A stretch of DNA of 64,000 bases from Candidatus Latescibacterota bacterium (lineage in GTDB: Bacteria > Latescibacterota > CBDEFO01): NCBI GenBank assembly GCA_965248755.1, contig OZ252149.1, positions 1,216,001-1,280,000 on the forward strand. The letters are read 5' to 3'. Under the pieces are notes generated by a model. That model saw only the letters and a list, made by a program, of their open reading frames with translations, had not been told where the DNA came from and searched no databases. Each line of letters starts with the position of its first letter. Within the stretch, counting starts at the first letter, position 1. The position numbers and the translations under genes are program-made. Of this stretch, positions 1 to 64,000 are shown one piece after another.

Positions 1-157
1 CCCTTACTGCCCTTTTGCTCTCCAGGCTGAAGCCCGTTATTTTTAGTTTTGAAAGTTCATCAGATAGTTCATCTATGTTAAGGCCCGCGTCAACCATAGC
101 CCCTAATATCATATCCCCACTTATACCGGAAAAGCAGTCCAAATAGGCTATTTTCAT
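1..157 (-). CDS. larC: Nickel pincer cofactor biosynthesis protein LarC, N-terminus (runs off the window)
   Basis: Manual translation from ATG at 157: [25 protein letters not shown], the characteristic LarC N-terminal motif. ATGA overlap with the upstream gene stop. Not in the ORF track. Confidence 0.9.
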
Positions 158-537
158 CCACTGAACTCCTTCTTTCTTTTCTTCCAATCGAGCTCCTCGT
201 CGAAATCGTAGACATCCTTGAAGTCCTCTATACTGTCCTCTTGCGTCTTGCCCATCAACTGGGCATCCACAAGCGCAAAGACCATCTCCCCGAAGTCCTC
301 TGTTCTGGTAATCCCCCAGTGCTCAAAGACCGATTTGGTCATAGGGCCATACTGCATCAAGCCGTACTGGCTTATCCCCTTTGAAAGCTCCTCTCCTGTG
401 ACGTGCCGCTTTTCGCCAACCGTATTGACCGTGTGATCAAGGGCAGCAAAGAGGAAAAAATAGGCTTCTTTCTTAAATTTATTGAGCTTCTTGGCTACTT
501 TTTCTATTTTCTCTACAAACTCTTCGTTTGAATCCAT
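154..537 (-). CDS. Conserved hypothetical protein, Minf_1886-like family
   Basis: Motifs AYxFxxx[28 protein letters not shown] and DSIEDF. Confidence 0.8.
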
Positions 538-570
538 AATAGCTCCGGGCTTCCGAATTTACCGAAAACT

Positions 571-1944
571 TCAAAAAAGGTTGTAGATTATGCGAAAGAG
601 AGAAGGTTTTTCATCTCTTTGGATTGCCAGCGCTTCGTCGGTCGAATCCTTTTGAGCAACTTGTGCGATCTGTTCCTTCTCTTCCCAAAATTCGTCCAGC
701 ATGCCTATCATCTCATCTTTGACCGCTCGGAAATTCCTTACGTATTCTTTTCTGACAGGATCTGCTGTGACGATGTTTTCACTTTGGGGATTTTCGGACT
801 TTCCGTCTTTCTTGAGATGATAGTGCAGATGCGGGCCGGTCGACAGCCCTGAAGACCCCACGGAACCTATGACATCTCCCTGCTCGACGCTTCTTCCCCT
901 TTCGATCCCGCTGGCGTAACGGTACAGGTGACCGTAGGACGTCTCGTAGCCCCTTGCGTGTTTGATTCTGATTAACCTCCCGTTGGAGCCGCTCCACCCC
1001 TTGTAGCTAACCACCCCAGCGGCCGTCGCCTTCACGTCCGTCCCCACCGGAGCGGCGTAGTCTATCCCGAGGTGGGGACCATACGTCTTCAAGATAGGGT
1101 GGAATCTTTTATGCGTGTATCCCGAACTGATCCTCTTGAAATATTCTAAGGGCAGTTTGAGAAACATCTTCCTTTTGGATGAACCATCTGGATTGTAGTA
1201 TCCTCTACTGCCCTGGGGGTCTTCGTAATAGACGGCCCTGTGGATCTTTTTCTTACTTTGATACTCGGCGGACAATATCTTCCCATATCTTATAAACTGT
1301 CCGTCCCTGAAGTTTTCCTCGAACACCATCCCGAATCTGTCACCGGGCCTGGGGTCGGACGAGAAATCTATGTCCCACCCGAATATCTCATCTGCGAAGC
1401 GATGAATCAAGACTCCAGATTTGGGACCCTCAAGTTCAACTATCGCACTGTAGAGATTATCCTGTATGATGCCCCCTGTTGCCCTTATGCTTTTATCCAG
1501 GGGCATATGCTCCCTGCGCGAGATCAACTTGCCTTCGAGTCTCTCCGCGATAATGGTCTCCTCTATTCCCGGCGTATATTCAAACCTTTCGATCGCGCCC
1601 GTCGAGTATAAGTTCACGAAGTAGCTGTCCCCAGGGAGAGATTTTCTTAAGTCCATCACACTCTGCAGGGAGTTTGTCAACTCCAGAATAGCCCTGTCGG
1701 ATACCCCTCCTCTCTTAAGTGAAAGATAGAGAGCTTCTCCCTTGTCCAATGTATCGGAGAAAGATACGTAGAGAGTCTTCTGCTCTTCCTCAGGTAGTTC
1801 TGACCTTTCATCTAGGTCCTCTACATTGTCGTTTTTCCCTTTGAACGCTATAAAGGAGAAAACGACTATAAGGATCAGGATAAAGCCTCCATACGTATAT
1901 ACCGACGCCCGCCTACTGCCGCTGTTCAGCAGTTGATGTGCCAT
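571..1944 (-). CDS. Membrane-anchored M23 family peptidoglycan DD-endopeptidase (MepM/Csd3-like)
   Basis: N-terminal TM helix; HLGIDY, YGHL and STGPHLHY zinc motifs. Confidence 0.92.
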   Translation of the reverse strand: MAHQLLNSGSRRASVYTYGGFILILIVVFSFIAFKGKNDNVEDLDERSELPEEEQKTLYVSFSDTLDKGEALYLSLKRGGVSDRAILELTNSLQSVMDLRKSLPGDSYFVNLYSTGAIERFEYTPGIEETIIAERLEGKLISRREHMPLDKSIRATGGIIQDNLYSAIVELEGPKSGVLIHRFADEIFGWDIDFSSDPRPGDRFGMVFEENFRDGQFIRYGKILSAEYQSKKKIHRAVYYEDPQGSRGYYNPDGSSKRKMFLKLPLEYFKRISSGYTHKRFHPILKTYGPHLGIDYAAPVGTDVKATAAGVVSYKGWSGSNGRLIRIKHARGYETSYGHLYRYASGIERGRSVEQGDVIGSVGSSGLSTGPHLHYHLKKDGKSENPQSENIVTADPVRKEYVRNFRAVKDEMIGMLDEFWEEKEQIAQVAQKDSTDEALAIQRDEKPSLFRIIYNLF

Positions 1945-2091
1945 CTTTGAATCCCTCCCTCATTCACAAAGATAAGCATTCGAGCAATCCCTGCTCTACT
2001 ATCCGGTTTTGCTCATATCGCAAAACGCCATGTCCCGGCTATACCCACAAGTTTTTACGCAAACAAAACTTACGATTCCAGCACTTATAAG

Positions 2092-2120
2092 ATAATACAA
2101 AAAAGACACAAGAAAGTCAA
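2092..2120 (-). promoter_or_regulatory. Sigma70-type promoter upstream of the M23 gene
   Basis: Minus strand TTGACT-N17-TATTAT. Confidence 0.6.
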
Positions 2121-2345
2121 GACAAAAACCTGTTGCTCGGTAACGGAGCTTTTTGAGATTTAACGTATCTTCTTAGGCGATGCTCCATAAGCTTTTTTGC
2201 AAACTTCGATCAACTGACCATTGTCAAGGATGAATTGCTGATAAAATCCTTGCTCGACCTGTGGCGATTCTTTAAATTTGTCCTGTATCTGGAGTCTTTG
2301 CGAGGACAACTTAAAATTTTCCCTTAATTTAAGGAGGACAAAAAC

Positions 2346-3431
2346 ATGCCGCTTCCCACCATTCATGTTGGATGCACGCACTTTGCATCCGGGCGCCTTC
2401 AAGCGCTGATCAACTCCAAAGGTCTGGAGTCTGTGGCGTTAGTGGACATCAATACAGAGGCGTCAAAAGAAGCGATCAAGAAGCTTGAGGGAAATGTCCC
2501 TGAAGGGCTTGAAGACCGACTCTACACCAGTATTTCAAAGGCCTGCAAAGAGCACCCAGCGGAGGTGTGCTTAATATACGCCTCTACGACCTCCCACGCC
2601 GAGCTTATTGTTGAGAGCCTGAGCTGTGGGATGCATACGCTCTGCGTTAAGCCTATTGCCTGCAATCAGGATGAATTTCGCTCGATCATCGAAGCTCACA
2701 GGATGCATTCCGATCTGATGCTGGTCCAGGGGCAGAATATTCGGTGGAATCCGGCGGCGGCTAAAATGCGAAGGTGGCTTAAGGAACCCGGAGGCATCGG
2801 GCGGCTCATCGCAGGCGAGGTTCGCTTCTGGATACGCCAGAACCTCTGGACGGGGCCCGACTCGAAACAGCCCGACGCTTACGTTCCGGGTCTCTTCTTC
2901 CACTCCGGTTCCAGTCACCAGTTAGACCAGCTCGTCGCGGCTACAGGTCTGCCGCGCTATGTCACTGCGCGCTATCATCTCCGCCAGGATACCGAGATAG
3001 CTCAAACTGGCATAGAGGGCACAGCAGGTGGCAACACACTTTTTGAATACGACAACGGTGCTATTGTGACCTACTGCGGGACACGGGCTGCTCACGCCGG
3101 TCCCTACGCTTGGAGCGGCTCATGGACGATGCACGGTGAGGAGGGGGATCTGATACGGAACGGGGGCAATCTCCAGCTCTATCGCAAGGGGGAATGCGTG
3201 GAGGATCTCACACTGCAGGACCTCCATCCAGGTCTTATCGAGGATGACCGCCTGCAGTTTGACGCTTTTGCAAAAGCTATTAAAGATGGAACTGACCGCG
3301 ATTGGCTGCAGCACAGCACGCTGGACACCTGGATCTTGATGGAGGCCTGCAACGAATCGGCGCGAACAGGTGAGCGCGTGGACGTTTATGAACTCCGTTC
3401 AAAGCTGATGGGTGAGGCAACAAACAAGTAG
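2346..3431 (+). CDS. Gfo/Idh/MocA family oxidoreductase
   Basis: Rossmann-like N-terminus, CVKP (EKP-equivalent) and HQLD motifs; AGGAGG RBS. Confidence 0.85.
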   Translation: MPLPTIHVGCTHFASGRLQALINSKGLESVALVDINTEASKEAIKKLEGNVPEGLEDRLYTSISKACKEHPAEVCLIYASTTSHAELIVESLSCGMHTLCVKPIACNQDEFRSIIEAHRMHSDLMLVQGQNIRWNPAAAKMRRWLKEPGGIGRLIAGEVRFWIRQNLWTGPDSKQPDAYVPGLFFHSGSSHQLDQLVAATGLPRYVTARYHLRQDTEIAQTGIEGTAGGNTLFEYDNGAIVTYCGTRAAHAGPYAWSGSWTMHGEEGDLIRNGGNLQLYRKGECVEDLTLQDLHPGLIEDDRLQFDAFAKAIKDGTDRDWLQHSTLDTWILMEACNESARTGERVDVYELRSKLMGEATNK

Positions 3432-3459
3432 ACAGCATACAGGGCGAGGCAGTCTAAGT

Positions 3460-3503
3460 GAGATTGCTTCGCTGCCACCGATTAAATCCGGGGTCGCAAT
3501 GAC
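3460..3503. repeat. REP/MITE-like palindromic repeat (GAGATTGCTTCG...TCGCAATGAC family)
   Basis: Same termini as the copies at 8494-8527 (inverted) and 8585-8614; lies between convergent genes. Confidence 0.75.
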
Positions 3504-3527
3504 AGTTTAAAGGAGGAGATACCCTGT

Positions 3528-4808
3528 CTACTTTTTTGATTTTGAATTGCTCAGCCCATAAATCTTGGCTGGATTGTCGTGGAAGACCGCCTGTGCTACG
3601 TCAAGTGCGATGGATTCTGAAATAAACCCCTCCTCGATCATCTCGGCAAGCGCGATTGCGAAATTCTGACGGGCCATCTTTATATGCCCATAGACCGTCT
3701 CGACGTACTGGAGATCGTCACCGTAGGCGATTATCTTGTTATAAGGCACCATGCGAAGCCACTCCTTGAGATCTGTCCGCGAACCTATCGGGGAGATAAT
3801 GTGGATCCAAGACATATTCAGATAGACGTTGCCGAAAGCCTTGCCTAATACGGCGCCTTCCCGCAGATAAGGATAGCCTGAGTGCGAAAGGTCGAAACGG
3901 GCTTCCCGAAATGTCTGCATCAGTTCGGTAAGTGGAGCTGGACTGCATCCGTCCATACTTCCGTAATTTCCGGCACGTATGCCTTGATGAAATTGTATCG
4001 TCAGATCGGCGTCAGAGGCAGCGCGGCAGCACTCGAAAACGAGATAGTCCTCTAATAGAACACCTTCTTCTGAATCTAATCCAGCATAATTTCCTCTCAT
4101 CAGTCCATCGAAGATCTTCGCCGCATCCTCTTTCTGTCGCTGTTTGAAGTCCATACGCCTATGATAGGATTGAGACATCTTGACGCCTGCAGCCCTTGCC
4201 TCTTTCCATCCACGGCACACTCCTCGAATGGCCTCGATATGTTCGTCCAGGTTTGTGATGCTTAAGTCGTAATCCCGTTCGATTTCCTGAATTTGGGAGG
4301 CAGATCCGAGCATACTGAAGCGGTTCAAGCGTGGAAGCGGCAGGAACAGTTCTGGATCGACTTCGATTAGATCTCCCATGTTCAGCACCGAGATCTCGAT
4401 ATTCGACCGCTTTTTCAGCACATCGCGGTAGAATCCCGGTTCGCTATACTGGGATAGTGCCTCTGAGATCGGTTCAACTGTCTCTTTTGTCAACTCCGGA
4501 AATCCGAGCAGATCTCGGAACCCTTCGATTATGCACTGCGAAAAGCCCGTCAGACGCGTCCATCTCCAGTACGGCTCGAAGATTTGAAATCGTTCTTCAA
4601 GCGGAAGTCCCGGCGTTAACGCAGTCTCGATCTGGCTTTCGGACATCCCCGCGGAGACCAGATCGGATCGCGCGTAGGCATGTCTGAAGAAGGCAAGGGC
4701 ATCTGGGGCTTCTGCCAATCTCTCTTTTTCAGGCATAATATGTGAATGAGAATTAACACAGGAGATTTTAGCTATTTCATCAAATAACTCCCTCGAAAGT
4801 GTATCCAT
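3528..4808 (-). CDS. Amidohydrolase family protein (uronate isomerase-like / amidohydro_2)
   Basis: N-terminal HSH metal motif, QFHQG, SHSGYPY, YGDD. Start moved to ATG 4808 behind an AGGAG RBS. Confidence 0.85.
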   Translation of the reverse strand: MDTLSRELFDEIAKISCVNSHSHIMPEKERLAEAPDALAFFRHAYARSDLVSAGMSESQIETALTPGLPLEERFQIFEPYWRWTRLTGFSQCIIEGFRDLLGFPELTKETVEPISEALSQYSEPGFYRDVLKKRSNIEISVLNMGDLIEVDPELFLPLPRLNRFSMLGSASQIQEIERDYDLSITNLDEHIEAIRGVCRGWKEARAAGVKMSQSYHRRMDFKQRQKEDAAKIFDGLMRGNYAGLDSEEGVLLEDYLVFECCRAASDADLTIQFHQGIRAGNYGSMDGCSPAPLTELMQTFREARFDLSHSGYPYLREGAVLGKAFGNVYLNMSWIHIISPIGSRTDLKEWLRMVPYNKIIAYGDDLQYVETVYGHIKMARQNFAIALAEMIEEGFISESIALDVAQAVFHDNPAKIYGLSNSKSKK

Positions 4809-4913
4809 TTTGCAATTCTCCTGAATTTGTCGATTTTTCACAAAGATCTATAGGATTGGCTCCTTAAAATCCCCGCGTGTCTTTGGGAGAACCGAAAGGG
4901 AAAGACCTTACTG

Positions 4914-4936
4914 TCCCCGATTGAATCTATCGGGGA
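4914..4936. repeat. 23-bp palindromic repeat TCCCCGATTGAATCTATCGGGGA
   Basis: Exact reverse complement at 17470-17492; 2-mismatch copies at 5933-5955 and 15702-15724. Confidence 0.85.
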
Positions 4937-4972
4937 TCGGGGACCTGTCCACTGAAGTTCCTTACCGTTCAA

Positions 4973-5869
4973 TCAACGGACAAACCAGCGGATCGCGTGA
5001 CGCTCCTCAACATCCCGAAACATGAGCTTGTAGGGATCACAACTTCTGTACGCCACGCAACCATCCGTGCGAAGCATCAGCCAGCCGAAGTCCCACCCGC
5101 GCCTTGCATAGCGCAACGGAATACCGGGTTTTACGCGAACAACCGGATGGGAGCCGCCGATAAAACATGGGTTCTCCGTGTAGTAGTAACACGATCCCAG
5201 TTGAACAAACACTTCGTGATCTACCGCGGCCGCAGATTCGTTTTCCAGATCAGAACAGAGGCCGCGAACCCCTACCTTCACCGCACACCCATCTGAAAAT
5301 GCCTCGACCAGGGCTTGGATAGAGCCAGATTTGACAGCACCATCGGTGTCGTGAGAGAATACCTCACGCCAAGAGTCACAGACGCAGAAGCGATAGACGT
5401 CGAAGTCATAAATGAAGTTGTTGCTTGGGGCATTGGTCTCTTCATCCCAACTGTCCTCTGTGTGATATTTGGGCATGTTCGGTGGAGCGTCAGGCGGCGA
5501 GGATCCGTGAGCCTTTGCGGGAACTCCGTCGAGATATGGGCGAGCGATCGCCTGCTGTCCATTCTGGTTATACAGAAAGAATGACATCGACGGACGTGGT
5601 CCGAAGCCATCCGGCAGTTCAATGGGCTGACGCAGGCTCATGATTCCCGCCGCCCAGGAATCCTGAAGTAGATATGTGACCCCGAATTCTGCCACTTCAA
5701 GCACACGTTCGTCACTGTCTGAGTCCACGTCGACGTGCTCGTTGTGAAGAAATTCGGTGTAGATGCGCAGGTCCGCCCCGCGCCGGATCGCATCGCCGAG
5801 TGCCTTCTCACTTCCTTCAACGACGCTTCGATCCGCGTTCAACTTCAACGCACAAGCCCATTTGGCCAT
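4973..5869 (-). CDS. Hypothetical protein with an internal two-fold repeat
   Basis: Long ORF; repeated W...GSxxALxxAxxxGxxVxV segment. Start codon uncertain. Confidence 0.7.
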   Translation of the reverse strand: MAKWACALKLNADRSVVEGSEKALGDAIRRGADLRIYTEFLHNEHVDVDSDSDERVLEVAEFGVTYLLQDSWAAGIMSLRQPIELPDGFGPRPSMSFFLYNQNGQQAIARPYLDGVPAKAHGSSPPDAPPNMPKYHTEDSWDEETNAPSNNFIYDFDVYRFCVCDSWREVFSHDTDGAVKSGSIQALVEAFSDGCAVKVGVRGLCSDLENESAAAVDHEVFVQLGSCYYYTENPCFIGGSHPVVRVKPGIPLRYARRGWDFGWLMLRTDGCVAYRSCDPYKLMFRDVEERHAIRWFVR

Positions 5870-5932
5870 ATAAAAGCTCTGCTCATATTTTGAACATCCA
5901 AGGTGTGGGATCACGGAAACATAGGAGGACGG

Positions 5933-5955
5933 TCCCCGATAGATTTAATCAGGGA
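5933..5955. repeat. 23-bp palindromic repeat copy
   Basis: TCCCCGATAGATTTAATCAGGGA, intergenic. Confidence 0.8.
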
Positions 5956-5972
5956 CCACCGGTTTCAACCAC

Positions 5973-7169
5973 TTACTCCTTCGGCAGTGCAGACGCAGAC
6001 AGCATAATCCTGGCGTAGATCTCCACCGCCTTTTCCAGGTGTCCGATGTCAATGTATTCCACGGCTCCGTGCGCCTGATCTATACTCCCGGGCCCAAGTA
6101 CGACGCAGGGGATGCCCGCCGTGGACAGCGCCGCCGCATCTGTTCCGTAGGGTACACCTTCGGCCCGGTCGTAGCCCGTCACCGCCTTACAAGCATCCTG
6201 GGAGATCTTGACAATCGGTGCAGATTCCGAGGTCTCCATCCCGGCTCCTGCAAATAGCGGCGTCTCCATCTTCACATCCAGATCAGGGTCGTCGCGGCGC
6301 ATATCCTCCAAAAGCTCCTCAAAGGGTTTCAAAGTCTCGTGTGGATCCTCTCCCGGTATCACCCGGCGGTCGAGGCAAATGGCACACCTGTTGGGCACGA
6401 AATTGACCTGGATTCCCCCTTCGATCTTCCCGATGTTCAGTGTGGGGCCGCCCGTTAAGGAATGATCCATCTCTGCGTAAGTCGGGACTATGCCCTCCTG
6501 GATATTTTGTATAATAGCCGCCATCTTTGTGATTGCATTGATTCCTAAGTGCGGTTTCGAACTGTGAGCCGCCTTCCCATTGACGACAATCCACCACCGC
6601 ATAACTCCCTTATGCGCCCGAATGACCCTGAGTTCTGTCGGCTCTCCCACGACTGCACCATTGGCGCGAAACCCAGATTCACCCAGGTGCATGGCTCCTC
6701 GCATATAAAGTTCTTCGTCCACTACGCCTGCCACGACAACGTTTGTAGGAGGTTTTTCCTCCATCTTTTTGACTGCCAACAAAGCGTGAAGCATCGTCGC
6801 CAAAGATCCCTTGGTGTCGCAGGATCCTCTCCCGTAAAGCAGACCGTCCTTTTCCTCTGGACTGAACGGATCTATCGTCATATCCGCAACTGACGCTGTA
6901 TCCATATGCGCCTCGAACAGTATAGTCCGATCCTGATCCTCACCTTCGACTGTTCCGAGAACGTTGTGTCGCCCGCCCATAACCTCCTGTCTTTCGTATG
7001 GGACGTCGTGCCGCTCAAAAAAGTCCGATACGTAGCGAGCCATCTCCGCCTCGCCCGTTTCCAGCCCGCCTTCCAGATCTGGATTCACGCTGTTGATCGC
7101 AACGAGATCCTTGAGGGTCAAGAGGACAGCTTCTTTATCGATAAATGAATTAATAGAGTCAGGATCCAT
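5973..7169 (-). CDS. M20 family metallo-deacylase (ArgE/DapE-like)
   Basis: AHMDT, GRGSCDTKG, DEE, GEPT and AH motifs; AGGAGG RBS before ATG 7169. Confidence 0.92.
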   Translation of the reverse strand: MDPDSINSFIDKEAVLLTLKDLVAINSVNPDLEGGLETGEAEMARYVSDFFERHDVPYERQEVMGGRHNVLGTVEGEDQDRTILFEAHMDTASVADMTIDPFSPEEKDGLLYGRGSCDTKGSLATMLHALLAVKKMEEKPPTNVVVAGVVDEELYMRGAMHLGESGFRANGAVVGEPTELRVIRAHKGVMRWWIVVNGKAAHSSKPHLGINAITKMAAIIQNIQEGIVPTYAEMDHSLTGGPTLNIGKIEGGIQVNFVPNRCAICLDRRVIPGEDPHETLKPFEELLEDMRRDDPDLDVKMETPLFAGAGMETSESAPIVKISQDACKAVTGYDRAEGVPYGTDAAALSTAGIPCVVLGPGSIDQAHGAVEYIDIGHLEKAVEIYARIMLSASALPKE

Positions 7170-7197
7170 CAAATATACGCCTCCTTGTGACAATGCT

Positions 7198-8238
7198 CTA
7201 ATAAGACAGGGTCTCCTCAACGATCTTCAACGTCGTTTTTATGTCATTGGAATCCACATCCAGATGAGTCACCATCCGAATGCGTCCGCTTTCACCCGAA
7301 GACAAGACTCCTTTTTCCTTTAACCTTTGCATGAACTCATCGGCAGACAGCCCCGTCCCCGATGGATCGAAATAGACCATGTTCGTCTCAACGTTCTCCG
7401 GATCCAGTCTTATGCCCTTTATCTGCATCAACCCATCAGCAAGGAGTCTGGCATTTCTGTGATCCTCCTCCAGCCTTTGGACATTGTTCTCCAGTGAATA
7501 CAGCCCCGCAGCGCACATAATCCCTACCTGCCTCATCCCACCTCCCAACCTGTACCTCACTCTCCTTGCTTCTTCTATAAGTTCCTTACTGCCCGCGACC
7601 ACAGAGCCTATCGGCGCTCCCAAGCCCTTCGACATGCAAAAAGAGACGGAGTCAAACCCGCTCACCAACTCTTTAACGTCCCTTTTTGACGCCACAGCGG
7701 CGTTGAATATCCTCGCTCCGTCCAGATGCAGGGGGATAGACCTTTTCTGGGCAAACTTTAGTATCTTTTCTACCTCCTCCTGGGGGAATACCCTGCCCCC
7801 AGGGTAATTCATAGTGTTTTCTATCTCTATCAGTCCGCTTTTGGAATAATAATAAACGTCTGGTCTGATCTTCTCCTCTACCTGCTCTGCTGTGATGTAG
7901 CCGTAAGGAGAATCTATGGGTACTGCACTTACGCCTGAATTTGTGGCCAGGCCCGCAAGTTCGTCGTGCAGTATGTGAGCCGTGGACGAACATATAACCT
8001 CCTGACCAGGCTCTGTGAGGACGTTGATGCAGACTTGGTTTCCCATAGTCCCTGAGGAAACAAAGAGAGCCGCCTCCATACCCAAAATCTGTGCCGCCTT
8101 CTCCTGGAGCTTAAGGGCGGTCGGATCGTCGTCTATTACATCGTCACCCACCTCTGCTCCGTACATGGCCTCCCTCATCGCCTTTGTCGGCTTTGTGACT
8201 GTGTCGCTCCTGAGATCTATTATCCCATTGTCAGACAT
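7198..8238 (-). CDS. ltaE: Low-specificity L-threonine aldolase (PLP)
   Basis: IDLRSDTVT, SGTMGN, HLDGARIFNA, SKGLGAP and GGGMRQ motifs. Confidence 0.93.
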   Translation of the reverse strand: MSDNGIIDLRSDTVTKPTKAMREAMYGAEVGDDVIDDDPTALKLQEKAAQILGMEAALFVSSGTMGNQVCINVLTEPGQEVICSSTAHILHDELAGLATNSGVSAVPIDSPYGYITAEQVEEKIRPDVYYYSKSGLIEIENTMNYPGGRVFPQEEVEKILKFAQKRSIPLHLDGARIFNAAVASKRDVKELVSGFDSVSFCMSKGLGAPIGSVVAGSKELIEEARRVRYRLGGGMRQVGIMCAAGLYSLENNVQRLEEDHRNARLLADGLMQIKGIRLDPENVETNMVYFDPSGTGLSADEFMQRLKEKGVLSSGESGRIRMVTHLDVDSNDIKTTLKIVEETLSY

Positions 8239-8368
8239 AGATTACCCTCTTGTGTAGTTCTTGTGCTGTGGTTCCCTGATCAACCTGCAATTGCCTCGAT
8301 TATGAAGATTTTCCCTGTTGTCCACTAAATATATTATCTTAGCGCCACAAGATCAAGAGAAAAAATAT

Positions 8369-8397
8369 TTGACATTAATGAGTCTTATAGTTAATTT
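8369..8397 (+). promoter_or_regulatory. Possible sigma70 promoter
   Basis: TTGACA-N17-TAATTT in a divergent intergenic region. Confidence 0.45.
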
Positions 8398-8493
8398 AGG
8401 CACTTGAACTTAATGATATTGGCTCGTGCACAAGATACCGAAGATTTCAAAACTGTCACTGTACTAACCCGATTAATTCATAAACTTGGTGGA

Positions 8494-8614
8494 GTCATTG
8501 CGACCAGCAAAGCGACGAAGCAATCTCAAGGTTTTATAGTGATCTCCTATGAGAGCCGGAGCGTATTACATCTACCACAGAATGGAGATTGCTTCGCCTC
8601 CGGCTCGCAATGAC
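8494..8614. repeat. Inverted pair of REP/MITE-like repeats
   Basis: GTCATTGCGA...CGAAGCAATCTC (8494-8527) and GAGATTGCTTCG...TCGCAATGAC (8585-8614) form a long inverted repeat. Confidence 0.8.
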
Positions 8615-8768
8615 ACCGAAGGTGGTTAAACGTCATAACTATAATATAGTACAATGCCTTAATTAATACACGGCCTTTTTTTGTTAATTATTCGGGCTAA
8701 AGAAGAGAGCGGGTAGAGACAGAAGGGTGTCCTATTTACAACCCTCAGTGTCTACTAACCCGTGGAAT

Positions 8769-10187
8769 ATGAAAAGATTCAATTCTTGTATTATCTTCTT
8801 AGCTGATGGGGCAAGGGCTGATGTCACAGAGGAGATGCTGTCTGCTGGCAAATTGCCCAACATACAAAAATATGTACTTGAAGATGGGACCTATACTCGG
8901 GCGGTGACAGCTTTTCCATCCACCACAGGCCCGGCATACCTGCCTTTTCTCACCGGTTGCTTCCCCGGTTCGTGCAACTTGCCTGGGATCAGGTGGTTCG
9001 ATAGAGAAAGATATTTCAGGCAGGGCCTTTTCAGCTTGTACAGATTCAGAAGTTACATAGGCCCTGGCAACTACCTTATGAACAGGGACATCGATAAAGA
9101 TCGTCCGACCCTTTTCGAGATAGCCGATAACTCTGTCAACATCTTCAGCTCTCTGAGCAGGGGAGCTGGATTTTGGGGCAAAAGAGTAAACGTTCTGAAG
9201 GCGTTCTTTTGGGTTTTGGGACACTTTGCTCACCCCTGGCCTATTGTGGACAAGACGGCGGCTCGCTTGTTGGAGATAGCCCTTAGGAGGCGTCCCGACT
9301 TTGTGTATGCTGTCTTTCCTGCAATTGACGGACTTTCGCACATCGGATCTCCGTTTTCCCAGGAGGTTCTCGCCTCCTACAGAAGGATAGATGAAGCTGT
9401 GGGCAGAACAGGCGAGGCACTAAAAAAGATAGGCAGGCTCCAGGACACACTGCTTATCTTTGCCAGCGATCACGGGTTGACCGAGACCCATACGCATTTT
9501 GATCTGGTGGAATTTGTGGAAAACAGAGGGCTAAAGACTTTTCACTATCCAAGGATATCCAGAAATGGCTTCGACGCTGTGGTCATGGAGTCGGGCAACG
9601 GAATGGCTAACGTCTATCTGAAAAACTGCGACGGATGGTCAAGGAGAACACATCACGATGAGATTCGGAACATCGCGCCGGACCTCATCACAGATCTGGT
9701 AAAAAGAGATGAAGTAGCATGGATCGCCAGCAAGGATCAAAATGAAGCGATCCGCATAACCGGTCCAAACGGAGAGGCAAAGATCAAAAGTGAAGGTAAC
9801 ACCGTGATCTACAGCGTCGAAGGAGAAGACCCCTCAGGATACGATCCTCTGCCCGAAAGGATGACACACCAAGAAGTATTGCAGGCCACGTTCGATACCG
9901 AGCACCCTGACAGCCCGATCCAGCTCCTTCAGATATTTAAGTCGAAAAAGTGTGGTGACATTGTCTTGAGCGCCAATAAGGGGTTCGACCTGAGGAGGGC
10001 AGAGTCCGAAAGTCCCGAACATAAATCATCTCACGGATCTATGCATAAAGAGCATATGCACGTCCCTTTTTTGATTAACTATAAGATAAAAAGGACCAAA
10101 TTGAGGACAGCTGACATTTTTCCATCTATCTTAAAATTGATGGGGAAAAAGAACAACTTTGAAATAGACGGAGAGGCCTTTGTCTGA
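8769..10187 (+). CDS. Alkaline phosphatase superfamily / nucleotide pyrophosphatase-phosphodiesterase
   Basis: ADGAR, FPSTT (Thr nucleophile), DGLSH, SDHG and SHGS motifs. Start uncertain (8727 or 8769). Confidence 0.88.
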   Translation: MKRFNSCIIFLADGARADVTEEMLSAGKLPNIQKYVLEDGTYTRAVTAFPSTTGPAYLPFLTGCFPGSCNLPGIRWFDRERYFRQGLFSLYRFRSYIGPGNYLMNRDIDKDRPTLFEIADNSVNIFSSLSRGAGFWGKRVNVLKAFFWVLGHFAHPWPIVDKTAARLLEIALRRRPDFVYAVFPAIDGLSHIGSPFSQEVLASYRRIDEAVGRTGEALKKIGRLQDTLLIFASDHGLTETHTHFDLVEFVENRGLKTFHYPRISRNGFDAVVMESGNGMANVYLKNCDGWSRRTHHDEIRNIAPDLITDLVKRDEVAWIASKDQNEAIRITGPNGEAKIKSEGNTVIYSVEGEDPSGYDPLPERMTHQEVLQATFDTEHPDSPIQLLQIFKSKKCGDIVLSANKGFDLRRAESESPEHKSSHGSMHKEHMHVPFLINYKIKRTKLRTADIFPSILKLMGKKNNFEIDGEAFV

Positions 10188-10249
10188 TGACAAAGGCTCA
10201 AAGTCGCAGAGACTACCTACTACAGTCTTTATAAATATGGGGGGGCACT

Positions 10250-11260
10250 ATGAAATGGCTATCTAAGGTGCGCCTGACGGTGGAAGAAGCAAGACAGTTG
10301 TTGCGCGCCATGATTTCTACCAAACACCCTATCAATGCCCAGATAGTCGCCATAAGGAGATGTAACCTCAGCTGCACCTATTGTAACGAATACGATCAAA
10401 CATCGGATCCGGTTCCTATTCCTGATCTATTCGCACGTATTGACCGGCTCAAAGAACTGAAGACCGCTTCTATAACGATTACCGGTGGCGAGCCCCTTTT
10501 GCACCCTCAGCTGTCAGAGGTTATCGAAAGGATCCGTTTCCATCGTATGGTCGCAGGTGTGATTACAAATGCCTATCTACTTACCAAAGATCGCATCAGG
10601 GAACTTAACGAGTCGGGCCTGCAGCATATGCAGATCAGCATCGACAACGCCAAGCCGGACGAAGTCTCTGTCAAAAGCTTAAAAGTTCTGGACAAAAAGC
10701 TTAAGTTACTTGCCGATTATGCGGACTTCAAAGTGAACATCAATTGCGTTTTAGGTGCCTTGCACGATCGTGCTGAGGATGCCTTGTTGATTTCAGAGCG
10801 CGCCGTTCAATATGGCTTTTCGCATTCGATAGGCATTATTCATCAACAAGACGGATTCATGAAGCCACTGTCCGAGAAGGCCTGCCAGGTCTACAGACAG
10901 ATAAAAGAGAGGTATCCAAACAACTTCTGGTCGTACGTCGTCAACAATAGATTCCAAGATGAACTTGTGAAAAACGGGCAGGTGGATTGGAAATGTCGCG
11001 CCGGTGCACGTTATCTCTACATATGCGAAGATGGACTTGTCCACTACTGTTCGCAACAGCGCGGAAATCCGGGTATACCCCTTGAGGAGTACACCAACTG
11101 GAATATTCAACAGGAGTACAGCCGGAAGAAGCTCTGCAGCAAATTCTGTACGATAGGATGCGTTCAACGCGTCAGTCAGCTCGATAACTGGCGCGACGAG
11201 CAGACCCTGGATCCGCCATATTATCCGATTCTTAACTCGGCAATACCTATCTCAAAATAG
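10250..11260 (+). CDS. Radical SAM protein with a C-terminal SPASM/twitch-like Cys cluster
   Basis: CNLSCTYC, TGGEP, and C-terminal CxAG...C...CxxxCxxxC. Confidence 0.9.
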   Translation: MKWLSKVRLTVEEARQLLRAMISTKHPINAQIVAIRRCNLSCTYCNEYDQTSDPVPIPDLFARIDRLKELKTASITITGGEPLLHPQLSEVIERIRFHRMVAGVITNAYLLTKDRIRELNESGLQHMQISIDNAKPDEVSVKSLKVLDKKLKLLADYADFKVNINCVLGALHDRAEDALLISERAVQYGFSHSIGIIHQQDGFMKPLSEKACQVYRQIKERYPNNFWSYVVNNRFQDELVKNGQVDWKCRAGARYLYICEDGLVHYCSQQRGNPGIPLEEYTNWNIQQEYSRKKLCSKFCTIGCVQRVSQLDNWRDEQTLDPPYYPILNSAIPISK

Positions 11261-11413
11261 TAGACAGCAGTCAGTAGACAGCATAGAGGGACTCCCCCTG
11301 CTTCCCTTGAATGTAGGGGCTGGGTTACCCAGCCCTTGGGGCGAGGCGCCGTGGGGCACGGCGTGCATTGTTAGGGAGTGGAGGCAACAAGCCACGAAGT
11401 GGTCGCCTCTACA
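11259..11413. repeat. GTAG-type REP cluster
   Basis: TGTAGGGGC...CGCCTCTACA termini with the internal hairpin GGGCTGGGTTACCCAGCCC. AGTAGACAGCA occurs in tandem, and AGTAGACAGCATA(G/C)AGGG also occurs at 3427-3444. Confidence 0.6.
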
Positions 11414-11435
11414 TCTTTGTCTGGGAGGAGATATA

Positions 11436-12362
11436 TTGAGAGTAGCCGAAGAGAGTATATTAGAGTTAGTAGGCAAAACTCCCATGATCCGTCTCGACAG
11501 GATCAGAAAGAATGGTTGGGCAGAGATATGCGCTAAACTGGAGGACCTGAACCCCGGAGGTTCTGTAAAGGACAGGATATGTCTTGCGATGATAGAGGAG
11601 GCCGAAAGATCGGGAAAATTGAAGGAGGGCTATACCATAGTCGAGCCGACGAGCGGAAATACGGGCATAGGTCTGGCGATGGTCGCGGCTGTTAAGGGCT
11701 ACAGATTGATCTTGACGATGCCAGAGACCATGAGCATGGAGCGGAGGAATTTCTTGGCCGCTTACGGGGCGGAGATAGTCCTGACACCGGGAGAGGAGGA
11801 CATGAAGGGGGCGGTAAAAGTGGCGGTGAAGATCGTAGAGAACAATTCGAATTGCTTTATGCCTCACCAGTTTACAAACCTCGCAAATCCCGAGGCGCAC
11901 AGGAAGACCACGGCGATGGAGATCCTCTCAGAAACGGAAGGCAAACTGGACGCTTTCGTTGCAGGAATAGGTACAGGGGGGACTATAACAGGCGTGGGAC
12001 AGGCCCTAAAAGAAAAGCTCAAGGATGTGTTAATAGTCGGGATCGAACCGGCTAAGTCAGCAGTTCTGTCGGGCGGAAAGCCCGGACTCCACGATATTCA
12101 GGGGATAGGCGCAGGCTTCGTACCCGAGGTGCTCGATATGGACGTGGTGGACGAGGTGATAGCAGTAAGCGATGAGGACGCCTTTGAAACTGCAGAGTTG
12201 ATCGCAAGGAAAGAAGGGGCACTAATGGGAATATCGTCAGGGGCAAATATCTTTGGTGCTATGAAGATAGCAGAAAGGCTGGGCGAAGGTAAAAGGGTTG
12301 TGACGATCCTGCCAGATACTGGGCAAAGATATTTCAGTATGAGAGATAAGTTTCTAAGGTAA
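11436..12362 (+). CDS. cysK: Cysteine synthase A
   Basis: NPGGSVKDR (PLP Lys), EPTSGNTG, GTGGT and IQGIGAG motifs. TTG start at 11436 after GGAGGAG. Confidence 0.95.
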   Translation: MRVAEESILELVGKTPMIRLDRIRKNGWAEICAKLEDLNPGGSVKDRICLAMIEEAERSGKLKEGYTIVEPTSGNTGIGLAMVAAVKGYRLILTMPETMSMERRNFLAAYGAEIVLTPGEEDMKGAVKVAVKIVENNSNCFMPHQFTNLANPEAHRKTTAMEILSETEGKLDAFVAGIGTGGTITGVGQALKEKLKDVLIVGIEPAKSAVLSGGKPGLHDIQGIGAGFVPEVLDMDVVDEVIAVSDEDAFETAELIARKEGALMGISSGANIFGAMKIAERLGEGKRVVTILPDTGQRYFSMRDKFLR

Positions 12363-12380
12363 AAAGGAGGAACAGAGGCT

Positions 12381-12683
12381 ATGCCAGCTATTGCCCACGT
12401 CATCGTTAAAGAAAAGGACAATGTAGCTACCCTTATAGGTGATGTGAAGAAGGGAGACCAGATAAAGGCCAGTGCCAAGGGCGTGGATCTGGAATTTGTC
12501 GCAGAAGAGGACATCCCCTACGGTCATAAGATCGCCCTTGAGGATATAAAAAGGGGAGAGACCGTATTTAAGTATGGTCTGGGTATAGGCTCTGCTTCTG
12601 TGGACATCAAGGCGGGGGACTACGTTCACGTTCACAACATCGAGAGCAACAGAGGACGCGGCGATTTAAAAAAGGAAAAGTAA
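12381..12683 (+). CDS. UxaA family small subunit (SAF domain; SuyA-like)
   Basis: DNVAT, IPYGHKIAL, KYG and HVHN motifs. Confidence 0.9.
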   Translation: MPAIAHVIVKEKDNVATLIGDVKKGDQIKASAKGVDLEFVAEEDIPYGHKIALEDIKRGETVFKYGLGIGSASVDIKAGDYVHVHNIESNRGRGDLKKEK

Positions 12684-12684
12684 A

Positions 12685-13857
12685 ATGAGAGACACATTCT
12701 GGGGATATGTTCGAGGGGACAGCACCGTAGGAGTAAGAAACTACCTTTTGATGCTTTCGGGGACCCTATACGCCAATACCCTTTGCGAGCGTGTGACAAA
12801 TATACTTGATAATACAATTCCTATTGTCCATCCTCTGGGGAGATGTCAGATAGCACCCGATTTGAAACAGACGTTTGACACCTTGGTCGGCCACGGTGCC
12901 AATCCGAACGCCGGCGCAGTGATCGTTGTTGACCACTTCAAGGAGGAGGGCTGCACCGCCGAGGAGATAGCACACGAAATCTCCAAGACGGGAAAGCCCG
13001 TCGAAGCCGTCAACATCAGGGCTTCAGGAGGCGCTGTTGAGGCTACCTCCAAATGCATATCTCTGGGAATAGATATGCAACGCGAGATCACGTCGAACCT
13101 GAGAGAAGAAGTGAACGTCTCCAACATACTGTTAGGATTAAACTGCGGAACGTCGGATACCACATCAGGCCTTGCGTCCAATCCCGCTGTGGGGTACTGC
13201 TCAGATATGATCATAGACCAGGGCGGAAGGTCTATATTAGCTGAGACCACAGAGATGATGGGAGGTGAGGACATGCTTGCCCGAAGGGCTGTAAATGAAG
13301 GAGTAGCTCAGAAGATATACGATATTGTAAAGGCTATGGAAAAGAAGATACTGGAGTACGGAGTCGATCTGAGGGGATCTCAGCCCACAGGGGATAATAT
13401 CGCGGGGGGACTTTCAACAATCGAGGAAAAATCGATAGGAGCTATTCAGAAGAGCGGCACAAAGCCCATCATAGATGTGATCGAGTACGCCCAGGCTCCG
13501 GGGAAGGAGCCCGGTCTCTATATTATGGATACACCGGGTCACGGCGGCGAATCTATCACGGGAATAGCGGCGGGCGGCGCACAGATTATGTTCTTCTCAA
13601 CGGGAGGAGGACACAATATAAATCATCCACTGATGATCACAATAAGGGTTACGGGCCATAAGGAATCCTTCGAGCTGATGAAACCTACTATGGAAGTGGA
13701 CCTGTCGGACATCTTCTCTGAAGGCACCTCGATAGAGGAGGCGGGGGAGAGAATATATAACGAATTGTTGGACACCGCTTCCGGCAAAATGACAAAAGCC
13801 GAGATCTTGAAAGAATACAACGCCTTTGCCATCAACCGCATCGGACCGAGCGTTTAA
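12685..13857 (+). CDS. UxaA/GarD/SuyB family dehydratase-lyase large subunit
   Basis: GYxRxDxxVGVRN, CGTSD, NIAGGLSTIEEKSIGA and FSTG motifs. Confidence 0.9.
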   Translation: MRDTFWGYVRGDSTVGVRNYLLMLSGTLYANTLCERVTNILDNTIPIVHPLGRCQIAPDLKQTFDTLVGHGANPNAGAVIVVDHFKEEGCTAEEIAHEISKTGKPVEAVNIRASGGAVEATSKCISLGIDMQREITSNLREEVNVSNILLGLNCGTSDTTSGLASNPAVGYCSDMIIDQGGRSILAETTEMMGGEDMLARRAVNEGVAQKIYDIVKAMEKKILEYGVDLRGSQPTGDNIAGGLSTIEEKSIGAIQKSGTKPIIDVIEYAQAPGKEPGLYIMDTPGHGGESITGIAAGGAQIMFFSTGGGHNINHPLMITIRVTGHKESFELMKPTMEVDLSDIFSEGTSIEEAGERIYNELLDTASGKMTKAEILKEYNAFAINRIGPSV

Positions 13858-13918
13858 GATAAACTAAAGAGCGTTTTGTCGTTTGTATATGCTCAACTTA
13901 CTCAAAAGGAGGTATTCT

Positions 13919-14230
13919 ATGCGTTTCTTATTCAAGGCTGTCTGGGATGTTGAGGCCAGTAATGCAGCAATAAAGGAAGGTCGAATGGGCGAAATTGTCG
14001 AGTCCATCCTCGCCGACCTGAAGCCCGAAGCAGTGTACTTCGTGGCGGAGAACGGGAAGAGGGCGGCCTATATCATCCTGGATATGCAGGACACTTCGCA
14101 AATGCCGGCGATAGCGGAGCCATGGTTCCTTGCCTTCAATGCCGCCGTCGAGTTGATTCCGGTCATGGTCCCTGAGGATCTGATGAAGGCGGGACCGGCC
14201 ATCGAGGAAGCGGTCAAGAAGTACGGGTAA
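13919..14230 (+). CDS. Small conserved hypothetical protein (GYD/DUF3303-like fold)
   Basis: AGGAGG RBS; KPEAVYF...GKR...PAIAEPWFLAFNA pattern. Confidence 0.7.
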   Translation: MRFLFKAVWDVEASNAAIKEGRMGEIVESILADLKPEAVYFVAENGKRAAYIILDMQDTSQMPAIAEPWFLAFNAAVELIPVMVPEDLMKAGPAIEEAVKKYG

Positions 14231-14240
14231 ACCGGACAAT

Positions 14241-14271
14241 CCCCGCTGGATGTGAATCTGGCGGGGGTTTG
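14241..14271 (+). terminator. Rho-independent terminator
   Basis: CCCCGCTGGAT/ATCTGGCGGGG stem followed by T residues, just after the stop codon. Confidence 0.6.
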
Positions 14272-14586
14272 TTACATGTGGTTGTAAAACAGTCATTTAT
14301 CGTCAATTGTAAAAATTAAATCCTCGAACACTTAGCTCCCGTGATCTATAGGAAGAATAGGTTCACGCTGTACGGGACTGTGGCTTAATGTTGGATCGCC
14401 TTGAAGGAAGCCCTACTTACAAAGTCTGTACCTCTGGAGCTTGTGCCGAGAAGGGAAACGTGCAGAACAGAGAGATCCCCTTTATTTGGGCTTAGGTCTG
14501 CGCAAGATCGAGATTTAGATAGACGTCTTTACAAATCTCTATTTTTTTGTCATAATTACCCGTAAGCTGTAGGAAAGAGTCAGGAG

Positions 14587-15354
14587 ATGATCCTTATGGC
14601 CGAAGAAAGGCCTATATTCCTACAGTCCGACGGTCGCCCGGAGCATAGAAGTATAGATGAAATTCCCCGTGACGCGATCGCCGGGGGGGACTTCAACGAT
14701 CTCCCGGGTAGGGGAAGACCGCTCGACTGGGAGGACTATTTTGCCAGCGGTCCGGAACACCGCATCGGCTACAGGCTCCTCAAGGATAACCAGCTTCTAC
14801 CTGAGCCCCTTCAGGACCGCAAAGAAGCGGAGGAACTGCAACAGGCCGGTGAGGGACTCCTGATCAGGGAGGCGAAAGTCCTAAAGGACATCGGGGAAGA
14901 AATCAGCCGGAAGTCCATCCCTTTAGTGACATGCTTTCTAAATCGGCAGACTCTCACGAGATGCCTCGGTCTTGACTCCTGGCCTCCCTGCTTTGCCGAG
15001 CCGGCGGCAGGTTCGAGGCCCGACCTGCTACGCGTCCTCAGACAGATAGAATGCCTTCAGTCTCTAATCTCACGCTACAATCACCGCATAGATGCACTGA
15101 TCCTTAAATATCTGGACCTCTTGAAAGGGGCCAACGAATATATCCACGGACTCAACAATAAGATCGCCTCCACCGGACGCTTCAACAGCTCCCTCCACAT
15201 AGTCCCGTTAAACCTTTCTGCTCGGGAACAAAAGGTCCGGGCGCGTTTTCCCGAACTGCCTCCGTTCCCGGAAGATCTCCCGAAGCGCATCCAGACCTAC
15301 TATAGAGAAACTCCTGGCCCCTCCTGGATCAGCGTGTATGAGAGCTTTTTTTAG
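14587..15354 (+). CDS. DUF1992 (DnaJ-associated) domain protein
   Basis: AIAGGDFNDLPGRGRPL...YRLLKDNxxLP motif. Confidence 0.75.
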   Translation: MILMAEERPIFLQSDGRPEHRSIDEIPRDAIAGGDFNDLPGRGRPLDWEDYFASGPEHRIGYRLLKDNQLLPEPLQDRKEAEELQQAGEGLLIREAKVLKDIGEEISRKSIPLVTCFLNRQTLTRCLGLDSWPPCFAEPAAGSRPDLLRVLRQIECLQSLISRYNHRIDALILKYLDLLKGANEYIHGLNNKIASTGRFNSSLHIVPLNLSAREQKVRARFPELPPFPEDLPKRIQTYYRETPGPSWISVYESFF

Positions 15355-15375
15355 GGAAAATAGTCTCCCGTTCAT

Positions 15376-16035
15376 ATGTACACTACGCAGAACATGGATT
15401 CGTGTCTCAAGAATAATCAACCTCCAAGCTATGAGGACGCCGTAGAGCATATCAGGCTCTCGGAATCGGCGACTGTACATGGTGTGGACTCATGGCTCGA
15501 CTACTGCCAGCGCTGGGAGATATATCACCTTCCGACGCGGGAATTCGTGCATCTCCTATCAGATAAGATAAGGCTTTTGGAGGTCGATAACCTCTTAGAG
15601 GTCTGTACTGGGTTCGGTCTTTTGAGTTCAGGGCTGCACAACGAGGGGCACAAAGTAATAGCTGTCGATTCTGGAGACTGGAAGGACACAGCCCCTCCCG
15701 TTCCCCGATTGAATCTATCAAGGATTCAGAGGATGAGTGCAAAGGGGGCACTGGAAAGATATAACCCTGATCTGGTTATAGGCTGTTGGACGCCGTCAGA
15801 TGGAACTGTGGACATCCAGGTGATGCGATATCCCTCCGTGAGGTATTATATCTACATAGCTCAATCGTCAAAAACGTCTGTCGGTTCCCAGAGGGTCTGG
15901 GAACAAGGGGGATGGAGTGTCTGTGAGTTGAAACACCTTGAAAAATACAGCCTCTGCCGCTACGACTTTTTCATAGGAATCACTGAAGGAGAACTGATGA
16001 AACACAGCAGGTCTTTTCTCTTTTGCAGGAGCTAA
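15376..16035 (+). CDS. Putative SAM-dependent methyltransferase-fold protein
   Basis: LLEVCTGFGLLS motif I, IAVD, PDLVIGCW. Confidence 0.7.
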   Translation: MYTTQNMDSCLKNNQPPSYEDAVEHIRLSESATVHGVDSWLDYCQRWEIYHLPTREFVHLLSDKIRLLEVDNLLEVCTGFGLLSSGLHNEGHKVIAVDSGDWKDTAPPVPRLNLSRIQRMSAKGALERYNPDLVIGCWTPSDGTVDIQVMRYPSVRYYIYIAQSSKTSVGSQRVWEQGGWSVCELKHLEKYSLCRYDFFIGITEGELMKHSRSFLFCRS

Positions 16036-16038
16036 TAT

Positions 16039-16797
16039 TCAACCTCTTACAGTCTCCAACGCCTTCCTTGCTCCGTCCAGGGCAAATCCCATGTCCCCTC
16101 CGACAATCACGAGCTTAGCTCCTTTATTGAGCCAGGATTTAGCTTCATCGGGACCTGATGTGGACAACCCGAAGGCTACATTATTCTTCTCGCACACTTC
16201 CATGATCTTTTCGAACCTCTCTCTGACCTCTTCAACTGCCTCCCCCGGGAACTTGCCCAGTGAAAAACTCAGATCGGAAGGCCCGCAGAACGTTCCATCA
16301 ATGCCTTCCACGGACAGAATCTCCTCGATGTTGTCCACAGCTTTCTGCTGCTCTATCTGGATGAAGACTCCGACTTCATCGTTGGCTCTTTTCATATATT
16401 CGGCGGGATAGGCTCCATATCCTGATGAGAGCCAGGGTCCGCTGCCCCTTATGCCTTCGGGCGGATACCTGGTCGCTGCAACTGCCTGACGAGCCTCCTC
16501 GGCGCTGTTTATCATGGGGAAGATAACGTTATAGACTCCGGAGTCCAGAACCTGCTTTACTATCACAAAATCGTTCCACGGAACTCGTACTATCGCCTCC
16601 GTTTCTGACGCTTCTATAGCTATTATCAAAGAGGGTAGAACGGCTCTATCTACGGATGAGTGCTCCATATCGAAAAGCATAAAGTCAAAGCCCACCTTGG
16701 AGAGGGCGTTTGCCAGTATAGGATTCGGCACAGATAAACCTATGCCCGCTACGGCCTGTCCACTTCTAAATTTTTCCTTGATACGATTGGTCCTCAT
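16039..16797 (-). CDS. HpcH/HpaI family class II aldolase (GarL-like)
   Basis: DMEHS, VRVPWND, RYPPEGIRG, QIE and GPSDLS motifs. Confidence 0.92.
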   Translation of the reverse strand: MRTNRIKEKFRSGQAVAGIGLSVPNPILANALSKVGFDFMLFDMEHSSVDRAVLPSLIIAIEASETEAIVRVPWNDFVIVKQVLDSGVYNVIFPMINSAEEARQAVAATRYPPEGIRGSGPWLSSGYGAYPAEYMKRANDEVGVFIQIEQQKAVDNIEEILSVEGIDGTFCGPSDLSFSLGKFPGEAVEEVRERFEKIMEVCEKNNVAFGLSTSGPDEAKSWLNKGAKLVIVGGDMGFALDGARKALETVRG

Positions 16798-17097
16798 ATT
16801 TGCTCTCTCCCTTTTTAAGGCCACAAAACTTTGTGAAGAATTTATGTCAAAGATAAGTGCAGTTCCTTGCAAAGTAAAGAACTATTTACAAGGAAATTCC
16901 CAATTGCCTCTATCTTTAGAATCAACGATAAGCCCTCAATCTGATATGCACAGACATCTTGCCTATCAAATAGGTTGATCCCCTATAAAATCAGTGGCTG
17001 AAAGCCAATAGATTCATTTGGAGGTTGATTTTATCCTGTCGATATCGTATTTTTTATGTAAGCATTCCGAGAATCCGCGTTTTAAATATAAGGGACA

Positions 17098-17655
17098 ATG
17101 AAAAAAGAATTTATAAAAGCTTTCTTCCTTCTGCTTATTCTATTTCATGCAAGAGCGTTCGGACAGACCGGTTCGGACATGGGAGCAGAACGGCTTTTCT
17201 ACCTGGGAGCCGCACGATTCTCTAAAAGCCAGATCAAAGACCCCGCATGGGAGGAGGCAAAAGAGTACTTGAAGGCGGCGATTAGAGTATCTCCAGAACA
17301 TCAAAAGTCGTCGGCTCTTCTGCAGATAATGGAACAGATGGAAAAGCAAGATCAGCAGCAACAAGAAAATCAATCCGACCAACAGCAGCAAGGGACTGAA
17401 TCTGATACCCAAGGTGTAGAGAATCAGCAGGAAGCTCAAAGTGATACTTCTTTTGCCGCGCAGAGTCAATCCCCGATAGATTCAATCGGGGATAGTTCAC
17501 AAATTTCCCAGGAAAGTGGAGCCGACACAAGCATGACAAAGTCCCAAAAGGAGGCAGCAAGACTCTTGGAATTATTTATAGAGAATCAGGAGAAAGTGTC
17601 CAAGAATATCCGAGATCGGAGCATCCAAAGGAGCCGGTCGGAAAAGGACTGGTAG
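17098..17655 (+). CDS. Secreted Gln-rich protein resembling the BatC C-terminal half
   Basis: Signal peptide, one TPR-like helix pair, Q/E-rich linker, EAARLLE...EKDW C-terminus. Confidence 0.65.
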   Translation: MKKEFIKAFFLLLILFHARAFGQTGSDMGAERLFYLGAARFSKSQIKDPAWEEAKEYLKAAIRVSPEHQKSSALLQIMEQMEKQDQQQQENQSDQQQQGTESDTQGVENQQEAQSDTSFAAQSQSPIDSIGDSSQISQESGADTSMTKSQKEAARLLELFIENQEKVSKNIRDRSIQRSRSEKDW

Positions 17656-17672
17656 GAGGACGAAGCTAAATA

Positions 17673-18308
17673 ATGGCAAAAAAGCATCTGGCCATATTCA
17701 TCATCCTCTTTTTGGCCTCAGCGCTGATGGCTATTGCGGGTTTCCTGAATGACCTGAATAGCGTCGCTGCAAAGGTGGAAGAGGGAAATCGACTATTTTT
17801 TGAGGGGGATTACGAGGGTGCTGAAAAGTGGTATCGAGACGCTCAGATAGAAGACCCTACCTCATCTCGGATCCATCTAAATACAGGAGATGTCCTCCAT
17901 AAACAGGACAAACACCAGGAGGCTATCTCGGAGTATCAGAAGGCTCTGCCGTCCGATGAACCGGCTTTGGAGGCTATGAAGAACTACAATATAGGAAATT
18001 CCTTCTTTAAGGAAAATATGCTAACAGAAGCCCGTGGGTCCTATAAGAAGGCGCTGGACATAAACGCTTATGATCAGGATGCAAAATTCAATCTGGAGAT
18101 AGTCCAAAACAGACTTGATCAAATAGCAGGAGTCTTTGGAAAGTCTTTAGAGTTGGTGACCGGGGGTAAAGTTGACCAAGCTTTGTCTTTGGTCACAATG
18201 ACGCTTGTGGAAAATCCACATGAGGCAGCTTTCCTGTCGGAGCACCGGCAGCATCTGGATATCATCGCCAATGTAATCGCAGCATCAGAGCATAAATCTG
18301 TGATGTAG
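17673..18308 (+). CDS. TPR protein (BatB/BatC-like)
   Basis: Signal anchor; EGNRLF, YNIGNSF and DQDAKFNLE TPR motifs. Confidence 0.8.
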   Translation: MAKKHLAIFIILFLASALMAIAGFLNDLNSVAAKVEEGNRLFFEGDYEGAEKWYRDAQIEDPTSSRIHLNTGDVLHKQDKHQEAISEYQKALPSDEPALEAMKNYNIGNSFFKENMLTEARGSYKKALDINAYDQDAKFNLEIVQNRLDQIAGVFGKSLELVTGGKVDQALSLVTMTLVENPHEAAFLSEHRQHLDIIANVIAASEHKSVM

Positions 18309-18383
18309 CCCCCCTAATAAATTCAATTGGGGGTTAAATCGGGGGCAGATCACAAAATCGGCTAATAAACCAGGAAACTGAAG

Positions 18384-19589
18384 ATGATCAGTTCGGAATT
18401 TGTCAAAGACTTAGTCGTTCCGTCGGACTCCAAGATATTCCTCCTCGTCATAGACGGGTTGGGAGGTCTTCCGCATCCGGATACGGGGAAGACTGAGCTG
18501 GAGATGGCTAAGACTCCCAATATGGACAAGATAGCAAAGGAAGGTCAGGGCGGACTGACTATCCCTATAGAAAGGGGAATAACCCCTGGAAGCGGTCTTG
18601 CTCACCTTGCTCTCTTCGGTTACGACTCCGTTAAACACAAGGTCGGAAGGGGCGCAGTCGCCGCTGTGGGAGTCGGTCTGGGCATGGACGAAGGCGATGT
18701 CGCAGCGAGGGTCAACTTCGCCACCGTAGATGACAACGGAACAGTCACAGACAGAAGAGCAGGCAGAATAGCCACAACTGAAAACGCCCGTCTGTGCGAG
18801 ATCTTAAGGGACATAGAATTCCCCCACGTCCGATTTGTTATGGAGCCGGTGAAAGACCATAGAGCAGTAATAGTCTTCAAAGGTGAAGGTCTTTCCCCGG
18901 AACTTACAGACACCGACCCCCAGGAAGTGGGACTTCTCCCTAAGAAAGTCCAGGCGAACTCCAAAAAGGCAGAGCGGACAGCCCAACTGGTCAACAGCTT
19001 TGTAGACAAAGCCAAAATAGCCCTCAAAGATCAGCATCCCGCGAATATGATCCTTATGAGGGGTTTCGACACAAAGCCGCACTTTTTGCCGATGTCCGAA
19101 GTTTATGGTCTAAAAGGTGGTGCCATAGCCACGTATCCGGACTATCTTGGAGTAGCCCGAATGGTCGGAATGGAAGTAATATCCACAGGTCCCGAGATGT
19201 CTGACGAATTTGAAGCTCTGAAAAAAGCGTTCAACAGCTACGATTTCATCTATCTCCACGTAAAAAAGACCGACAGTTTCGGAGAAGACGGCAATTTTGC
19301 CGGCAAGGTTGAAGTCATCGAGGAGATAGACAGCCTAATCCCAGAAGCGACTGGACTTAACCCAGATGTTATAATGATCACAGGCGATCACTCCACACCT
19401 GCGACGTTAAAAATTCACAGCTGGCACCCTGTGCCCTTTACAATAAAGAGCAGATGGTGCAGAAAGGACGGTACCGCCGCATTCTCAGAGACCGAATGCG
19501 CCAAAGGTCTGTTGGGAACTTTCCCCGCAACTGAAGTTATGTCCTTGGCACTTGCCCACGCCGGACGACTCATGAAGTTCGGAGCTTAG
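18384..19589 (+). CDS. apgM: 2,3-bisphosphoglycerate-independent phosphoglycerate mutase (ApgM type)
   Basis: DGLGG, TPGS, DRRAGR, KKTDSFGEDG, TGDHSTP and HSWHPVP motifs. Confidence 0.93.
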   Translation: MISSEFVKDLVVPSDSKIFLLVIDGLGGLPHPDTGKTELEMAKTPNMDKIAKEGQGGLTIPIERGITPGSGLAHLALFGYDSVKHKVGRGAVAAVGVGLGMDEGDVAARVNFATVDDNGTVTDRRAGRIATTENARLCEILRDIEFPHVRFVMEPVKDHRAVIVFKGEGLSPELTDTDPQEVGLLPKKVQANSKKAERTAQLVNSFVDKAKIALKDQHPANMILMRGFDTKPHFLPMSEVYGLKGGAIATYPDYLGVARMVGMEVISTGPEMSDEFEALKKAFNSYDFIYLHVKKTDSFGEDGNFAGKVEVIEEIDSLIPEATGLNPDVIMITGDHSTPATLKIHSWHPVPFTIKSRWCRKDGTAAFSETECAKGLLGTFPATEVMSLALAHAGRLMKFGA

Positions 19590-19636
19590 GTTAACTCAAC
19601 GTCTGATGACGAAACGAGAAACATTTAATGAATTAT

Positions 19637-19665
19637 TTGACAACCAAGGTTTTGCTGATTATCTT
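19637..19665 (+). promoter_or_regulatory. Sigma70 promoter for tRNA-Arg
   Basis: TTGACA-N17-TATCTT about 40 bp upstream of the tRNA. Confidence 0.65.
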
Positions 19666-19703
19666 TGCGGAAAACAACTCAAGGTACTGAGATACAACTT
19701 TTG

Positions 19704-19779
19704 GGGCTATTAGCTCAGTGGATAGAGCGTTGGTCTCCGGAACCAAAGGTCGCGCGTTCGAATCGCGCATAGCCCGCCA
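19704..19779 (+). tRNA. tRNA-Arg (anticodon CCG)
   Basis: Acceptor stem GGGCTAT/ATAGCCC, anticodon arm TTGGT-CTCCGGA-ACCAA, T-loop TTCGAAT, encoded CCA; 76 nt. Confidence 0.97.
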
Positions 19780-19781
19780 GA

Positions 19782-19820
19782 AATAAGGCCCTGTAGTACA
19801 AACACTTACAGGGCCTTATT
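19782..19820. terminator. Bidirectional hairpin terminator between the tRNA and the integrase
   Basis: 14-bp perfect stem AATAAGGCCCTGTA/TACAGGGCCTTATT. Confidence 0.8.
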
Positions 19821-19851
19821 TAATTTTTAAATGTTTCTAAATGTTTGCGAT

Positions 19852-19872
19852 TTGGGATACTATTGGGATACT
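19852..19872. repeat. Putative integrase arm-type binding sites
   Basis: TTGGGATACT direct repeat x2 (19852-19861 and 19863-19872); TAAATGTTT also occurs twice just upstream. Located between the att site and the int stop. Confidence 0.55.
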
Positions 19873-19888
19873 TTTCTGCCAGATTACT

Positions 19889-20983
19889 CTATTTTCCTAT
19901 GTTTTCGTCTACCTTCTTTTTGCCATAGTGCAAAGCATTGACCAAGTCCTTGACGTGGCCAGGTGCAAGATGAGCATACTTTAAGGTTGTGGAGTAATCA
20001 CGATGGCCAAGCAGTTCCTGGACAAAACGAAGATCAACTCCGTTCATGACAAGATGACTGGCAAACGTATGCCTTAATAAATGCAGCTTTAGGTCCGGCA
20101 CTCCAGATTCTTCAGAAAGTTTCTTTAAGCTTCTGTCAATTTTGTCTGTCAATCTATTCCCCAAATAGGTAAGAACATACTCTGAATTGTAGTTGTTGTG
20201 TTTCTGATATTTTTTGAGCTGCTCCAAGACCTCAAGAAGGACTTCAGTCATTCCAATGTATCTTACTCTATAGTTTTTAGTGTGCCAGTCATCTTTTGAC
20301 TCTATCTTCACAGTTTTATTCTTGAAATCGGTGTCCGTCCATTTATAGTTGAATAGCTCCTGTTTGCGCATTCCAGTTTGTAAACCAACTTGAATGGTTG
20401 GATACAGGTGGGCATATCTCTTGCCTTTCTTTCCTAACCCAATTGCAGCTTGGAGCACTGAATCAACTTCATCCTCGCTGAGAAATCTTGGCTCTCTCTC
20501 AGGGATTTTTGGACGTTCAACGTCACGAATGGCATTGGAACCCTGGTATCCTAACCTTGCAGCAATCTTCATCATATGAGAAAGAGTAGACATCTCGTGA
20601 ATTACTGTGTATGGACTTGCACCAGAATTTAGACGCTTCCTTTTGTATTCCTCGCATTGGCTGAAACTTATGCTTGACAGAGGCATACCACCAAAAGCCG
20701 GAATTAAATGCTGGTTGATATGAGATCTGTTGGAGAGAAAGCTTCTCCTTGATTTGTTCAGTTCAGCATATTCAAGGTATTGCTTGCTAAACTTTTCTAA
20801 AGTCACTTCCTTTGATTTTACATCAAGCCCAAACTTACCTTCAACAAATTCCTGCTCCCATTTTCGTGCAACTACATCAGCCTGTTTTTTCGTGCCGACA
20901 GCCTTTCTCGTAATACTACCGTCAGGAAGCTTAATGCAGGCATACCATTTTTTGCCTCTTTTGACAGTGAAAGCCATAATCAT
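19889..20983 (-). CDS. Tyrosine recombinase / phage-type integrase
   Basis: TGMRKQE, HLLRHTFAS and LLGH...TLKY catalytic residues; N-terminal arm-binding region. Confidence 0.95.
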   Translation of the reverse strand: MIMAFTVKRGKKWYACIKLPDGSITRKAVGTKKQADVVARKWEQEFVEGKFGLDVKSKEVTLEKFSKQYLEYAELNKSRRSFLSNRSHINQHLIPAFGGMPLSSISFSQCEEYKRKRLNSGASPYTVIHEMSTLSHMMKIAARLGYQGSNAIRDVERPKIPEREPRFLSEDEVDSVLQAAIGLGKKGKRYAHLYPTIQVGLQTGMRKQELFNYKWTDTDFKNKTVKIESKDDWHTKNYRVRYIGMTEVLLEVLEQLKKYQKHNNYNSEYVLTYLGNRLTDKIDRSLKKLSEESGVPDLKLHLLRHTFASHLVMNGVDLRFVQELLGHRDYSTTLKYAHLAPGHVKDLVNALHYGKKKVDENIGK

Positions 20984-21219
20984 TATTCCTTTCTTCTACT
21001 GAAATGAATTAGAATATCATCCCACCTGAACCTAATCAATCTACCTATCCTGATAACCGGAAGCTCTGCTCTGTGCGTCATCTTGTAGACAGACGAGACA
21101 GGAATTTTTAACTTTTCAGCCAACTCTTCTGGTGTTAGTAGCTCATCAACAATGTCTTGAGAAGTATAAACTCTCTCATCATTAAAGGAATTGGACATTG
21201 CCTCGTCTGCGCTCATCAT
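20983..21219 (-). CDS. Excisionase-family HTH protein
   Basis: LLTPEELAEKLKIPVSSVYK...LPVIRIGRLIRF; abuts int; GGAGG RBS. Confidence 0.9.
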   Translation of the reverse strand: MMSADEAMSNSFNDERVYTSQDIVDELLTPEELAEKLKIPVSSVYKMTHRAELPVIRIGRLIRFRWDDILIHFSRRKE

Positions 21220-21412
21220 TTTTTGACCTCCCTTTCAAGGCAGTTATTTTCCGACACCGCTCCTAAAAGATCATAAAAAACTATAAACACAACAACTTTC
21301 GGACGACTCAAAAAACCTGAAGGTTAGTAAGGTTATCTTTATTTTTCTTTCTTTCATAGGTGAACCATACCGCTCCCCTTGACAGAGCGACAAATATTTC
21401 GCAAATTGGGGT

Positions 21413-21742
21413 TTGAGAAGGGAGGTCAAGGTGTCGAGCCCCGAAGTGAAAGATGGTAAGCGCTGGACGGCGACCCGTAAGGGAGAGATTGTGTTGGCTC
21501 TTTTGAGAGGAGCAGATCTATCTGAGGTGTGTCGTAAGAATGGAATTAGCCAGTCGCAGGCGTATGCTTGGCGTGATAGTTTCTTAGAAGGGGGCCAGGA
21601 GAGTCTGAAGTCTCGGCGTGGTCGCAAGGATCCGAAGGAGCGAGAGGTTAGCCGGTTGGAGCGCAAGGTAGGGCAGTTGACGCTCCAGTTGGAGATACTC
21701 GAAGAGGTAGCCCGTCTAAAAAAAACGAAGCGGTTGCCTTGA
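21413..21742 (+). CDS. IS3 transposase OrfA (HTH)
   Basis: HTH (LSEVCRKNGISQSQAYAWR) plus leucine-zipper-like tail; A8 run at 21718-21725. Start may be GTG 21431. Confidence 0.88.
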   Translation: MRREVKVSSPEVKDGKRWTATRKGEIVLALLRGADLSEVCRKNGISQSQAYAWRDSFLEGGQESLKSRRGRKDPKEREVSRLERKVGQLTLQLEILEEVARLKKTKRLP

Positions 21743-22602
21743 GTGGGCGGTTTTTGGGTCGAGGCTATTCCCGCAAGGTGGTAGCTTTGGCTTTGGGTTT
21801 GCATCGTTCGACTCTGTATAGGTTTAGGGATAGAGGTGTCAGTTCTTCTGTTAAAGAGCCTGTGATAGATGAGGAGCTTGCTTTTCGTATTCGAGGGATA
21901 CTGGACCAAGAAGAGGCATTTGGTCACAGGCGGGTTTGGGCGCATCTTCGTTTCAAGGAAGGGGAATGTGTCAACGTTAAGAAGGTTCATAGGATAATGA
22001 AGCTTAAGGGGTGGCAGTGTAAGCTGTGGAATCGTCCCGGGAGAAAGGGGCCACAGGTTGCCCAGAAGCGTTCTGTGGTGGATAGTCCCGACAGTTTGTG
22101 GTCGAGTGACTTGACAAAGATTTACTGTGGAAAAGATGGTTGGTGTCCTCTTATTGCGGTGGTGGACAACGGAAGCCGGGAGGTTCCTGGGTATCGTTTT
22201 AGTCGAAAAGGGAGGGCACTGGAGGCCACAGATGCCCTGGATCGGGCCGTGATCTCTCGATACACTTCCAAGGAGGCTGTCCCCCAGGGTCTCACTTTGC
22301 GCTCTGACAATGGTTCCATCTTTTTGGCTCGGGCCTATTTGGCCAGTACCGAATATTGGGGAATTCGTCAGGAATACATACCAAGTGGTAAACCCGATTG
22401 GAACGGTGTTGTAGAGCGTTTTTTCAGGACCCTCAAGCAAGAGTGTGTTTGGCTTCACAAGTTTGAATCCTTTGAACAGGCTGAGAAGATCATATCTCAG
22501 TGGATCGATAATTACAACAAGAACAGGCTTCATTCATCCCTGGGATATAAGACCCCAAAAGAGTGGAGAAAACAATTTTATCTACTACCCCAGGTTGCTT
22601 AA
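21739..22602 (+). CDS. IS3 transposase OrfB (DDE/rve core), -1 frame relative to OrfA
   Basis: WSSDLT, SDNGS, NGVVERFFRTLKQE and RLHSSLGY motifs. Confidence 0.93.
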   Translation: MSGRFLGRGYSRKVVALALGLHRSTLYRFRDRGVSSSVKEPVIDEELAFRIRGILDQEEAFGHRRVWAHLRFKEGECVNVKKVHRIMKLKGWQCKLWNRPGRKGPQVAQKRSVVDSPDSLWSSDLTKIYCGKDGWCPLIAVVDNGSREVPGYRFSRKGRALEATDALDRAVISRYTSKEAVPQGLTLRSDNGSIFLARAYLASTEYWGIRQEYIPSGKPDWNGVVERFFRTLKQECVWLHKFESFEQAEKIISQWIDNYNKNRLHSSLGYKTPKEWRKQFYLLPQVA

Positions 22603-22659
22603 TTGGTGTCGCTTTCCTGGGAAGCAGTACAGAACTCCTATATAGCTGTCTCCTTCTGT

Positions 22660-23322
22660 TTAAAGATTCCTGATGATGTCCGTAAACCTGTCTAGCTCTT
22701 CCCCTGTAAGAGGCTTGGTGAAATAAGCCAACACACCCGGGCATCCACGTCCATCCACAATACTTCGATAATCCTTCAGGTAGCTAAGGAAAATTATCGG
22801 AATATCTCGGATTGTTTCTATTTTAGTCCTATGCCAAGCCATCTTGATACCATCCAGGCGAGAGAGGTCCACCTCTGAGACAATAAGGTCTGGATCCTCC
22901 CGTTCCATCACATCCAACGCCATCTCTCCGTCCTCAACTGTCAAAACATCAGCTCCCACTTCCTGTAGAATAGCTGTGATCTGTCGAATTACATTCGGGC
23001 TGTCATCCACGATTAAGACTTTCGGACAACTAACTCGCACCTTCTCTGGAGGAGATTCTTGCTCATTACCTATCAGTTCTTGTCCAGGGTCATCTTTCTT
23101 ACTTACAGTTTTTGAGGTATTTAGTCCCTGTCCAGGGTCACTCCTTGAAGCTTGGACATCTTTCATTACATCCGATGCTCGGATTCGCAATTCAGCCCCA
23201 TAATCCCCTTTCACATACATACTTCGATACCGTTTTTCGTGAACACGACGTCGGACAGTCTTTTCAGAAACTCTTAATAAATCAATAACTTGCCTTACTG
23301 ATAGCCATTTGCGGGTTGTCAT
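22660..23322 (-). CDS. Excisionase/MerR-like HTH fused to an atypical receiver domain
   Basis: N-terminal LSVRQVIDLLRVSEKTVRRR; C-terminal VLIVDDS...PDLIVSE...IPIIFLS...KP, with Glu at the phosphoacceptor position. Confidence 0.82.
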   Translation of the reverse strand: MTTRKWLSVRQVIDLLRVSEKTVRRRVHEKRYRSMYVKGDYGAELRIRASDVMKDVQASRSDPGQGLNTSKTVSKKDDPGQELIGNEQESPPEKVRVSCPKVLIVDDSPNVIRQITAILQEVGADVLTVEDGEMALDVMEREDPDLIVSEVDLSRLDGIKMAWHRTKIETIRDIPIIFLSYLKDYRSIVDGRGCPGVLAYFTKPLTGEELDRFTDIIRNL

Positions 23323-23452
23323 GGTTCACTGCTTTCTGTTGAGACTCTTTTAAGCTTTGTCCAGGGTAGTTTTGACTTCGTATAACCCGAATTATACGAA
23401 ATACTATTTTCTCCTTTGCAATCCAAGGGCCTCATATATAAGAGAAAATGTT

Positions 23453-24421
23453 TTATTCCTCCGGTGCAGGTAAACCTCTGATAACATCCTGCTTTCGTTC
23501 CTGGTCTGAGTGCAGATATAGGGCTGAGGTTTCAATACTTGCGTGTCCTAAAAGCTCCTGAATATCCTTGATATTGGCTCCGGACTTTAACAAGCTGGTC
23601 GCAAAAGTATGCCTGCATTTGTGGGGACTTATGTCCTTCTGAATCCTCGACTCCTTAGCAATGTTTTTAACAATCCATTGAATTGTTCGATCACAGAGAG
23701 GATTCCCAGATTTGAGATTTATGTAGCAGTACTGATTCTGGAATTGGAGACTGATCTTCGCCTTCATCCATTTTTTGTAAGCATCCACCACAAGGCCATG
23801 GAGGGGTATATCCCTATTTTTCCCTCCCTTGGCATCCAGAATTTCCAGATAAGGAGAGTCGGTATCGATGTCCCGAAAATGAGTTGTATCCAATTGTGAT
23901 GCTTTATTAACTCTGATGCCAGTAAAAATAAGAGTGATCAAAAGAGAATGGTTCCTGATACCTCTTTGGTCGCTTTCTGATGTAGAATCTGAATTAAATG
24001 TAGATCTATGATAATTGATAATTTGAAAAACCTCTTCCTTGCTCAAAAATACAGGCTTGCCCTGAGACCTCTCCCATCTGGGAAGATCATCTTCTGCTTG
24101 CTCAACTGGATTGCTCGAAATATTACCCGCTCTTCTATGGTAGTTAAAGAATGAAGACAAGGTAGCAAGTCGGCGCTTTATAGAACTGCGTTTATGTCCA
24201 AGGTCTTTTTCCATAAAATCAAAGAAGGCTACAATATCATCAGCATCACATTTAAGTAGAGACTTGCGAAGATTTCTCTGTATAAACTCAAGGTCCTTGA
24301 TATAATTGTAAAGAGTAAGAGGGCGAAGACGTCTCCTCCTTCCTTCGATGAACTCCTTGATGGATTCATCTTTTACGTTGAGTTGCCGGATGATGTCGCT
24401 GTCAAACTTACTGAGTGGCAT
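23453..24421 (-). CDS. XerC/XerD-like tyrosine recombinase
   Basis: N-terminal SAM-like domain, TGIR, KGGK, HKCRHTFAT, LLGH...Y. Start at ATG 24421 behind GAGGA. Confidence 0.92.
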   Translation of the reverse strand: MPLSKFDSDIIRQLNVKDESIKEFIEGRRRRLRPLTLYNYIKDLEFIQRNLRKSLLKCDADDIVAFFDFMEKDLGHKRSSIKRRLATLSSFFNYHRRAGNISSNPVEQAEDDLPRWERSQGKPVFLSKEEVFQIINYHRSTFNSDSTSESDQRGIRNHSLLITLIFTGIRVNKASQLDTTHFRDIDTDSPYLEILDAKGGKNRDIPLHGLVVDAYKKWMKAKISLQFQNQYCYINLKSGNPLCDRTIQWIVKNIAKESRIQKDISPHKCRHTFATSLLKSGANIKDIQELLGHASIETSALYLHSDQERKQDVIRGLPAPEE

Positions 24422-26084
24422 TGCTGTCCTCAACAGATTCGTAGAAGATCTTCACCTCAATATTGTTCTGCAACTTTTTAGTTATAATGCGGTGAATTTT
24501 ACCGTCCCAGTCTGAATAATGATACGCCTTACGCTTTAGCTCTGAGATTTCAGCGTTTAGTATTTGAATTTTCAGATTGAGATTGGATAATTTTTCTTGA
24601 TGGTCTACCTCTGCCTGTTTATGCCTAAGAGCCAAACTCTTTAAATCTGCTTGAATGGATTGGAGGCGGTTTGCCTTTTCCTGGACCTCTGACTTTGTGG
24701 TTCTTCCCAGATGCAGACGATGCTGATAGTCATTCAATTCATTTTCAGCCTGTTGTAATTTCCCCTTTAGCTCTAATTCTTCTGCTCTGAACTTCTCTAT
24801 CTTTTCATCCTGCACTTTGCTCTCATTGTGCAATTCATCCTTTGTATTCTCCAATTCCTGCTTTTTCAGGGTTATCTGTTCTATATGCCTTTTAATCTTT
24901 GCTAACAAATCCCCTTCCTGAGTAGCCATTCCCTCTTTTACGGCAAGGTCCTCAACATCTTGGATATGGAATGTATAGCTTGCCCATCTCTTCGATTTTT
25001 TAATAACTACAATGTCCTGAGGATAAAGAGTATAGACCAGCGAGATCTTTCCCCTTTCAACGATTAAATGTTCAAGCCCTTCTAAATCTTGATAAGTTGC
25101 GTATATTAGCGATAAAATCTTTCCAGATATGCTAACAGGATTGAAATGTAATGGAACTTTCTCAAGGGAATAATCATCAGTCAAAATAAGTGAAGGACTA
25201 ATCAAAAAATGCGAAACGTTTACATCCATCTCATTAGCTATCTCTCCTATAGCTTTTCCTGTCAAATCAATCTCCACCGGACCTTGTCTTTTATTTTTTC
25301 CCCCTCGATAGATGTGGATTTTATCAGCTCGTAGGATAGCTTTTGGATCTGTCCTGTCGTCTCCGATAGTCATCAGCCTATTATCAGGACTGCGCAGAAT
25401 GAGACGGCTGCCATCCTGTCCTATTACCATCCATTTTCCCTGCACTCTTATCTTCGTTGTCTGATGCCAGGCCGTAAAATCTGCCCAAAGTTGATAGTGG
25501 GACCCCCATTTCTCATAAAATTCTATGGATGCCTTTACATCTGCAAAACCCCAATTTAATATCCATCGTGGACCGATCCAATTTACAGGAAGTAAGACGA
25601 ACACCGTAAGTCCCAATAGAGTCCATCTAAATTTCTCTTCTTTCTTGCTTCCTGTGGGGATCCAAGTCTTAGTATTGGGAGAAAACTGCCACATCTCATC
25701 TGAAAAAGGCGACATCCACTTTATCCCATTAGGGGATGCGCTGTCCAAAGCTTGATGGGAAGCCAGGCCAAGCAGAAAGGCCGTATAACAGTCTGCTCTG
25801 TTTAGCCAAAGAAGAGGAGATAGAAATACTGCAGTGAGAAACAAGAACGGTGCGCTGTGGAAGAAATCTCTATGAACAACAGAAATACCAAATTTTCTTA
25901 GAAGAGGTACTAAACCTATTGCTCTTCCAACTACTGCTGTCTCCCTATCTACATCAGAAATGATGCTCCCCACGGTGCATGATATGAGGCACAAAAGACC
26001 GGAGAACAGATTAAAGTCGAAACCCCTGAAAATATTCAGAAATAGAAAAAGGGCTATCCCCGCTACAACGTGTGTCTCAATCAT
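24408..26084 (-). CDS. YdjM-like membrane metal-dependent hydrolase fused to an MFP/HlyD-like lipoyl-coiled-coil region
   Basis: TH, SDVD, HRDFFHS and SHQALD motifs in TM helices; C-terminal VKEGMATQEGDLLA half-lipoyl motif, long coiled coil and SDWDGKI second half. Confidence 0.75.
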   Translation of the reverse strand: MIETHVVAGIALFLFLNIFRGFDFNLFSGLLCLISCTVGSIISDVDRETAVVGRAIGLVPLLRKFGISVVHRDFFHSAPFLFLTAVFLSPLLWLNRADCYTAFLLGLASHQALDSASPNGIKWMSPFSDEMWQFSPNTKTWIPTGSKKEEKFRWTLLGLTVFVLLPVNWIGPRWILNWGFADVKASIEFYEKWGSHYQLWADFTAWHQTTKIRVQGKWMVIGQDGSRLILRSPDNRLMTIGDDRTDPKAILRADKIHIYRGGKNKRQGPVEIDLTGKAIGEIANEMDVNVSHFLISPSLILTDDYSLEKVPLHFNPVSISGKILSLIYATYQDLEGLEHLIVERGKISLVYTLYPQDIVVIKKSKRWASYTFHIQDVEDLAVKEGMATQEGDLLAKIKRHIEQITLKKQELENTKDELHNESKVQDEKIEKFRAEELELKGKLQQAENELNDYQHRLHLGRTTKSEVQEKANRLQSIQADLKSLALRHKQAEVDHQEKLSNLNLKIQILNAEISELKRKAYHYSDWDGKIHRIITKKLQNNIEVKIFYESVEDSNATQ

Positions 26085-26962
26085 TTCTTCCCCTTGTTTT
26101 TGAGAAAAGGAAGGACGAATTTACCCAGGAAGATACCCAAGATCATGCCCAGACAACCCAGGACGATGCTGACACGATCATGTTCTCCCTCGACCAGTCT
26201 TGACAGATACCTGTTAAAGATCAAAACAAACAGCATAGGTATGCACACCCAAAGGTACATATATCGAACCTTAGCTGTATGGAGCTTCTCAACGCTATCT
26301 ATAATCTCATTAGTCAGGTGTCGAGACTTCTGATAGCGTTCCAGAGCTTTTTCAATCAAACCAGGATACCCTTTGGTCTTTATAAACAATTCTCGCTTAA
26401 CATATCCCAGGTCTTCTATAACCCACCCTTCAACGAGATACTCGATGTATGCTCCTGAATCCTTCTCATCCAAACCAGCGATCTCCATAGGACGACCCAG
26501 CCGCTCGATGAAACTATTGTTCTTGTTCAAACTATGTGCACATACCAAAAATGTTACTCCAAGGCTATGAAGCTCACAAAGAGCTCTTAGAGCATTACCA
26601 CTGCCGGGCAAGCTCCCCTCAAAGTCTACGATACAGATTACTTGAGACCCCACACTTTTGATCTTACTCCTTACCATGCCCGCTAGTGCTGAAGTAGTAA
26701 GGCTCCTATTTCCACTGGAGAATATCTTCTTTTCCTCTTCACATTTGAGCTGAAAACAGATTTCTTGTAATAGAGGCTTTTCGTTACGCACGGATGTCAA
26801 AAAAACAACCTCTTCAAAACTCTCCTCACAAAGTCGTCTGAGGACCTGGCGAAGGATCGTGCTTGACCCACATCCTAGCTCCCCCAACAGGACAACAGAG
26901 TCGCCCTGCTTCAGAGATGACGTGGTGTCCTCAGTGATATTGTCTATTCCAAAAACCTTCAT
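26081..26962 (-). CDS. P-loop ATPase-like protein with two C-terminal TM helices
   Basis: VVLLGELGCGSST (Walker A lacking Lys), CIVDFE, TKGYPG helical region, hydrophobic C-terminus; ATGA overlaps on both sides. Confidence 0.72.
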   Translation of the reverse strand: MKVFGIDNITEDTTSSLKQGDSVVLLGELGCGSSTILRQVLRRLCEESFEEVVFLTSVRNEKPLLQEICFQLKCEEEKKIFSSGNRSLTTSALAGMVRSKIKSVGSQVICIVDFEGSLPGSGNALRALCELHSLGVTFLVCAHSLNKNNSFIERLGRPMEIAGLDEKDSGAYIEYLVEGWVIEDLGYVKRELFIKTKGYPGLIEKALERYQKSRHLTNEIIDSVEKLHTAKVRYMYLWVCIPMLFVLIFNRYLSRLVEGEHDRVSIVLGCLGMILGIFLGKFVLPFLKNKGKK

Positions 26963-27654
26963 TCTTCAACTCTCTTCCAAGGTCTATCCCAACCGGTTAA
27001 CTCCATTAATTCTTGTAGAACTATCACCTGCTCATCTTCATTATCCAACCTCATAGACTCAATGCCATAGAACTCTATCCGAGCGCTTTGAAGCTGGTCT
27101 AGTGTTGCCTCTTGAGTTTTGTATCTATTGTCATAGAACTCCATTAACTCCCTTAATACCCCGGCCTTCTGATTGTAGAGCGTAGCTTTTCGTTTTAGTC
27201 CCTTCCAAAGCAGATATGTTTTGGTAATGTCTCGGATAAGAGATATGTGAGTATTCTTCAGTTCTCTACGGGCTGTCTCCAACTTCAACTTTGCTTCTCT
27301 GTGATCGTATCTTCCTGTGTTAAAAAGTCTGTCCAGATCCCAACTCAGACGGACGAAAGTTGTCTGCTCTTCAATCAAACGACTACCTTGCATAGCTTCG
27401 AGATTAGAGCCCCAGCTCAAAGACATTGATGGGATAAGTCGGGATGCTATGTTTGTTCTAAGAACATCCAGCTCTGCCAGCTGTACTTTACCCTCTGCTT
27501 CCTGCAGAAAAGGAGAGTGGATTCTTGCATATTCAATCATCTGTTCCAGCGACAACTCTTCAAAAGAATCTGGATACTCATCTGCAGGAGTTGGCTGTTC
27601 GAGAAAGAGGACGATAAGAAATCCCAGAATCAATTTAGAACTCAGATGTCTCAT
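26959..27654 (-). CDS. TolC/outer-membrane efflux protein family, single-repeat (half-length)
   Basis: Signal peptide; LSLEQMIEYARIHSP, P-S-M-S-L-S-W beta strands, LSWDL, DITKTY, LMELTG, typical of one OEP repeat. Confidence 0.72.
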   Translation of the reverse strand: MRHLSSKLILGFLIVLFLEQPTPADEYPDSFEELSLEQMIEYARIHSPFLQEAEGKVQLAELDVLRTNIASRLIPSMSLSWGSNLEAMQGSRLIEEQTTFVRLSWDLDRLFNTGRYDHREAKLKLETARRELKNTHISLIRDITKTYLLWKGLKRKATLYNQKAGVLRELMEFYDNRYKTQEATLDQLQSARIEFYGIESMRLDNEDEQVIVLQELMELTGWDRPWKRVEE

Positions 27655-27818
27655 TAAAGGAGTCCTTACGTTAGATACCAGAAACTATTATGTTCACTTC
27701 TTCTCTATGTGAGAATCTGTCCAAGTGATTTGAAACATAAAGGATATGATGTTACAAAATTCTTTGTAATCTACAGGAATTCAGCCATATAGGATATAGA
27801 CGCACGCACCATCTGAAT

Positions 27819-28388
27819 TTAGTAGAGTCTTTCCTTCAAGACCAATTTGAACTTCGAATTGTACTTTCCGCCACCACATCTCCTACAACTTCCAGTAATC
27901 CATTTTCTCCGCCTAAACTCACGCCCACATTCCGGACAAATAAAGACATATTTAATAGGCCTTTTCGGCATGGGTTTGGCGCATTGGGGATCGCATCCTA
28001 TTCGCTTGCAGATTTCCTTGAACTCATCGGTATGTCCTGAGGGTCTGCCATTCTGTTTGAGGAATAAATGTACCATCTCATGTTTAACAGTGTCCTCCAA
28101 TTCTTCCTGCCAATTATACGTGTCATGATATTTTGCAGAAATTACCATTTCCCAGGGGGAATAAGTCACCTTTCCTGCGGCGCGGGTCATCCTCTTACTG
28201 ATCCTGATAGACGGCGGACGAATAAGCCCGTCAAAGTATTTGAAGTTGAATTGGTCAAAGAGGGCTCTGATCTTTTCGACGTTGAGCGTGGTCGGATTAT
28301 CATTCTGTGAACCTGGACTCACAGCTACACCTTTCTTTTTTGTGCTAAACTTAAAGACCTTGAGTATAAAATCTGAAATTTGAAACAA
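27819..28388 (-). CDS. SprT-like zinc metalloprotease with Zn ribbon
   Basis: FNFKYFDG, RMTRAAG, HEMVH, GHTDEF, CPECG...CRRC. Start uncertain. Confidence 0.9.
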   Translation of the reverse strand: MFQISDFILKVFKFSTKKKGVAVSPGSQNDNPTTLNVEKIRALFDQFNFKYFDGLIRPPSIRISKRMTRAAGKVTYSPWEMVISAKYHDTYNWQEELEDTVKHEMVHLFLKQNGRPSGHTDEFKEICKRIGCDPQCAKPMPKRPIKYVFICPECGREFRRRKWITGSCRRCGGGKYNSKFKLVLKERLY

Positions 28389-28542
28389 AGGTTATTAAGG
28401 AGCTAGGATTTTCCCTAACGTTCAGGGCTATCAGTATTGACAAAGCCCAAAAGAACGGCCATATTTTAAATAGAAGGAGATTCCTGCCTTCTCCAAAAGC
28501 ATCGAAAAACTTAAAAAGAGGCGGACGTGAAGACCATAAAGA

Positions 28543-28866
28543 ATGACCGATGCAGACTATAAGCCCGGGGCACGATGTAGATTCTATCCTCAATGTGCTA
28601 TCTACAACTTGGGGTTGCTTAGAGAAGAAGCTGAACTTACGCTTTGTGGTAACGGACAGACTATACAAAAGGATTATATTCCAAGAATTCAAGATGTTCA
28701 TACTCCTCCTTCAAGGGAAGCTGGGTCTCCTGGCGAGATGGCAGTTTGTCCTGCTTTTGTAGGCATGATAGAATCCCTTCTAACAGGAACAATTCGGGCC
28801 TATATTGAGCAAATTGATCAGTTCTGGCAAAGAAGAAGAGACCTGGACGATATATTTGATGAATAA
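28543..28866 (+). CDS. Hypothetical protein (4 Cys)
   Basis: ORF fills the gap upstream of the NB-ARC gene; possible TTGACA promoter at 28437. Confidence 0.45.
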   Translation: MTDADYKPGARCRFYPQCAIYNLGLLREEAELTLCGNGQTIQKDYIPRIQDVHTPPSREAGSPGEMAVCPAFVGMIESLLTGTIRAYIEQIDQFWQRRRDLDDIFDE

Positions 28867-28987
28867 TTGAGCTCCACCTATCCACTTTAATATAAGTCTA
28901 CTCTATTATTCGTTTTTCGTCTATAGACTCTGCATAATATATTTTTTGTTAGATTCTGGAAGATCTGAATAGTCTGAGGATAAGCAG

Positions 28988-31231
28988 ATGACATCAAATT
29001 ATGTTTTCTTCTATGGGGATAGACTTCGTGAGGCAAGGTGTAAGAAAGGACTTACACAACAGGAAGTGGCGGATAAAGTGGGGGCATCACAGCCGGAAAT
29101 TTCAGACTATGAACGAGAGATAAAAGGATGTTTTATGGGTAGAGCTAGAAAGATAGTAGATTTTTTTAAGGTACCTTACGAAGAGCTAGTTCAGAGAGCA
29201 GAAACTATAAAAGGTGAGGTTCAAATTCCGTCCTCTCCTCCTCCTCGTGATATCGCTCATTTTAAGGGTCGAACCGATGAAATCAACAGGATCAAGAAAA
29301 TCCTAAGAGGTGAAGGTAAAGTAGGCATCTTGGGAATGGCAGGCATTTTTGGTATGGGTGGGATTGGAAAGACAGCGCTAGCTACGCATGTGGTGGCGGA
29401 TCCAGAAATACGAAAACAATTTCGTGACGGCGTAATATGGTTCGAAGTAGGGGAAGAACAGGACGTAATGATCGTTTTAGATCGACTCGGAGGACACTTG
29501 AAGTCTCCCAGTATCGGGAGAAAAGAGACAGAAGGAGACAAGCTCTCTTCCTTACTTGAGATTCTGTCTGAACTCCACGCGCTGATCGTATATGATAACG
29601 TATGGAGCGACCAAATAGCCCAAACTTTGGTGCGTCATTACGGAACATGTTCAGTGATTCTTACCGGCCGTAAGACGTTGGCTTTAGGATTAGTTGAGCC
29701 AGTTCCTCTTAAAGGTCTGGAACGAGATAAAGCCAGAGAGCTTTTCTGTTTGCTATCGGAATTAAATGAGGCACAACATGGAGAGATAGTAGATGAAATC
29801 TGTCGTCTCGTATCCTATCATCCACTCGCCATTAAGATATTGGCCACGAATCCGATCCGGAAGATGGCCCCCGAACATCTTCTCAAACGATTAAGTACTC
29901 CTGAGCGGCTCAAGCTCCTTCAAGATACATCAGAGGACAAGGACAACAGTGTGCGGGTGTCCTTTGATATCTCCTTTGAGGATTTAGAGAAAAAAGACCA
30001 ACGACTCTTTGCAGCACTAGGTACTTTTGGAAGGCCAAGTTTTACACTAGAGGCAGTGGAAGCTGTAATGAATAAAACTGGTTTGGAGGACGATCTTGGA
30101 ATTCTGATTAACTGTTCAATTATAGAAAGAGAAGGAGAACGTTATCGACTTCACGACCTAATGTGGGACTACGCAAAGGAAAAGCTGTTAGAACTGGAAG
30201 ACAATGAAGAACTTTCTGAGCGTATGGCGACCTACTTTTTGAATGTGGCAGAAGAAGATGCCAGTATACTGGAAACAGATAAAGAGAACGTCTTCTTCGC
30301 TATGGACTGGTACTACGAACGCAAAAGATGGGAGAGTGTATATCGGTTCATATATGAAAGAAATAACAAAGGCACATTTGACTTTCTCAATTTTCACGGC
30401 TACTGGAGCGAGGGAATTAAGCAATGTGAGAAAGCAATAGAGGCTGCAAACCGAGCAGGAAATCATATGCGTGAAGGGGCAATACTTAGTTATCTGGGAA
30501 TCTTTTATCAACATCGTGGCAAATTCAATCAGGCGGAAAAGATCTATACGCAGTCTTATGAAATCTTCAGGGAACAGAAAGCCAAGGAACAGATTGGATC
30601 ACTACTTCATCAACTTGGTAGAGTTGCTCAGGAACGTAAGGACTTGGACAAAGCCGAAGAATCTTATTTGAAAGCTTTAGATTCTTTTGAAGCTCTTGAG
30701 GAGACACTGGATAAGAAAAGGACAATTCAATTGCGCAGGGCAAGAACAATTCAGCAATTGGGAAGAATACATGAGTTGCGCTGTAATTGGGACAAGGCCG
30801 AGGAACGACATTGTGAAAGTTTGGAGATCAGAGAAAGCATTGACGATCCACATGGGAAGGCACAATGCCTTCAGCAACTTGGGAAGATTGCAAAAATCAA
30901 AGGAGACTTAGAAAAAGCTAAGAGTCTGATGAGAGAAAGCCTCCAAATAAAGAGAAAAATCGGAGATATCCAAAATGCAGGTAATAGCTTAGCAAGCCTT
31001 GGTCTGATCGCTAAAGATGAAGAGCATTTTGAGGATGCTTTCAGCATGCTTTACGAAGCGAAGTCTATATTCCTCTATCTTGAATCACCTAAGCTGAAGA
31101 ATTTGGAGGAAGAATTATCCGATGTCCGTTCAAAGCTCTCGCCGTCGGTGGTCCACAAACTTGAGCAAGAGACAGAAGCGAAGCTGAAAGACTGGCCTGC
31201 ATTATCTACGCTGTACGATCATCAGAAGTAA
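28988..31231 (+). CDS. XRE-HTH / NB-ARC (STAND NTPase) / TPR protein
   Basis: Cro/C1 HTH (LTQQEVADKVGASQPEISDYE), FKGR, GMGGIGKT, IVYDNVW, HPLA, LHD, many C-terminal TPRs. Confidence 0.92.
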   Translation: MTSNYVFFYGDRLREARCKKGLTQQEVADKVGASQPEISDYEREIKGCFMGRARKIVDFFKVPYEELVQRAETIKGEVQIPSSPPPRDIAHFKGRTDEINRIKKILRGEGKVGILGMAGIFGMGGIGKTALATHVVADPEIRKQFRDGVIWFEVGEEQDVMIVLDRLGGHLKSPSIGRKETEGDKLSSLLEILSELHALIVYDNVWSDQIAQTLVRHYGTCSVILTGRKTLALGLVEPVPLKGLERDKARELFCLLSELNEAQHGEIVDEICRLVSYHPLAIKILATNPIRKMAPEHLLKRLSTPERLKLLQDTSEDKDNSVRVSFDISFEDLEKKDQRLFAALGTFGRPSFTLEAVEAVMNKTGLEDDLGILINCSIIEREGERYRLHDLMWDYAKEKLLELEDNEELSERMATYFLNVAEEDASILETDKENVFFAMDWYYERKRWESVYRFIYERNNKGTFDFLNFHGYWSEGIKQCEKAIEAANRAGNHMREGAILSYLGIFYQHRGKFNQAEKIYTQSYEIFREQKAKEQIGSLLHQLGRVAQERKDLDKAEESYLKALDSFEALEETLDKKRTIQLRRARTIQQLGRIHELRCNWDKAEERHCESLEIRESIDDPHGKAQCLQQLGKIAKIKGDLEKAKSLMRESLQIKRKIGDIQNAGNSLASLGLIAKDEEHFEDAFSMLYEAKSIFLYLESPKLKNLEEELSDVRSKLSPSVVHKLEQETEAKLKDWPALSTLYDHQK

Positions 31232-31502
31232 CAGAAGCTGGTGCCTATAGAAACTGAAATACAGAAGTACCCGATCAACAACATAATGATATGACGTTTC
31301 ACCTTTTCAGACACAGCTTTGCTAACACCGAAAGAGACTAAAGAACCATGAAAGGCCGACGCCAAAATCCTTGTTCATACCGCAATCAACACTAATCTGG
31401 ATGAATACGGCACCTAGGATTTGGAAGAGGTGCAAGGAAATTACGAGAAGCTAACAACAGTGATAAGCAGAACAAATGATCTCATTATAAAAGGAAATAG
31501 CA

Positions 31503-32267
31503 ATGTCAGATAATCTGATCTTTGTAAGCTGTGGACAACAAACGCCCGAAGAGAAAGACTTAGGCACTGCTGTAAAGAACTTAATCGATTCAACACCAGG
31601 TTTCAAAGCCTACTTTGCAGAACACGAACAAAGTCTCGATTCTGATGTACTAAATATTTTCAAAAATCTTTGGGAATGTTCTGGATTTATAGCATTGCTC
31701 CATAAGAGGAATAGGATGGCTGAAACAGAAGAATGCTACCCCTCTGTCTGGGTAAACCAGGAGATAGCGATAATTGCTTATCGACAGCATTTTGAAGCAA
31801 GAGAAATCCCTATTCTTGTATATAAGGATGATGAAGTTCGGGTAGAAGGCTCGATGGCTTCGCTTATCGTAAATCCGCTCACTTTGAAATCGAAACCAGA
31901 TGTTCTGGAACGAACAGGGAAATGGTTATCAGATCCTGGCTCACCTTGGGCTACATCAGGTAACTACGCTATCTTCTTATCAAAATGGATAAAACTTCCC
32001 CCATATTCAACTAAAGTTATAGCTGCTCTTTTGGACGAGGGTGGCAATAACGTAAATGAGTCTGTTATTAGAATACGCCTCCAGGAAAGCTACGGATTCT
32101 CCAAACATGATGCCAGCCAAGCTGTTACAGATTCACGTATACTATTCAATAATACAGGTCTAGTGCAGTTGATTACAAACATCCATACTGGAGATGAAAT
32201 GACGATCAATCCGTACTGGAAATGGCGTATTGCGCGAAGGATCAAAGAAGAGCTACAAACAAGTTGA
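31503..32267 (+). CDS. TIR-like / nucleotide-processing domain protein with a C-terminal helical (wHTH-like) region
   Basis: IFVSCGQ, SGFIALL, SVWVNQEIA (TIR-type catalytic Glu context), IPILVY. Confidence 0.65.
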   Translation: MSDNLIFVSCGQQTPEEKDLGTAVKNLIDSTPGFKAYFAEHEQSLDSDVLNIFKNLWECSGFIALLHKRNRMAETEECYPSVWVNQEIAIIAYRQHFEAREIPILVYKDDEVRVEGSMASLIVNPLTLKSKPDVLERTGKWLSDPGSPWATSGNYAIFLSKWIKLPPYSTKVIAALLDEGGNNVNESVIRIRLQESYGFSKHDASQAVTDSRILFNNTGLVQLITNIHTGDEMTINPYWKWRIARRIKEELQTS

Positions 32268-32550
32268 GAAGTTGAATGATGGGACAACCTCTCTGAACTA
32301 TAAGTCCTAAAGCCTCCTCAATCCAACGTTCCATTATGCTCCCCAAATGATTTTTCCCCTTCTATGGTTAACTCCTTTGCATCTGAATCGGACAGAGTAC
32401 TGATCCAAATCAACCCCAAAACACTACCAAAGTGTTAACTACGGCTGTATATAGGGATGTTTTATCTATATGGAAATATATGCTCCGAGCCGTCGGAACC
32501 ACGGGAGCACGGGTATAAAATGGAGCACTGAAATGGAATCTTTTACCTCT

Positions 32551-34134
32551 TCAAACCCTCTTCACTATGACCCTTTTTAATTCCTTCCCTAACCTTCTCG
32601 CATCCTTTACATAGACTACATTACGATATCCAAAGGCAGATACCAGATCCTTTAAATCACTACCTTGGATACCAATGCAGATGACCTCTATAGATAAACG
32701 ATGAGCCTGCTCAAGCAAATCCCTTATTGCATATGTCCCGGTTATGTCTCCATCTGTAAGCATCACTATTAGCTTCGTCTGGGCTTTTACTTCTTTAGCC
32801 ATCTTCAGACACTCATGGAGAGCCAAAGGCAGATTAGTCCCTCCTTCTGGGGATAGTGCAACAGGAATACTGCTCAAGACACCTGATAAAGATTTACCCT
32901 CCTTGATCCTTGCAACATCCTCATTAAATCCAAGGAGTTTGATCTCACATCTGGGAATAGCTACAAGCGCAGTATACATTGTAGCTGCTACCTCCTGGCA
33001 GACCTGGGACTTACCATCACATCCCATAGAGCCTGACCTATCAAAACAGAGGATAACCAAAGACTCATCTATCTGCCTTTTTATCCTCAACACATCACGA
33101 TGTATCCTCGCATTCCCTGGCCGAGTTTTAATCTCATAGAATCTACCAGGATGAAAACTGCTTCCAACTACAGAGGCAGTCCTTCTGGCTATAGTTCTGG
33201 AAAAGAACAAGGGCCTTAAGATTCTGCGAACCTCCCCGGCAAGTTTTTCATCCACCTTTGGCTTTTTCTCTCTTTCAACAATTTCCTCGACCGAATGATT
33301 TCTTTTAATAGAGAGGCTACTCTTTTCTGATTTCCCCTCTTTTCTAATCTCCTCACCAATAAACACCAAATCTTTTTGAATCCCCGCTTTTTGTATCTGA
33401 CTTTCCAATCTCGCTGCTTCTTCACCACTTAGAGGAACTCTCAATCGGGAAGCTCTCTCAGCCTCTTCTAACACCAGTTGTATCACTTCATTGGGCTCTA
33501 CCCAGAAATCCTGGAAGATAGAAAATAGAGATTTCAAAAGGGCAGGTCTCTCCTCAACTTTGCATCTCCTTGCTTCTACTAAAATAGGCTTCAACCTCTC
33601 AAAATAGTCATGCAGGGGATGATCTTCCGGAAGCTTTCTGACTTCCTTTTGCTTATATTTTATCCTTAACTTCCTCAAGAACATCAAAACCATTAGAAAG
33701 AGAACTGAAAGCTTGTCCCTGTTTGTCTCCAGCGGTAAATTATCTATGTCCTCCATCTGATGATAAGTGACGTTAACCGCAGTCAGAGTATATGGAATCG
33801 AACCAGGCCATCTGTTTGGTACAAAGGTGAAGTCATTTGCCTCACAGATGAGATTGTTCAGCGCTAGTGGCTGTAATCTATGATTCTCTCCACTTAGAAT
33901 ATGCCCACACTCATGGTAAGCAAAACCTATAACAATTGAAAATAGCAGCTCCTGAGAAGCTTTCTTTACAAACTCTTCCCCTAGAAAATCTGATAATGTC
34001 TGTTCAGAAACAGGGAGGTGTATTTTATTACCCTTAGTGACTTCAACTCCCGGCTGTGCCCTGTCAATCAACTTTAAATCGACACCAATGACCCGTCTCA
34101 AATACCAATCTATATGCGAAGCCAAGTTATCCAT
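32551..34134 (-). CDS. Zincin-like metallopeptidase-vWA domain protein (CobT-like architecture)
   Basis: YHECGH (HExxH) with downstream E; MIDAS DRSGS, GGT, LTDG. Confidence 0.85.
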   Translation of the reverse strand: MDNLASHIDWYLRRVIGVDLKLIDRAQPGVEVTKGNKIHLPVSEQTLSDFLGEEFVKKASQELLFSIVIGFAYHECGHILSGENHRLQPLALNNLICEANDFTFVPNRWPGSIPYTLTAVNVTYHQMEDIDNLPLETNRDKLSVLFLMVLMFLRKLRIKYKQKEVRKLPEDHPLHDYFERLKPILVEARRCKVEERPALLKSLFSIFQDFWVEPNEVIQLVLEEAERASRLRVPLSGEEAARLESQIQKAGIQKDLVFIGEEIRKEGKSEKSSLSIKRNHSVEEIVEREKKPKVDEKLAGEVRRILRPLFFSRTIARRTASVVGSSFHPGRFYEIKTRPGNARIHRDVLRIKRQIDESLVILCFDRSGSMGCDGKSQVCQEVAATMYTALVAIPRCEIKLLGFNEDVARIKEGKSLSGVLSSIPVALSPEGGTNLPLALHECLKMAKEVKAQTKLIVMLTDGDITGTYAIRDLLEQAHRLSIEVICIGIQGSDLKDLVSAFGYRNVVYVKDARRLGKELKRVIVKRV

Positions 34135-34145
34135 TACTTCCTCCT

Positions 34146-35540
34146 TTACATATCCCTTATCACAATCCGTTCAGGTATTGCGACATTTACATCCTGACGT
34201 ATCCTCTGGGCAGCTATCTGTCTTATCCCTACATCAGGAATACCATTTAGAATGTGCTCTGTGACAGCAATAACAACTGCATCCTGCCTTGAGCTTCTCA
34301 AAACAGCGGTCCAGATAGCATCTGCAACCTGTGAATATCCTGTATCCCACCCAAGTGGATCCTTATTCTGATTTAGAGCCTTGAACAGAGCCACACCAAA
34401 ATCCCAGTTGACATAGTTACTTATATCTGACACTACTTCCTTAAGCTGCTGAAAGCTCCTTTTCTTGGTTACAATGGCCTCCAAAATCTTCCTTATCTCC
34501 TCATCCTTTGTAGAATATCCCTGATATAAAATCACCAATCTTCTAATTTCAGCATTAGAAAGCCTCTTTAAATCATCCGTCAGATACTTCTCTGAAGAGA
34601 GGGGATTGCCTGTTAGAATAAACTGGACGTGTGAAAACTCTACATTGTCTAAAAGCTTTCCGTCCTTGCTGCTCTGTATGGTGTAGCTTCTATCCTCATC
34701 TGAAAATAGTCTGTAAAACTCCCTTCTTGTATCGTCTGTAAAGCTGTTATACTCTTCTAACACCACAAGCAATCTTAATCTCTTGTCTTTCGTCTCTCTG
34801 GCAATTCTGCAAAGCACTCCCTCAAGGATGAATGTACCATCTGCATTGAAATCATCTCTGTCAAATAATCTATCTCCTTCCAGTCTGGCATTGGCATCAA
34901 TTATGTAGCCTGCAAAGCCCTTCTTGTTGAGGTGTGATATTGCATAACGGGCCAAACATGATTTTCCAGAACCTGTAGGTCCGAGAATAGCGATAGCTGG
35001 AGTACCTTCATAGATTCGCTGGACAAGAGATTCTAAAACTACTTCATCTGGAATAAAGTTTTCAGGAGCTTTAATCTTAAAGTGTCCAGGAACTCCATTC
35101 CTCCCCATCTTCTCCCTTACATAGTAACCCAAAATCTTCAACAGATCCTTGTTCTCCTCTACGGAGTATTGCTGCAACACATAGGGATCAGACTGCACAG
35201 TAACTTTAAGAGATTTACAGCTTGCTCCTCCCTGTTCATACTGACTGATTACAATATTCCCAACAAGGCTTTCTGAATGCCTTTTGAACGCCTCATCTTG
35301 AAGATATTGATCTATTGACAGAGCATCCTGAAGAATGTCTATAATATCCTCACTTTCCAAAAGCTGCCTCCCCTCATTCTCACCAAGCTCTGTACGGACA
35401 TTTGCTATCAGATGCCACGATCCATCATTATCCTTTTCTAACTCAAATTGAACCCTACCAGAAAGAACCTGCTCTTTGTTCTCTGTTGCTATGACAGTAG
35501 CTGAAGGGATTGTAGAGTTTAACAGAACTTCCTCTTTCAT
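34146..35540 (-). CDS. MoxR/CobS-like AAA+ ATPase
   Basis: GPTGSGKS, LVVLEEYN, TGNP and AEIRRL (Arg finger) motifs. Confidence 0.85.
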   Translation of the reverse strand: MKEEVLLNSTIPSATVIATENKEQVLSGRVQFELEKDNDGSWHLIANVRTELGENEGRQLLESEDIIDILQDALSIDQYLQDEAFKRHSESLVGNIVISQYEQGGASCKSLKVTVQSDPYVLQQYSVEENKDLLKILGYYVREKMGRNGVPGHFKIKAPENFIPDEVVLESLVQRIYEGTPAIAILGPTGSGKSCLARYAISHLNKKGFAGYIIDANARLEGDRLFDRDDFNADGTFILEGVLCRIARETKDKRLRLLVVLEEYNSFTDDTRREFYRLFSDEDRSYTIQSSKDGKLLDNVEFSHVQFILTGNPLSSEKYLTDDLKRLSNAEIRRLVILYQGYSTKDEEIRKILEAIVTKKRSFQQLKEVVSDISNYVNWDFGVALFKALNQNKDPLGWDTGYSQVADAIWTAVLRSSRQDAVVIAVTEHILNGIPDVGIRQIAAQRIRQDVNVAIPERIVIRDM

Positions 35541-37060
35541 TATTGACCACCTCCATTCTCAAATCTTCTCTCAAACCTCGGAACTCTCACAACAGCAGAA
35601 TAGGGATAACCTACAGCCTGTACAACAGCGATCCCCATAGTTAAGAGCGGCTTGGAAATCATCGAGCTACACTCAGACAGCATCGGAGCAGCTTCCACAA
35701 GTGCTCTTATGTCTGATCTGTTCAGATGAAAGGCAATAGTAGAGTATATCTGTCCATAGACACTGCTAGGGATGCTTTTGGGACTTTGTGTCAGCAAACA
35801 CAGAGTAACTCCAAACTTCCTGCACTCTCGACAGAAATCAGATATATGTTCTTCAGCAAATTGAATGAAGTGCTGAGCCTCATCTACAACAACAAAGAAT
35901 CTCTGGGGAATATTCTTGTGCATCGAGCTCTTTCCTGCCTTCTGAAGCCTGTTAAGCAGAAGTTTTACAAACATCCCCTGGTAGTAATCAGACAGATTAA
36001 AGGTGTTTATCAGAACAATCTTTCCCTGTTTTAACTCTCCGAGAATCTGGGAGATAAGTCTTGGTGCAGATATATCCACAGTTTGCTGTAGGATTCTTGC
36101 CTGCCTGCACACTGTATCTATTGTGGGAATAATAGCTAGACCTGTAGTAACAGTACTCCCATCCTTCTGCTTAATCGTCTCCCTCTTAAGCCCATAGAGA
36201 TCATCACTCACTTCATAGTTTGCCAATATCTCAATAAACTTCCTTGACTCTCTGGAGTGCATATGTGTCCATAAATCTTTTTGAGCAGTGGAACAGGAGA
36301 ATTGATCAAAGATGTCAGAAAGATTTATCTCATCTGGAGAGAGTTTCAATTTTTCATTGTAACCTATCATCACTATTCTCTTGTCTTCCAAAGCACTCAA
36401 TCCTTTAGTCCCTTTATCATTTGGATTATCAACTCCAATATCCGGATGTCCAAAGACTAACATAGGAAGGGGTTCTGGAAGCTCTAAATTATTAGTGATA
36501 AGCTCCTTTAAGAAATTCGTTTTCCCTGTTCCATTTTTGCCAAAGACAGCCATGTGCCGTGTTAAGGCTGTGTCTATCCCCAACTTGAAGTCTACTTGAG
36601 AGACCTTATATGCAGAAGCAATCTTACCTACGATTACTCCATTAACAGCCGAAGGAGGATACAGCATCTCAATATCCTGATTCGTAGCTCTGAAAACAGG
36701 CTGGAAGTATCCGATGCCTCCAGTGTATTCTACAAGCCTGCCATTATCCAGCACAGAACCCATTGGCTCGATTACTACCCTTTTATAGACCATTCCCTCG
36801 ACCTCTGGATCAGGCACATTACTGGTCTTCAAACAGCTTTTGGCTATTCGAGATATCTCACTGTCCCTTGAGAAGTCATGGGCATCTAATACCGCTGTAA
36901 TCCTTCCTACAGTCTTTTCTATCCTGACAAAGTCAAGACACTGGACAGCACCTAATTTTACAGCTTCGCTATCAGCCCTTGCCAGAATACATCCATCCTC
37001 ATTCGTGCCGATAGTGAGAGCAATGGGACGTTTCTTGCTTTGTCCTTGTGTTTTTTTCAA
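35540..37060 (-). CDS. HerA/FtsK-superfamily ATPase (DUF87-type)
   Basis: HAS-barrel-like N-terminus, RHMAVFGKNGTGKT, VVVDEAQHF, RECRKFGV, TQSP. Confidence 0.88.
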   Translation of the reverse strand: MKKTQGQSKKRPIALTIGTNEDGCILARADSEAVKLGAVQCLDFVRIEKTVGRITAVLDAHDFSRDSEISRIAKSCLKTSNVPDPEVEGMVYKRVVIEPMGSVLDNGRLVEYTGGIGYFQPVFRATNQDIEMLYPPSAVNGVIVGKIASAYKVSQVDFKLGIDTALTRHMAVFGKNGTGKTNFLKELITNNLELPEPLPMLVFGHPDIGVDNPNDKGTKGLSALEDKRIVMIGYNEKLKLSPDEINLSDIFDQFSCSTAQKDLWTHMHSRESRKFIEILANYEVSDDLYGLKRETIKQKDGSTVTTGLAIIPTIDTVCRQARILQQTVDISAPRLISQILGELKQGKIVLINTFNLSDYYQGMFVKLLLNRLQKAGKSSMHKNIPQRFFVVVDEAQHFIQFAEEHISDFCRECRKFGVTLCLLTQSPKSIPSSVYGQIYSTIAFHLNRSDIRALVEAAPMLSECSSMISKPLLTMGIAVVQAVGYPYSAVVRVPRFERRFENGGGQ

Positions 37061-37628
37061 CTATATGCTCCTTTCTGGTTTAGAGTTTGTTTTAATTTCT
37101 CCTTTTAATCACCCCAAACCTTTAAACATCCCATCTTCCCACATCTACCATCCTTTCCTTATCAAGACAGATTCCTGAATGTTCATTCGAGGAATATTAT
37201 GCGGTTTTAGCTTGACTGATTGATGATCGAATATTATTTTGGGAATACAGATCTGAGATCAGACTTCGGTACGATATGTATACGAATTGGGTATTCGAGA
37301 GTCAGTGGGAGTGTAAAACAAAGTATTGTTGGTCTTTACCCAAAGGTACGTATATCTGAAGTTTGGATATCACACCGAAAGAGAAAAGTATGACAAATAC
37401 GTCGGATATAAACAAGTTGGGCAAAACTTGCGCGAAGGAAAAACCCAACAACGACTTCATCTTGAGTTTTTTCCATAGCAAATTGACTTACATCAAGTTT
37501 TCCACTTACGACCCGGGTATCCCGAATTTTTCCCATTGCGAAAGCGTTCCATGAACGTCGTGAATACAGTTCGCAGATGATTCCTTGTCAGGCTGCTCGC
37601 GCACCTGTGCAAGGCATTAACAATCGGT

Positions 37629-37964
37629 GTGATCATTGTTGCATTGATAGGGTTCACCGCTTATGGCACGCTCAAGCTGTTTTCCGTCGCTGACGCTGAT
37701 CGCGCGTCAAAGATCAGACTTATCGTGGGTTTCATTGTTGGCTTTGTGTGTTTCCTGGCTTTCTTTCCGCCTTGGAAATCTTGTCATTTGCGTACGGACA
37801 ACCGTTACCGTGATAAGATACCCTTTTCGGCCAGTGGTCACCATTTTCGCGCAGGGGACGTGCTGGTTTTCAAGAGAGAATGGAAGAACGTTGATTACCG
37901 GCCTGAAACGGAAGAAGAATTTCAACGGATGGGCGTGAGTATTATTGGTTTGTCGACGAGTTAA
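37629..37964 (+). CDS. Small membrane protein, possibly truncated
   Basis: Two hydrophobic segments followed by FPPW. Confidence 0.45.
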   Translation: MIIVALIGFTAYGTLKLFSVADADRASKIRLIVGFIVGFVCFLAFFPPWKSCHLRTDNRYRDKIPFSASGHHFRAGDVLVFKREWKNVDYRPETEEEFQRMGVSIIGLSTS

Positions 37965-38120
37965 ACATAGAAAGGGTAATTACGAGCGAGGATTTTCCAA
38001 AGCCCAGTGCTTGGACCCGGTTTTTGGAAGAGTCGTCCGACAAGTGTCGAAGAGGAGTGGCTAACGACCAAGCTGAGGTGCCTGCACGTTAGACAATCGA
38101 ATTGCATTGAGGCCAGTTAC

Positions 38121-38900
38121 ATGGACGAGCAGGTTTCGACTTCGATGGAACAGACGAGGAAACGATCTCGTGCCTTTGCCATTACCAGCCTGTCATTGGG
38201 GCTCCTATCGGTTTCCCAATTTGCCATAGCAGGACATAGATTCATACTGGTTACTCTGGGGCTCGTTGCAATTACCTCGGCGATCTTGGGAATTATCTTC
38301 GGGATCCTCCAACTCACACGACGTCGATCAGCTAGAGGCCTGGCATATAGTGGCATAGCTCTTTCCGTTGTCGCACTGGGAGTAGCGCCTCCCAGGATTT
38401 ATGAGATACTTATTTATCAGACAGCCTACATCGACTACCTTGAGGACAAGGGCTACGGCCGCACCGTTATCGATAATCCCATTACTGTCGAGCGTTTCAG
38501 GGCTGTTGAGCAATCTTCTGCGGTTGTCATCTTCGGTGCGTTTACTTCCTTTGGCTGGTACAACGACCGCGAGGAAGAGGTGCTTCACAAGATCACGTAC
38601 GCTCTCGGTCCCAATGAACCCTCTTCCTTTGATCCAGCCGATTTGAGTTTCGGCTACTTCATCAAAGTCGACGACGAGCTTGGTGGATATAAGCGGTATA
38701 CCGAGTCAGCCAAGAACGAGGGTGAATCACATGTGAAGGTCTACCCAACAATGCTGGATGGGCGAGTGGTTCCACATTCATATCTGCTCTTCTGGGAAGG
38801 ACAGCCTCTCGATGTTGAGCCGAGCTACTTGTTAGATTTCACAGATCTTGTTGTTCGTGTGCATGGTGTGACCCCGGTACTGCCGATAGCAGAGGAATAG
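38121..38900 (+). CDS. Membrane protein with a DUF4190-like N-terminus
   Basis: AITSLSLGLLS...ARGLAYSGIALS TM pattern followed by a soluble domain. Confidence 0.65.
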   Translation: MDEQVSTSMEQTRKRSRAFAITSLSLGLLSVSQFAIAGHRFILVTLGLVAITSAILGIIFGILQLTRRRSARGLAYSGIALSVVALGVAPPRIYEILIYQTAYIDYLEDKGYGRTVIDNPITVERFRAVEQSSAVVIFGAFTSFGWYNDREEEVLHKITYALGPNEPSSFDPADLSFGYFIKVDDELGGYKRYTESAKNEGESHVKVYPTMLDGRVVPHSYLLFWEGQPLDVEPSYLLDFTDLVVRVHGVTPVLPIAEE

Positions 38901-38904
38901 CGAC

Positions 38905-39146
38905 GGCAAGGGACCCGTATTTAAGCAAGTCCCTCTAACACCAAGCTCTCGTAATCTCAAAAGATCGGTAACAAACGCTTCATTCCATTTAAAGGAAGAT
39001 TCATTTACCCAAACAGATCCACCTTCATTCTGGTAGTAGCTCATATACCAATGGTCCAGCTCTGACAGCTCTTTGTTGATGTCGTGGTCACATCGAATGT
39101 CAATACTGTCTATACTGACACAGTATCCCATCTTTCTTGCCTCCAT
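38905..39146 (-). pseudogene. Hypothetical mobile-element gene, probably 3'-truncated
   Basis: Abuts the upstream gene stop; the ORF tail overlaps the convergent 38121-38900 gene, suggesting a junction near 38910. Confidence 0.45.
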
Positions 39147-39707
39147 TTAAATATGACAATCCAAAAGAACCAGATAATCTTCAGCAGCTTCGTTTCCTAA
39201 AAGCGTTTTGATCTCTTGGACCCAGGAAACATCCTCTTTTTCATTTGCAACTATTCCCCACCACCCCATCTGTCCTTTTTCAAACCACTCACCTTTGTTG
39301 CTCAATACCACAAAAGCTGTTTTTCGAGGATCGCTTTCCAACTTTTTCAGATATGCCTCCACAGTCAGATGATTGTTCTCTATTGTCTCGTGCTTCGGAT
39401 CGAAGTTGAATCCATTATCACTACACTGCCGATTTTCAGTAATGAATCCGTCCCATCTGCCTCCTACCCTATACCAGTCAAATTGGGATTCCGGATTGAA
39501 TGTTGACATAGCTTTGCCAGTCCCTTTGCACTCTTCACAATCTGGAGCTGGTTTATCATTTGCACAGAAGCAGTCTGTCTCATAACGCTCGACTTCCAGA
39601 CCTTCATAGTATGTTTCCAAATTTTCCTCTATGAAGCCTCTTGCTGCCTGATCCCCCTGCTTCATTACTTCGTCTGGCACAACTGCTAAAACTGAAAAAT
39701 GGCTCAT
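39147..39707 (-). CDS. Phage-type hypothetical protein with a Zn finger
   Basis: MSHFSVL start, CxC...CEECKGTG, DWYRVGGRW, GEW...GWWG and DCHI terminus, a pattern I recall from uncharacterised phage proteins. Confidence 0.75.
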   Translation of the reverse strand: MSHFSVLAVVPDEVMKQGDQAARGFIEENLETYYEGLEVERYETDCFCANDKPAPDCEECKGTGKAMSTFNPESQFDWYRVGGRWDGFITENRQCSDNGFNFDPKHETIENNHLTVEAYLKKLESDPRKTAFVVLSNKGEWFEKGQMGWWGIVANEKEDVSWVQEIKTLLGNEAAEDYLVLLDCHI

Positions 39708-39787
39708 CTCTCTGCCCTCCGTTTTGTAGGGTTTTGGATTATACGATAACTTCAAAGCTACTCTGGCTACCAAAAGTCACTTCAGTC

Positions 39788-39958
39788 TTAATCCTTTAAT
39801 CGTCGGGCAGATTTAAATTCCTTTAGGCGATTCATTTTGCCCACGTACTTTGCAATCCAAGGATTAAGGAAACCGTGCTTTTTACCACACTCAGCTGCTC
39901 TTGATTTGAGTTGGTAAAAAGATGCACAATGCTCACATTTGAATAGAACTTTTACCAT
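39788..39958 (-). CDS. Small Zn-finger protein (56 aa)
   Basis: Manual translation MVKVLFKCEHCASFYQLKSRAAECGKKH...; GAGGA RBS. Below the ORF-track cutoff. Confidence 0.6.
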   Translation of the reverse strand: MVKVLFKCEHCASFYQLKSRAAECGKKHGFLNPWIAKYVGKMNRLKEFKSARRLKD

Positions 39959-40049
39959 TCGTCATTCCTCTTTTTTGTAGATTGAAGAATACATTAGATC
40001 ACCCAAACTCTTAAACAACCCCATCTATCTGATTTCTACAATACAGCCA

Positions 40050-40313
40050 TTAGGACACTCCTACCTTGAACTTCTTTGAGGTTTCATACCCTCCTTTAGA
40101 AATATGTTTTTGAATCTTCTTCCAAATAGGATTGTCATAATCAATTTCGTTTCCATCTTTCTCCATATTCACCAACTCCTTGTGCTCATATCCCATGTTC
40201 GCGTCATAGGTTTTGCTGATTCTTATTTCATATTCCTCTCCATCATCGTCTATGTATGTTGCAGTTGACCATTCTGAATAGCTCTGAAGCTCTACATTTT
40301 CGATCTTTCCCAT
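40050..40313 (-). CDS. Acidic hypothetical protein
   Basis: AGGAG RBS; co-oriented in the ssb operon. Confidence 0.65.
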   Translation of the reverse strand: MGKIENVELQSYSEWSTATYIDDDGEEYEIRISKTYDANMGYEHKELVNMEKDGNEIDYDNPIWKKIQKHISKGGYETSKKFKVGVS

Positions 40314-40348
40314 CGCTCTACTCCTTTGTTAAGAGGAAATACTTTTCG

Positions 40349-40948
40349 CTACCTCGTTTTTCCATTTACTTCTTTAGTCAACTTCTTGATGATGCTGCCA
40401 CACTGGTCATAAGACAAATCCCCAAGTGCAGCGCCATATTTTTCTTTAATTAGAGGTTCAACCTGCTCCTCGCTCACTCCCATCTGCCTAATCATCTTTA
40501 CAATGGCTCTCTTCTGATTTTCGGTAACTCTGTTGTTGGTATCTTTTCTTTCCTCACTTCGCTTTCTATTAGGTATATGTTGATTGTCTCCTTCGTGAAT
40601 ATCACCGAGTTCTTCCAAAGAGGTAATGCCAATATTACAGGCAAAGCGAAGAGCCCTTGCAACTGCTCTTGTCTCTGCCATACGAATTATATGAGGAGCT
40701 ATCATACTGTTGACATTCTTTGAGTTGGCATCTCCTGTACCGCTAAACGTTCCTTTGTCTGTTTTGACCACAGCTCTGACAACAGCAGTATGGTCATTCC
40801 CATCATCCGGAAACTGTTTAACTTCAGTATCTACAAGGCACAGTCCTTCCTGATGAGCTACATCCAGCAGACCCTCAAAAATCACAAAGTCCTTGTCCCC
40901 TATATGCTTGATAAGCCGAGGGTCTATCTTATCTATCTTGCCAGACAT
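40349..40948 (-). CDS. Putative Rad52/Sak-like ssDNA-annealing protein
   Basis: GLLDVAH, FSGTGDA, MAETRAVARALR and EEL motifs; C-terminal T-E-N-Q helical domain; adjacent to ssb. Confidence 0.65.
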   Translation of the reverse strand: MSGKIDKIDPRLIKHIGDKDFVIFEGLLDVAHQEGLCLVDTEVKQFPDDGNDHTAVVRAVVKTDKGTFSGTGDANSKNVNSMIAPHIIRMAETRAVARALRFACNIGITSLEELGDIHEGDNQHIPNRKRSEERKDTNNRVTENQKRAIVKMIRQMGVSEEQVEPLIKEKYGAALGDLSYDQCGSIIKKLTKEVNGKTR

Positions 40949-40949
40949 C

Positions 40950-41135
40950 TCAACACCCCTTTCCAGGTTTCTCATCCTTCGATAAAACACAATCTGTATC
41001 TGTGAGATGGCCCATAACGTGAACCTCGAAGACAACATAGCACATATTGCAGACTCCGTTGTTGCACGTATAGGCATACCTCTGTTTTTCTACTTCTACT
41101 TCCTTAGCTGTCCATCCACAACAGGGACACAACAT
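40950..41135 (-). CDS. Small Cys-rich Zn-ribbon protein
   Basis: CPCCG...CNNGVC; GGGGTGA RBS. Confidence 0.55.
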   Translation of the reverse strand: MLCPCCGWTAKEVEVEKQRYAYTCNNGVCNMCYVVFEVHVMGHLTDTDCVLSKDEKPGKGC

Positions 41136-41156
41136 AACTCTTCACCCCTTCTGAAA

Positions 41157-41190
41157 ATGAAAAAGAGGAGAAGCAGTTAGCCTCCCCTCT
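41157..41190 (-). terminator. Hairpin terminator after ssb
   Basis: Minus strand AGAGGGGAGGC/GCTTCTCCTCT followed by a T-run. Confidence 0.55.
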
Positions 41191-41213
41191 CTGTAGTGGA
41201 ATACTATAGCTGA

Positions 41214-41615
41214 CTAAAAAGGCAAGTCCTCCTCTTCCTTTTCTTGGCTTTCTTCTTCTCCATCTTTACTAACCTTATCGAGGAACTGAACAGAATCAGC
41301 CTGAACTTCCAGGTTAGTTCTCTTATTACCATTGGAATCCTCCCACTGCTGACTCTTGAGCCTCCCTTCGACATAGACTGAATTGCCCTTTGACAGATAT
41401 TGGTTGCAGTTCTCTGCCAATTTGCTCCACACAACAACAGAAAGAAAGCTTACCTCTTGCTGCCACTCTCCCTGGTTGTCCTTGTAGGAACGGTTGGAAG
41501 CAATTCCCATTTTGAGAACTGGTGTCCCACCTGAAGTATGCTTCAACTCCGTATCGTGAGTCAATCTGCCTGTGATGACAACACGGTTGATGCTTGGAAG
41601 ACGTAAATCTGACAT
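41214..41615 (-). CDS. ssb: Single-stranded DNA-binding protein
   Basis: INRVVITGRLT, KGNSVYVEGRL and acidic DLPF tail; AGGAGG RBS before ATG 41615. Confidence 0.95.
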   Translation of the reverse strand: MSDLRLPSINRVVITGRLTHDTELKHTSGGTPVLKMGIASNRSYKDNQGEWQQEVSFLSVVVWSKLAENCNQYLSKGNSVYVEGRLKSQQWEDSNGNKRTNLEVQADSVQFLDKVSKDGEEESQEKEEEDLPF

Positions 41616-42048
41616 AGCAACCTCCTTATAGTAAGTGTTGAAAGTAAAGAATCTAAGATCACAAAAAACTATAAACATACCATTTCGCTCAGGGTGCTCA
41701 TCGTCGCAGATGAATTCTTGTTTCTGCTTATGCTGCTTCTGGAGCTTTTCTTAACCCCGTTGATGTTTTCTTTAAGGAATTGCAGTTTGTCTTCAATCTG
41801 AGAAAAATAGAATAGTTGGATGGTTTTGATTATTTACAAGACTATTTACCTTTACGGTAAAGTAGACATTTATTGACCTTTGTTAATATAATCTTTATCT
41901 TTCTTCAATTCATATTTTTGTTATCTGTGTTTGCTGGGTGGTACCTGTAGCGACAGCTGGTCCTACCTATGAAGCCGTGATCCTTCCCATTCATAGACCT
42001 GTGTAGTGCGGAATTCATATCACAACCAAGAAGCAAGGAGAAAGGAAT

Positions 42049-42789
42049 ATGAAAATTGAACAAACAACTTCGTCCACAGTTACAAAACTCTGGACAGACT
42101 TGGAATCACGTGTACAGCAATCGAAGTGTCTGGAGGAAGCCGCCCAAGAGTTGGCCACTGCGCTGCATACACAGTTCGATGAGTCAGTTGTTATCACCCG
42201 AGTCTTTGTGACTGTTCCTTTTGACGCCTTGCCGTCGACGAACAAGGAATTTGTTCAGAAACTGGCTGAGTCGGCTGGGGCAGTATCCGAGTTGAAGACA
42301 ACCACCCCTGTGCTCTCGCTTATCGGGACCCATGGCCAGGAGGAGGACTGGTGTGACCGCCGTAAGTCGAAAGGTCATGTGGGAATTCCGTTGATTTCCT
42401 CGTCCTTCGTCGGCGCTATTCCGATGATCTCCCGTCTGATCAGAGAACTTGGTATACCTCTGGACTGGGTCGACAGCCACGATGAAGAAATCATAATAGA
42501 AACTATAGGAAATTCGGTGGGTTTGTTTTTCGTAGAAAACGCTGCCGAAGCCACAGATCACGAGGGTAGGAAGATAATTGCGGCACAAGACTTTGTTTCT
42601 GACTATAACGTGAAAAGCGTTTTTGGCACTGGAGGAGCGTATTCTAGCGGTCAGATGATTGTGATCGTTGTATTCTGCCGTGATGTCTTTTCACGAGCCA
42701 CTGCCGAGCGTTTCCTTGCACTAGCGAACTTGTTCCAGAGCAAGACCGCCTCCCTCGTTGAAACCAAGAAAATTTTCTCCGATGGGTAG
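42049..42789 (+). CDS. Hypothetical protein (possibly GAF-like fold)
   Basis: Clean ORF with AGGA RBS; no motif confidently recognised. Confidence 0.7.
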   Translation: MKIEQTTSSTVTKLWTDLESRVQQSKCLEEAAQELATALHTQFDESVVITRVFVTVPFDALPSTNKEFVQKLAESAGAVSELKTTTPVLSLIGTHGQEEDWCDRRKSKGHVGIPLISSSFVGAIPMISRLIRELGIPLDWVDSHDEEIIIETIGNSVGLFFVENAAEATDHEGRKIIAAQDFVSDYNVKSVFGTGGAYSSGQMIVIVVFCRDVFSRATAERFLALANLFQSKTASLVETKKIFSDG

Positions 42790-42901
42790 AGGGTCAAGCT
42801 CTACAAGCCGTATCTTGACCTGTGAATGCCTCAAGGTGTGAGGAAACTTCAACCACACGAGGGAGTACTATATCTGATCAGGTTCAAAGAAGGCAATAAT
42901 A

Positions 42902-43015
42902 TCACTCTTTTCCAGCCTCATCACCTCCTGCTATCCTGATATTCTCACACCGGTCGCAAACATTGTAAGCAAACCAACAGCTTTCAGGGTCAAAACCGCA
43001 ATACTTGCACTTCAT
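42902..43015 (-). CDS. Micro Zn-finger protein (37 aa)
   Basis: MKCKYCG...VCDRCE with AGGAGG RBS; followed by a truncated ORF with GGAGGTG RBS. Confidence 0.5.
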   Translation of the reverse strand: MKCKYCGFDPESCWFAYNVCDRCENIRIAGGDEAGKE

Positions 43016-43274
43016 TTACTTTACCTCCTACTTTAGCTGACTTAAAGCCAACCAACATATTTAATTCTTTAACTCAAGGTCTGCTTCAGTTTTATGTGAT
43101 TTTAGCTCACCCGATAAACAGGCTGAAGATAGCGAAAATTACAATAAATCAGAATTGTGCTTGGCCACAAAAGACTGTCCCGAGCTTTGCTCGTTCCTTC
43201 TGGCTGAGTTCTTATCTTTTCATAGTAAAACCGCAAGGCTATTTTTTGAGCTACTCTAAGATTACAGAGTCCTT

Positions 43275-43694
43275 CTAACTCTTATCAAGATGTATCAACA
43301 AATCCCTAGAAGATAAACGGATCATATCGACATGAGGATTCTTACTCAGACTTCTTGCCATATCAGCCGGAATCCTGAAGATATAATTGTCTCCATCAAA
43401 GCTAAGAGATCTCCTTATCACAGTGTAATGGCTTAGCTCTGAAAACAGTCTTGATAGTATCAATGCCCTGTCTAATTTTCTTCCCTCTTCAAAATTCAAA
43501 TACTCCTTCTTGCATTTTATACATCTGAAGACATTTAGCTTAACACTTAAAGGACTGTTGGGCATACCCATCTCTCTCGCTATTTTCTTCATTCTTTTGT
43601 AGCACTTATCACAGTGCAATGACTTAGCTCTGAAAGCTTCTTTCCCAAATGTAAATTCTGCGTCTTCCAGTTTTTCAATATCCAATTCTTTCAT
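43275..43694 (-). CDS. Putative antitoxin: YgiT/MqsA-type Zn finger plus AbrB-like C-terminus
   Basis: CDKC...FRCIKC and RRSLSFDGDNYIFRIP; 1 bp from the toxin gene. Confidence 0.7.
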   Translation of the reverse strand: MKELDIEKLEDAEFTFGKEAFRAKSLHCDKCYKRMKKIAREMGMPNSPLSVKLNVFRCIKCKKEYLNFEEGRKLDRALILSRLFSELSHYTVIRRSLSFDGDNYIFRIPADMARSLSKNPHVDMIRLSSRDLLIHLDKS

Positions 43695-43695
43695 T

Positions 43696-43971
43696 CTATC
43701 GCCTTCTTGAGCTTCTGTAAGTTTTGATCTGTTTTCTTGAGGGAGGATAAGCAGTCATTATCTTAGCTTCATTTGTTTCAGCATTGTATTCAAAAAATAT
43801 TGTTAAATACCTTTTCCATAAGCCTATTGCAAGATATTGGTTTCCACTTACCTTCTTGAATATAGCTTTGTCCTTCAGTAACACTTTCTCAATTTCATCT
43901 GATAACACTGAGTGTTTCTTATAAATCTTTACAACAATTTCCGGCTCTATCTTCACTGCTTTTATTAACAA
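43696..43971 (-). CDS. BrnT-like (RelE-fold) toxin
   Basis: KH.V...EIE, YLAIG, RYLTIFF and IMTAY motifs. Confidence 0.78.
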   Translation of the reverse strand: MLIKAVKIEPEIVVKIYKKHSVLSDEIEKVLLKDKAIFKKVSGNQYLAIGLWKRYLTIFFEYNAETNEAKIMTAYPPSRKQIKTYRSSRRR

Positions 43972-44039
43972 TCTTATCCCCTCTAAATCTGTAGGGCAAA
44001 CTTATATTTAAATGTTCTTTTCCTCCACTGTGTTTATCC

Positions 44040-44125
44040 CTTTCCCCAAGTTTATCTCCAGGCGAAATCACTTCATTTCCAATGATTCTGACTGATTTAA
44101 GCCTGAAATCTGTGAAATCACTCAA
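44040..44125 (-). pseudogene. Relic fragment paralogous to the ATPase gene at 54693-56045
   Basis: Identical 20-mer CTGAAATCTGTGAAATCACT at 44103 and 55318, plus AAGTTTATCTC at the same 55-bp offset; protein SDFTDFxLK...DKLxxRxK in both. Confidence 0.75.
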
Positions 44126-44350
44126 AGTCCTCCAGAATCCTACATGACATCCAAACTCTTAATTTTGTTAATACTTTCTTTAAGGTATTGTAACTTGTTT
44201 TCAATTTGAAAAAAGTCAAAAAAGCTTGAATGTTTTCTCTGTCTCAGGTATCTATAGTATGACAGTGGTATTAATTTCTCATAGTATTTGTAGAATGATT
44301 GATAAATACTAAATATTTGTAAGATATATATATTATCATCAAAAAAAAGC

Positions 44351-44379
44351 TTGACAAAGAGTTGGAATTGTAGTACAAA
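44351..44379 (+). promoter_or_regulatory. Sigma70 promoter of the secreted-protein operon
   Basis: TTGACA-N17-TACAAA preceded by an A-tract. Confidence 0.55.
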
Positions 44380-44477
44380 GTTGAAATGTCAGATGCAATC
44401 GAGAAGACGTATATATTCTAGTAGAAGAAAAAAGAATTTCTTATGAAGTAGTAACCCTATAAAAGAAGGAGGGTTCG

Positions 44478-45146
44478 ATGGTTCGCAAAATTTATTTCAC
44501 GGGATTTTTGATGCTAGTAACGTTTGTTGGAGTAGTGCAGGGAGACGAAATGCCAGTATTGGTGTTATATGAAGGTGATAACTTAGTATTACTATCAGTA
44601 GTAAATGAGGGAGAAATGGCTTTAAAGGGAGTAGGGGTTGAAGTGAGAGCGAAAGATCTACCCGAGTGGGTTCAGATCGGAGAAGCAGTGAAGCGGATAG
44701 ATATACCTAAAACGTCTACTGGAACAGAAAAGCTGGTGATTCCCATGTTTGTGGAGGGAAAAATGGTGGGTGAAACCTTCGAGCTACAAATAGTGTTGAG
44801 CGTTGCAGATGGCCGTACGTGGACGTTCGAGGTGTTGGTAGAGATTAAAAAGGCTCGTCCAAAGTCCTTCGCGCTTATGCAGAACGCACCTAATCCGTTC
44901 AATCCAGTCACAGTGATTCAGTATACATTGGGAGGAAATCAAACTGTTCCCACGCAATTGAAGATATTCAACATTACGGGCCAGAAGATACGGACATTGG
45001 TGAATGAGCCCCAAGGGCCAGATTATTACTCCGTTATATGGAATGGCTTAGATGATCAGGAACAGAAGGTTTCCAGCGGGGTGTATTTCTTCAAACTATC
45101 TGCAGGAAAGTTTGTAAAGACAAGGAAGATGGTGTTGCTGAAATAA
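44478..45146 (+). CDS. Secreted protein with a FlgD-Ig / T9SS-like C-terminal sorting domain
   Basis: Signal peptide; QNAPNPFNP...IFNITGQKIRTLV...WNG...SSGVYF...KMVLLK. Confidence 0.88.
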   Translation: MVRKIYFTGFLMLVTFVGVVQGDEMPVLVLYEGDNLVLLSVVNEGEMALKGVGVEVRAKDLPEWVQIGEAVKRIDIPKTSTGTEKLVIPMFVEGKMVGETFELQIVLSVADGRTWTFEVLVEIKKARPKSFALMQNAPNPFNPVTVIQYTLGGNQTVPTQLKIFNITGQKIRTLVNEPQGPDYYSVIWNGLDDQEQKVSSGVYFFKLSAGKFVKTRKMVLLK

Positions 45147-45164
45147 ATGAAAAGGAGGATTAAG

Positions 45165-47087
45165 ATGAACTGGAAGATAAGTATAGTAGCTTTCGCTCTT
45201 GCACTTTCGTTCCCTTTTTCAGTCTGGTCCAATGTTGTTGGAACAACTTTCTCCACCATTTTGGTAGAAGATCCAAAGATTACTCTAGATGGGGATTTAG
45301 CAGACTGGGACAAGATAGGGTTAGAGGCAGTCAATATTGAACATTTCTGGTATGGACCAAAAGCAGATGCGGCAGACATTTCGGGAAACTTCCGGACTTT
45401 TGTGGATAAGCATCACTTGTATATAGGTGTCAAGGTAAGCGACGACCTGGTGTGCTCAGGCACTACATGGGGCAGAGAAGGGTTTCAGGATGATGTTGTG
45501 GAGGTGTCTTTTAATGGGGATCTGGACGGGAACGTACAAGTGTTGCGGGGGAGAGAGAAGGACTATTTCGATCTCAACGACGGGGAGATACGGATTGTGA
45601 TGGACGCACCGGGAAAGGTTCATCTGGAAGGTTCAGGCGTTTTTTTCTATCCCGTGCCAGATCCCTATGATCAGGAGATTCCGTATACATGGGAGCTTTT
45701 AGGAGTAGAGGCAGGAGTTAAGCAGACAGATACCGGATATACAGTTGAAGTGCGTATACCAAAAGAAGTATTAGGTTTAAGGCAATTCGTTCAAGGAACT
45801 CAAATCGGTTTGAATGTGAGAATTGTAGATGATGATGATGGGGGAGAACGTGATAATGTATTAAGTTGGATTAGGTATAAGGAAACCGAGAGTGGGTATC
45901 CCTACGAGGTCGTACAGATGGGAACCGAGAGTGGGGGTCCCTACGGGGTGGTACAGATAGAAGGTGTTACAGAGTCTTCGGAGATGGTAGACTTAGTCGT
46001 CGGGAAGGTGAAAGTAGAACAAGGTTCACAGGAGCTGGTGGTGACCATGGAGCCGCAGGAGGACTTAGAACTTCAGGATATTTATGGCCTTATCTCCGAA
46101 GGCAAGATAACTGAAGCTCAGGCCAAATTGGAGGAATGGGCTCTGATCCATAAGGAGGATACGCAAAGAATACGGGCTTTGTATCTTCTGGGCAGATTTT
46201 ATTGGCAGTCTGGACAGTATGAGAACGTGATTCAGACAATGGAAAGACTTGTGAGGCTTTCATCATCAGAGATTGTAAGATGCTATGCTCTACAGGTGAT
46301 GGGCAATGCGTATGATGCCGTGGGGGAATATCAAAAAGCTATTACGAGTTGTGAGCGGATACTCAATATTGTAGACTCAGGTTCATATGTGGCAAAGTAT
46401 GCGACCGTAGAAATGGGGCTATATAAGATCAAACTGGGAGAATATGAGCAAGGCTTTAAGCTGTATGAGGAGGCTTGGAAGGAAAGAGAAGGTTCCCGAC
46501 TAACAGTGTTTGGAGATGCTTATCAAGGACAGGGAATATATAATGATGCCATTTACCGATATGAAAAAGATGTCGTAGAAACAGTGCATCCAAAGATAGA
46601 ACTGGTAGGATACGAGCAAGCTGCTAAGACTGCTAAGATGTATAAAGAGGCTTGGGAGGCTTTGGGAGAAAGAAAAGATTCCCCTGGAAATAGCGGGAGA
46701 CTAATTCTATTCGCATTGGGACAAGTTTATGAGGGGCAGGGAAGATACAAGGATGCCATTTCCCAATATCATAAAGTAGCCGAGTTATATCCCAACGTTG
46801 CAGCATTGGCTCAATATCATATAGGCTTCAATTACTGGAAGCTCGTAGAGTTTGATCTTGCTATCATGCAGTTTGAAAAGGTACTGGATAATTATCCAGA
46901 GTTTCAGGTTCACAAAGCCTCCCAAGCCTCCATAGCCCGACTCTTATTAGCAAAGCTCTATGCCCGGAAAGGAGATCCGAGAGCCAGGAAACATGCTCAG
47001 AAATTTATAGATCATTTTCCCAACAGTGAACCTGGCAGTTGGATGTATAATTCTCGGATTGATATGTTAGAAATCCTGAACAGGTAG
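45165..47087 (+). CDS. Secreted CBM9/DOMON-like domain plus TPR protein
   Basis: Signal peptide; ITLDGDLADW, LYIGVKVSDD, GYTVEVRIP, DDDDGG; C-terminal TPRs. Confidence 0.82.
   Translation: MNWKISIVAFALALSFPFSVWSNVVGTTFSTILVEDPKITLDGDLADWDKIGLEAVNIEHFWYGPKADAADISGNFRTFVDKHHLYIGVKVSDDLVCSGTTWGREGFQDDVVEVSFNGDLDGNVQVLRGREKDYFDLNDGEIRIVMDAPGKVHLEGSGVFFYPVPDPYDQEIPYTWELLGVEAGVKQTDTGYTVEVRIPKEVLGLRQFVQGTQIGLNVRIVDDDDGGERDNVLSWIRYKETESGYPYEVVQMGTESGGPYGVVQIEGVTESSEMVDLVVGKVKVEQGSQELVVTMEPQEDLELQDIYGLISEGKITEAQAKLEEWALIHKEDTQRIRALYLLGRFYWQSGQYENVIQTMERLVRLSSSEIVRCYALQVMGNAYDAVGEYQKAITSCERILNIVDSGSYVAKYATVEMGLYKIKLGEYEQGFKLYEEAWKEREGSRLTVFGDAYQGQGIYNDAIYRYEKDVVETVHPKIELVGYEQAAKTAKMYKEAWEALGERKDSPGNSGRLILFALGQVYEGQGRYKDAISQYHKVAELYPNVAALAQYHIGFNYWKLVEFDLAIMQFEKVLDNYPEFQVHKASQASIARLLLAKLYARKGDPRARKHAQKFIDHFPNSEPGSWMYNSRIDMLEILNR
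45882..45959 (+). repeat. In-frame 39-bp tandem duplication
   Basis: ETESGYPYEVVQM / GTESGGPYGVVQI. Confidence 0.85.
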
Positions 47088-47096
47088 TTCTAAATT

Positions 47097-47651
47097 ATGA
47101 TGAAACATCATGTGCCGAATGTCCTGTTAGTGTCTTTAGTTATAGTAATTTTAGGGGGGGCTCTGGTCGGTGTAGTGTTTCTTGCGAAGGAAAATTTTAA
47201 CTTACGGCATAGAGCTCAGAACGGACCTCTAAAAATTGGTGATAAGGCCCCCAACTTTGAGCTGTGGGATATGGATGGTAAAAAGGTAAACCTGGAAGGA
47301 CTCAAAGGTAAAAGCGTTCTGCTTTACTTTTTTACCACCGGATGTGGTATCTGTAAGAGAACAGCACCCTATTGGGAAAGGGTTTTGGAATGGCATAAAG
47401 ATAAGGAACTAGTATTGTATGGGATATGTTCTTCAGACGTGCTATCCACAAAAGACTTTCTCACGGAGACACAGGTTTCGTTTTCGGCTCTTTATGATCC
47501 AGAAGGAGAAGTGGAGAGAAAATACAAAGTGAGCAGATCTTCTCAAGGTTTCTTGATTAACAAGAATGGTGAGTTGGTGTTTATCGAAGATGAGAGCATG
47601 TCGGTTGAAGATGCTATAATACAAGTTGATCGCCTGTTGGAGAAGATATGA
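47097..47651 (+). CDS. Membrane-anchored TlpA/ResA-like thiol-disulfide oxidoreductase
   Basis: TM anchor, GDKAPNFEL, CGIC (CxxC), LINKNG. Confidence 0.88.
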   Translation: MMKHHVPNVLLVSLVIVILGGALVGVVFLAKENFNLRHRAQNGPLKIGDKAPNFELWDMDGKKVNLEGLKGKSVLLYFFTTGCGICKRTAPYWERVLEWHKDKELVLYGICSSDVLSTKDFLTETQVSFSALYDPEGEVERKYKVSRSSQGFLINKNGELVFIEDESMSVEDAIIQVDRLLEKI

Positions 47652-48754
47652 AGAACTGGTGTATACAAATCTTAGGTGTACGGGGAAGGCTCTTTTATTC
47701 CTTGACTATCTTTATAATAATGCTCAACGTCGTCATTCTGTGGCTGTTTTTCCATAATGCTACTTTAAGGAAAGAAGTTGGAGCTTCCCCAGTAGTAAGG
47801 TCATCGGGCAGACTACAGAATAATGTAGCAAATGGTGATGCTGCTCCCGAGTTCCAAGCCAGGGACCTGGCGGGTAAGTCCCTGGACACGAAAGATTTGA
47901 AGGGAAAAGTAATACTTATGCTGTTTTTTGATCCATCAGGGAAGAGGTTTTCTTCTCATATTCAGGCTGTCTGGTATGCAAATGTATTGCTGCACAAGTA
48001 TAATCAGCACCTTGCTGTCATCGGCATTTCTTCAGGAACACTGGAGCAGACACAGACCCTGCGACAGAAATTAGGCGTTAGCATTTCGATCATACCTAAC
48101 CAAGGTAAGGAAATCCATGACTTATATGGTGTTCCTTCATATTCTCGAGGTTTTGGAAGTACTATACTTATCGATAGGAATGGGATTGTTCGCTATTCTT
48201 CTACCTATCCAACCGATACAGATTTTACACGCCAACTGGTTGAAGTACAAGTTTTAGGATCTGCAAATACGTTGCTCTATTCAAACCTGCAAGAGTTCTT
48301 TCGGAAGGGTAGACAACTGGAAACGATCAATCTGTTTGATGCTGAGAAAAACTTTTTGCTTTCCGATCTTTACGGCCAGAGGCTCTATATCGCGTTCTTT
48401 GGAACACTTTGTTCACCTTGTGTGGATACCCGGCTTACATACCAATTAAACAAAGCCGCTGAAATGGGAGCTAAAGTAATTGGAATCACCGGTACATCTG
48501 AGACTCTGGAGCGTATATCTCAGTTCAGAAAGATGGAAGGTCTAAAGTTCCCCATTTTTCAGACCTCAGATCCGATAATTATGGAACTAAACTACATAAG
48601 CAGAAATGAGATTCTCACCTATCCCTTCTTCATAGCCACTGACCAATCCGGAGTGGTAGTTCTGAACCAGGTAGGAGATCTCAAGCAGGGGAATTCACTT
48701 AGCGATATCTTGAGTTTCATACAGCGCAACACCGAAGAGGAGGATAAATTATGA
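47648..48754 (+). CDS. Membrane-anchored tandem redoxin-domain protein
   Basis: TM anchor; first AhpC/TSA-like domain lacks CxxC, second has CSPC. Confidence 0.8.
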   Translation: MKNWCIQILGVRGRLFYSLTIFIIMLNVVILWLFFHNATLRKEVGASPVVRSSGRLQNNVANGDAAPEFQARDLAGKSLDTKDLKGKVILMLFFDPSGKRFSSHIQAVWYANVLLHKYNQHLAVIGISSGTLEQTQTLRQKLGVSISIIPNQGKEIHDLYGVPSYSRGFGSTILIDRNGIVRYSSTYPTDTDFTRQLVEVQVLGSANTLLYSNLQEFFRKGRQLETINLFDAEKNFLLSDLYGQRLYIAFFGTLCSPCVDTRLTYQLNKAAEMGAKVIGITGTSETLERISQFRKMEGLKFPIFQTSDPIIMELNYISRNEILTYPFFIATDQSGVVVLNQVGDLKQGNSLSDILSFIQRNTEEEDKL

Positions 48755-49875
48755 AAACAGATAAAGGCAGGCTCATTGCATTATCTATTGCCACATTTGT
48801 GTGGTGTTTGTTCTTGTCTAGCTATTCTGTGAGAGCACAGTCCTCTGGGGAAGCGTCTATTTCAACAGAACAAACGATAGACCCGAATGTCTCGACTATC
48901 TTCCTCGGAGAAAAAGAGGATGACCCACACGAGTCCTTTCACAAACCTTCAGCCATAAAGATCGATGGGGAGGGCAACATTTATGTCCTGGACCAAGGGA
49001 ACAGAAGAATAGTGAAATTTGATGCAGCAGGGGCATTCGTGCGGGAAATCGGAGGAGCAGGGACAGGCCCTGGCGAGTTTTCTAATCCCATCGATCTGAC
49101 CTTGGACAAGGAAGGTAATATCTACGTAGTTGATCTTCCCCGTGGGAGATCTAATAAGCTTGTAATTATAGGAAGAAACGGAGAACATCTAAATAGTTTC
49201 GATATTGGCACGACTTACAAACTATGTGGATCACGAATTGCAGTTAATGATCAGGGCTTGATTTATCTGAACCTTCCGCTGGAAGGAACCTTGTTCTCAG
49301 TGTTCACAAAAGAAGGCCGGAAGGTTGCCTCATTCGGGGAAGTTACCCAATACGAGACAATGATAGAAAACGTAATATCCGAGTCAACGGCGGGTAACCT
49401 ACTATTTAACTCTGTTCTCTTCTGTCTCGACAATAGGGGTTTCGTGAATACTCTGGATTTAACCAGGCCTATCTTAAGACAATACGATACAAATCACAAT
49501 TTAGTTTTTGAGAAGGAGATTAAGAGTCCTGAAATTGCAAAGATTACTTCGAATCTGGAAAGGTCGTTACAAAGGCAAGGAATAAAACGAGAAGAAATAG
49601 TTGAAGGCACAGTATCATCTTTTATGCCATATTTCGAAGATGTTGCGTTGACACCTGAAGGAGACATTCTTGTGTTGTTGACAACTTGGTCTAGATTTCA
49701 TCTTATTAATCTTGAAGGAAACTTAAAGAGAAGAATCAAACCGGTCCCGATGGGACAATATGAACCTAAGAGGGCTTTCGTACGAAGAATGACAATTGAT
49801 ACGGAGGGAAATGTTTATGCAATGAATATTATTAACGGGCTAGTTTTCAAATATCATGAATTTCTCAGACAGTAG
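48751..49875 (+). CDS. Secreted 6-bladed beta-propeller (NHL repeat) protein
   Basis: Signal peptide; DGEGNIYVLD, GTGPGEFSNP and DKEGNIYVVD repeats. Confidence 0.88.
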   Translation: MKTDKGRLIALSIATFVWCLFLSSYSVRAQSSGEASISTEQTIDPNVSTIFLGEKEDDPHESFHKPSAIKIDGEGNIYVLDQGNRRIVKFDAAGAFVREIGGAGTGPGEFSNPIDLTLDKEGNIYVVDLPRGRSNKLVIIGRNGEHLNSFDIGTTYKLCGSRIAVNDQGLIYLNLPLEGTLFSVFTKEGRKVASFGEVTQYETMIENVISESTAGNLLFNSVLFCLDNRGFVNTLDLTRPILRQYDTNHNLVFEKEIKSPEIAKITSNLERSLQRQGIKREEIVEGTVSSFMPYFEDVALTPEGDILVLLTTWSRFHLINLEGNLKRRIKPVPMGQYEPKRAFVRRMTIDTEGNVYAMNIINGLVFKYHEFLRQ

Positions 49876-49988
49876 CTTGAAAACTAGCCCTTTCCGCGCA
49901 GATTGGATGTTAACACATCATTTCTTGGGTAAAACTAACTGTAACTATGGTTACAACATAGTGAAGTGCTCTTGGAGGTGATCCAGGT

Positions 49989-50345
49989 ATGAAGCAAGCG
50001 ATTCTTGTCTTAGCAACTGTGCTAACACTAGTAACAGTGACTGTGATCAGCTACTATTCCCATTCCTATGCTACGGGTCCTCCGTCTTACGACCCACCAC
50101 TATCGATAGCTTGTCTTCGAAAACCACCAGCTGAACCCTTTACTATATGCAAGCCTTATTTGGAATGTAACTGTGGTGACGCATGTTATGGTGAGAGTGG
50201 ATGGTGTACAGAATGTGCTGACCCTCAAGATATCTACTGGAGATGGTGTATATGTTATGATGGTGAAGAGGTATGCGGCACTCCTAAATTTGGACAGTGT
50301 GATATCTGCGTACCCACCCCGGCGAAGGTAATTCAACAACACTAG
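49989..50345 (+). CDS. Secreted Cys-rich peptide (12 Cys)
   Basis: GGAGGTG RBS, signal peptide ending SYA, mature region with 12 cysteines. Confidence 0.78.
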   Translation: MKQAILVLATVLTLVTVTVISYYSHSYATGPPSYDPPLSIACLRKPPAEPFTICKPYLECNCGDACYGESGWCTECADPQDIYWRWCICYDGEEVCGTPKFGQCDICVPTPAKVIQQH

Positions 50346-50458
50346 GCACCCTGAAGACATTGATTCATAATGCGTCTAGCTATCTGGGTCTGTCTGGTTG
50401 GGTCTGTCAGTGTTTTTGTGTAAATGGGTACCTTCCCATGTCAGCTTTTCCTACATAT

Positions 50459-50851
50459 TCAATCTCCCTTCGAAATGGATCGAAAATTGGTGAATGACCA
50501 AACTCTTATATCTCCGACGTACTCACCTCCAAACTTTACCATCATATCCTTGAGCAGGTAACGGTGGCAGAATAAATCCGCCCGGCAATAGCAGGAAAGG
50601 ATCACCTCCTCCATGTTGAGGATCTCATCCCACCTTTGACTGTTATCCTGATAACTTACTCTCATCATCTCACTGTACTCGTGAGTATATTCCTCCTCAC
50701 TCATCCTGCTTTGTTTGACTCCCATCACCATCTTCCACGTTGGAGCAAATATCCTATCCCCTGACCTCACAGTAATGTCCAGATAGCGATGATCTTTAGT
50801 AAGTCCTAACTTTCCCGCCACTGCAATCTGGACTGTGTAGATCTTCAGCAT
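50459..50851 (-). CDS. DUF488-like protein
   Basis: FAPTW, YxxxY and LSCYC...FCHR motifs. Confidence 0.7.
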   Translation of the reverse strand: MLKIYTVQIAVAGKLGLTKDHRYLDITVRSGDRIFAPTWKMVMGVKQSRMSEEEYTHEYSEMMRVSYQDNSQRWDEILNMEEVILSCYCRADLFCHRYLLKDMMVKFGGEYVGDIRVWSFTNFRSISKGD

Positions 50852-50853
50852 GA

Positions 50854-51708
50854 TTACCTCCTCCTTCTTCTCGGTTCTTCTGCCTCTGTTACAATTCTAT
50901 TGATCTTGTCCAACAAATCCTCCTCATACCAGCTTTTCCTCAACAACTCCTTAAAGCTTGGACTCTTCTCAATATTCTTTCGTATGTGCCTGAGTAAAGA
51001 CCTTGTCTTTTTCTCAGGGGGAAGGTGCTTGATATACTGGATAATTGTCTCAAAACTGTTGTAGTAGAATTTTACGGGTTGATAGTTTCGCCTCCAAACA
51101 TCAATCATCCTTTCCCCAGAATTGATCAGCTTATGCATCCATTTTGGCTCTTTAAGATACTTCCAGATATGGGCCTTCGCAACCCTCCTCCTCTTTCTGT
51201 TCATAGCACCAATATCCTGCAACAGTAAAGGATGTAGAAAGTCCTGGCACGGCCTGTCATAATCATCAATCTTCCAATAAATCTGCTTAGGCGGTGAATC
51301 ATCATAAGGACAGCTTCCATCTTCTCTCATATACTTCTCCATATCTCTAATGTCGCAAACAATGTCACAGATATTGCAGGTTTTCGGCTCGTCATATGGT
51401 TTGTGCTCATAGCATTCTGGGTCATCACTTCTGGTCATCCATACACCGTTTTGGTCAGCTAACTGCAAATCAGGAAGTTCAAATGTTTCTGTTGAAAGTC
51501 CAGACTGGTATTTCTCATATTCCTCAATCTGTAATGGACTTGGAGTATAATACTTCTGATGAAGCTTGCATTCCAGGTAAATATACGATCTTGAAGCTCT
51601 GTCATAATAATCCCGTTCATCTTCTCTCTTCACCTTAACAGGTTTTCCGTGCAAGCATGGTCCGTTTCTGTAACACCTATTCCTGTAAACATCTTTGACT
51701 TCTTTCAA
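50854..51708 (-). CDS. Cys-rich hypothetical protein
   Basis: Long ORF with an AGGTGA RBS and several Cys/His clusters. Confidence 0.7.
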   Translation of the reverse strand: MKEVKDVYRNRCYRNGPCLHGKPVKVKREDERDYYDRASRSYIYLECKLHQKYYTPSPLQIEEYEKYQSGLSTETFELPDLQLADQNGVWMTRSDDPECYEHKPYDEPKTCNICDIVCDIRDMEKYMREDGSCPYDDSPPKQIYWKIDDYDRPCQDFLHPLLLQDIGAMNRKRRRVAKAHIWKYLKEPKWMHKLINSGERMIDVWRRNYQPVKFYYNSFETIIQYIKHLPPEKKTRSLLRHIRKNIEKSPSFKELLRKSWYEEDLLDKINRIVTEAEEPRRRRR

Positions 51709-51771
51709 ACTACATCACCTGGCCTATTCCATTCCATAAAAAATCCGGACAGTAAGTTGCTAATCTTCCTT

Positions 51772-52170
51772 TCATTTTACTTTCTCTTCTATACTTATAA
51801 TCTCCAACTTGTCCAAATCTCCGTCTCGCATAAACCTGTAAGACTGAACCTGCCCATCCACCTCTTTGTTCCAGAGAGTATAAGAAATCCTTACTTTGCA
51901 CAGCCCCATTTTCTTCAAAGCTTCATTTACGTCCCAAAAGATATTTGGAATCTCGTTAATGTTCAACATCTCCTGCACTTCTCCTTTCACCGTAAATCCC
52001 TGAGCCTTCCTTTTCTCCTCTACCATTCTTCTTGGCTTGTAGGTTATCCTTCCCTCATTTGTCTGTAACACAACCCTCCTTATTTTATCCGTTTGACTTC
52101 TATCACTCTCCAGCTCAATCTCACTAATATCTAATTCCCTATTTTCCACATATTCAAATTCATCTACCAA
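51772..52170 (-). CDS. Hypothetical protein
   Basis: GGAGG RBS, TTG start, operonic. Confidence 0.7.
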   Translation of the reverse strand: MVDEFEYVENRELDISEIELESDRSQTDKIRRVVLQTNEGRITYKPRRMVEEKRKAQGFTVKGEVQEMLNINEIPNIFWDVNEALKKMGLCKVRISYTLWNKEVDGQVQSYRFMRDGDLDKLEIISIEEKVK

Positions 52171-52172
52171 TT

Positions 52173-52616
52173 TTATCCTCCAACTTTAAGATGATCAATG
52201 GCTCTTGGCTCCCCGTCCAGATAAGTAATGATTATAGCTCTTTCATTCCCATCCCTTGCAAAATATGAATACAGAATCTTCCTTTTTTTCAACAGAGCAC
52301 CTTGAGCCACCATCTTATCGATCGTCATCCGGAACGCAACCTTCTTTTGCTGAACGTGAGTCTTCCAGGAATAATCTGCTTCCTTCTCAAAATGTGAATT
52401 AGGCCTTTCGTCCAGATAAGTTACTATGACAGCTCTTTTATCAAAATCTTTTACCAGATAGCAATATAGATGCTGCCACTTCCTTAATCCTGCTGTCCTT
52501 ACTGCCCTGTTATGTATCTTAATCTTCCACGTCACACCTATCATCTCAATAGGTGAGATCCAACCAAAATATCTAAATATGGGCCTTACTATTACCATTT
52601 TATCACCTCTTTTCAC
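52173..52616 (-). CDS. Tandem AbrB/SpoVT-like repeat protein
   Basis: Two repeats (GW...KI.I...LYCYL...RAVIVTYLD), each similar to the adjacent 71-aa protein. Confidence 0.65.
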   Translation of the reverse strand: MKRGDKMVIVRPIFRYFGWISPIEMIGVTWKIKIHNRAVRTAGLRKWQHLYCYLVKDFDKRAVIVTYLDERPNSHFEKEADYSWKTHVQQKKVAFRMTIDKMVAQGALLKKRKILYSYFARDGNERAIIITYLDGEPRAIDHLKVGG

Positions 52617-52828
52617 AGCATCTTTCTTGACTTGCCATCCGGATATATTACAATTAAGGTCCTGCCATCCTTATCTTTGGCAACATAGCAGTACAGGGGC
52701 TGTCCGTGTTTCAGTCCTGCCCCCACAGCTATCAGATTGTTTATAGTAATCTTAAACGAACCTCTTCTTTCTCTAACATGGGTTTTCCATCCAAAGGTTT
52801 CAAAGTTTGGGTCAATTACTTTTGTCAT
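52613..52828 (-). CDS. Single AbrB/SpoVT-like protein
   Basis: WKTHVRERRGSFKITI...GLKHGQPLYCY; GGAGTGA RBS. Confidence 0.65.
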   Translation of the reverse strand: MTKVIDPNFETFGWKTHVRERRGSFKITINNLIAVGAGLKHGQPLYCYVAKDKDGRTLIVIYPDGKSRKML

Positions 52829-53208
52829 TTTATCACTCCTGCGTTGTATAAACTAAGAGAAAGATAATCAATAGCTTCAAAAGGCTTTCCATAGAAGTTC
52901 GATTTACAATTCCCCTGAAATTTAGGATATAAGAGCATTTTAGTACTTTTCAGATTCTTGTTCTTCAATCTCCTTGGTCATATCGTTTAATATCTTCATC
53001 CACTCCGGAAGGTGGCTGAATATCTCCTTCTCTTTTTCTGATGCCATAAAAGGAGGTGAGAGCCAGAAGTATATAACAACTTTCCACGTAGTTGGGTATG
53101 AATTGGGGCGTGAAATGGGGAGGGACAAAGAAACGATGGGTTCTTTACAAAAAGCCGGCAGGGTCAAAAGGTCAAAAACAGTAAGACTCAGAAAATGTGA
53201 ATACTAGA

Positions 53209-54420
53209 TTACACCCTTAGTCTCATTTCCCTGATCTTGTTGACAAGAATCCTCTGAACTTCAGGATCTTTCACAAGTGCGTTCATCAGTTCATCAGAAG
53301 CCTTCCGTTGCTCGTCTAAGCTCAACACAGTCTTTAGATCTATCGCCATACCACATCTATAGCAGAATTTCACTTTGGGCTGATTCAAAGCCTCACATCT
53401 GGCACATATTTTCGGCTTTCTCTTTTCCAGTTCATCTTCCTTCTTCGTGCTTATCCCATAGCTCTGCATCATCTTCTCTTTCACATCTTCATTAGCCAAA
53501 GATACGTAGTAAGAATACATATTGCTGTTGTCTGCCCAGCCAAAGAACTTGTTGGCCATAATAGTGTTCCAGTTATTCAGCACACACCATAAAGCCCGAG
53601 AATGTCTGTACAGATGCGGGTTCCAGGATTTCCTTATTCCAGCTTTTTTGAAAGACCTCTCAAATATTTTGTAGAATGTCCGGTATCTTAACGGCTTATA
53701 TTTGTGTATCCTATCCTGTCCCATGGTCACCCACAGGGGAGTCTTTGGATCGTCCTTGAAGGGGTGAAGCTTGAGCCATGTCAACAGATGTGGTGTGCTC
53801 TCAATAACAAAAACTGTCCTGCTTCCTGTCTTGCCTTTAAGATCCACAAGTGTTCCACCATCTTCAAAATGTACGCTGCCAATCGTCATAGAACCTATCT
53901 CTCCTATCCTTGCACCAGTATCCCATATCAAGGATATCAATGCCTTGTCCCTTGCATTCTCACATTCCTCCACAACCTTATGCGCTTCCTCTTCTGTTAG
54001 AAGCTCACTTCTTTTGAGTTTTGGCTTATCCTTTGACTTCATCGTTATTGGTATCCACTCAACATCAACTTTTGTGTAACCTTTCCCTATGAGCCACCTG
54101 TAGAATTTCTTCAACGCCTTGTTGTAATCCTGCTTTGTCCAGGCAGAATAAAAACCATTGTTTTGAATCGACTTCACAAACTTCTTCAGATCATTTTCAT
54201 CTGCTGATGGAAACCCCTTTTTCAATTTCATTGCAATATTCTTCACCATAGAAATTGTCTTTACAATTCTTGCTTTTCCCATTCCACTGCATTCCAGGTC
54301 ATCTATGAACTCTAAAATCAGTTCCTTACTTCTATTAGATATTTCTGCTTCAAGTAAATGTTTTCTGGCTGTCTGTTCTTTTTGTGCAAAGTTATGGATA
54401 TCTATAATTGTTTGCTTCAT
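53209..54420 (-). CDS. Archaeal-type tyrosine integrase with a C-terminal Zn ribbon
   Basis: DIHNF N-terminus, YSAWTKQDY...KKFYRWL, TGARIGE, GKTG, PHLYRHSRA, GW...Y, CARC...FCYRCG. Confidence 0.9.
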   Translation of the reverse strand: MKQTIIDIHNFAQKEQTARKHLLEAEISNRSKELILEFIDDLECSGMGKARIVKTISMVKNIAMKLKKGFPSADENDLKKFVKSIQNNGFYSAWTKQDYNKALKKFYRWLIGKGYTKVDVEWIPITMKSKDKPKLKRSELLTEEEAHKVVEECENARDKALISLIWDTGARIGEIGSMTIGSVHFEDGGTLVDLKGKTGSRTVFVIESTPHLLTWLKLHPFKDDPKTPLWVTMGQDRIHKYKPLRYRTFYKIFERSFKKAGIRKSWNPHLYRHSRALWCVLNNWNTIMANKFFGWADNSNMYSYYVSLANEDVKEKMMQSYGISTKKEDELEKRKPKICARCEALNQPKVKFCYRCGMAIDLKTVLSLDEQRKASDELMNALVKDPEVQRILVNKIREMRLRV

Positions 54421-54442
54421 ACAATTGGGAAAGTATAGCTTC

Positions 54443-54450
54443 TATTTAAA
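54443..54450 (-). promoter_or_regulatory. Archaeal TATA-like box upstream of the integrase
   Basis: Minus strand TTTAAATA ends 22 nt before the ATG, with no Shine-Dalgarno, as expected for a leaderless archaeal transcript. Confidence 0.5.
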
Positions 54451-54692
54451 AGTTCCCCCTAAGTTACCCTTGAAGACAAAGAGCCACCGGAGGGCTACTG
54501 GCTTGAAGGGTAATAAAAGAGAATGAAGTTTACTCCTGTTTTAAAGGTTGTGATTCCAGGTATTTAATTCTTTCGATTTCAACTGGTCCGATGCACTGAG
54601 ATCCAGAGTAGTTTCAAGGTTTTGGAAAAAACAGGCGAAACTTTGCACCTTCATTATTATCCATCCAAATGCGCAAGACATGTTCCATCCCA

Positions 54693-56045
54693 TCACAGAT
54701 CAATCCGTTTTAAACAGACCACTTTTACTTTATCCACGATTTTCCCTTTTAAGCTTTTTTCTATATCCTCTTTAAGTCTTTTGGATACGGCAACAGATAT
54801 TACCTGTTCAAATCCAGCCTTTACACATTTTACGATATTAGAGACAGCATCAGATTTCCCGGTCTCAATCTCAATCGCTATTTTCCTTCCATCCTTGACA
54901 GCAACAACATCAACCTTCTTCCCAGCCCCAACAGAATATTCAGGATAAACTTTATAACCCTTTGCAATGTAATGCTCCATCACTTTCCTCTGCCAGAACT
55001 TATGCTCTGCCCCACCACTTCTGTTAGATGCTCTATACCCAAGCTTTTTAAGATACTCTCTCCCAAGGGCCGTGAGGTCAAACAGCTTCACCTTCCCTCT
55101 TTTAACTCTTACATACACAGGCTTGATGAATCCCCTCTCCTCCAAATCTTTTAAACACTGATTGCCAGCCCTTGGATTTACCTCTAACCTTTTATATCTC
55201 TCAATAACATAGGATTCTGGATGCTTGAAAATATCTGTCAAAAATACCTTCTCTCTCCTGCTAAGTTTATCTCTATGCCAAATCCCTGTATTTCCAGCAG
55301 CTCCAGCTGTCTTAAGACTGAAATCTGTGAAATCACTTAATGAAGATGGAACCTTCCCATCTCCCATCTTACATTCAGGAAATCTAACCAAGAAAGGCTT
55401 CAAAAATCTATCCTGAAGCTTTATGATACCCCATCCTACAGGAAGTCTGCCTATGTAATCCCTCTCCTTATCCAAGAGCATAGCATTTGCCATTGTCCTA
55501 ACATCTTCCTCAGTCTTCAAATTCATACATATAGTTGCATAGTTTGCTATAGCCGGCAGTGTCATCAAATGTGGATGCTGATCTGCTATAATACAGCCAA
55601 CTCCCAACTCCCTTATCTGTCGTAAGACTAATTCAGTTACACTTTCATAACCTATTTTATGTTTTAGAAGGAGATTATGTGCTTCTTCCAAAACGATAGA
55701 GAACCTCAAATCTTTAGAACTTCCTAATTTTAAAAAATGTCTGTAGATCCTTAAAAGTAAAGTCTGAACAAAAAAGCTTTTATCCTGTTGACTCCCTACA
55801 CTTCCGATTTCCAATACAACCTGCTTCTCTGTAAGTTTCTCAATCTCAATTGTCCTATCAGAATTCAGAACCTCGCCTGTTGATCCTGTAGTTACTTTGT
55901 ATAAAACATTTAAAGCAGATGCCTTCCAGTCCCTTTCCCTTGAAAAAGGTTGGTAATTTAAAATCCAGTTATAGATTGATTTGAAATTTATATTTTTATT
56001 CGAAGCTATCAGTTCATCCACTGCCTTTAACAACAGATACTCAGC
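54693..56045 (-). pseudogene. 5'-truncated HerA/VirB4-like ATPase with wHTH and PD-(D/E)xK nuclease domains
   Basis: Walker B IVLEEAH, RQIRELGVG, ADQHP; C-terminal EH...KVDVVA...IAIEIETG. Walker A absent because the reading frame is cut near 56045-56060. Confidence 0.78.
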
Positions 56046-56086
56046 CGCATTTGCTAACTAGCAAGTAATAGGGTTTCATGGCATCC

Positions 56087-56113
56087 CTGGATTCCCGTTT
56101 CCACGGGAATGAC
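56087..56113. repeat. REP-like palindrome
   Basis: CTGGATTCCCGTTTCCACGGGAATGAC (ATTCCC-N8-GGGAAT class). Confidence 0.7.
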
Positions 56114-56307
56114 ATTAATTCATGAAATTGTTGCGCTTCCTGAAATTGAGGGGACTTCTTTCTCATCTCCTCAAACATCTCCAGGTTTTCCACATCTTCT
56201 ATCCGCTCTAACATCTCTCTGTGCTCACGTATATGACACTTAAAATATGACAGCCCCCTGCCTGGGGACCGGTGTTATAAGCTGACCGCAGGCGGCGGAG
56301 ATATCTC

Positions 56308-56640
56308 TGAGCCGATCTATGCCGGGCACAAATCCTGCCGTGGAGACGGTTATCTTGCGAGCGCCGATCCCGAGTCCCATCTCCAGACCCATGAGCCTTA
56401 TGGCCCTGACCACGTTTTTGTAGTTCAGGAGCGGCTCTCCCATACCCATCATCACCACGTTGGTGATGCCGTCGTCTATCTGCTTATGATGTCTCCTGAC
56501 GGATATGAGCTGATCTATAATCTCTGCGGCAGAGAGGTTCCGTATCAGCCCCATCCTTGCGGTCGAACAGAAGGTGCATCCCAGAGCACACCCGACCTGA
56601 GAGGATACGCAGACCGTCCTGCGTTTCCCTTCGACGTCCT
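56308..56640 (-). pseudogene. rlmN: Internal fragment of dual-specificity RNA methyltransferase RlmN
   Basis: [30 protein letters not shown] and ITVSTAG motifs; both ends missing, boundaries approximate. Confidence 0.85.
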
Positions 56641-56741
56641 CAAGTGCATATCGAAGGACTTTCACGTTAGGATGGTCTAGACCGAGGACCTTCTTACTGA
56701 TTGTCAGTGCCCGCTTGAAGAGAGGCTGGATCTCACACCCC

Positions 56742-57301
56742 TTACCTCCCAGCAGTCCCTCTGGGCACGTTGAGGTCTAGACCAAGCTGTTTTGCCACCA
56801 AAAGTTGCATGGCCGAATTGAAATTTAGAGTGGATTGATCGGTGCCACTAGCACCGCCAGAACCACCCATAACCAGCTGCGGAACCTGACGTTTTGCATA
56901 AGCATCAGCCCAAAACTTCATCACCTTTTCGTAAGTCTCAAGCTTTATCTTTAAGGAGCCGTCTGCCTTCATTATCAGCCTTTTGCGTTCGGCTTCGCCC
57001 TGGCCCAGCAGGATTTCGCGCTGCTTTTGGAGTTCTGCGGCCTGCCGCTGCAGCTTGGCTACCTCAAGCTCCTGTTGGGCTCGCAATTCGGCGACCTCTT
57101 TTTCCTGCAGGGCTTCAACCACAGCACGAATCTTCTCCTCCTCCTTTTCGTACTGGGCTTTAATGACATTGGCTTTACCTACGGCCTCTTTAGTCAGCTT
57201 TTCCTGCTCGGCCTGCTGCGCTTTGGCCCGAGCAGTAGCCACCGCCATTAATGCTTCCTGTTGAGCAGAAATCTGAGCTGAGACCTTTTTCTCGTACTTA
57301 T
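56742..57301 (-). pseudogene. C-terminal fragment of an SPFH/flotillin-like coiled-coil protein, cut by IS1380
   Basis: Ala/Glu/Gln coiled coil, GEAE, VPQLVMGG; the 5' end stops at the IS terminal repeat. Confidence 0.75.
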
Positions 57302-58927
57302 CCGACATTCCCCATATCACATTCATGAGGGATTATATTTCGATACATTCTTGTTTCTGAATTAATATTACCACTTTTACATTTTTCAACAAGTACTTTT
57401 TTCAATTAAAATAGTATTTTCCTCTGAATTATCACTTTCTTTGTGTTTAAATCCTCCAATTAGAGACACCTCTCCATCGACTCACAAAAAAATGTGGCAG
57501 TTTAAACAGAATAACATCGCAATCGTTCAATCCGGGATAATATTTCGGCAAATAACCTCTTGTCTATCCCAACCTCAGCCATTTGAAACGTAATATATCC
57601 GCTGTGTCTGACAATCTTCGCTCCGATTTTGATAAATTTCACGAGGAGGCTGCGTAGTGACCAGTGTTTGATTTTCTTCGGAAGAACAAAACGTCGCAGG
57701 AAGTTGCCCAAGTTGTAAGCCAGAACAAACAGCCAGAGCCTCACCTGATTGGAGACGAAACGCTTGCATGAGAGTCGGGTCCAGTTCAGAGCATACTTGC
57801 CCTCCTTAATCCACTGCTCAGCTCTGCCACGGCCATTGTAGAAGTGTACCACGCCTTCTGGCTTGGCGCTCATGTTGGTCACGATAAATCCCACTCTTGG
57901 GAATAACTCCCCTTGGTGCCATTCAACCTTGGCGACCACTCGCCTCGATTGATCCCAACTGGCCGCTTTATATTGAAATTCATATAACGATACAATCGGT
58001 TTCCTCGGCGGTCGTCCAACTGGCCGAGTCAGCAGGTATCGTATCTTTTCATAGAGTATCTCATTTGCGGGAAGCCGAATGGCATACAAATAGCCGTTTC
58101 CCTCCAGATAATCATAAATCTCAGGCTTTGCGAATGCAGCATCGCCTCGAAAGTATTTCCTATTCTTCTTGCTCTCGTATCTCTTGACGATCGGTTCCAG
58201 AACTTCCTTCCAACGATCAGCACTGTGAACATTACCAGAGCGAAGTAGGACTCCTTCACAATCCCCGAACTGATTGAAGCAGAACACTGGATGAAAACAG
58301 GTACATCCGAAATGACCGTTGTAAGCTGATCCTTCCTGCTGGCCATGTACCGGACTCTCCGAACTGTCCATGTCCAGAATGATTCGTTGATGCTGTGTTT
58401 TACTCATCGCTTTTTGAACCCACTTGCCATTGATATCTGACAAGTTTCTGAGATTGTCATGCTGAGTCAGTATATCAGTTTCAAAACGTCCTATCGTGTT
58501 GGAGCTGGCAGCTTGCCTGCCTTTGTCCTTCTTTCCGGTAATCGCTCGCATGACGGGATCAACGGATAATCGCTCGGCGTCATTTACATCTTCATATCCT
58601 GCAAGACGGCTGTATATCGATTGACGCAGGAGAGTAGATATATCATGTTGGATATTACGGCCTGTGCGTTTATCGGTAAAAACCGCTGATACCGAATCAA
58701 ATAATCCCAGTGCGTAATCAAGGTCACGATACGCAAGAAGTCCACCGTTTGATGTCACCTTTGCACCATGAAATTCAAGCTTTATTCCTCCATCAAAACC
58801 TACTTTCATTCTTTCACCCTCTGGATGATCAATATTTATCCGCCATTTATGAGTCTTATTTATTGTAATATAACATGTTCTGGCGACTTTGACAACCATT
58901 TTTCGGGTCTAATATGGCGAATGGGGG
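57302..58927 (-). mobile_element. IS1380-family insertion sequence (1626 bp)
   Basis: Terminal IRs CCGACATTCCCCATAT / CCCCCATTCGCCATAT; flanks TTAT and TTAA (no perfect target duplication). Confidence 0.85.
57502..58899 (-). CDS. IS1380 family DDE transposase
   Basis: TSNGGLL, GYEDVND, LDMDSS, RGDAAF and FYNGRGRAEQWIKEGK motifs. Start uncertain. Confidence 0.93.
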   Translation of the reverse strand: MVVKVARTCYITINKTHKWRINIDHPEGERMKVGFDGGIKLEFHGAKVTSNGGLLAYRDLDYALGLFDSVSAVFTDKRTGRNIQHDISTLLRQSIYSRLAGYEDVNDAERLSVDPVMRAITGKKDKGRQAASSNTIGRFETDILTQHDNLRNLSDINGKWVQKAMSKTQHQRIILDMDSSESPVHGQQEGSAYNGHFGCTCFHPVFCFNQFGDCEGVLLRSGNVHSADRWKEVLEPIVKRYESKKNRKYFRGDAAFAKPEIYDYLEGNGYLYAIRLPANEILYEKIRYLLTRPVGRPPRKPIVSLYEFQYKAASWDQSRRVVAKVEWHQGELFPRVGFIVTNMSAKPEGVVHFYNGRGRAEQWIKEGKYALNWTRLSCKRFVSNQVRLWLFVLAYNLGNFLRRFVLPKKIKHWSLRSLLVKFIKIGAKIVRHSGYITFQMAEVGIDKRLFAEILSRIERLRCYSV

Positions 58928-59090
58928 TTAAATGCACTTAATAAGGATCTCCTTAACCCGTTTAAAGTGCTGGGAACACTGCAAAGCCATGTCCCCGAGC
59001 GCTTTTTGCAGGAGCAATATGCGGAACAGAATCCGCGTTCTTTTGGCAAACGGGAAGTGATTTTATCCATGTATTTAACAGGGAAGTAAA

Positions 59091-62000
59091 ATGGACAAGC
59101 AACAAGCAAAAAACATCATTCAAGAAACGTTTGAAAAACCTTTCGATAAAGAGAGGTTTATCGGTTTCGTCAAGAATCTTCTCAATCAGATTGAAGATGC
59201 CACTTTTACATATCAGGGCAACTATATCCGGGATGCTTATTAACCTTACATTTCATCCCTGGAACGTATTGGCAAATACTCAGATGGCGAGCATGAAATT
59301 GACATCCTGATTGTCCAATTAAAGAAGTAAACTTCGCTTGAACGCGCCCGCACCATGCAGCGCAATTTCATCGCACGGTACTTGGACGGCAGCCGAGGCG
59401 GAGAACTGAAAGATGCTGCTTTGGTTGCCTTTGTTTCTCCCGGCGAAGCGGACTGGCGATTTTCGCTCGTTAAGATGGACTATCGTTTTGAAGAGAGCAA
59501 AACCGGCAAAATAAAAGTCAAAGAGGAGTTTACTCCTGCAAGACGCTGGTCTTTTCTGGTTGGCAGTAACGAAGCCAGCCACACTGCCCAGAGCCGGATT
59601 GTCCATATCCTTGCTGGCGATGAGCACAACCCTACCCTTAGCCAACTCGAAGAAACTTTTAACATTGAAACTGTTACGAGAGAGTTTTTTGAAAAATACC
59701 GTGAACTGTTTATTCGTGCCAAAGAGGCGTTGGATAAGGTTGTTGAGAAGGACAGCAAAGTAAAAGCCGATTTCGAATCAAAGGGCGTGGATACGGTTAA
59801 CTTTGCCAAGAAACTTCTGGGACAACTGGTGTTTCTGTATTTTCTGCAGAAGAAAGGCTGGTTCGGAGTCAAACGAAATGAAAAGTGGGGCTCGGGGTCA
59901 AAACACTTTTTACGTGAGCTCTTTGAGAAAAAACATGGCGACTACGGAAATTTCTATGACGATATTTTAGAAACACTTTTTTACGCAGCATTGCGAAACG
60001 ACCGTTCACACGATGACCACTATTTCAGTCAATTCAGATGCAAGATACCGTTTCTGAACGGTGGTCTTTTCGATCCGATGAATGATTATGACTGGGTTGA
60101 GACGGATATTCTTCTTCCAGATGAACTTTTCTCAAATAAGATCAAAACAAAAGAAAGCGATATTGGTACTGGCATTTTAGACATCTTTGACCGATACAAC
60201 TTCACTGTCAAAGAAAATGAGCCACTGGAAAAAGAAGTAGCTATCGACCCGGAGCTGCTGGGTAAAGCCTACGAGAAATTCAACGCTATTCGGCCTGATA
60301 ATTACGATGAATACAGGGCGGCGTTAAAGAGTGGGCAAAAGGGTGCAGAAAACAAATTCAACAAGAAATTTGGGGTTTACTATACCCCCCGGGAAATCGT
60401 GCACTATATGTGTCAGCAAAGTCTAATCAACTACCTGCACACAGATTTGAACAAGGGAACCACTTCATACCAAAGAATCGGTGAGTCTCAAACGAACGCT
60501 TTTGGCAACGAAACGAAAACAGGTCAATTAGATTTGACCAGTGAAAACCGAACTGAGCCAGAAATAGGTAAAGAAGACATCGAAACCCTGATCAAATCCG
60601 GTGAGCAGGTTGGCGAAAACGAAGTAACTGTGCTTGTCAAAGAAAAGAACATTGCAGAAGGGAAACAGCAAACCACAACACTCAGCTCAAATCTGCCAGA
60701 AAGCATCCGCCAGAATGCTCGGAGGATAGACGATGCGCTTGCCAATATTACCGTCTGCGACCCGGCCGTTGGCAGCGGAGCCTTTCCGGTGGGCATGATG
60801 CACGAGATTGTCAAAACGCGGAATGTGCTCTCTACTTTTGTCGAAGACCGAAACCACACCATTTACAGTTTCAAACGCGAATGCATTGAAAAATCGCTCT
60901 ACGGCGTGGATATTGACGCGGGCGCGGTCGAGATTGCCAAACTGCGACTCTGGCTCTCACTGGTGGTGGATGAGGATGACATCAAAAACATCAAGCCCTT
61001 GCCGAATTTGGATTACAAGATTGTCTGTGGAAACTCGCTTCTGGCTTACCCATATAAACCTACATGGACTCAGGAAGTGGAATCACTCAAGAAAAGATTC
61101 CTACTAGCCACTAGTCCCAAAGTAAAACAAGAGCTCAAGAATCAAATAGATTCTAAACTCAAAGGGTTTCTTGAGAACTCCAAAGAGTCCTTAGGTTATA
61201 GGGTAGACTTTGACTTTGAGATTTTCTTCTCGGAAGTTTTCTATGAAAAGGGTGGGTTTTATGTGGTGATTGCGAATCCGCCGTATGTGCAGATTCAGAA
61301 ATTACACGCTGATGCAAAAGACCAGCTCGCAAAACAGGGCTATTTGACCTTTGCGAAAACCGCTGATCTCTACTGCCTTTTCTACGAACGCGGGATTGCA
61401 GTTCTGCACTCGGGTGGTGTGCTGGTATTTATCTCCTCCAACAAATTTTTCCGGGCAGGCTACGGCGCTCCATTGCGGCAACTTCTGAACGAAAACAATG
61501 ACCTACTTGAAGTCATAGATTTCGGCGAACTGCCTGTCTTTGATGCCGGAACCGACCCCTGCATCATTCTGGTTGTAAAACGCCAGCCGCAGACAAAAAG
61601 CATAACAGCTGCCATTGTGAAGGATGTTTCCGGCATCCAGAATGTACGTCTGACTATGGAGCACATTGCATTTGAACTGGATCGAGGCAGCCTCAACAGC
61701 AACGGTTGGACACTCGAACATTCAAGTGTCATAAAGTTACTCGAAAAGATCCGCTCCGCTGGAAAGCCACTCGGCGAATATGTAAACGGGCGGTTTTATC
61801 GTGGGTTTTTGACTGGCTTCAATGAGGCCTTTGTCATCGACCGCGCCACCCGCGACAGGTTGATTGGTGAAGACCAGAAATCGGCTGAACTCATCAGGCC
61901 CTGGCTGCGCGGCAAGGATATTCGCCGCTGGTATGCCGATGATTGCGATTTGTTCGTGATCAATATACTCAGTAGTGCAAATACACAATGGCCATGGTCT

Positions 62001-62579
62001 GGTAGAAAGATTGATCATGCTAAGGCCGTTTTCAAAAAAGAATATCCCGCTGTTTTCAATCACCTAAAGCCACATAAGACAAAACTCATAAATCGGGATG
62101 ATCAGGGACAGTACTATTGGGAACTTCGATCCTGCGCGTACTACGAAGAATTTGAACGCACCAAGATTGTATATAACGAAACATCAAAAGAGCTTCATGC
62201 CCTGTTAGATGGCAACGGGTTACATATCAACAAGACAGGCTTCATCATTTTGTCCGAAGATGCCAAATTTCTGCTTGGAATTATAAATTCGCGGTTGATG
62301 GACTACCTCTATCGGTGCGAGTTTCCATCCTGGGGTGATCCGTGGCAGGGTGGTAGAATACAGTTTCGTGGCGACAGAATGGGGAAAATCCCCGTAGCTA
62401 TGGCCACCCCAAAACAGCAAATGGAAATCGAAACGCTTGTGGATAGAATTCTGGAACTGAAAAGAAAAACAATCGAAGCAGATGTCACCACCCTTGAAGC
62501 GGAGATTGACCAGATGGTCTATCAACTCTACGGTCTGACCAAGGAGGAGATGCGGATTGTGAAGGGAGAGAAGAAGTAA
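59091..62579 (+). pseudogene. Type IIG (Eco57I-like) restriction-modification enzyme with two premature stops in the N-terminal region
   Basis: ATG 59091 is in frame with the 59355-62579 ORF; TAA at 59241 and 59328. MTase motifs YYTP, DPAVGSG and NPPY; TaqI-C-like specificity region. Confidence 0.85.
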
Positions 62580-62599
62580 ACTCACAAAAAGGGAATAAA

Positions 62600-64000
62600 A
62601 TGTTTTTATCAGAACTTAAGATATGGAACTTTAGAAAATACGGCTCAGGCGAGGACGATGCTCCAGGGTTATATCTAGAGCTAAACAGAGGCCTAAATTT
62701 ACTTGTTGGTGAAAATGATTCAGGTAAAACAGCAATAATTGACGCGATAAAATACGTTCTACAAACACAAAGCCATGATAATCAGAAGTTAGAAGAAGAA
62801 GACTTTTTTCTACTACCGGGGGTAGAACCGACAGATGCAAATAGAGCAAAATCGTTTAAGATAGAATGTATATTTCGCGGTTTTCATGTTGAAAATAATG
62901 AAGCGGCTAATTTCATAGAATGGCTTGGTATCGAAAAGAATGGAAACGGTCATGACCAGTATTTTCTCAAAGTTATCCTGAATGCTGAACGGAAGGATAG
63001 AAAAACTACTTATGACATAAACGCTGGTCCTGATGACGAAGGAACTCAACTTGATGGAGCAGCAAGGGATTTTCTAAGAGTAACCTACCTGAAGCCACTA
63101 AGGGATGCGGAAAGAGAACTTATTCCAGGAAGAAGCTCCCGATTAGCTCAAATCCTAAAAAGCCATGAGGCTTTTTCTTCAGTTCCAGAGGCGGAACATC
63201 CAATTACCAAAATTGCTAAGAGTGCGAATAAACAAATCGAAGGTTTCTTCCGAGGGAAAGGTGAAGACGATAATGATATTTCAGACCAGTCTGAAAAAAA
63301 ATTGCTGTCAGATATAAATGAATATTTGAAAGAGTTCTTCACAGAAAAAGAAATTAACAAAATCGCTAAATTCACGATTTCCGGTCAAGGCTTGTCGGGT
63401 ATTTTAGAGAAGCTTATTCTTGATTTGGCTGAAGGAAATTCGGGCTTGGGTTCTTATAACCGGCTATATGTGGCTACAGAATTACTTCTCTTAAAGCGCA
63501 CTAACTATTACGGCTTGAAACTGTCATTGATTGAAGAAGTTGAGGCTCATCTACATCCACAAGCGCAATTGAGATTAATCGAGTATCTACGAGATGAAAT
63601 AGCGGAAAAATCTGCTGTTCAATTAATAATGACAACTCATAGCCCTAACTTGGCTTCAAAAGTTAAACTTGATAATCTTATAATTTGTAAGGGTGACAAA
63701 GCTTTCCCTATGGGAAGTGATATTACTGAATTGGAAAAAGGAGATTATCTATTTTTGGAGCGTTTCTTAGATGCTACAAAGGCTAATTTATTCTTTGCAC
63801 AGGGAGTTATTTTAGTTGAGGGCTATGCAGAAGAGATTTTGATTCCGGTTATAGCAGATATTCTTGGCAAGCCGTTTACAAAATATGGTGTATCGATTGT
63901 GAATGTTCAAAGCACTGCTTTCCTGAGGTATTCAAGAATTTTCAAAAGAAAATCGAGAGAAGGAATGGATGTTAAAGTAGCTGTGGTAACCGATAACGAC
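62600..64000 (+). CDS. OLD-family ATP-dependent endonuclease (ABC ATPase plus TOPRIM; GajA-like), runs off the window
   Basis: Manual translation: NFRKY, GENDSGKT, IEEVEAHLHPQAQ, TTHSPN, ILVEG, TDND. Absent from the ORF track because it has no stop in the window. Confidence 0.9.
   Translation, partial: MFLSELKIWNFRKYGSGEDDAPGLYLELNRGLNLLVGENDSGKTAIIDAIKYVLQTQSHDNQKLEEEDFFLLPGVEPTDANRAKSFKIECIFRGFHVENNEAANFIEWLGIEKNGNGHDQYFLKVILNAERKDRKTTYDINAGPDDEGTQLDGAARDFLRVTYLKPLRDAERELIPGRSSRLAQILKSHEAFSSVPEAEHPITKIAKSANKQIEGFFRGKGEDDNDISDQSEKKLLSDINEYLKEFFTEKEINKIAKFTISGQGLSGILEKLILDLAEGNSGLGSYNRLYVATELLLLKRTNYYGLKLSLIEEVEAHLHPQAQLRLIEYLRDEIAEKSAVQLIMTTHSPNLASKVKLDNLIICKGDKAFPMGSDITELEKGDYLFLERFLDATKANLFFAQGVILVEGYAEEILIPVIADILGKPFTKYGVSIVNVQSTAFLRYSRIFKRKSREGMDVKVAVVTDND

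Follow-up and report, generated by a model that had tools for sequence, protein, structure and literature searches.

A half-length TolC-like protein, an AAA+ ATPase and a YdjM–adaptor fusion linked on bacterial mobile elements: a candidate DNA export channel

What would a mobile element do with parts of a type I secretion pump encoded beside a tyrosine recombinase? Four consecutive genes raise this question in the 64,000-nucleotide stretch of Candidatus Latescibacterota bacterium DNA analysed here (contig OZ252149.1, positions 1,216,001–1,280,000; hereafter, the window). They encode a half-length protein of the TolC family, an AAA+ ATPase, a YdjM-type membrane metallohydrolase with an adaptor-like arm, and a recombinase. 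A literature search, with thin coverage of subscription journals, returned no description of such a module.

Four coupled genes and their products

All four ORFs were recovered on the minus strand at unchanged coordinates: the half-TolC gene at 26959..27654 (231 aa), the ATPase gene at 26081..26962 (293 aa), the YdjM–arm gene at 24408..26084 (558 aa), and the recombinase ORF at 23453–24433, or 23453..24421 (323 aa) when read from the ATG at 24421. The coupling by overlapping stop and start codons proposed in the earlier note was found at each junction, as 4-bp ATGA overlaps at 26959–26962 (half-TolC/ATPase) and 26081–26084 (ATPase/YdjM–arm), and as a 14-bp overlap between the YdjM–arm and recombinase genes, provided that the latter starts at this ATG. 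Promoter and terminator scans gave no signal above the chance level. Three of four public runs yielded contigs that match the module sequence, with long pieces identical to the letter; these runs belong to one study and possibly to the source sample.

The 231-aa protein matched the entire 187-position OEP model as a single repeat (PF02321; E = 7.5e-11; 42.6 bits against a cut-off of 22) and had a signal-peptide-like N-terminus. The top PDB matches of its family profile included CmeC, OprM, OprN, and TolC, and a profile from which the window's sequence was excluded still ranked this protein first in the genome (54.9 versus 28.4 bits). A TolC-sized channel built from such single-repeat subunits would need a hexamer.

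The ATPase matched AAA_22 below the Pfam cut-off (E = 2.8e-5), and was modelled as an AAA+ fold with a C-terminal two-helix membrane hairpin (pLDDT 84.1). Its nearest folds were Cdc6/Orc1 (Z 17.2), TnsC (16.4), MuB (15.9), and NLR (15.8). Despite a STAND-type GxP motif and a fold tied with the NLR/CED-4 STAND proteins, it showed no sensor repeats and was not matched by PADLOC. A leave-out profile recovered the window's protein (50.5 versus 27.5 bits). The Walker A pattern with its Lys was present in 53 of 55 rows of the ATPase family; in the window's copy, Ser replaces this Lys, which its nearest relative also lacks. The window's ATPase is probably catalytically impaired, and its module may represent a variant that is weakened or has no motor.

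In the 558-aa protein, a five-helix membrane metallohydrolase of the YdjM family (residues 1–170; PF04307; E = 1.4e-19) is followed by beta domains (171–355) and a lipoyl/hairpin/lipoyl arm (365–552). The metal ligands H5, D44, D46, H71, H76, H110, and D114 were conserved in 79–81 of 81 rows, and the bias in K/R residues is consistent with a metal site in the cytoplasm and a C-terminus outside. The AlphaFold2 model of the arm (pLDDT 95.1) had eight Foldseek matches at E ≤ 0.001, all of them periplasmic adaptors (EmrA, HlyD, and MacA), and profiles of the arm (residues ~365–552) likewise matched EmrA/HlyD/MacA-type adaptors. YdjM has been proposed to act as a phospholipase toxin, with kinship to alpha-toxin and S1-P1 nuclease domains (PMC8557891). 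Nuclease domains, as judged by eye, are fused to some YdjM relatives, and five short YdjM genes on viral contigs had no module partners nearby.

The recombinase is Xer-like and full length, with its catalytic motifs located (PF00589, E = 1.6e-31; N-terminal SAM-like domain PF02899, E = 6.6e-9), and scored below the XerC and XerD cut-offs. The earlier note had read the four products as a half-length OEP, a P-loop protein with two C-terminal transmembrane helices, a membrane metal-dependent hydrolase joined to an MFP-like arm, and a tyrosine recombinase. The Pfam and family-profile matches, the AAA+ model with its membrane hairpin, the PF04307 match together with the adaptor matches, and PF00589 with the catalytic motifs bear out these four readings.

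The tRNA-Arg island

The module lies in an island whose attL core of 41 bp (19735..19775, plus strand) is within a tRNA-Arg(CCG) gene (19704–19779). An exact second copy of the core at positions 1287362–1287402 of the source contig (G000:C1) gives the island a length of 51.6 kb, so that it extends approximately 7.4 kb past the end of the window. Its GC content is approximately 0.42, compared with 0.49 for the genome, and integrase, excisionase, and att repeats are all present. The excisionase and integrase genes (19889..21219, minus strand; PF12728, PF00589, and PF14659; TIGR01764 over its cut-off) do stand near the module, as the earlier note had stated, with an IS3 element and an HTH-receiver response regulator (22660..23322, minus strand; PF00072 and PF12728) in between. 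In relatives, too, the module is followed by a gene for a receiver protein (cluster c10, adjoining the module in loci of genus g7). Elsewhere, the source genome has a second, frameshifted copy of the response regulator beside a recombinase fragment. The overrun of the island beyond the window and the loss of the Walker A Lys had both been missed in the first reading.

Other island genes include the Gabija and type IIG restriction systems as defence cargo, and a HerA/TrwB-like ATPase (35540..37060, minus strand; PF01935; E = 5.1e-9), with a weak TrwB match (E = 6.6e-4) and scores under every NCBIfam cut-off. The latter may serve as an accessory motor or belong to a distinct HerA-MoxR-vWA unit; no NurA match was found among the ORFs scanned, and no VirB4-type ATPase among the island ORFs. 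The PHROG scan of 39 ORFs, which small coat genes can escape, returned no structural family, and two other ATPases had partial P-loop matches to the terminase and Zot families. The Pfam scan of the window covered all but one ORF, which lies outside the island (3528–4841).

A conserved unit with an optional recombinase

The HMMER scan for homologues retrieved 325 relatives at E ≤ 0.001. Word-index searches returned the query itself or one relative, indicating few close relatives, and the window's own clade was represented in the metagenome scan by a single 2.2-kb fragment broken by a transposase. At the 34 relative loci with flanks of at least 8 kb, an ATPase was present at all 34, an OEP at 33, and a fused arm at 27; among the best 80 of 520 loci, a set skewed to Bacteroidota and Ignavibacteriota and counted with neighbour profiles made from these same loci, the corresponding numbers were 68, 59, and 57. 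In the reverse test, a YdjM gene adjoined the ATPase in nine of 11 regions retrieved with the ATPase. The divergence of the two proteins was also correlated (Mantel rho = 0.78, n = 51; highest value in 500 shuffles, 0.21). This linkage, with intact frames, extends over at least six phyla. The OEP was not found near the module in any of 20 genus g7 regions or on five of 11 plasmid records, and the arm went undetected in the gammaproteobacterial loci (six of the seven misses among the 34) or on Nitrosococcus plasmid A.

A tyrosine recombinase was present within 10 kb of the module at 18 of the 34 well-flanked loci. It was fused to the ATPase in seven of 20 genus g7 regions, in five of 11 further regions, and on Flavobacterium and Spirosoma plasmids. 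The fused proteins hold only the recombinase catalytic domain (PF00589; E = 7e-41 and 5e-34). On the Thermus plasmids, the recombinase is in a unit separate from the module, and the module recombinases formed no single supported clade in the recombinase tree. The recombinase was rejected as an obligate fourth subunit on the basis of its presence at 18 of 34 loci and a tree that shows no single lineage; it is a frequent rather than a fixed partner of the module, and two lineages have it fused to the ATPase. The conserved unit consists of the ATPase, YdjM, half-TolC, and arm. Thus, the proposal that the four genes form one unit holds across phyla for the ATPase, YdjM–arm, and OEP, but not for the recombinase. 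The claimed lack of an ABC, RND, or MFS energiser agrees with our results: the NTPase of the operon is AAA+, and no transporter is conserved beside the module, an RND gene lying downstream in only seven of 122 loci.

The module was patchily distributed and multicopy, occurring in 23 of 168 genomes with up to four matches each. The empty tRNA-Phe site of genome G007 lacked it, and in the tRNA-Phe islands of genus g7 the module's position was constant while the cargo varied. Most of the relative elements could not be delimited because a search of their loci for a second tRNA repeat found none. No oriT was identified; repeats lie upstream of the module operon in genus g7 and on pL4C. YdjM, recombinase, and ATPase occurred together on one IMG/VR contig of a putative virus (L117), and the search of a phage collection gave no match to the module.

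Plasmid carriage and known transfer genes

The carriers are plasmids and islands of 14–366 kb. Complete plasmids with the module were found in Thermus (19–25 kb; ten natural plasmids), cyanobacteria (including Synechocystis pSYSX, which has two copies), Nitrosococcus, and Flavobacterium. Three of the Thermus plasmids encode little but the module, rep-like genes, parA, a recombinase, restriction, toxin–antitoxin, and thermonuclease. Among 11 plasmid records, a thermonuclease was present on seven, ArdA on two, and a DUF87 ATPase within the module operon on two (pSYSX and p11801_1).

Only one of 39 module-bearing cyanobacterial plasmids was typed as conjugative or mobilizable, compared with 75 of 183 controls. 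In overlapping sets of complete module plasmids, 19/19, 38/39, 6/6, and 10/10 were typed as non-mobilizable (control, 108/183). The difference between module and control plasmids was significant (Fisher p = 4e-7; p = 0.011 with one plasmid per genus), in a comparison where MOB typing misses divergent relaxases and the test and control sets overlap, differ in plasmid size, and include kin. VirB4 (PF19044) was detected in none of five near-complete carrier genomes and in seven of 14 controls, and the type IV coupling protein (PF02534) in none of the five and in five of 14 controls. ComEC was uninformative, because it was common in carriers (5/5) and controls (10/14) alike. The lack of T4SS and virion genes noted in the original element extends to its relatives: within the reach of these tests, they too carry neither a conventional T4SS nor a phage module.

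A possible export channel and its alternatives

The predicted folds, the topology bias, the gene linkage, the carriage on plasmids and islands, and the scarcity of known transfer genes lead us to favour, with a probability of roughly 0.55, the reading that the module is a T4SS-independent channel for DNA export or transfer made of type I secretion parts. That the cargo is DNA or nucleoprotein is inferred from genomic context. The ATPase, YdjM protein, arm, and half-TolC would together span both membranes and export the mobile element's own DNA. Six half-TolC subunits and six arms would form a MacA/TolC-like tunnel, anchored by the YdjM helices, which would also form a gate in the inner membrane. 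At this gate, a ring of the membrane-tethered AAA+ protein would grip element DNA supplied by the recombinase as a monomeric circle or nicked substrate, and the cytoplasm-facing metal site, with its phospholipase C/P1-nuclease fold, could nick or trim the DNA or open the lipid. A neighbouring cell would take up the exported DNA on contact or through its own competence system, and the usual secreted nuclease would remove stray DNA. We propose more tentatively, at slightly less than even odds, that the module is the core of unrecognised horizontal-transfer machinery, many of whose carriers in cyanobacteria, Thermus/Deinococcus, Bacteroidota, Gammaproteobacteria, and others would be self-transmissible without a type IV system while being classed as "non-mobilizable".

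Several observations count against the channel: the loss of the Walker A Lys in the window and its nearest relative, the variants with no detected OEP or arm, the inconstant recombinase, and the tie of the modelled ATPase fold with STAND immune switches, which are not translocases. This tie and the GxP motif, together with the Gabija and type IIG systems on the same island and the phospholipase toxin activity proposed for YdjM (PMC8557891), would suit envelope defence or exclusion, in which a STAND-like ATPase senses a phage or incoming element and triggers the YdjM domain, with its phospholipase C fold, and the tunnel, so that the envelope is depolarised or remodelled. We consider this unlikely, because PADLOC matched none of the ATPase, OEP, and recombinase, and the arm only as coiled-coil JetC; moreover, the module keeps a fixed place in the genus g7 islands while the cargo varies, and defence cargo is not expected to avoid conjugative plasmids or to be recombinase-fused. 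An OMF and MFP normally carry proteins or small molecules, and genes for a thermonuclease and for ComEC-like and lipoprotein-like proteins are repeatedly found next to the module, as non-canonical type I secretion of a protein (the element nuclease or lipoproteins) without passage of DNA would predict. However, no single substrate gene occurs in every lineage and none is in the window's operon, and the recombinase fusions and scarcity on conjugative plasmids would be left unexplained, making this distinctly unlikely.

It is quite improbable that the module is a membrane tether, in which an ATPase–recombinase holds the element DNA while YdjM and the arm link or remodel membranes for vesicle exit or segregation. 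The Orc1/TnsC/MuB-like fold, the rep and parA neighbours, and the variants in which the OEP or the arm went undetected are compatible with tethering, but the Thermus plasmids already have parA and a separate recombinase, and a TolC-family protein would be superfluous. Chance assembly or decay of efflux genes, to which the Walker A loss in the window's copy and the few close relatives might point, is very improbable given the linkage over at least six phyla, the intact frames, and the conserved metal ligands; for the module family, these features refute chance assembly.

If the export channel is real, a four-part module replaces the T4SS on these mobile elements and constitutes a new route of gene transfer. 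We know of no TolC-type channel used for DNA, so this one would be the first known, and the YdjM family would gain a role. Even if no DNA moves, a TolC/MFP tunnel combined with an AAA+ ATPase and a membrane metallohydrolase would be an undescribed envelope machine. Thermus, through its natural plasmids, and Synechocystis, through pSYSX, are genetically tractable hosts of the module, which makes it testable.

Comparison with known systems

Like type I secretion systems and tripartite pumps (HlyBD-TolC, MacAB-TolC, and EmrAB-TolC), the module has a TolC-family OEP and a lipoyl/hairpin/lipoyl adaptor. In contrast to these pumps, its OEP has one repeat rather than two, its adaptor forms one protein with a YdjM metallohydrolase or is encoded next to it, its only conserved NTPase is a two-helix AAA+ protein and not an ABC, RND, or MFS transporter, and it travels on mobile elements. 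It shares the N-terminal domain and His/Asp ligands with the YdjM/YbcI membrane hydrolases (PF04307), to which its subfamily adds the beta domains and arm. Filamentous phages are extruded without lysis through a membrane-anchored pI/Zot ATPase and a secretin, and the module similarly pairs a membrane-anchored ATPase with an outer-membrane channel; however, its ATPase is AAA+, no phage record matched it, and no coat genes were recognised.

The Thermus element ICETh1, described in its abstract as a transjugation element with TdtA, NurA, and a restriction enzyme, is also T4SS-free and tRNA-integrated, with the donor pushing DNA out, and HerA-like ATPases occur in the present island and within two cyanobacterial operons (PMC5365140). 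That abstract names no TolC, MFP, or YdjM, and, compared with ICETh1 as summarised there, the HerA-like gene is optional in our module, whereas the channel parts are the core. The MOB_M relaxases TcpM, MpsA, and MobK, which are related to tyrosine recombinases, provide a precedent for a tyrosine-recombinase fold that processes transfer DNA (bioRxiv 10.64898/2026.01.13.699239). As described in that preprint, these proteins act with a T4SS and are only distant kin of the recombinases, whereas the fused recombinase domains of the module score as ordinary PF00589.

The module and its island

Re-reading of the window sequence confirmed the four coupled minus-strand ORFs (23453..27654) and the stop/start overlaps claimed in the earlier note. 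A tRNA-Arg(CCG) gene (19704–19779) lies approximately 3.7 kb from this module, with an integrase, an excisionase, an IS3, and a response regulator in between. A 41-bp piece of the tRNA has an exact second copy 51.6 kb away in the same genome (G000, contig C1), past the window end, and GC between the two copies is approximately 0.42, down from 0.49. The window part of the island contains 54 candidate ORFs, and three more were taken from L001, the locus covering the island end; no T4SS or virion family match was found among the island ORFs scanned (43 against NCBIfam and 39 against PHROGs). The P-loops of two other island ATPases matched terminase and Zot profiles in part. The VirB4-type ATPase (PF19044) and type IV coupling protein (PF02534) profiles had no match in G000 or in four further near-complete carrier genomes, while control genomes did match. 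The island is an integrative element without VirB4 or a coupling protein.

The island carries, among other cargo, Gabija, an SSB, a type IIG restriction enzyme, and a HerA–MoxR–vWA unit. In the Gabija system, which lies past the window end (L001:601-5107), GajA is intact and GajB is broken by IS3 copies. The coupled HerA-like ATPase, MoxR-type AAA, and vWA genes (32551–37060, minus strand), of which only HerA has a PADLOC system match, are possibly an unlisted defence or chaperone unit. At 28988–32267 (plus strand), an HTH–NB-ARC–TPR STAND protein is followed by a 254-aa protein without a family match, which looks TIR-like by eye. A secreted-type cluster (44478–50345, plus strand), comprising a FlgD/T9SS-like tail, CBM9–TPR, two AhpC/TSA proteins, an NHL propeller, and a small Cys-rich protein, may be a peptide maturation locus. 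Small hypothetical genes share the interval 52173–56033 (minus strand) with a fragment of a CedB-like ATPase and a XerA-like recombinase that has a zinc ribbon; the region of this recombinase is nearly duplicated, with an identical score, at G000:C1:2715881-2717110. A 246-aa gene without a family (42049–42789, plus strand) has a 93% identical copy outside the island (G000:C1:1208591-1209328).

Tandem or related islands are suggested by a second tRNA-Arg-like att piece (G000:C1:902333-902428, 86% over 97 bp) and by a further integrase immediately past attR (G000:C1:1287551-1288306). A recombinase C-terminus with 72% identity and a frameshifted response regulator (G000:C1:1968761-1969771; L002:8759-9835) are a remnant of the same element family. 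In public contigs, the int–xis–regulator part (19746–23433) has approximately twice the depth of the module, depth being no copy number, and the matching contigs break at 23404–23433 or 23594–23623; a second variant may share this end and differ beyond the breaks. One short motif occurs repeatedly, both around the response regulator and in the region upstream of the OEP gene (23081, 23129, 23358, 24195, and 27718), with seven matches in 10.3 kb where the genome would predict 0.9, although it was picked post hoc.

Distribution and conservation of the module

The module is real and widespread. A scan of 1.84 billion representatives identified 325 relatives of the YdjM fusion, and a genome scan yielded 520 loci, the best 80 of which were analysed; their hosts were mostly Bacteroidota/Ignavibacteriota, with Gammaproteobacteria, Deinococcota, Omnitrophota, and others. 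The neighbours in these best 80 loci were the ATPase (68), OEP (59), fused arm (57), and tyrosine recombinase (35), counted with profiles built from the same loci. Profiles made without the window's proteins still ranked those proteins first in G000. In the reverse test, a search with the ATPase alone fetched 11 regions, and YdjM adjoined the ATPase in 9 of them; one of the others lacked YdjM, and one stopped at a contig edge. The pairwise identities of ATPase and YdjM were correlated (rho 0.78), to which host kinship contributes. No module partners occurred near five short YdjM genes of viral contigs, and the module had no match in phage records.

The four-part machine proposed in the earlier note held in part. 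The linkage of ATPase, OEP, and arm to YdjM was borne out: among the 34 of these loci flanked on each side by 8 kb or more, the ATPase was present in 34, the OEP in 33, and the fused arm in 27. The recombinase, in contrast, is not a fixed part (18 of 34), and in a tree of 49 rows its two fusion sets fell in different parts, with no single supported clade. Fusions of its catalytic domain with the ATPase occur in 7 of 20 regions of genus g7, which carries module relatives, in 5 of 11 further regions, and on Flavobacterium and Spirosoma plasmids. Gene order varies, and cyanobacteria and g7 encode the arm separately. The OEP went undetected in all 20 g7 regions and on 5 of 11 plasmid records, as did the arm in gammaproteobacterial loci; such components may be divergent, host-borrowed, or absent.

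Module relatives on plasmids and islands

Relatives occur on 19 complete plasmid records, 10 of them Thermus plasmids of 19–25 kb and all typed non-mobilizable, and on 39 cyanobacterial records, of which 38 were so typed (one conjugative), whereas 75 of 183 control plasmids with a CyRepA1-type replicon were typed mobilizable or conjugative (Fisher p 4e-7; 0.011 at one record per genus), a comparison weakened by kin, plasmid size, and set overlap. Relatives also occur on Nitrosococcus, Methylobacter, Allochromatium, and Bacteroidota plasmids. Eleven records were read, ten in full and pSYSX over its first 25 kb: ATPase and YdjM were present in 11, the arm in 8, OEP in 6, tyrosine recombinase in 9, and thermonuclease in 7. 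The order in pSYSX is ATPase, YdjM, DUF87 ATPase, arm, an OEP-like gene called by eye only (no Pfam match), and thermonuclease. On a 14.4-kb Flavobacterium plasmid, rep and parA neighbour an OEP-like gene, a recombinase–ATPase fusion, and YdjM.

Within the window's phylum, the ATPase profile matched 23 of 168 genomes, with up to four matches each, and had no match in the sole other genome of the window's genus. In g7, an insertion of 7.7 kb or 25.8 kb behind tRNA-Phe carries the module; this insertion is absent from genome G007. In many Bacteroidota loci, the module, with replication-initiator-like, PolX-like, and RadA-like neighbours, precedes a serine or tyrosine integrase that directly adjoins a tRNA. 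Compact Bacteroidota/Ignavibacteriota elements (L041, L043, L045, L054, L056, L061, L075, and others) carry these three gene types, two conserved lipoprotein-like genes, an uncharacterised 430-aa gene, and a gene for a large serine recombinase that overlaps a tRNA. Upstream of the g7 operon lie three 21-bp palindromic repeats (L142:11873-11940), and ahead of the ATPase and recombinase genes of plasmid pL4C lie iterated 8-bp repeats (L153:6712-6838); both are candidate operator, centromere, or transfer-origin sites.

Component proteins

The 231-aa protein consists of one OEP repeat, above the Pfam cut-off, and its family profile matched CmeC, OprM, OprN, and TolC. Because TolC has two repeats per subunit and forms trimers, a one-repeat OEP would need six copies. 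The 558-aa YdjM-arm protein was predicted with a pLDDT of 95.1. Seven His/Asp residues of its N-terminal YdjM domain are kept in 79–81 of 81 relatives, and hydropathy and K/R bias predict five helices and place the loops with the metal ligands on the inside and the C-terminal domains on the outside. Residues 180–264 resemble the TrmB C-terminal barrel (Z 12.2, rmsd 1.7, 83 aligned). EmrA, HlyD, and MacA made up 8 of 8 structure matches to the arm at E<=0.001 and were also matched by profile.

The 293-aa protein has an AAA+ ATPase fold with a C-terminal membrane hairpin; its top folds were a near tie of Cdc6/Orc1 (Z 17.2), TnsC (16.4), MuB (15.9), and NLR (15.8). The Walker A pattern includes Lys in 53 of 55 family rows. 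The window protein has Ser instead, and the Walker A of its nearest relative is also degenerate. ATPase activity may be missing from the window copy, and the HerA-like protein of the island is a possible stand-in. The recombinase is complete in length and carries its motifs.

Proposed function

The module parts would reach from the cytoplasm to the cell surface, with the ATPase in the energiser's place; among the folds closest to it are rings and filaments that bind DNA, and it is at times fused to a DNA recombinase. The module occupies the position usual for transfer genes on small plasmids. It travels with ArdA, secreted nucleases, and the like, which are typical of transferred DNA, and is seldom found together with a recognised T4SS or relaxase. 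Taken together, these features make export of DNA for horizontal transfer the favoured function of the module, with a probability of about 0.55; its assembly, substrate, and direction are inferred.

In decreasing order of probability, a defence or exclusion device is unlikely, protein secretion is rather doubtful, and tethering or vesicle packaging is improbable; a chance assembly of genes is very hard to credit. Available portions of PMC8557891 tie YdjM to alpha-toxin phospholipase C and S1-P1 nuclease domains, a kinship that makes both lipid and nucleic-acid substrates possible.

Comparison with known systems

A literature search for the module found no description, and it is apparently undescribed. 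Thermus transjugation is a precedent for DNA donation without a T4SS (PMC5365140), and MOB_M relaxases are one for the tyrosine-recombinase fold in transfer (bioRxiv 10.64898/2026.01.13.699239); the available parts of these two sources do not name the module's channel components. The accessible text of PMC4599208 likens pTCCB09 to pL4C and mentions only a partition ATPase and an integrase, and that of PMC10667661 covers small Synechocystis plasmids, not the module. The module is similar to type I systems in its outer parts (OEP and arm) but differs in having no ABC, RND, or MFS transporter and, because this transporter is missing, falls outside the type I class. Its architecture is categorically new; its function is inferred.

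Follow-up and report, generated by a model that had tools for sequence, protein, structure and literature searches.

Within the 64,000-nucleotide window analysed here lies a 5-kb block of genes that we consider probably to be a stranded remnant of an archaeal tRNA-targeting integrative element, most likely of the DPANN/Woesearchaeota type, now housed in a bacterium. The passage between the two domains is probably real, with the block probably being a passenger rather than a working element. Whole archaeal mobile elements that have moved to bacteria rarely retain recognisable signals; in this closed bacterial chromosome the promoter can still be read, as can a probable attachment core, and the truncation of the block and its copying by an insertion sequence (IS) can be ordered. 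The features concerned are collected in the table.

Table. Features of the archaeal-type block and its surroundings (window positions)
Feature	Position	Strand	Remarks
tRNA-Arg(CCG)	19704..19779	+	Serves the enclosing ~52-kb island as left attachment site
Island integrase, bacterial type	19889..20983	-	PF00589 (109 bits) and PF14659, both above cut-off
IS256-family element end, relic	50400..50505	.	Bounds the block on the left and overlaps the final DUF488 gene codons
DUF488-N3a gene	50459..50851	-	PF22751 35.5 bits, cut-off 27; four partial host paralogues
284-aa Cys-rich protein, no known family	50854..51708	-	54% homologue, fused to RNase H, in G007
132-aa protein	51772..52170	-	In each G040 element a homologue comes after the tandem AbrB gene
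Tandem swapped-hairpin (AbrB/MraZ-like) protein, 147 aa	52173..52616	-	Probable regulator
Single-domain AbrB-like protein, 71 aa	52613..52828	-	Second genomic copy breaks off after codon 63
75-aa ORF without a family, possibly not a gene	52940..53167	-	
Tyrosine integrase, 403 aa, intact	53209..54420	-	C-terminal Zn ribbon; nested among DPANN integrases
Archaeal-type BRE-TATA box	54443..54456	-	22 nt before the leaderless integrase ATG
Candidate att core, 13 bases	54482..54494	-	Ends 61 nt before the integrase ATG
HerA-like ATPase-wHTH-nuclease gene, 5'-truncated	54693..56043	-	Walker B kept, Walker A lost
IS1380-borne host DNA, 1258 bp	56044..57301	-	Identical at four loci
IS1380-family element, 1626 bp	57302..58927	-	NF033539 385 bits, cut-off 180

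The integrase and its bacterial setting

The host is bacterial by its 16S rRNA and RecA, its genome is a single contig that is 98% complete, and neither TBP nor TFB was found in it. The block sits between both attachment sites of the enclosing tRNA-Arg island, the distal one being a 41-bp duplicate of that at the tRNA-Arg(CCG), at genome 1287362-1287402, ~7.4 kb past the window. Its GC content is 39.6% versus 48.9%, and the tetranucleotide profile, one of the checks named in the original prediction, places it 6th of 873 in divergence. With AGR codons at 20 of the 23 arginines of the integrase, as against 54% in the host, the composition of the block is unameliorated. A genome of the same genus (G009) yielded no integrase, ATPase or AbrB matches.

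The integrase has the anticipated DIHN N-terminus (here DIHNF), the motif YSAWTKQDY..KKFYRWL and a C-terminal CxxC..CxxC zinc ribbon. It matches PF00589 with 78 bits, above the cut-off, while the Zn-ribbon families and the SAM-like families PF13495 (20.6 bits) and PF02899 (15.2 bits) stay below theirs. R171, E174, K197, R272, W295 and Y305 are invariant among 30 aligned sequences and H269 is nearly so; the catalytic R-E-K-H-R-W-Y set is complete in an unbroken gene, as in the classical (type II) archaeal integrases. Several narrower assignments were rejected: the pNOB8 type (R...YxxR...Y) on account of H269-L-Y-R272, the SNJ2 type (Glu/Asp-I replaced by Gly/Ala and His/Trp-III by Ala/Val) given the retention of E174 and W295, the suicidal SSV type (KxxR, gene split by the att site) given a whole gene with HxxR, and archaeal XerA as defined by NF040815, against which the protein scores 101.5 bits where 220 are required.

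In quick, unrooted trees, the phylogenetic check called for earlier, the integrase nests among DPANN sequences, and 70 of the best 80 named integrase loci (343 confirmed) are archaeal by title. The nearest named relatives are 46% identical and lie on Woesearchaeota-type contigs beside intron-bearing tRNAs, which for the two closest stand 62-74 bp upstream on contigs with TFB (L004). The nearest protein overall (P0002) is 78% identical; because it and most of the surrounding clade carry no host label, the block may have come directly from another bacterium. Among annotated records, integrases from pleomorphic proviruses of Geoglobus and Archaeoglobus come closest (33% and 30%), the best matches among phage and plasmid records are archaeal (33-37%), and viral contigs gave 12 related loci, the best at 36%. 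The metagenome scan returned no gene context for the relatives of 50-78% identity.

Related copies are present in several bacterial phyla, with several of these loci coming from fragmented bins that may hold misassigned contigs, and in 3 of 167 other genomes of the same phylum, where they were recovered from the genome contigs with an alignment query, a single-integrase query giving none. The bacterial label changes at least six times on an unrooted tree of 114 rows, and an AU test on 24 of the 56 rows rejects a group made of the integrase and two same-phylum copies (p-AU 2e-7). The bacterial copies are polyphyletic. At six bacterial loci the integrase is accompanied by a Cdc6 gene. The host genome (G000) has no Cdc6_lid match and no tblastn match with the Cdc6 of G007; Cdc6_lid matches in 34 of 168 genomes were dropped, all except that in G007 being weak and, by their length, probably other AAA+ proteins.

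Promoter and candidate attachment core

The promoter box proposed in the original prediction is indeed seen: TTTAAATA ends 22 nt upstream of the integrase ATG, there is no Shine-Dalgarno sequence, and GGAACT, which we take to be the BRE, precedes the box. Of 3410 long host ORFs, 3 have the exact box at a spacing of 19-28, and a TATA-like box at this spacing is found at 26 of 60 archaeal loci, 5 of 12 other bacterial loci and 40 of the 3410 host ORFs. The integrase copies of G019 and G012 display the same TTTAAATAG geometry despite their diverged proteins. On the coding strand ahead of the integrase no sigma-70 consensus was found, Rfam returned no RNA and no tRNA remnant at 52.8-54.75 kb, and the intergenic DNA at the integrase folds no better than shuffled versions (z 0.6). 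The combined BRE and TATA pattern occurs in the genome only at the two integrase copies, a count that alone carries no weight because the pattern was fitted to the site and ~2-3 chance matches are expected. The ribosome-binding sites GGAGTGA and AGGTGA, earlier read as archaeal, lose that meaning, since they pair with the tail of the host's own 16S rRNA and precede 11 and 48 of 3410 host ORFs, respectively.

The nearest named archaeal relative is preceded by a tRNA whose 3' end agrees with the candidate att core at 12 of 13 bases, and in L003 the equivalent spacing to the ATG is 62 nt. The core is short, and it was spotted in an alignment and tested afterwards; one of 150 null windows scored as high, and the best host tRNA reaches 10/13. 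A similar core beats the null at 3/150 or better in seven of 13 other bacterial copies, three of which are close kin, and does not in the remaining six. A tRNA lies within 500 bp upstream of the integrase at 43 of 63 archaeal loci when introns are allowed (21 of 62 without introns), versus none of 13 bacterial loci and 1 of 48 controls. Searches of the host genome found no partner att site, leaving an orphan core with no tRNA at the site; in G019 and G168, both incomplete genomes, no partner site was found either.

Companion genes and insertion sequences

AbrB-like genes had been proposed for 51772-52828, and two of the three ORFs there (147 and 71 aa) bear this out, the 132-aa one being of another kind. 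The structural model of the 147-aa tandem protein (pLDDT 88) predicts an AbrB/MraZ swapped-hairpin barrel, matching MraZ with Z 9.2 (rmsd 4.6, 111 aligned) and PHS018 with Z 5.8. The 71-aa protein is 41% identical to it over 59 aa, its own model has no structural match above Z 3.9, and none of 35 family members matches an AbrB Pfam family. Members of this family occur near the integrase at four archaeal loci. The genome G040, which consists of two contigs, holds two elements that each combine a tandem AbrB gene, a homologue of the 132-aa protein (pairwise blastp E 3e-11 and 3e-8), the ATPase and a distant integrase; the atlas searched gave no usable match for the 132-aa and 147-aa proteins. 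The G007 homologue of the 284-aa Cys-rich protein sits near a related integrase, and the block showed no virion genes.

The supposed HerA/VirB4-like ATPase-wHTH-nuclease does belong to a HerA-like family with a conserved D...ExETG motif, but it is a remnant that has lost ~200 N-terminal residues, Walker A included, to a cut at 56043/56044 by IS-borne DNA. The missing N-terminal half was not found elsewhere in the genome, and the ORF is a pseudogene. Its wHTH and nuclease domains give weak matches (PadR E 0.066; phrog_11046 E 0.002), as do restriction-endonuclease-type Pfam families, each matching at most 4 of 40 family members. The ATPase family is not specifically archaeal: among the 120 relatives listed, the five that bear an organism name are all bacterial. 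Relatives are encoded in 5 of 167 other same-phylum genomes, and the family tree gives no supported placement of the window copy. The Woesearchaeota contig L009 carries the same ATPase, its small partner gene and the integrase together.

The IS256 relic on the left shares 76-77% identity with the end of an IS of ~1350 bp that has ~10 genome copies and whose transposase matches NF033543 with 424 bits. On the right, the 1258-bp IS1380-borne segment is native to genome 2979129-2980386 and holds an rlmN fragment together with a gene piece that, from its motifs, is presumably the 3' part of an SPFH-like gene. For the IS1380 element, the linear sequence contains both ends of 47 copies, and one more copy runs across the contig ends; among the 47, a duplication lies directly at the IS end in 15, at a distant alternative end in 20 and at neither in 12. 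DNA beyond its right end moves along, with shared tails of 58-5734 bp among copies, and a 5-bp target duplication surrounds the whole unit at copy B and 19 other tailed copies; none was found for the window copy (copy A). In an uncontrolled comparison, the alternative right ends agree with the true IRR at 3-7 of 14 positions at 13 ends, and at 7/14 at copies A and B. Over 6288 bp, copies A and B do not differ; the integrase of copy B lies at genome 2715902-2717110, and the alternative end of this copy corresponds to 52640. Its 5-bp duplication falls within IS3, at a site for which 51 other places show the empty form. The 100% identity and this duplication show that IS1380 copied itself and 4662 bp, the whole integrase included, to the second locus. 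Elsewhere the host holds decayed DUF488/ATPase-linker relics with 74-88% DNA identity. The shaping by IS256 and IS1380, the ATPase family's lack of archaeal specificity and the similar entries in several bacterial phyla were absent from the earlier reading.

Origin of the block and known systems

A chimeric assembly joining an archaeal contig to the bacterial chromosome at IS repeats had been offered as the alternative, and we regard it as very improbable. Repeats do stand at both block ends (IS256 relic, IS1380 tail), and the left junction is bridged by no short-read contig among the pieces listed, 302 others lying beyond that list. At the right junction, a contig of run X4 spans 50920-56096 into host-derived IS-borne DNA, and one contig carries the integrase, the ATPase and DUF488 together with 53 bases from the IS tail that derives from the host. 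Misassembly is unlikely because the right junction is bridged and the block is duplicated with a precise target-site duplication in an otherwise empty IS3 site; its position between the two att sites of the island and its depth of 0.8-2.3x the flanks in four runs, a poor measure, also speak against it. These runs are of one sample, possibly the source. They show no copy B junction, the 50467-56073 contig being unbroken at 52640 in three runs, and the depth excess in X2 and X3 (1.7-2.3x flanks) was discarded as a sign of copy B, X1 and X4 lacking it.

Alternatively, no archaeal element would be involved, and a single archaeal integrase gene would have joined a bacterial module of the HerA/FtsK-wHTH-REase kind that serves defence or DNA pumping. 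The named ATPase relatives are bacterial, DUF488 has host paralogues, and PMC10853773 describes such neighbourhoods as probable defence systems. This reading is nevertheless hard to credit given the joint occurrence of ATPase, partner gene and integrase on L009, the AbrB family near archaeal integrases, the promoter and att-like core moving together with the integrase, and the lack of Cdc6 in the genome. Somewhat less remote, though still doubtful, is an old cross-domain element family, long resident and active in sediment bacteria, whose integrase uses non-tRNA or degenerate sites and whose archaeal-looking upstream DNA is a binding or recombination signal rather than a TBP promoter. The same-phylum relatives of the integrase and the ATPase, the two G040 elements, the geometry retained in G019 and G012, the decayed host relics as traces of earlier invasions and the Cdc6 genes at six bacterial loci would all suit it. 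It sits poorly with same-phylum copies that do not form one clade, with the unameliorated composition, with the missing partner att site and sigma-70 consensus, and with the lack of matches in G009.

Under the preferred reading of a stranded archaeal remnant, the neighbourhoods suggest that in archaea the element would recombine a short tRNA-3'-end core into a tRNA gene, with the integrase and its BRE-TATA leaderless promoter 50-170 bp inside the element. In the bacterium the ATPase is followed by the orphan core, then the promoter, the integrase and the AbrB genes, the junction expected of an excised circle or tandem array, which would imply that the block was fixed in the tRNA-Arg island by a route other than its own integrase. 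It is probably silent, as the host has neither TBP nor TFB. An IS256 end would have cut it on the left, and an IS1380 unit with 1258 bp of host DNA would have inserted into the ATPase gene, the upstream half being lost later; a further one-ended transposition carried the IS and 4662 bp into the IS3 copy 1.44 Mb away. The predicted inter-domain acquisition is supported for the integrase, the promoter and probably the AbrB genes.

Related pieces appear to have passed from archaea to bacteria on several independent occasions. A bolder proposal, to which we give only a minor chance, is that a new element family (Zn-ribbon integrase, AbrB, HerA-wHTH-nuclease and, in some cases, Cdc6) moves routinely as excised circles, perhaps via cell contact, out of DPANN and further archaea of sediments and into many bacterial phyla, with some copies functional and spreading by one-ended IS1380 transposition instead of site-specific integration. 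If the repeated entries are true, gene flow from DPANN archaea to sediment bacteria can be traced along a route marked by these integrases, and with such copies one can ask directly if bacteria are able to use archaeal promoters and integrases; if all are dead passengers, the block is a clear yet modest example. In the literature covered, mainly open papers without supplements, we found no description of this integrase family in bacteria, and tables of PMC8371274 and PMC10853773 may list it.

The classical (type II) tRNA-targeting integrases of the XerA/XerC/pNOB8 group (PMC8371274) resemble the present one in their intact gene, catalytic domain, att site adjoining the integrase and, for its archaeal relatives, tRNA targets, and probably in a SAM-like domain. 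The present integrase differs by its C-terminal Zn ribbon and the canonical HxxR in place of YxxR or KxxR; its host is a bacterium, the site has no tRNA, and virion genes are missing; elements with classical type II integrases have paired att sites, one in a tRNA, which the block lacks. The IS1380 units recall those of ISEcp1, of the same family (PMC12589106), in one-ended downstream capture at possibly degenerate right ends, variable unit length and 5-bp duplications, and depart from them in that one chromosome contains ~48 copies, that the nested captures range from 58 bp to 5.5 kb and that the cargo is an archaeal-type integrase rather than a resistance gene. The Orc/CDC6-linked 'HerA/FtsK capture' neighbourhoods are likewise mobile DNA with a HerA/FtsK ATPase, joined there to a wHTH and a probable restriction-type nuclease, domains for which the present family gives weak matches; Cdc6 also lies near this integrase at six other bacterial loci, whereas this genome has no Cdc6 and a truncated ATPase; the accessible part of PMC10853773 describes no archaeal Zn-ribbon integrase for them. 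Mobile DNA common to archaea and bacteria is also represented by archaeal integrons (PMC9668308) and by the ArcVen-P3/Dehalococcoides provirus pair, in which the integrase was exchanged (PMC4158269); unlike that pair, the present block retains the archaeal integrase, its promoter and the att-like core.

The bacterial host and the boundaries of the block

The host genome is a single contig of 4.54 Mb (GC 48.9%, completeness 98%) whose one 16S gene and RecA are bacterial; TBP and TFIIB had no match in it, the same search being positive in 4/4 archaeal controls. The host of the block is thus a bacterium. The block has a GC content of 39.6% and ranks 6 among 873 genome windows in tetranucleotide divergence; T9SS/FlgD-tail proteins adjoin it, and it sits within an island of ~52 kb that encodes a separate integrase of bacterial type. 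The island also bears a three-gene set including a HerA-like ATPase, whose other two genes we take from their motifs to encode a MoxR-like AAA+ protein and a vWA-type protein. A gene pair in the window resembles a toxin-antitoxin module, with a Zn-finger, AbrB-like antitoxin. Genes for secreted FlgD/T9SS-tail, CBM9-TPR, thioredoxin-fold, NHL-propeller and Cys-rich peptide products are clustered in the window, and elsewhere a TPR gene and Cys-rich peptide of similar kind adjoin another relic of the element. An Eco57I-type restriction-modification gene has its first codons in a short ORF of their own, which suggests that the gene is broken close to its 5' end.

On the left the block ends at the remains of an IS256 end, which overlap the stop of the DUF488 gene, and on the right at an IS1380-family element. 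Among the 47 IS1380 copies with both ends, a 5-bp duplication lies directly at the IS in 15, at the far end of a shared downstream tail in 20 and at neither place in 12, conforming to the one-ended capture of downstream DNA by ISEcp1 described in the consulted part of PMC12589106. Copy A, the unit in the window, has a 1258-bp tail that recurs unchanged at three other loci; at the native site of this tail the IS splits a gene, and taking out the IS sequence restores an unbroken reading frame. The copy A tail stops at 56044, precisely the cut point of the ATPase. Copy B, a second unit, comprises the IS and 4662 bp, identical to window 52640-58927; a 5-bp duplication borders it within an IS3 element, the same site being empty at 51 other places. 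The block has therefore been truncated, and duplicated by IS activity. The nesting of tails points to the order native site, A, B; no matching target duplication was found at copy A, so its upstream side was probably later deleted or rearranged. The genome holds ~48 near-identical IS1380 copies with at least seven tail families and nested captures of 58 bp-5.7 kb, one 186-bp tail being common to 12 copies. Around a dnaK-like gene, two IS3 copies ~8 kb apart each carry a different unit inserted at the same position.

A chimeric assembly, raised in the original prediction, bears on these junctions. Four short-read runs of one sample, possibly the source sample and not independent, were available as contigs, and all four contain the block. 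One contig covers 50920-56096 and therefore has 53 bases in the host-derived tail, bridging the right junction; those of the other three runs (50467-56073) extend 30 bases past it, below our bridging threshold of 31. The left junction, in the IS256 relic, is bridged by none of the pieces listed. No break at 52640 shows in the run contigs, and copy B may accordingly be rare there or missing altogether. We regard a chimera as very improbable.

Features of the block, its surroundings and related loci
Feature	Coordinates	Remarks
Block	window 50854-56043
Integrase	window 53209-54420 (-)	Zn-ribbon tyrosine integrase
Candidate att core	window 54482-54494 (-)	13 bases
ATPase linker motif	window 55263-55351
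Linker motif, other sites	window 44048-44127; genome 992746, 2917812-2918666, 3041216-3041478
IS1380-family element	window 57302-58927	right boundary
Native site of 1258-bp tail	genome 2.98 Mb
Copy B	genome 2711395-2717682
IS1380 units within IS3 copies	genome 2703516, 2711395
Island start, tRNA-Arg(CCG)	window 19704-19779
Island end, 41-bp duplicate	genome 1287362-1287402
Three-gene set	window 32551-37060
Toxin-antitoxin-like pair	window 43275-43971
Secreted-protein genes	window 44478-50345
Similar TPR gene and peptide	genome ~2.912-2.915 Mb
Eco57I-type gene	window 59091-62579
SIR2-like gene	L088 5844-9716	G019, host phylum
Second integrase subfamily	L126 10931-12196; L130 11356-12669	G040

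The integrase, its relatives and its upstream signals

The integrase is intact and nested among archaeal sequences, and its predicted motifs and Zn ribbon, together with the TATA spacing and lack of an SD upstream, were borne out. A protein search recovered 269 relatives, the best at 78% and the next at 50-60%, all these without organism label; among the 120 matches listed nine are organism-named, seven of them archaeal. Scanning named genomes with an alignment confirmed 343 integrase loci, the best 80 of which are by title 70 archaeal and 10 bacterial. In both trees the window integrase falls in a clade (starred) whose only labelled members, L003 and L004, are each preceded at 62-74 bp by an intron-containing tRNA. 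L004 carries TFB, and the neighbours of L003, titled Methanosarcinales, read as Woesearchaeota-like genes; several such titles in the set are probably mislabelled DPANN bins. L007 and L008, two further loci, encode the same integrase; one bin is titled Methanosarcinales and the other Woesearchaeota.

In the host phylum the integrase occurs in 3/167 other genomes, placed elsewhere in the tree, and a constraint uniting the window copy with two same-phylum copies was rejected (p-AU 2e-7, 24/56 rows). A SIR2-like 1290-aa gene, probably an anti-phage gene, lies directly downstream of one same-phylum copy. The bacterial label requires at least six changes on the integrase tree, a count that misbinned contigs can inflate; the bacterial assignment is firmer for this genome, for a 4.3-Mb Aminicenantes chromosome (L074), for two 300-kb contigs (L037, L054) and for G007, where two T9SS-tail genes adjoin element genes. 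Orc1/Cdc6 genes, often accompanied by a PD-(D/E)xK gene, lie near the integrase at six bacterial loci (L037, L040, L065, L072, L074, L090); of the archaeal loci that were clustered, none has them nearby. In the three that were scanned, TIGR02928 scored at the cut-off or close to it.

Among loci that start with ATG and have sufficient upstream sequence, a TATA-like box at spacing 19-28 precedes 26/60 archaeal and 5/12 other bacterial integrase copies, as against 40/3410 host ORFs; this promoter geometry is present upstream of the window integrase. A tRNA ends within 500 bp upstream at 43/63 archaeal loci (21/62 with introns disallowed) versus 0/13 bacterial ones. The window retains 13 bases, the candidate att core, resembling the 3' end of the L003 tRNA at the same distance to the start. 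The match is 12/13, equalled in 1/150 null windows by a test devised after the match had been seen, and the best of 47 host tRNAs reaches 10/13. Seven of 13 other bacterial copies (three being close kin) exceed their own null and six do not. No partner att site was found in the host genome or two other genomes searched. An att site adjoining the integrase is the usual archaeal layout in the portions consulted of PMC4158269 and PMC10919331.

The AbrB-like and ATPase genes

The AbrB-like neighbour likewise stood: the model of the tandem 147-aa protein is a swapped-hairpin barrel, nearest to MraZ, and such proteins may act as regulators. The GGAGTGA/AGGTGA ribosome-binding sites lose their value as an archaeal sign, since they also fit the host 16S tail and precede host genes. 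The ATPase is of the HerA-like family as proposed, but the ORF is a remnant without the ~200 N-terminal residues, including Walker A, present in full-length relatives; the missing half was found nowhere else in the host genome. The full-length protein is a putative DNA pump/nuclease. A ~20-base motif of its linker recurs at four other host sites, directly following a DUF488 3' end at two and followed by the wHTH-nuclease half at one; it may act as a signal for recombination or binding.

Members of the AbrB family neighbour the integrase at four archaeal loci and at one in Omnitrophota; they are also present in the genome G040. The five organism-named ATPases among the 120 matches listed are all bacterial, and 5/167 host-phylum genomes encode the family; the ATPase tree leaves the window copy without placement. 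On one Woesearchaeota contig the ATPase is downstream of the integrase, whereas in the window it is upstream, beyond the core, an order suggestive of an excised circle or tandem junction. G040 (2 contigs) has two elements in which tandem AbrB, a 132-aa homologue and the ATPase are combined with a much more distant integrase. The latter represents a second subfamily, at about 20% identity, whose N-terminus and Cys ribbon are similar and whose partners are the same; a RadC gene accompanies the element (scanned in L126).

Origin of the block and known systems

We consider the block to be probably a stranded remnant of an archaeal element: its integrase would target tRNA genes in archaea, and the element would have entered the bacterium as a circle or array and be silent in this host. 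A long-resident, active element family in bacteria is an unlikely explanation; the integrase and ATPase relatives in other host-phylum genomes are in its favor, and the rejected same-phylum grouping speaks against it. As improbable as the chimera is a bacterial module with one archaeal gene, to which the ATPase labels would conform and the tRNA-like core would not.

The integrase would act in the manner of the classical type II integrases of archaea; it lacks the motifs of the pNOB8, SNJ2 and SSV types and scores below the XerA cut-off. The consulted part of PMC8138268 lists only the haloarchaeal Arch1 and Arch2 subgroups, and the 'cryptic integrated element' class in that of PMC6563490 would accommodate this one. 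The ATPase resembles the HerA/FtsK capture neighbourhoods in the section consulted of PMC10853773, differing in that Cdc6 is absent here. The literature searched, of limited coverage, yielded no account of the Zn-ribbon integrase family in bacteria. Cross-domain mobile elements are already known, going by the available text of PMC4158269 and PMC9668308; every single part is of a known kind, and it is the combination and the repeated crossing between archaea and bacteria that appear to be undescribed.
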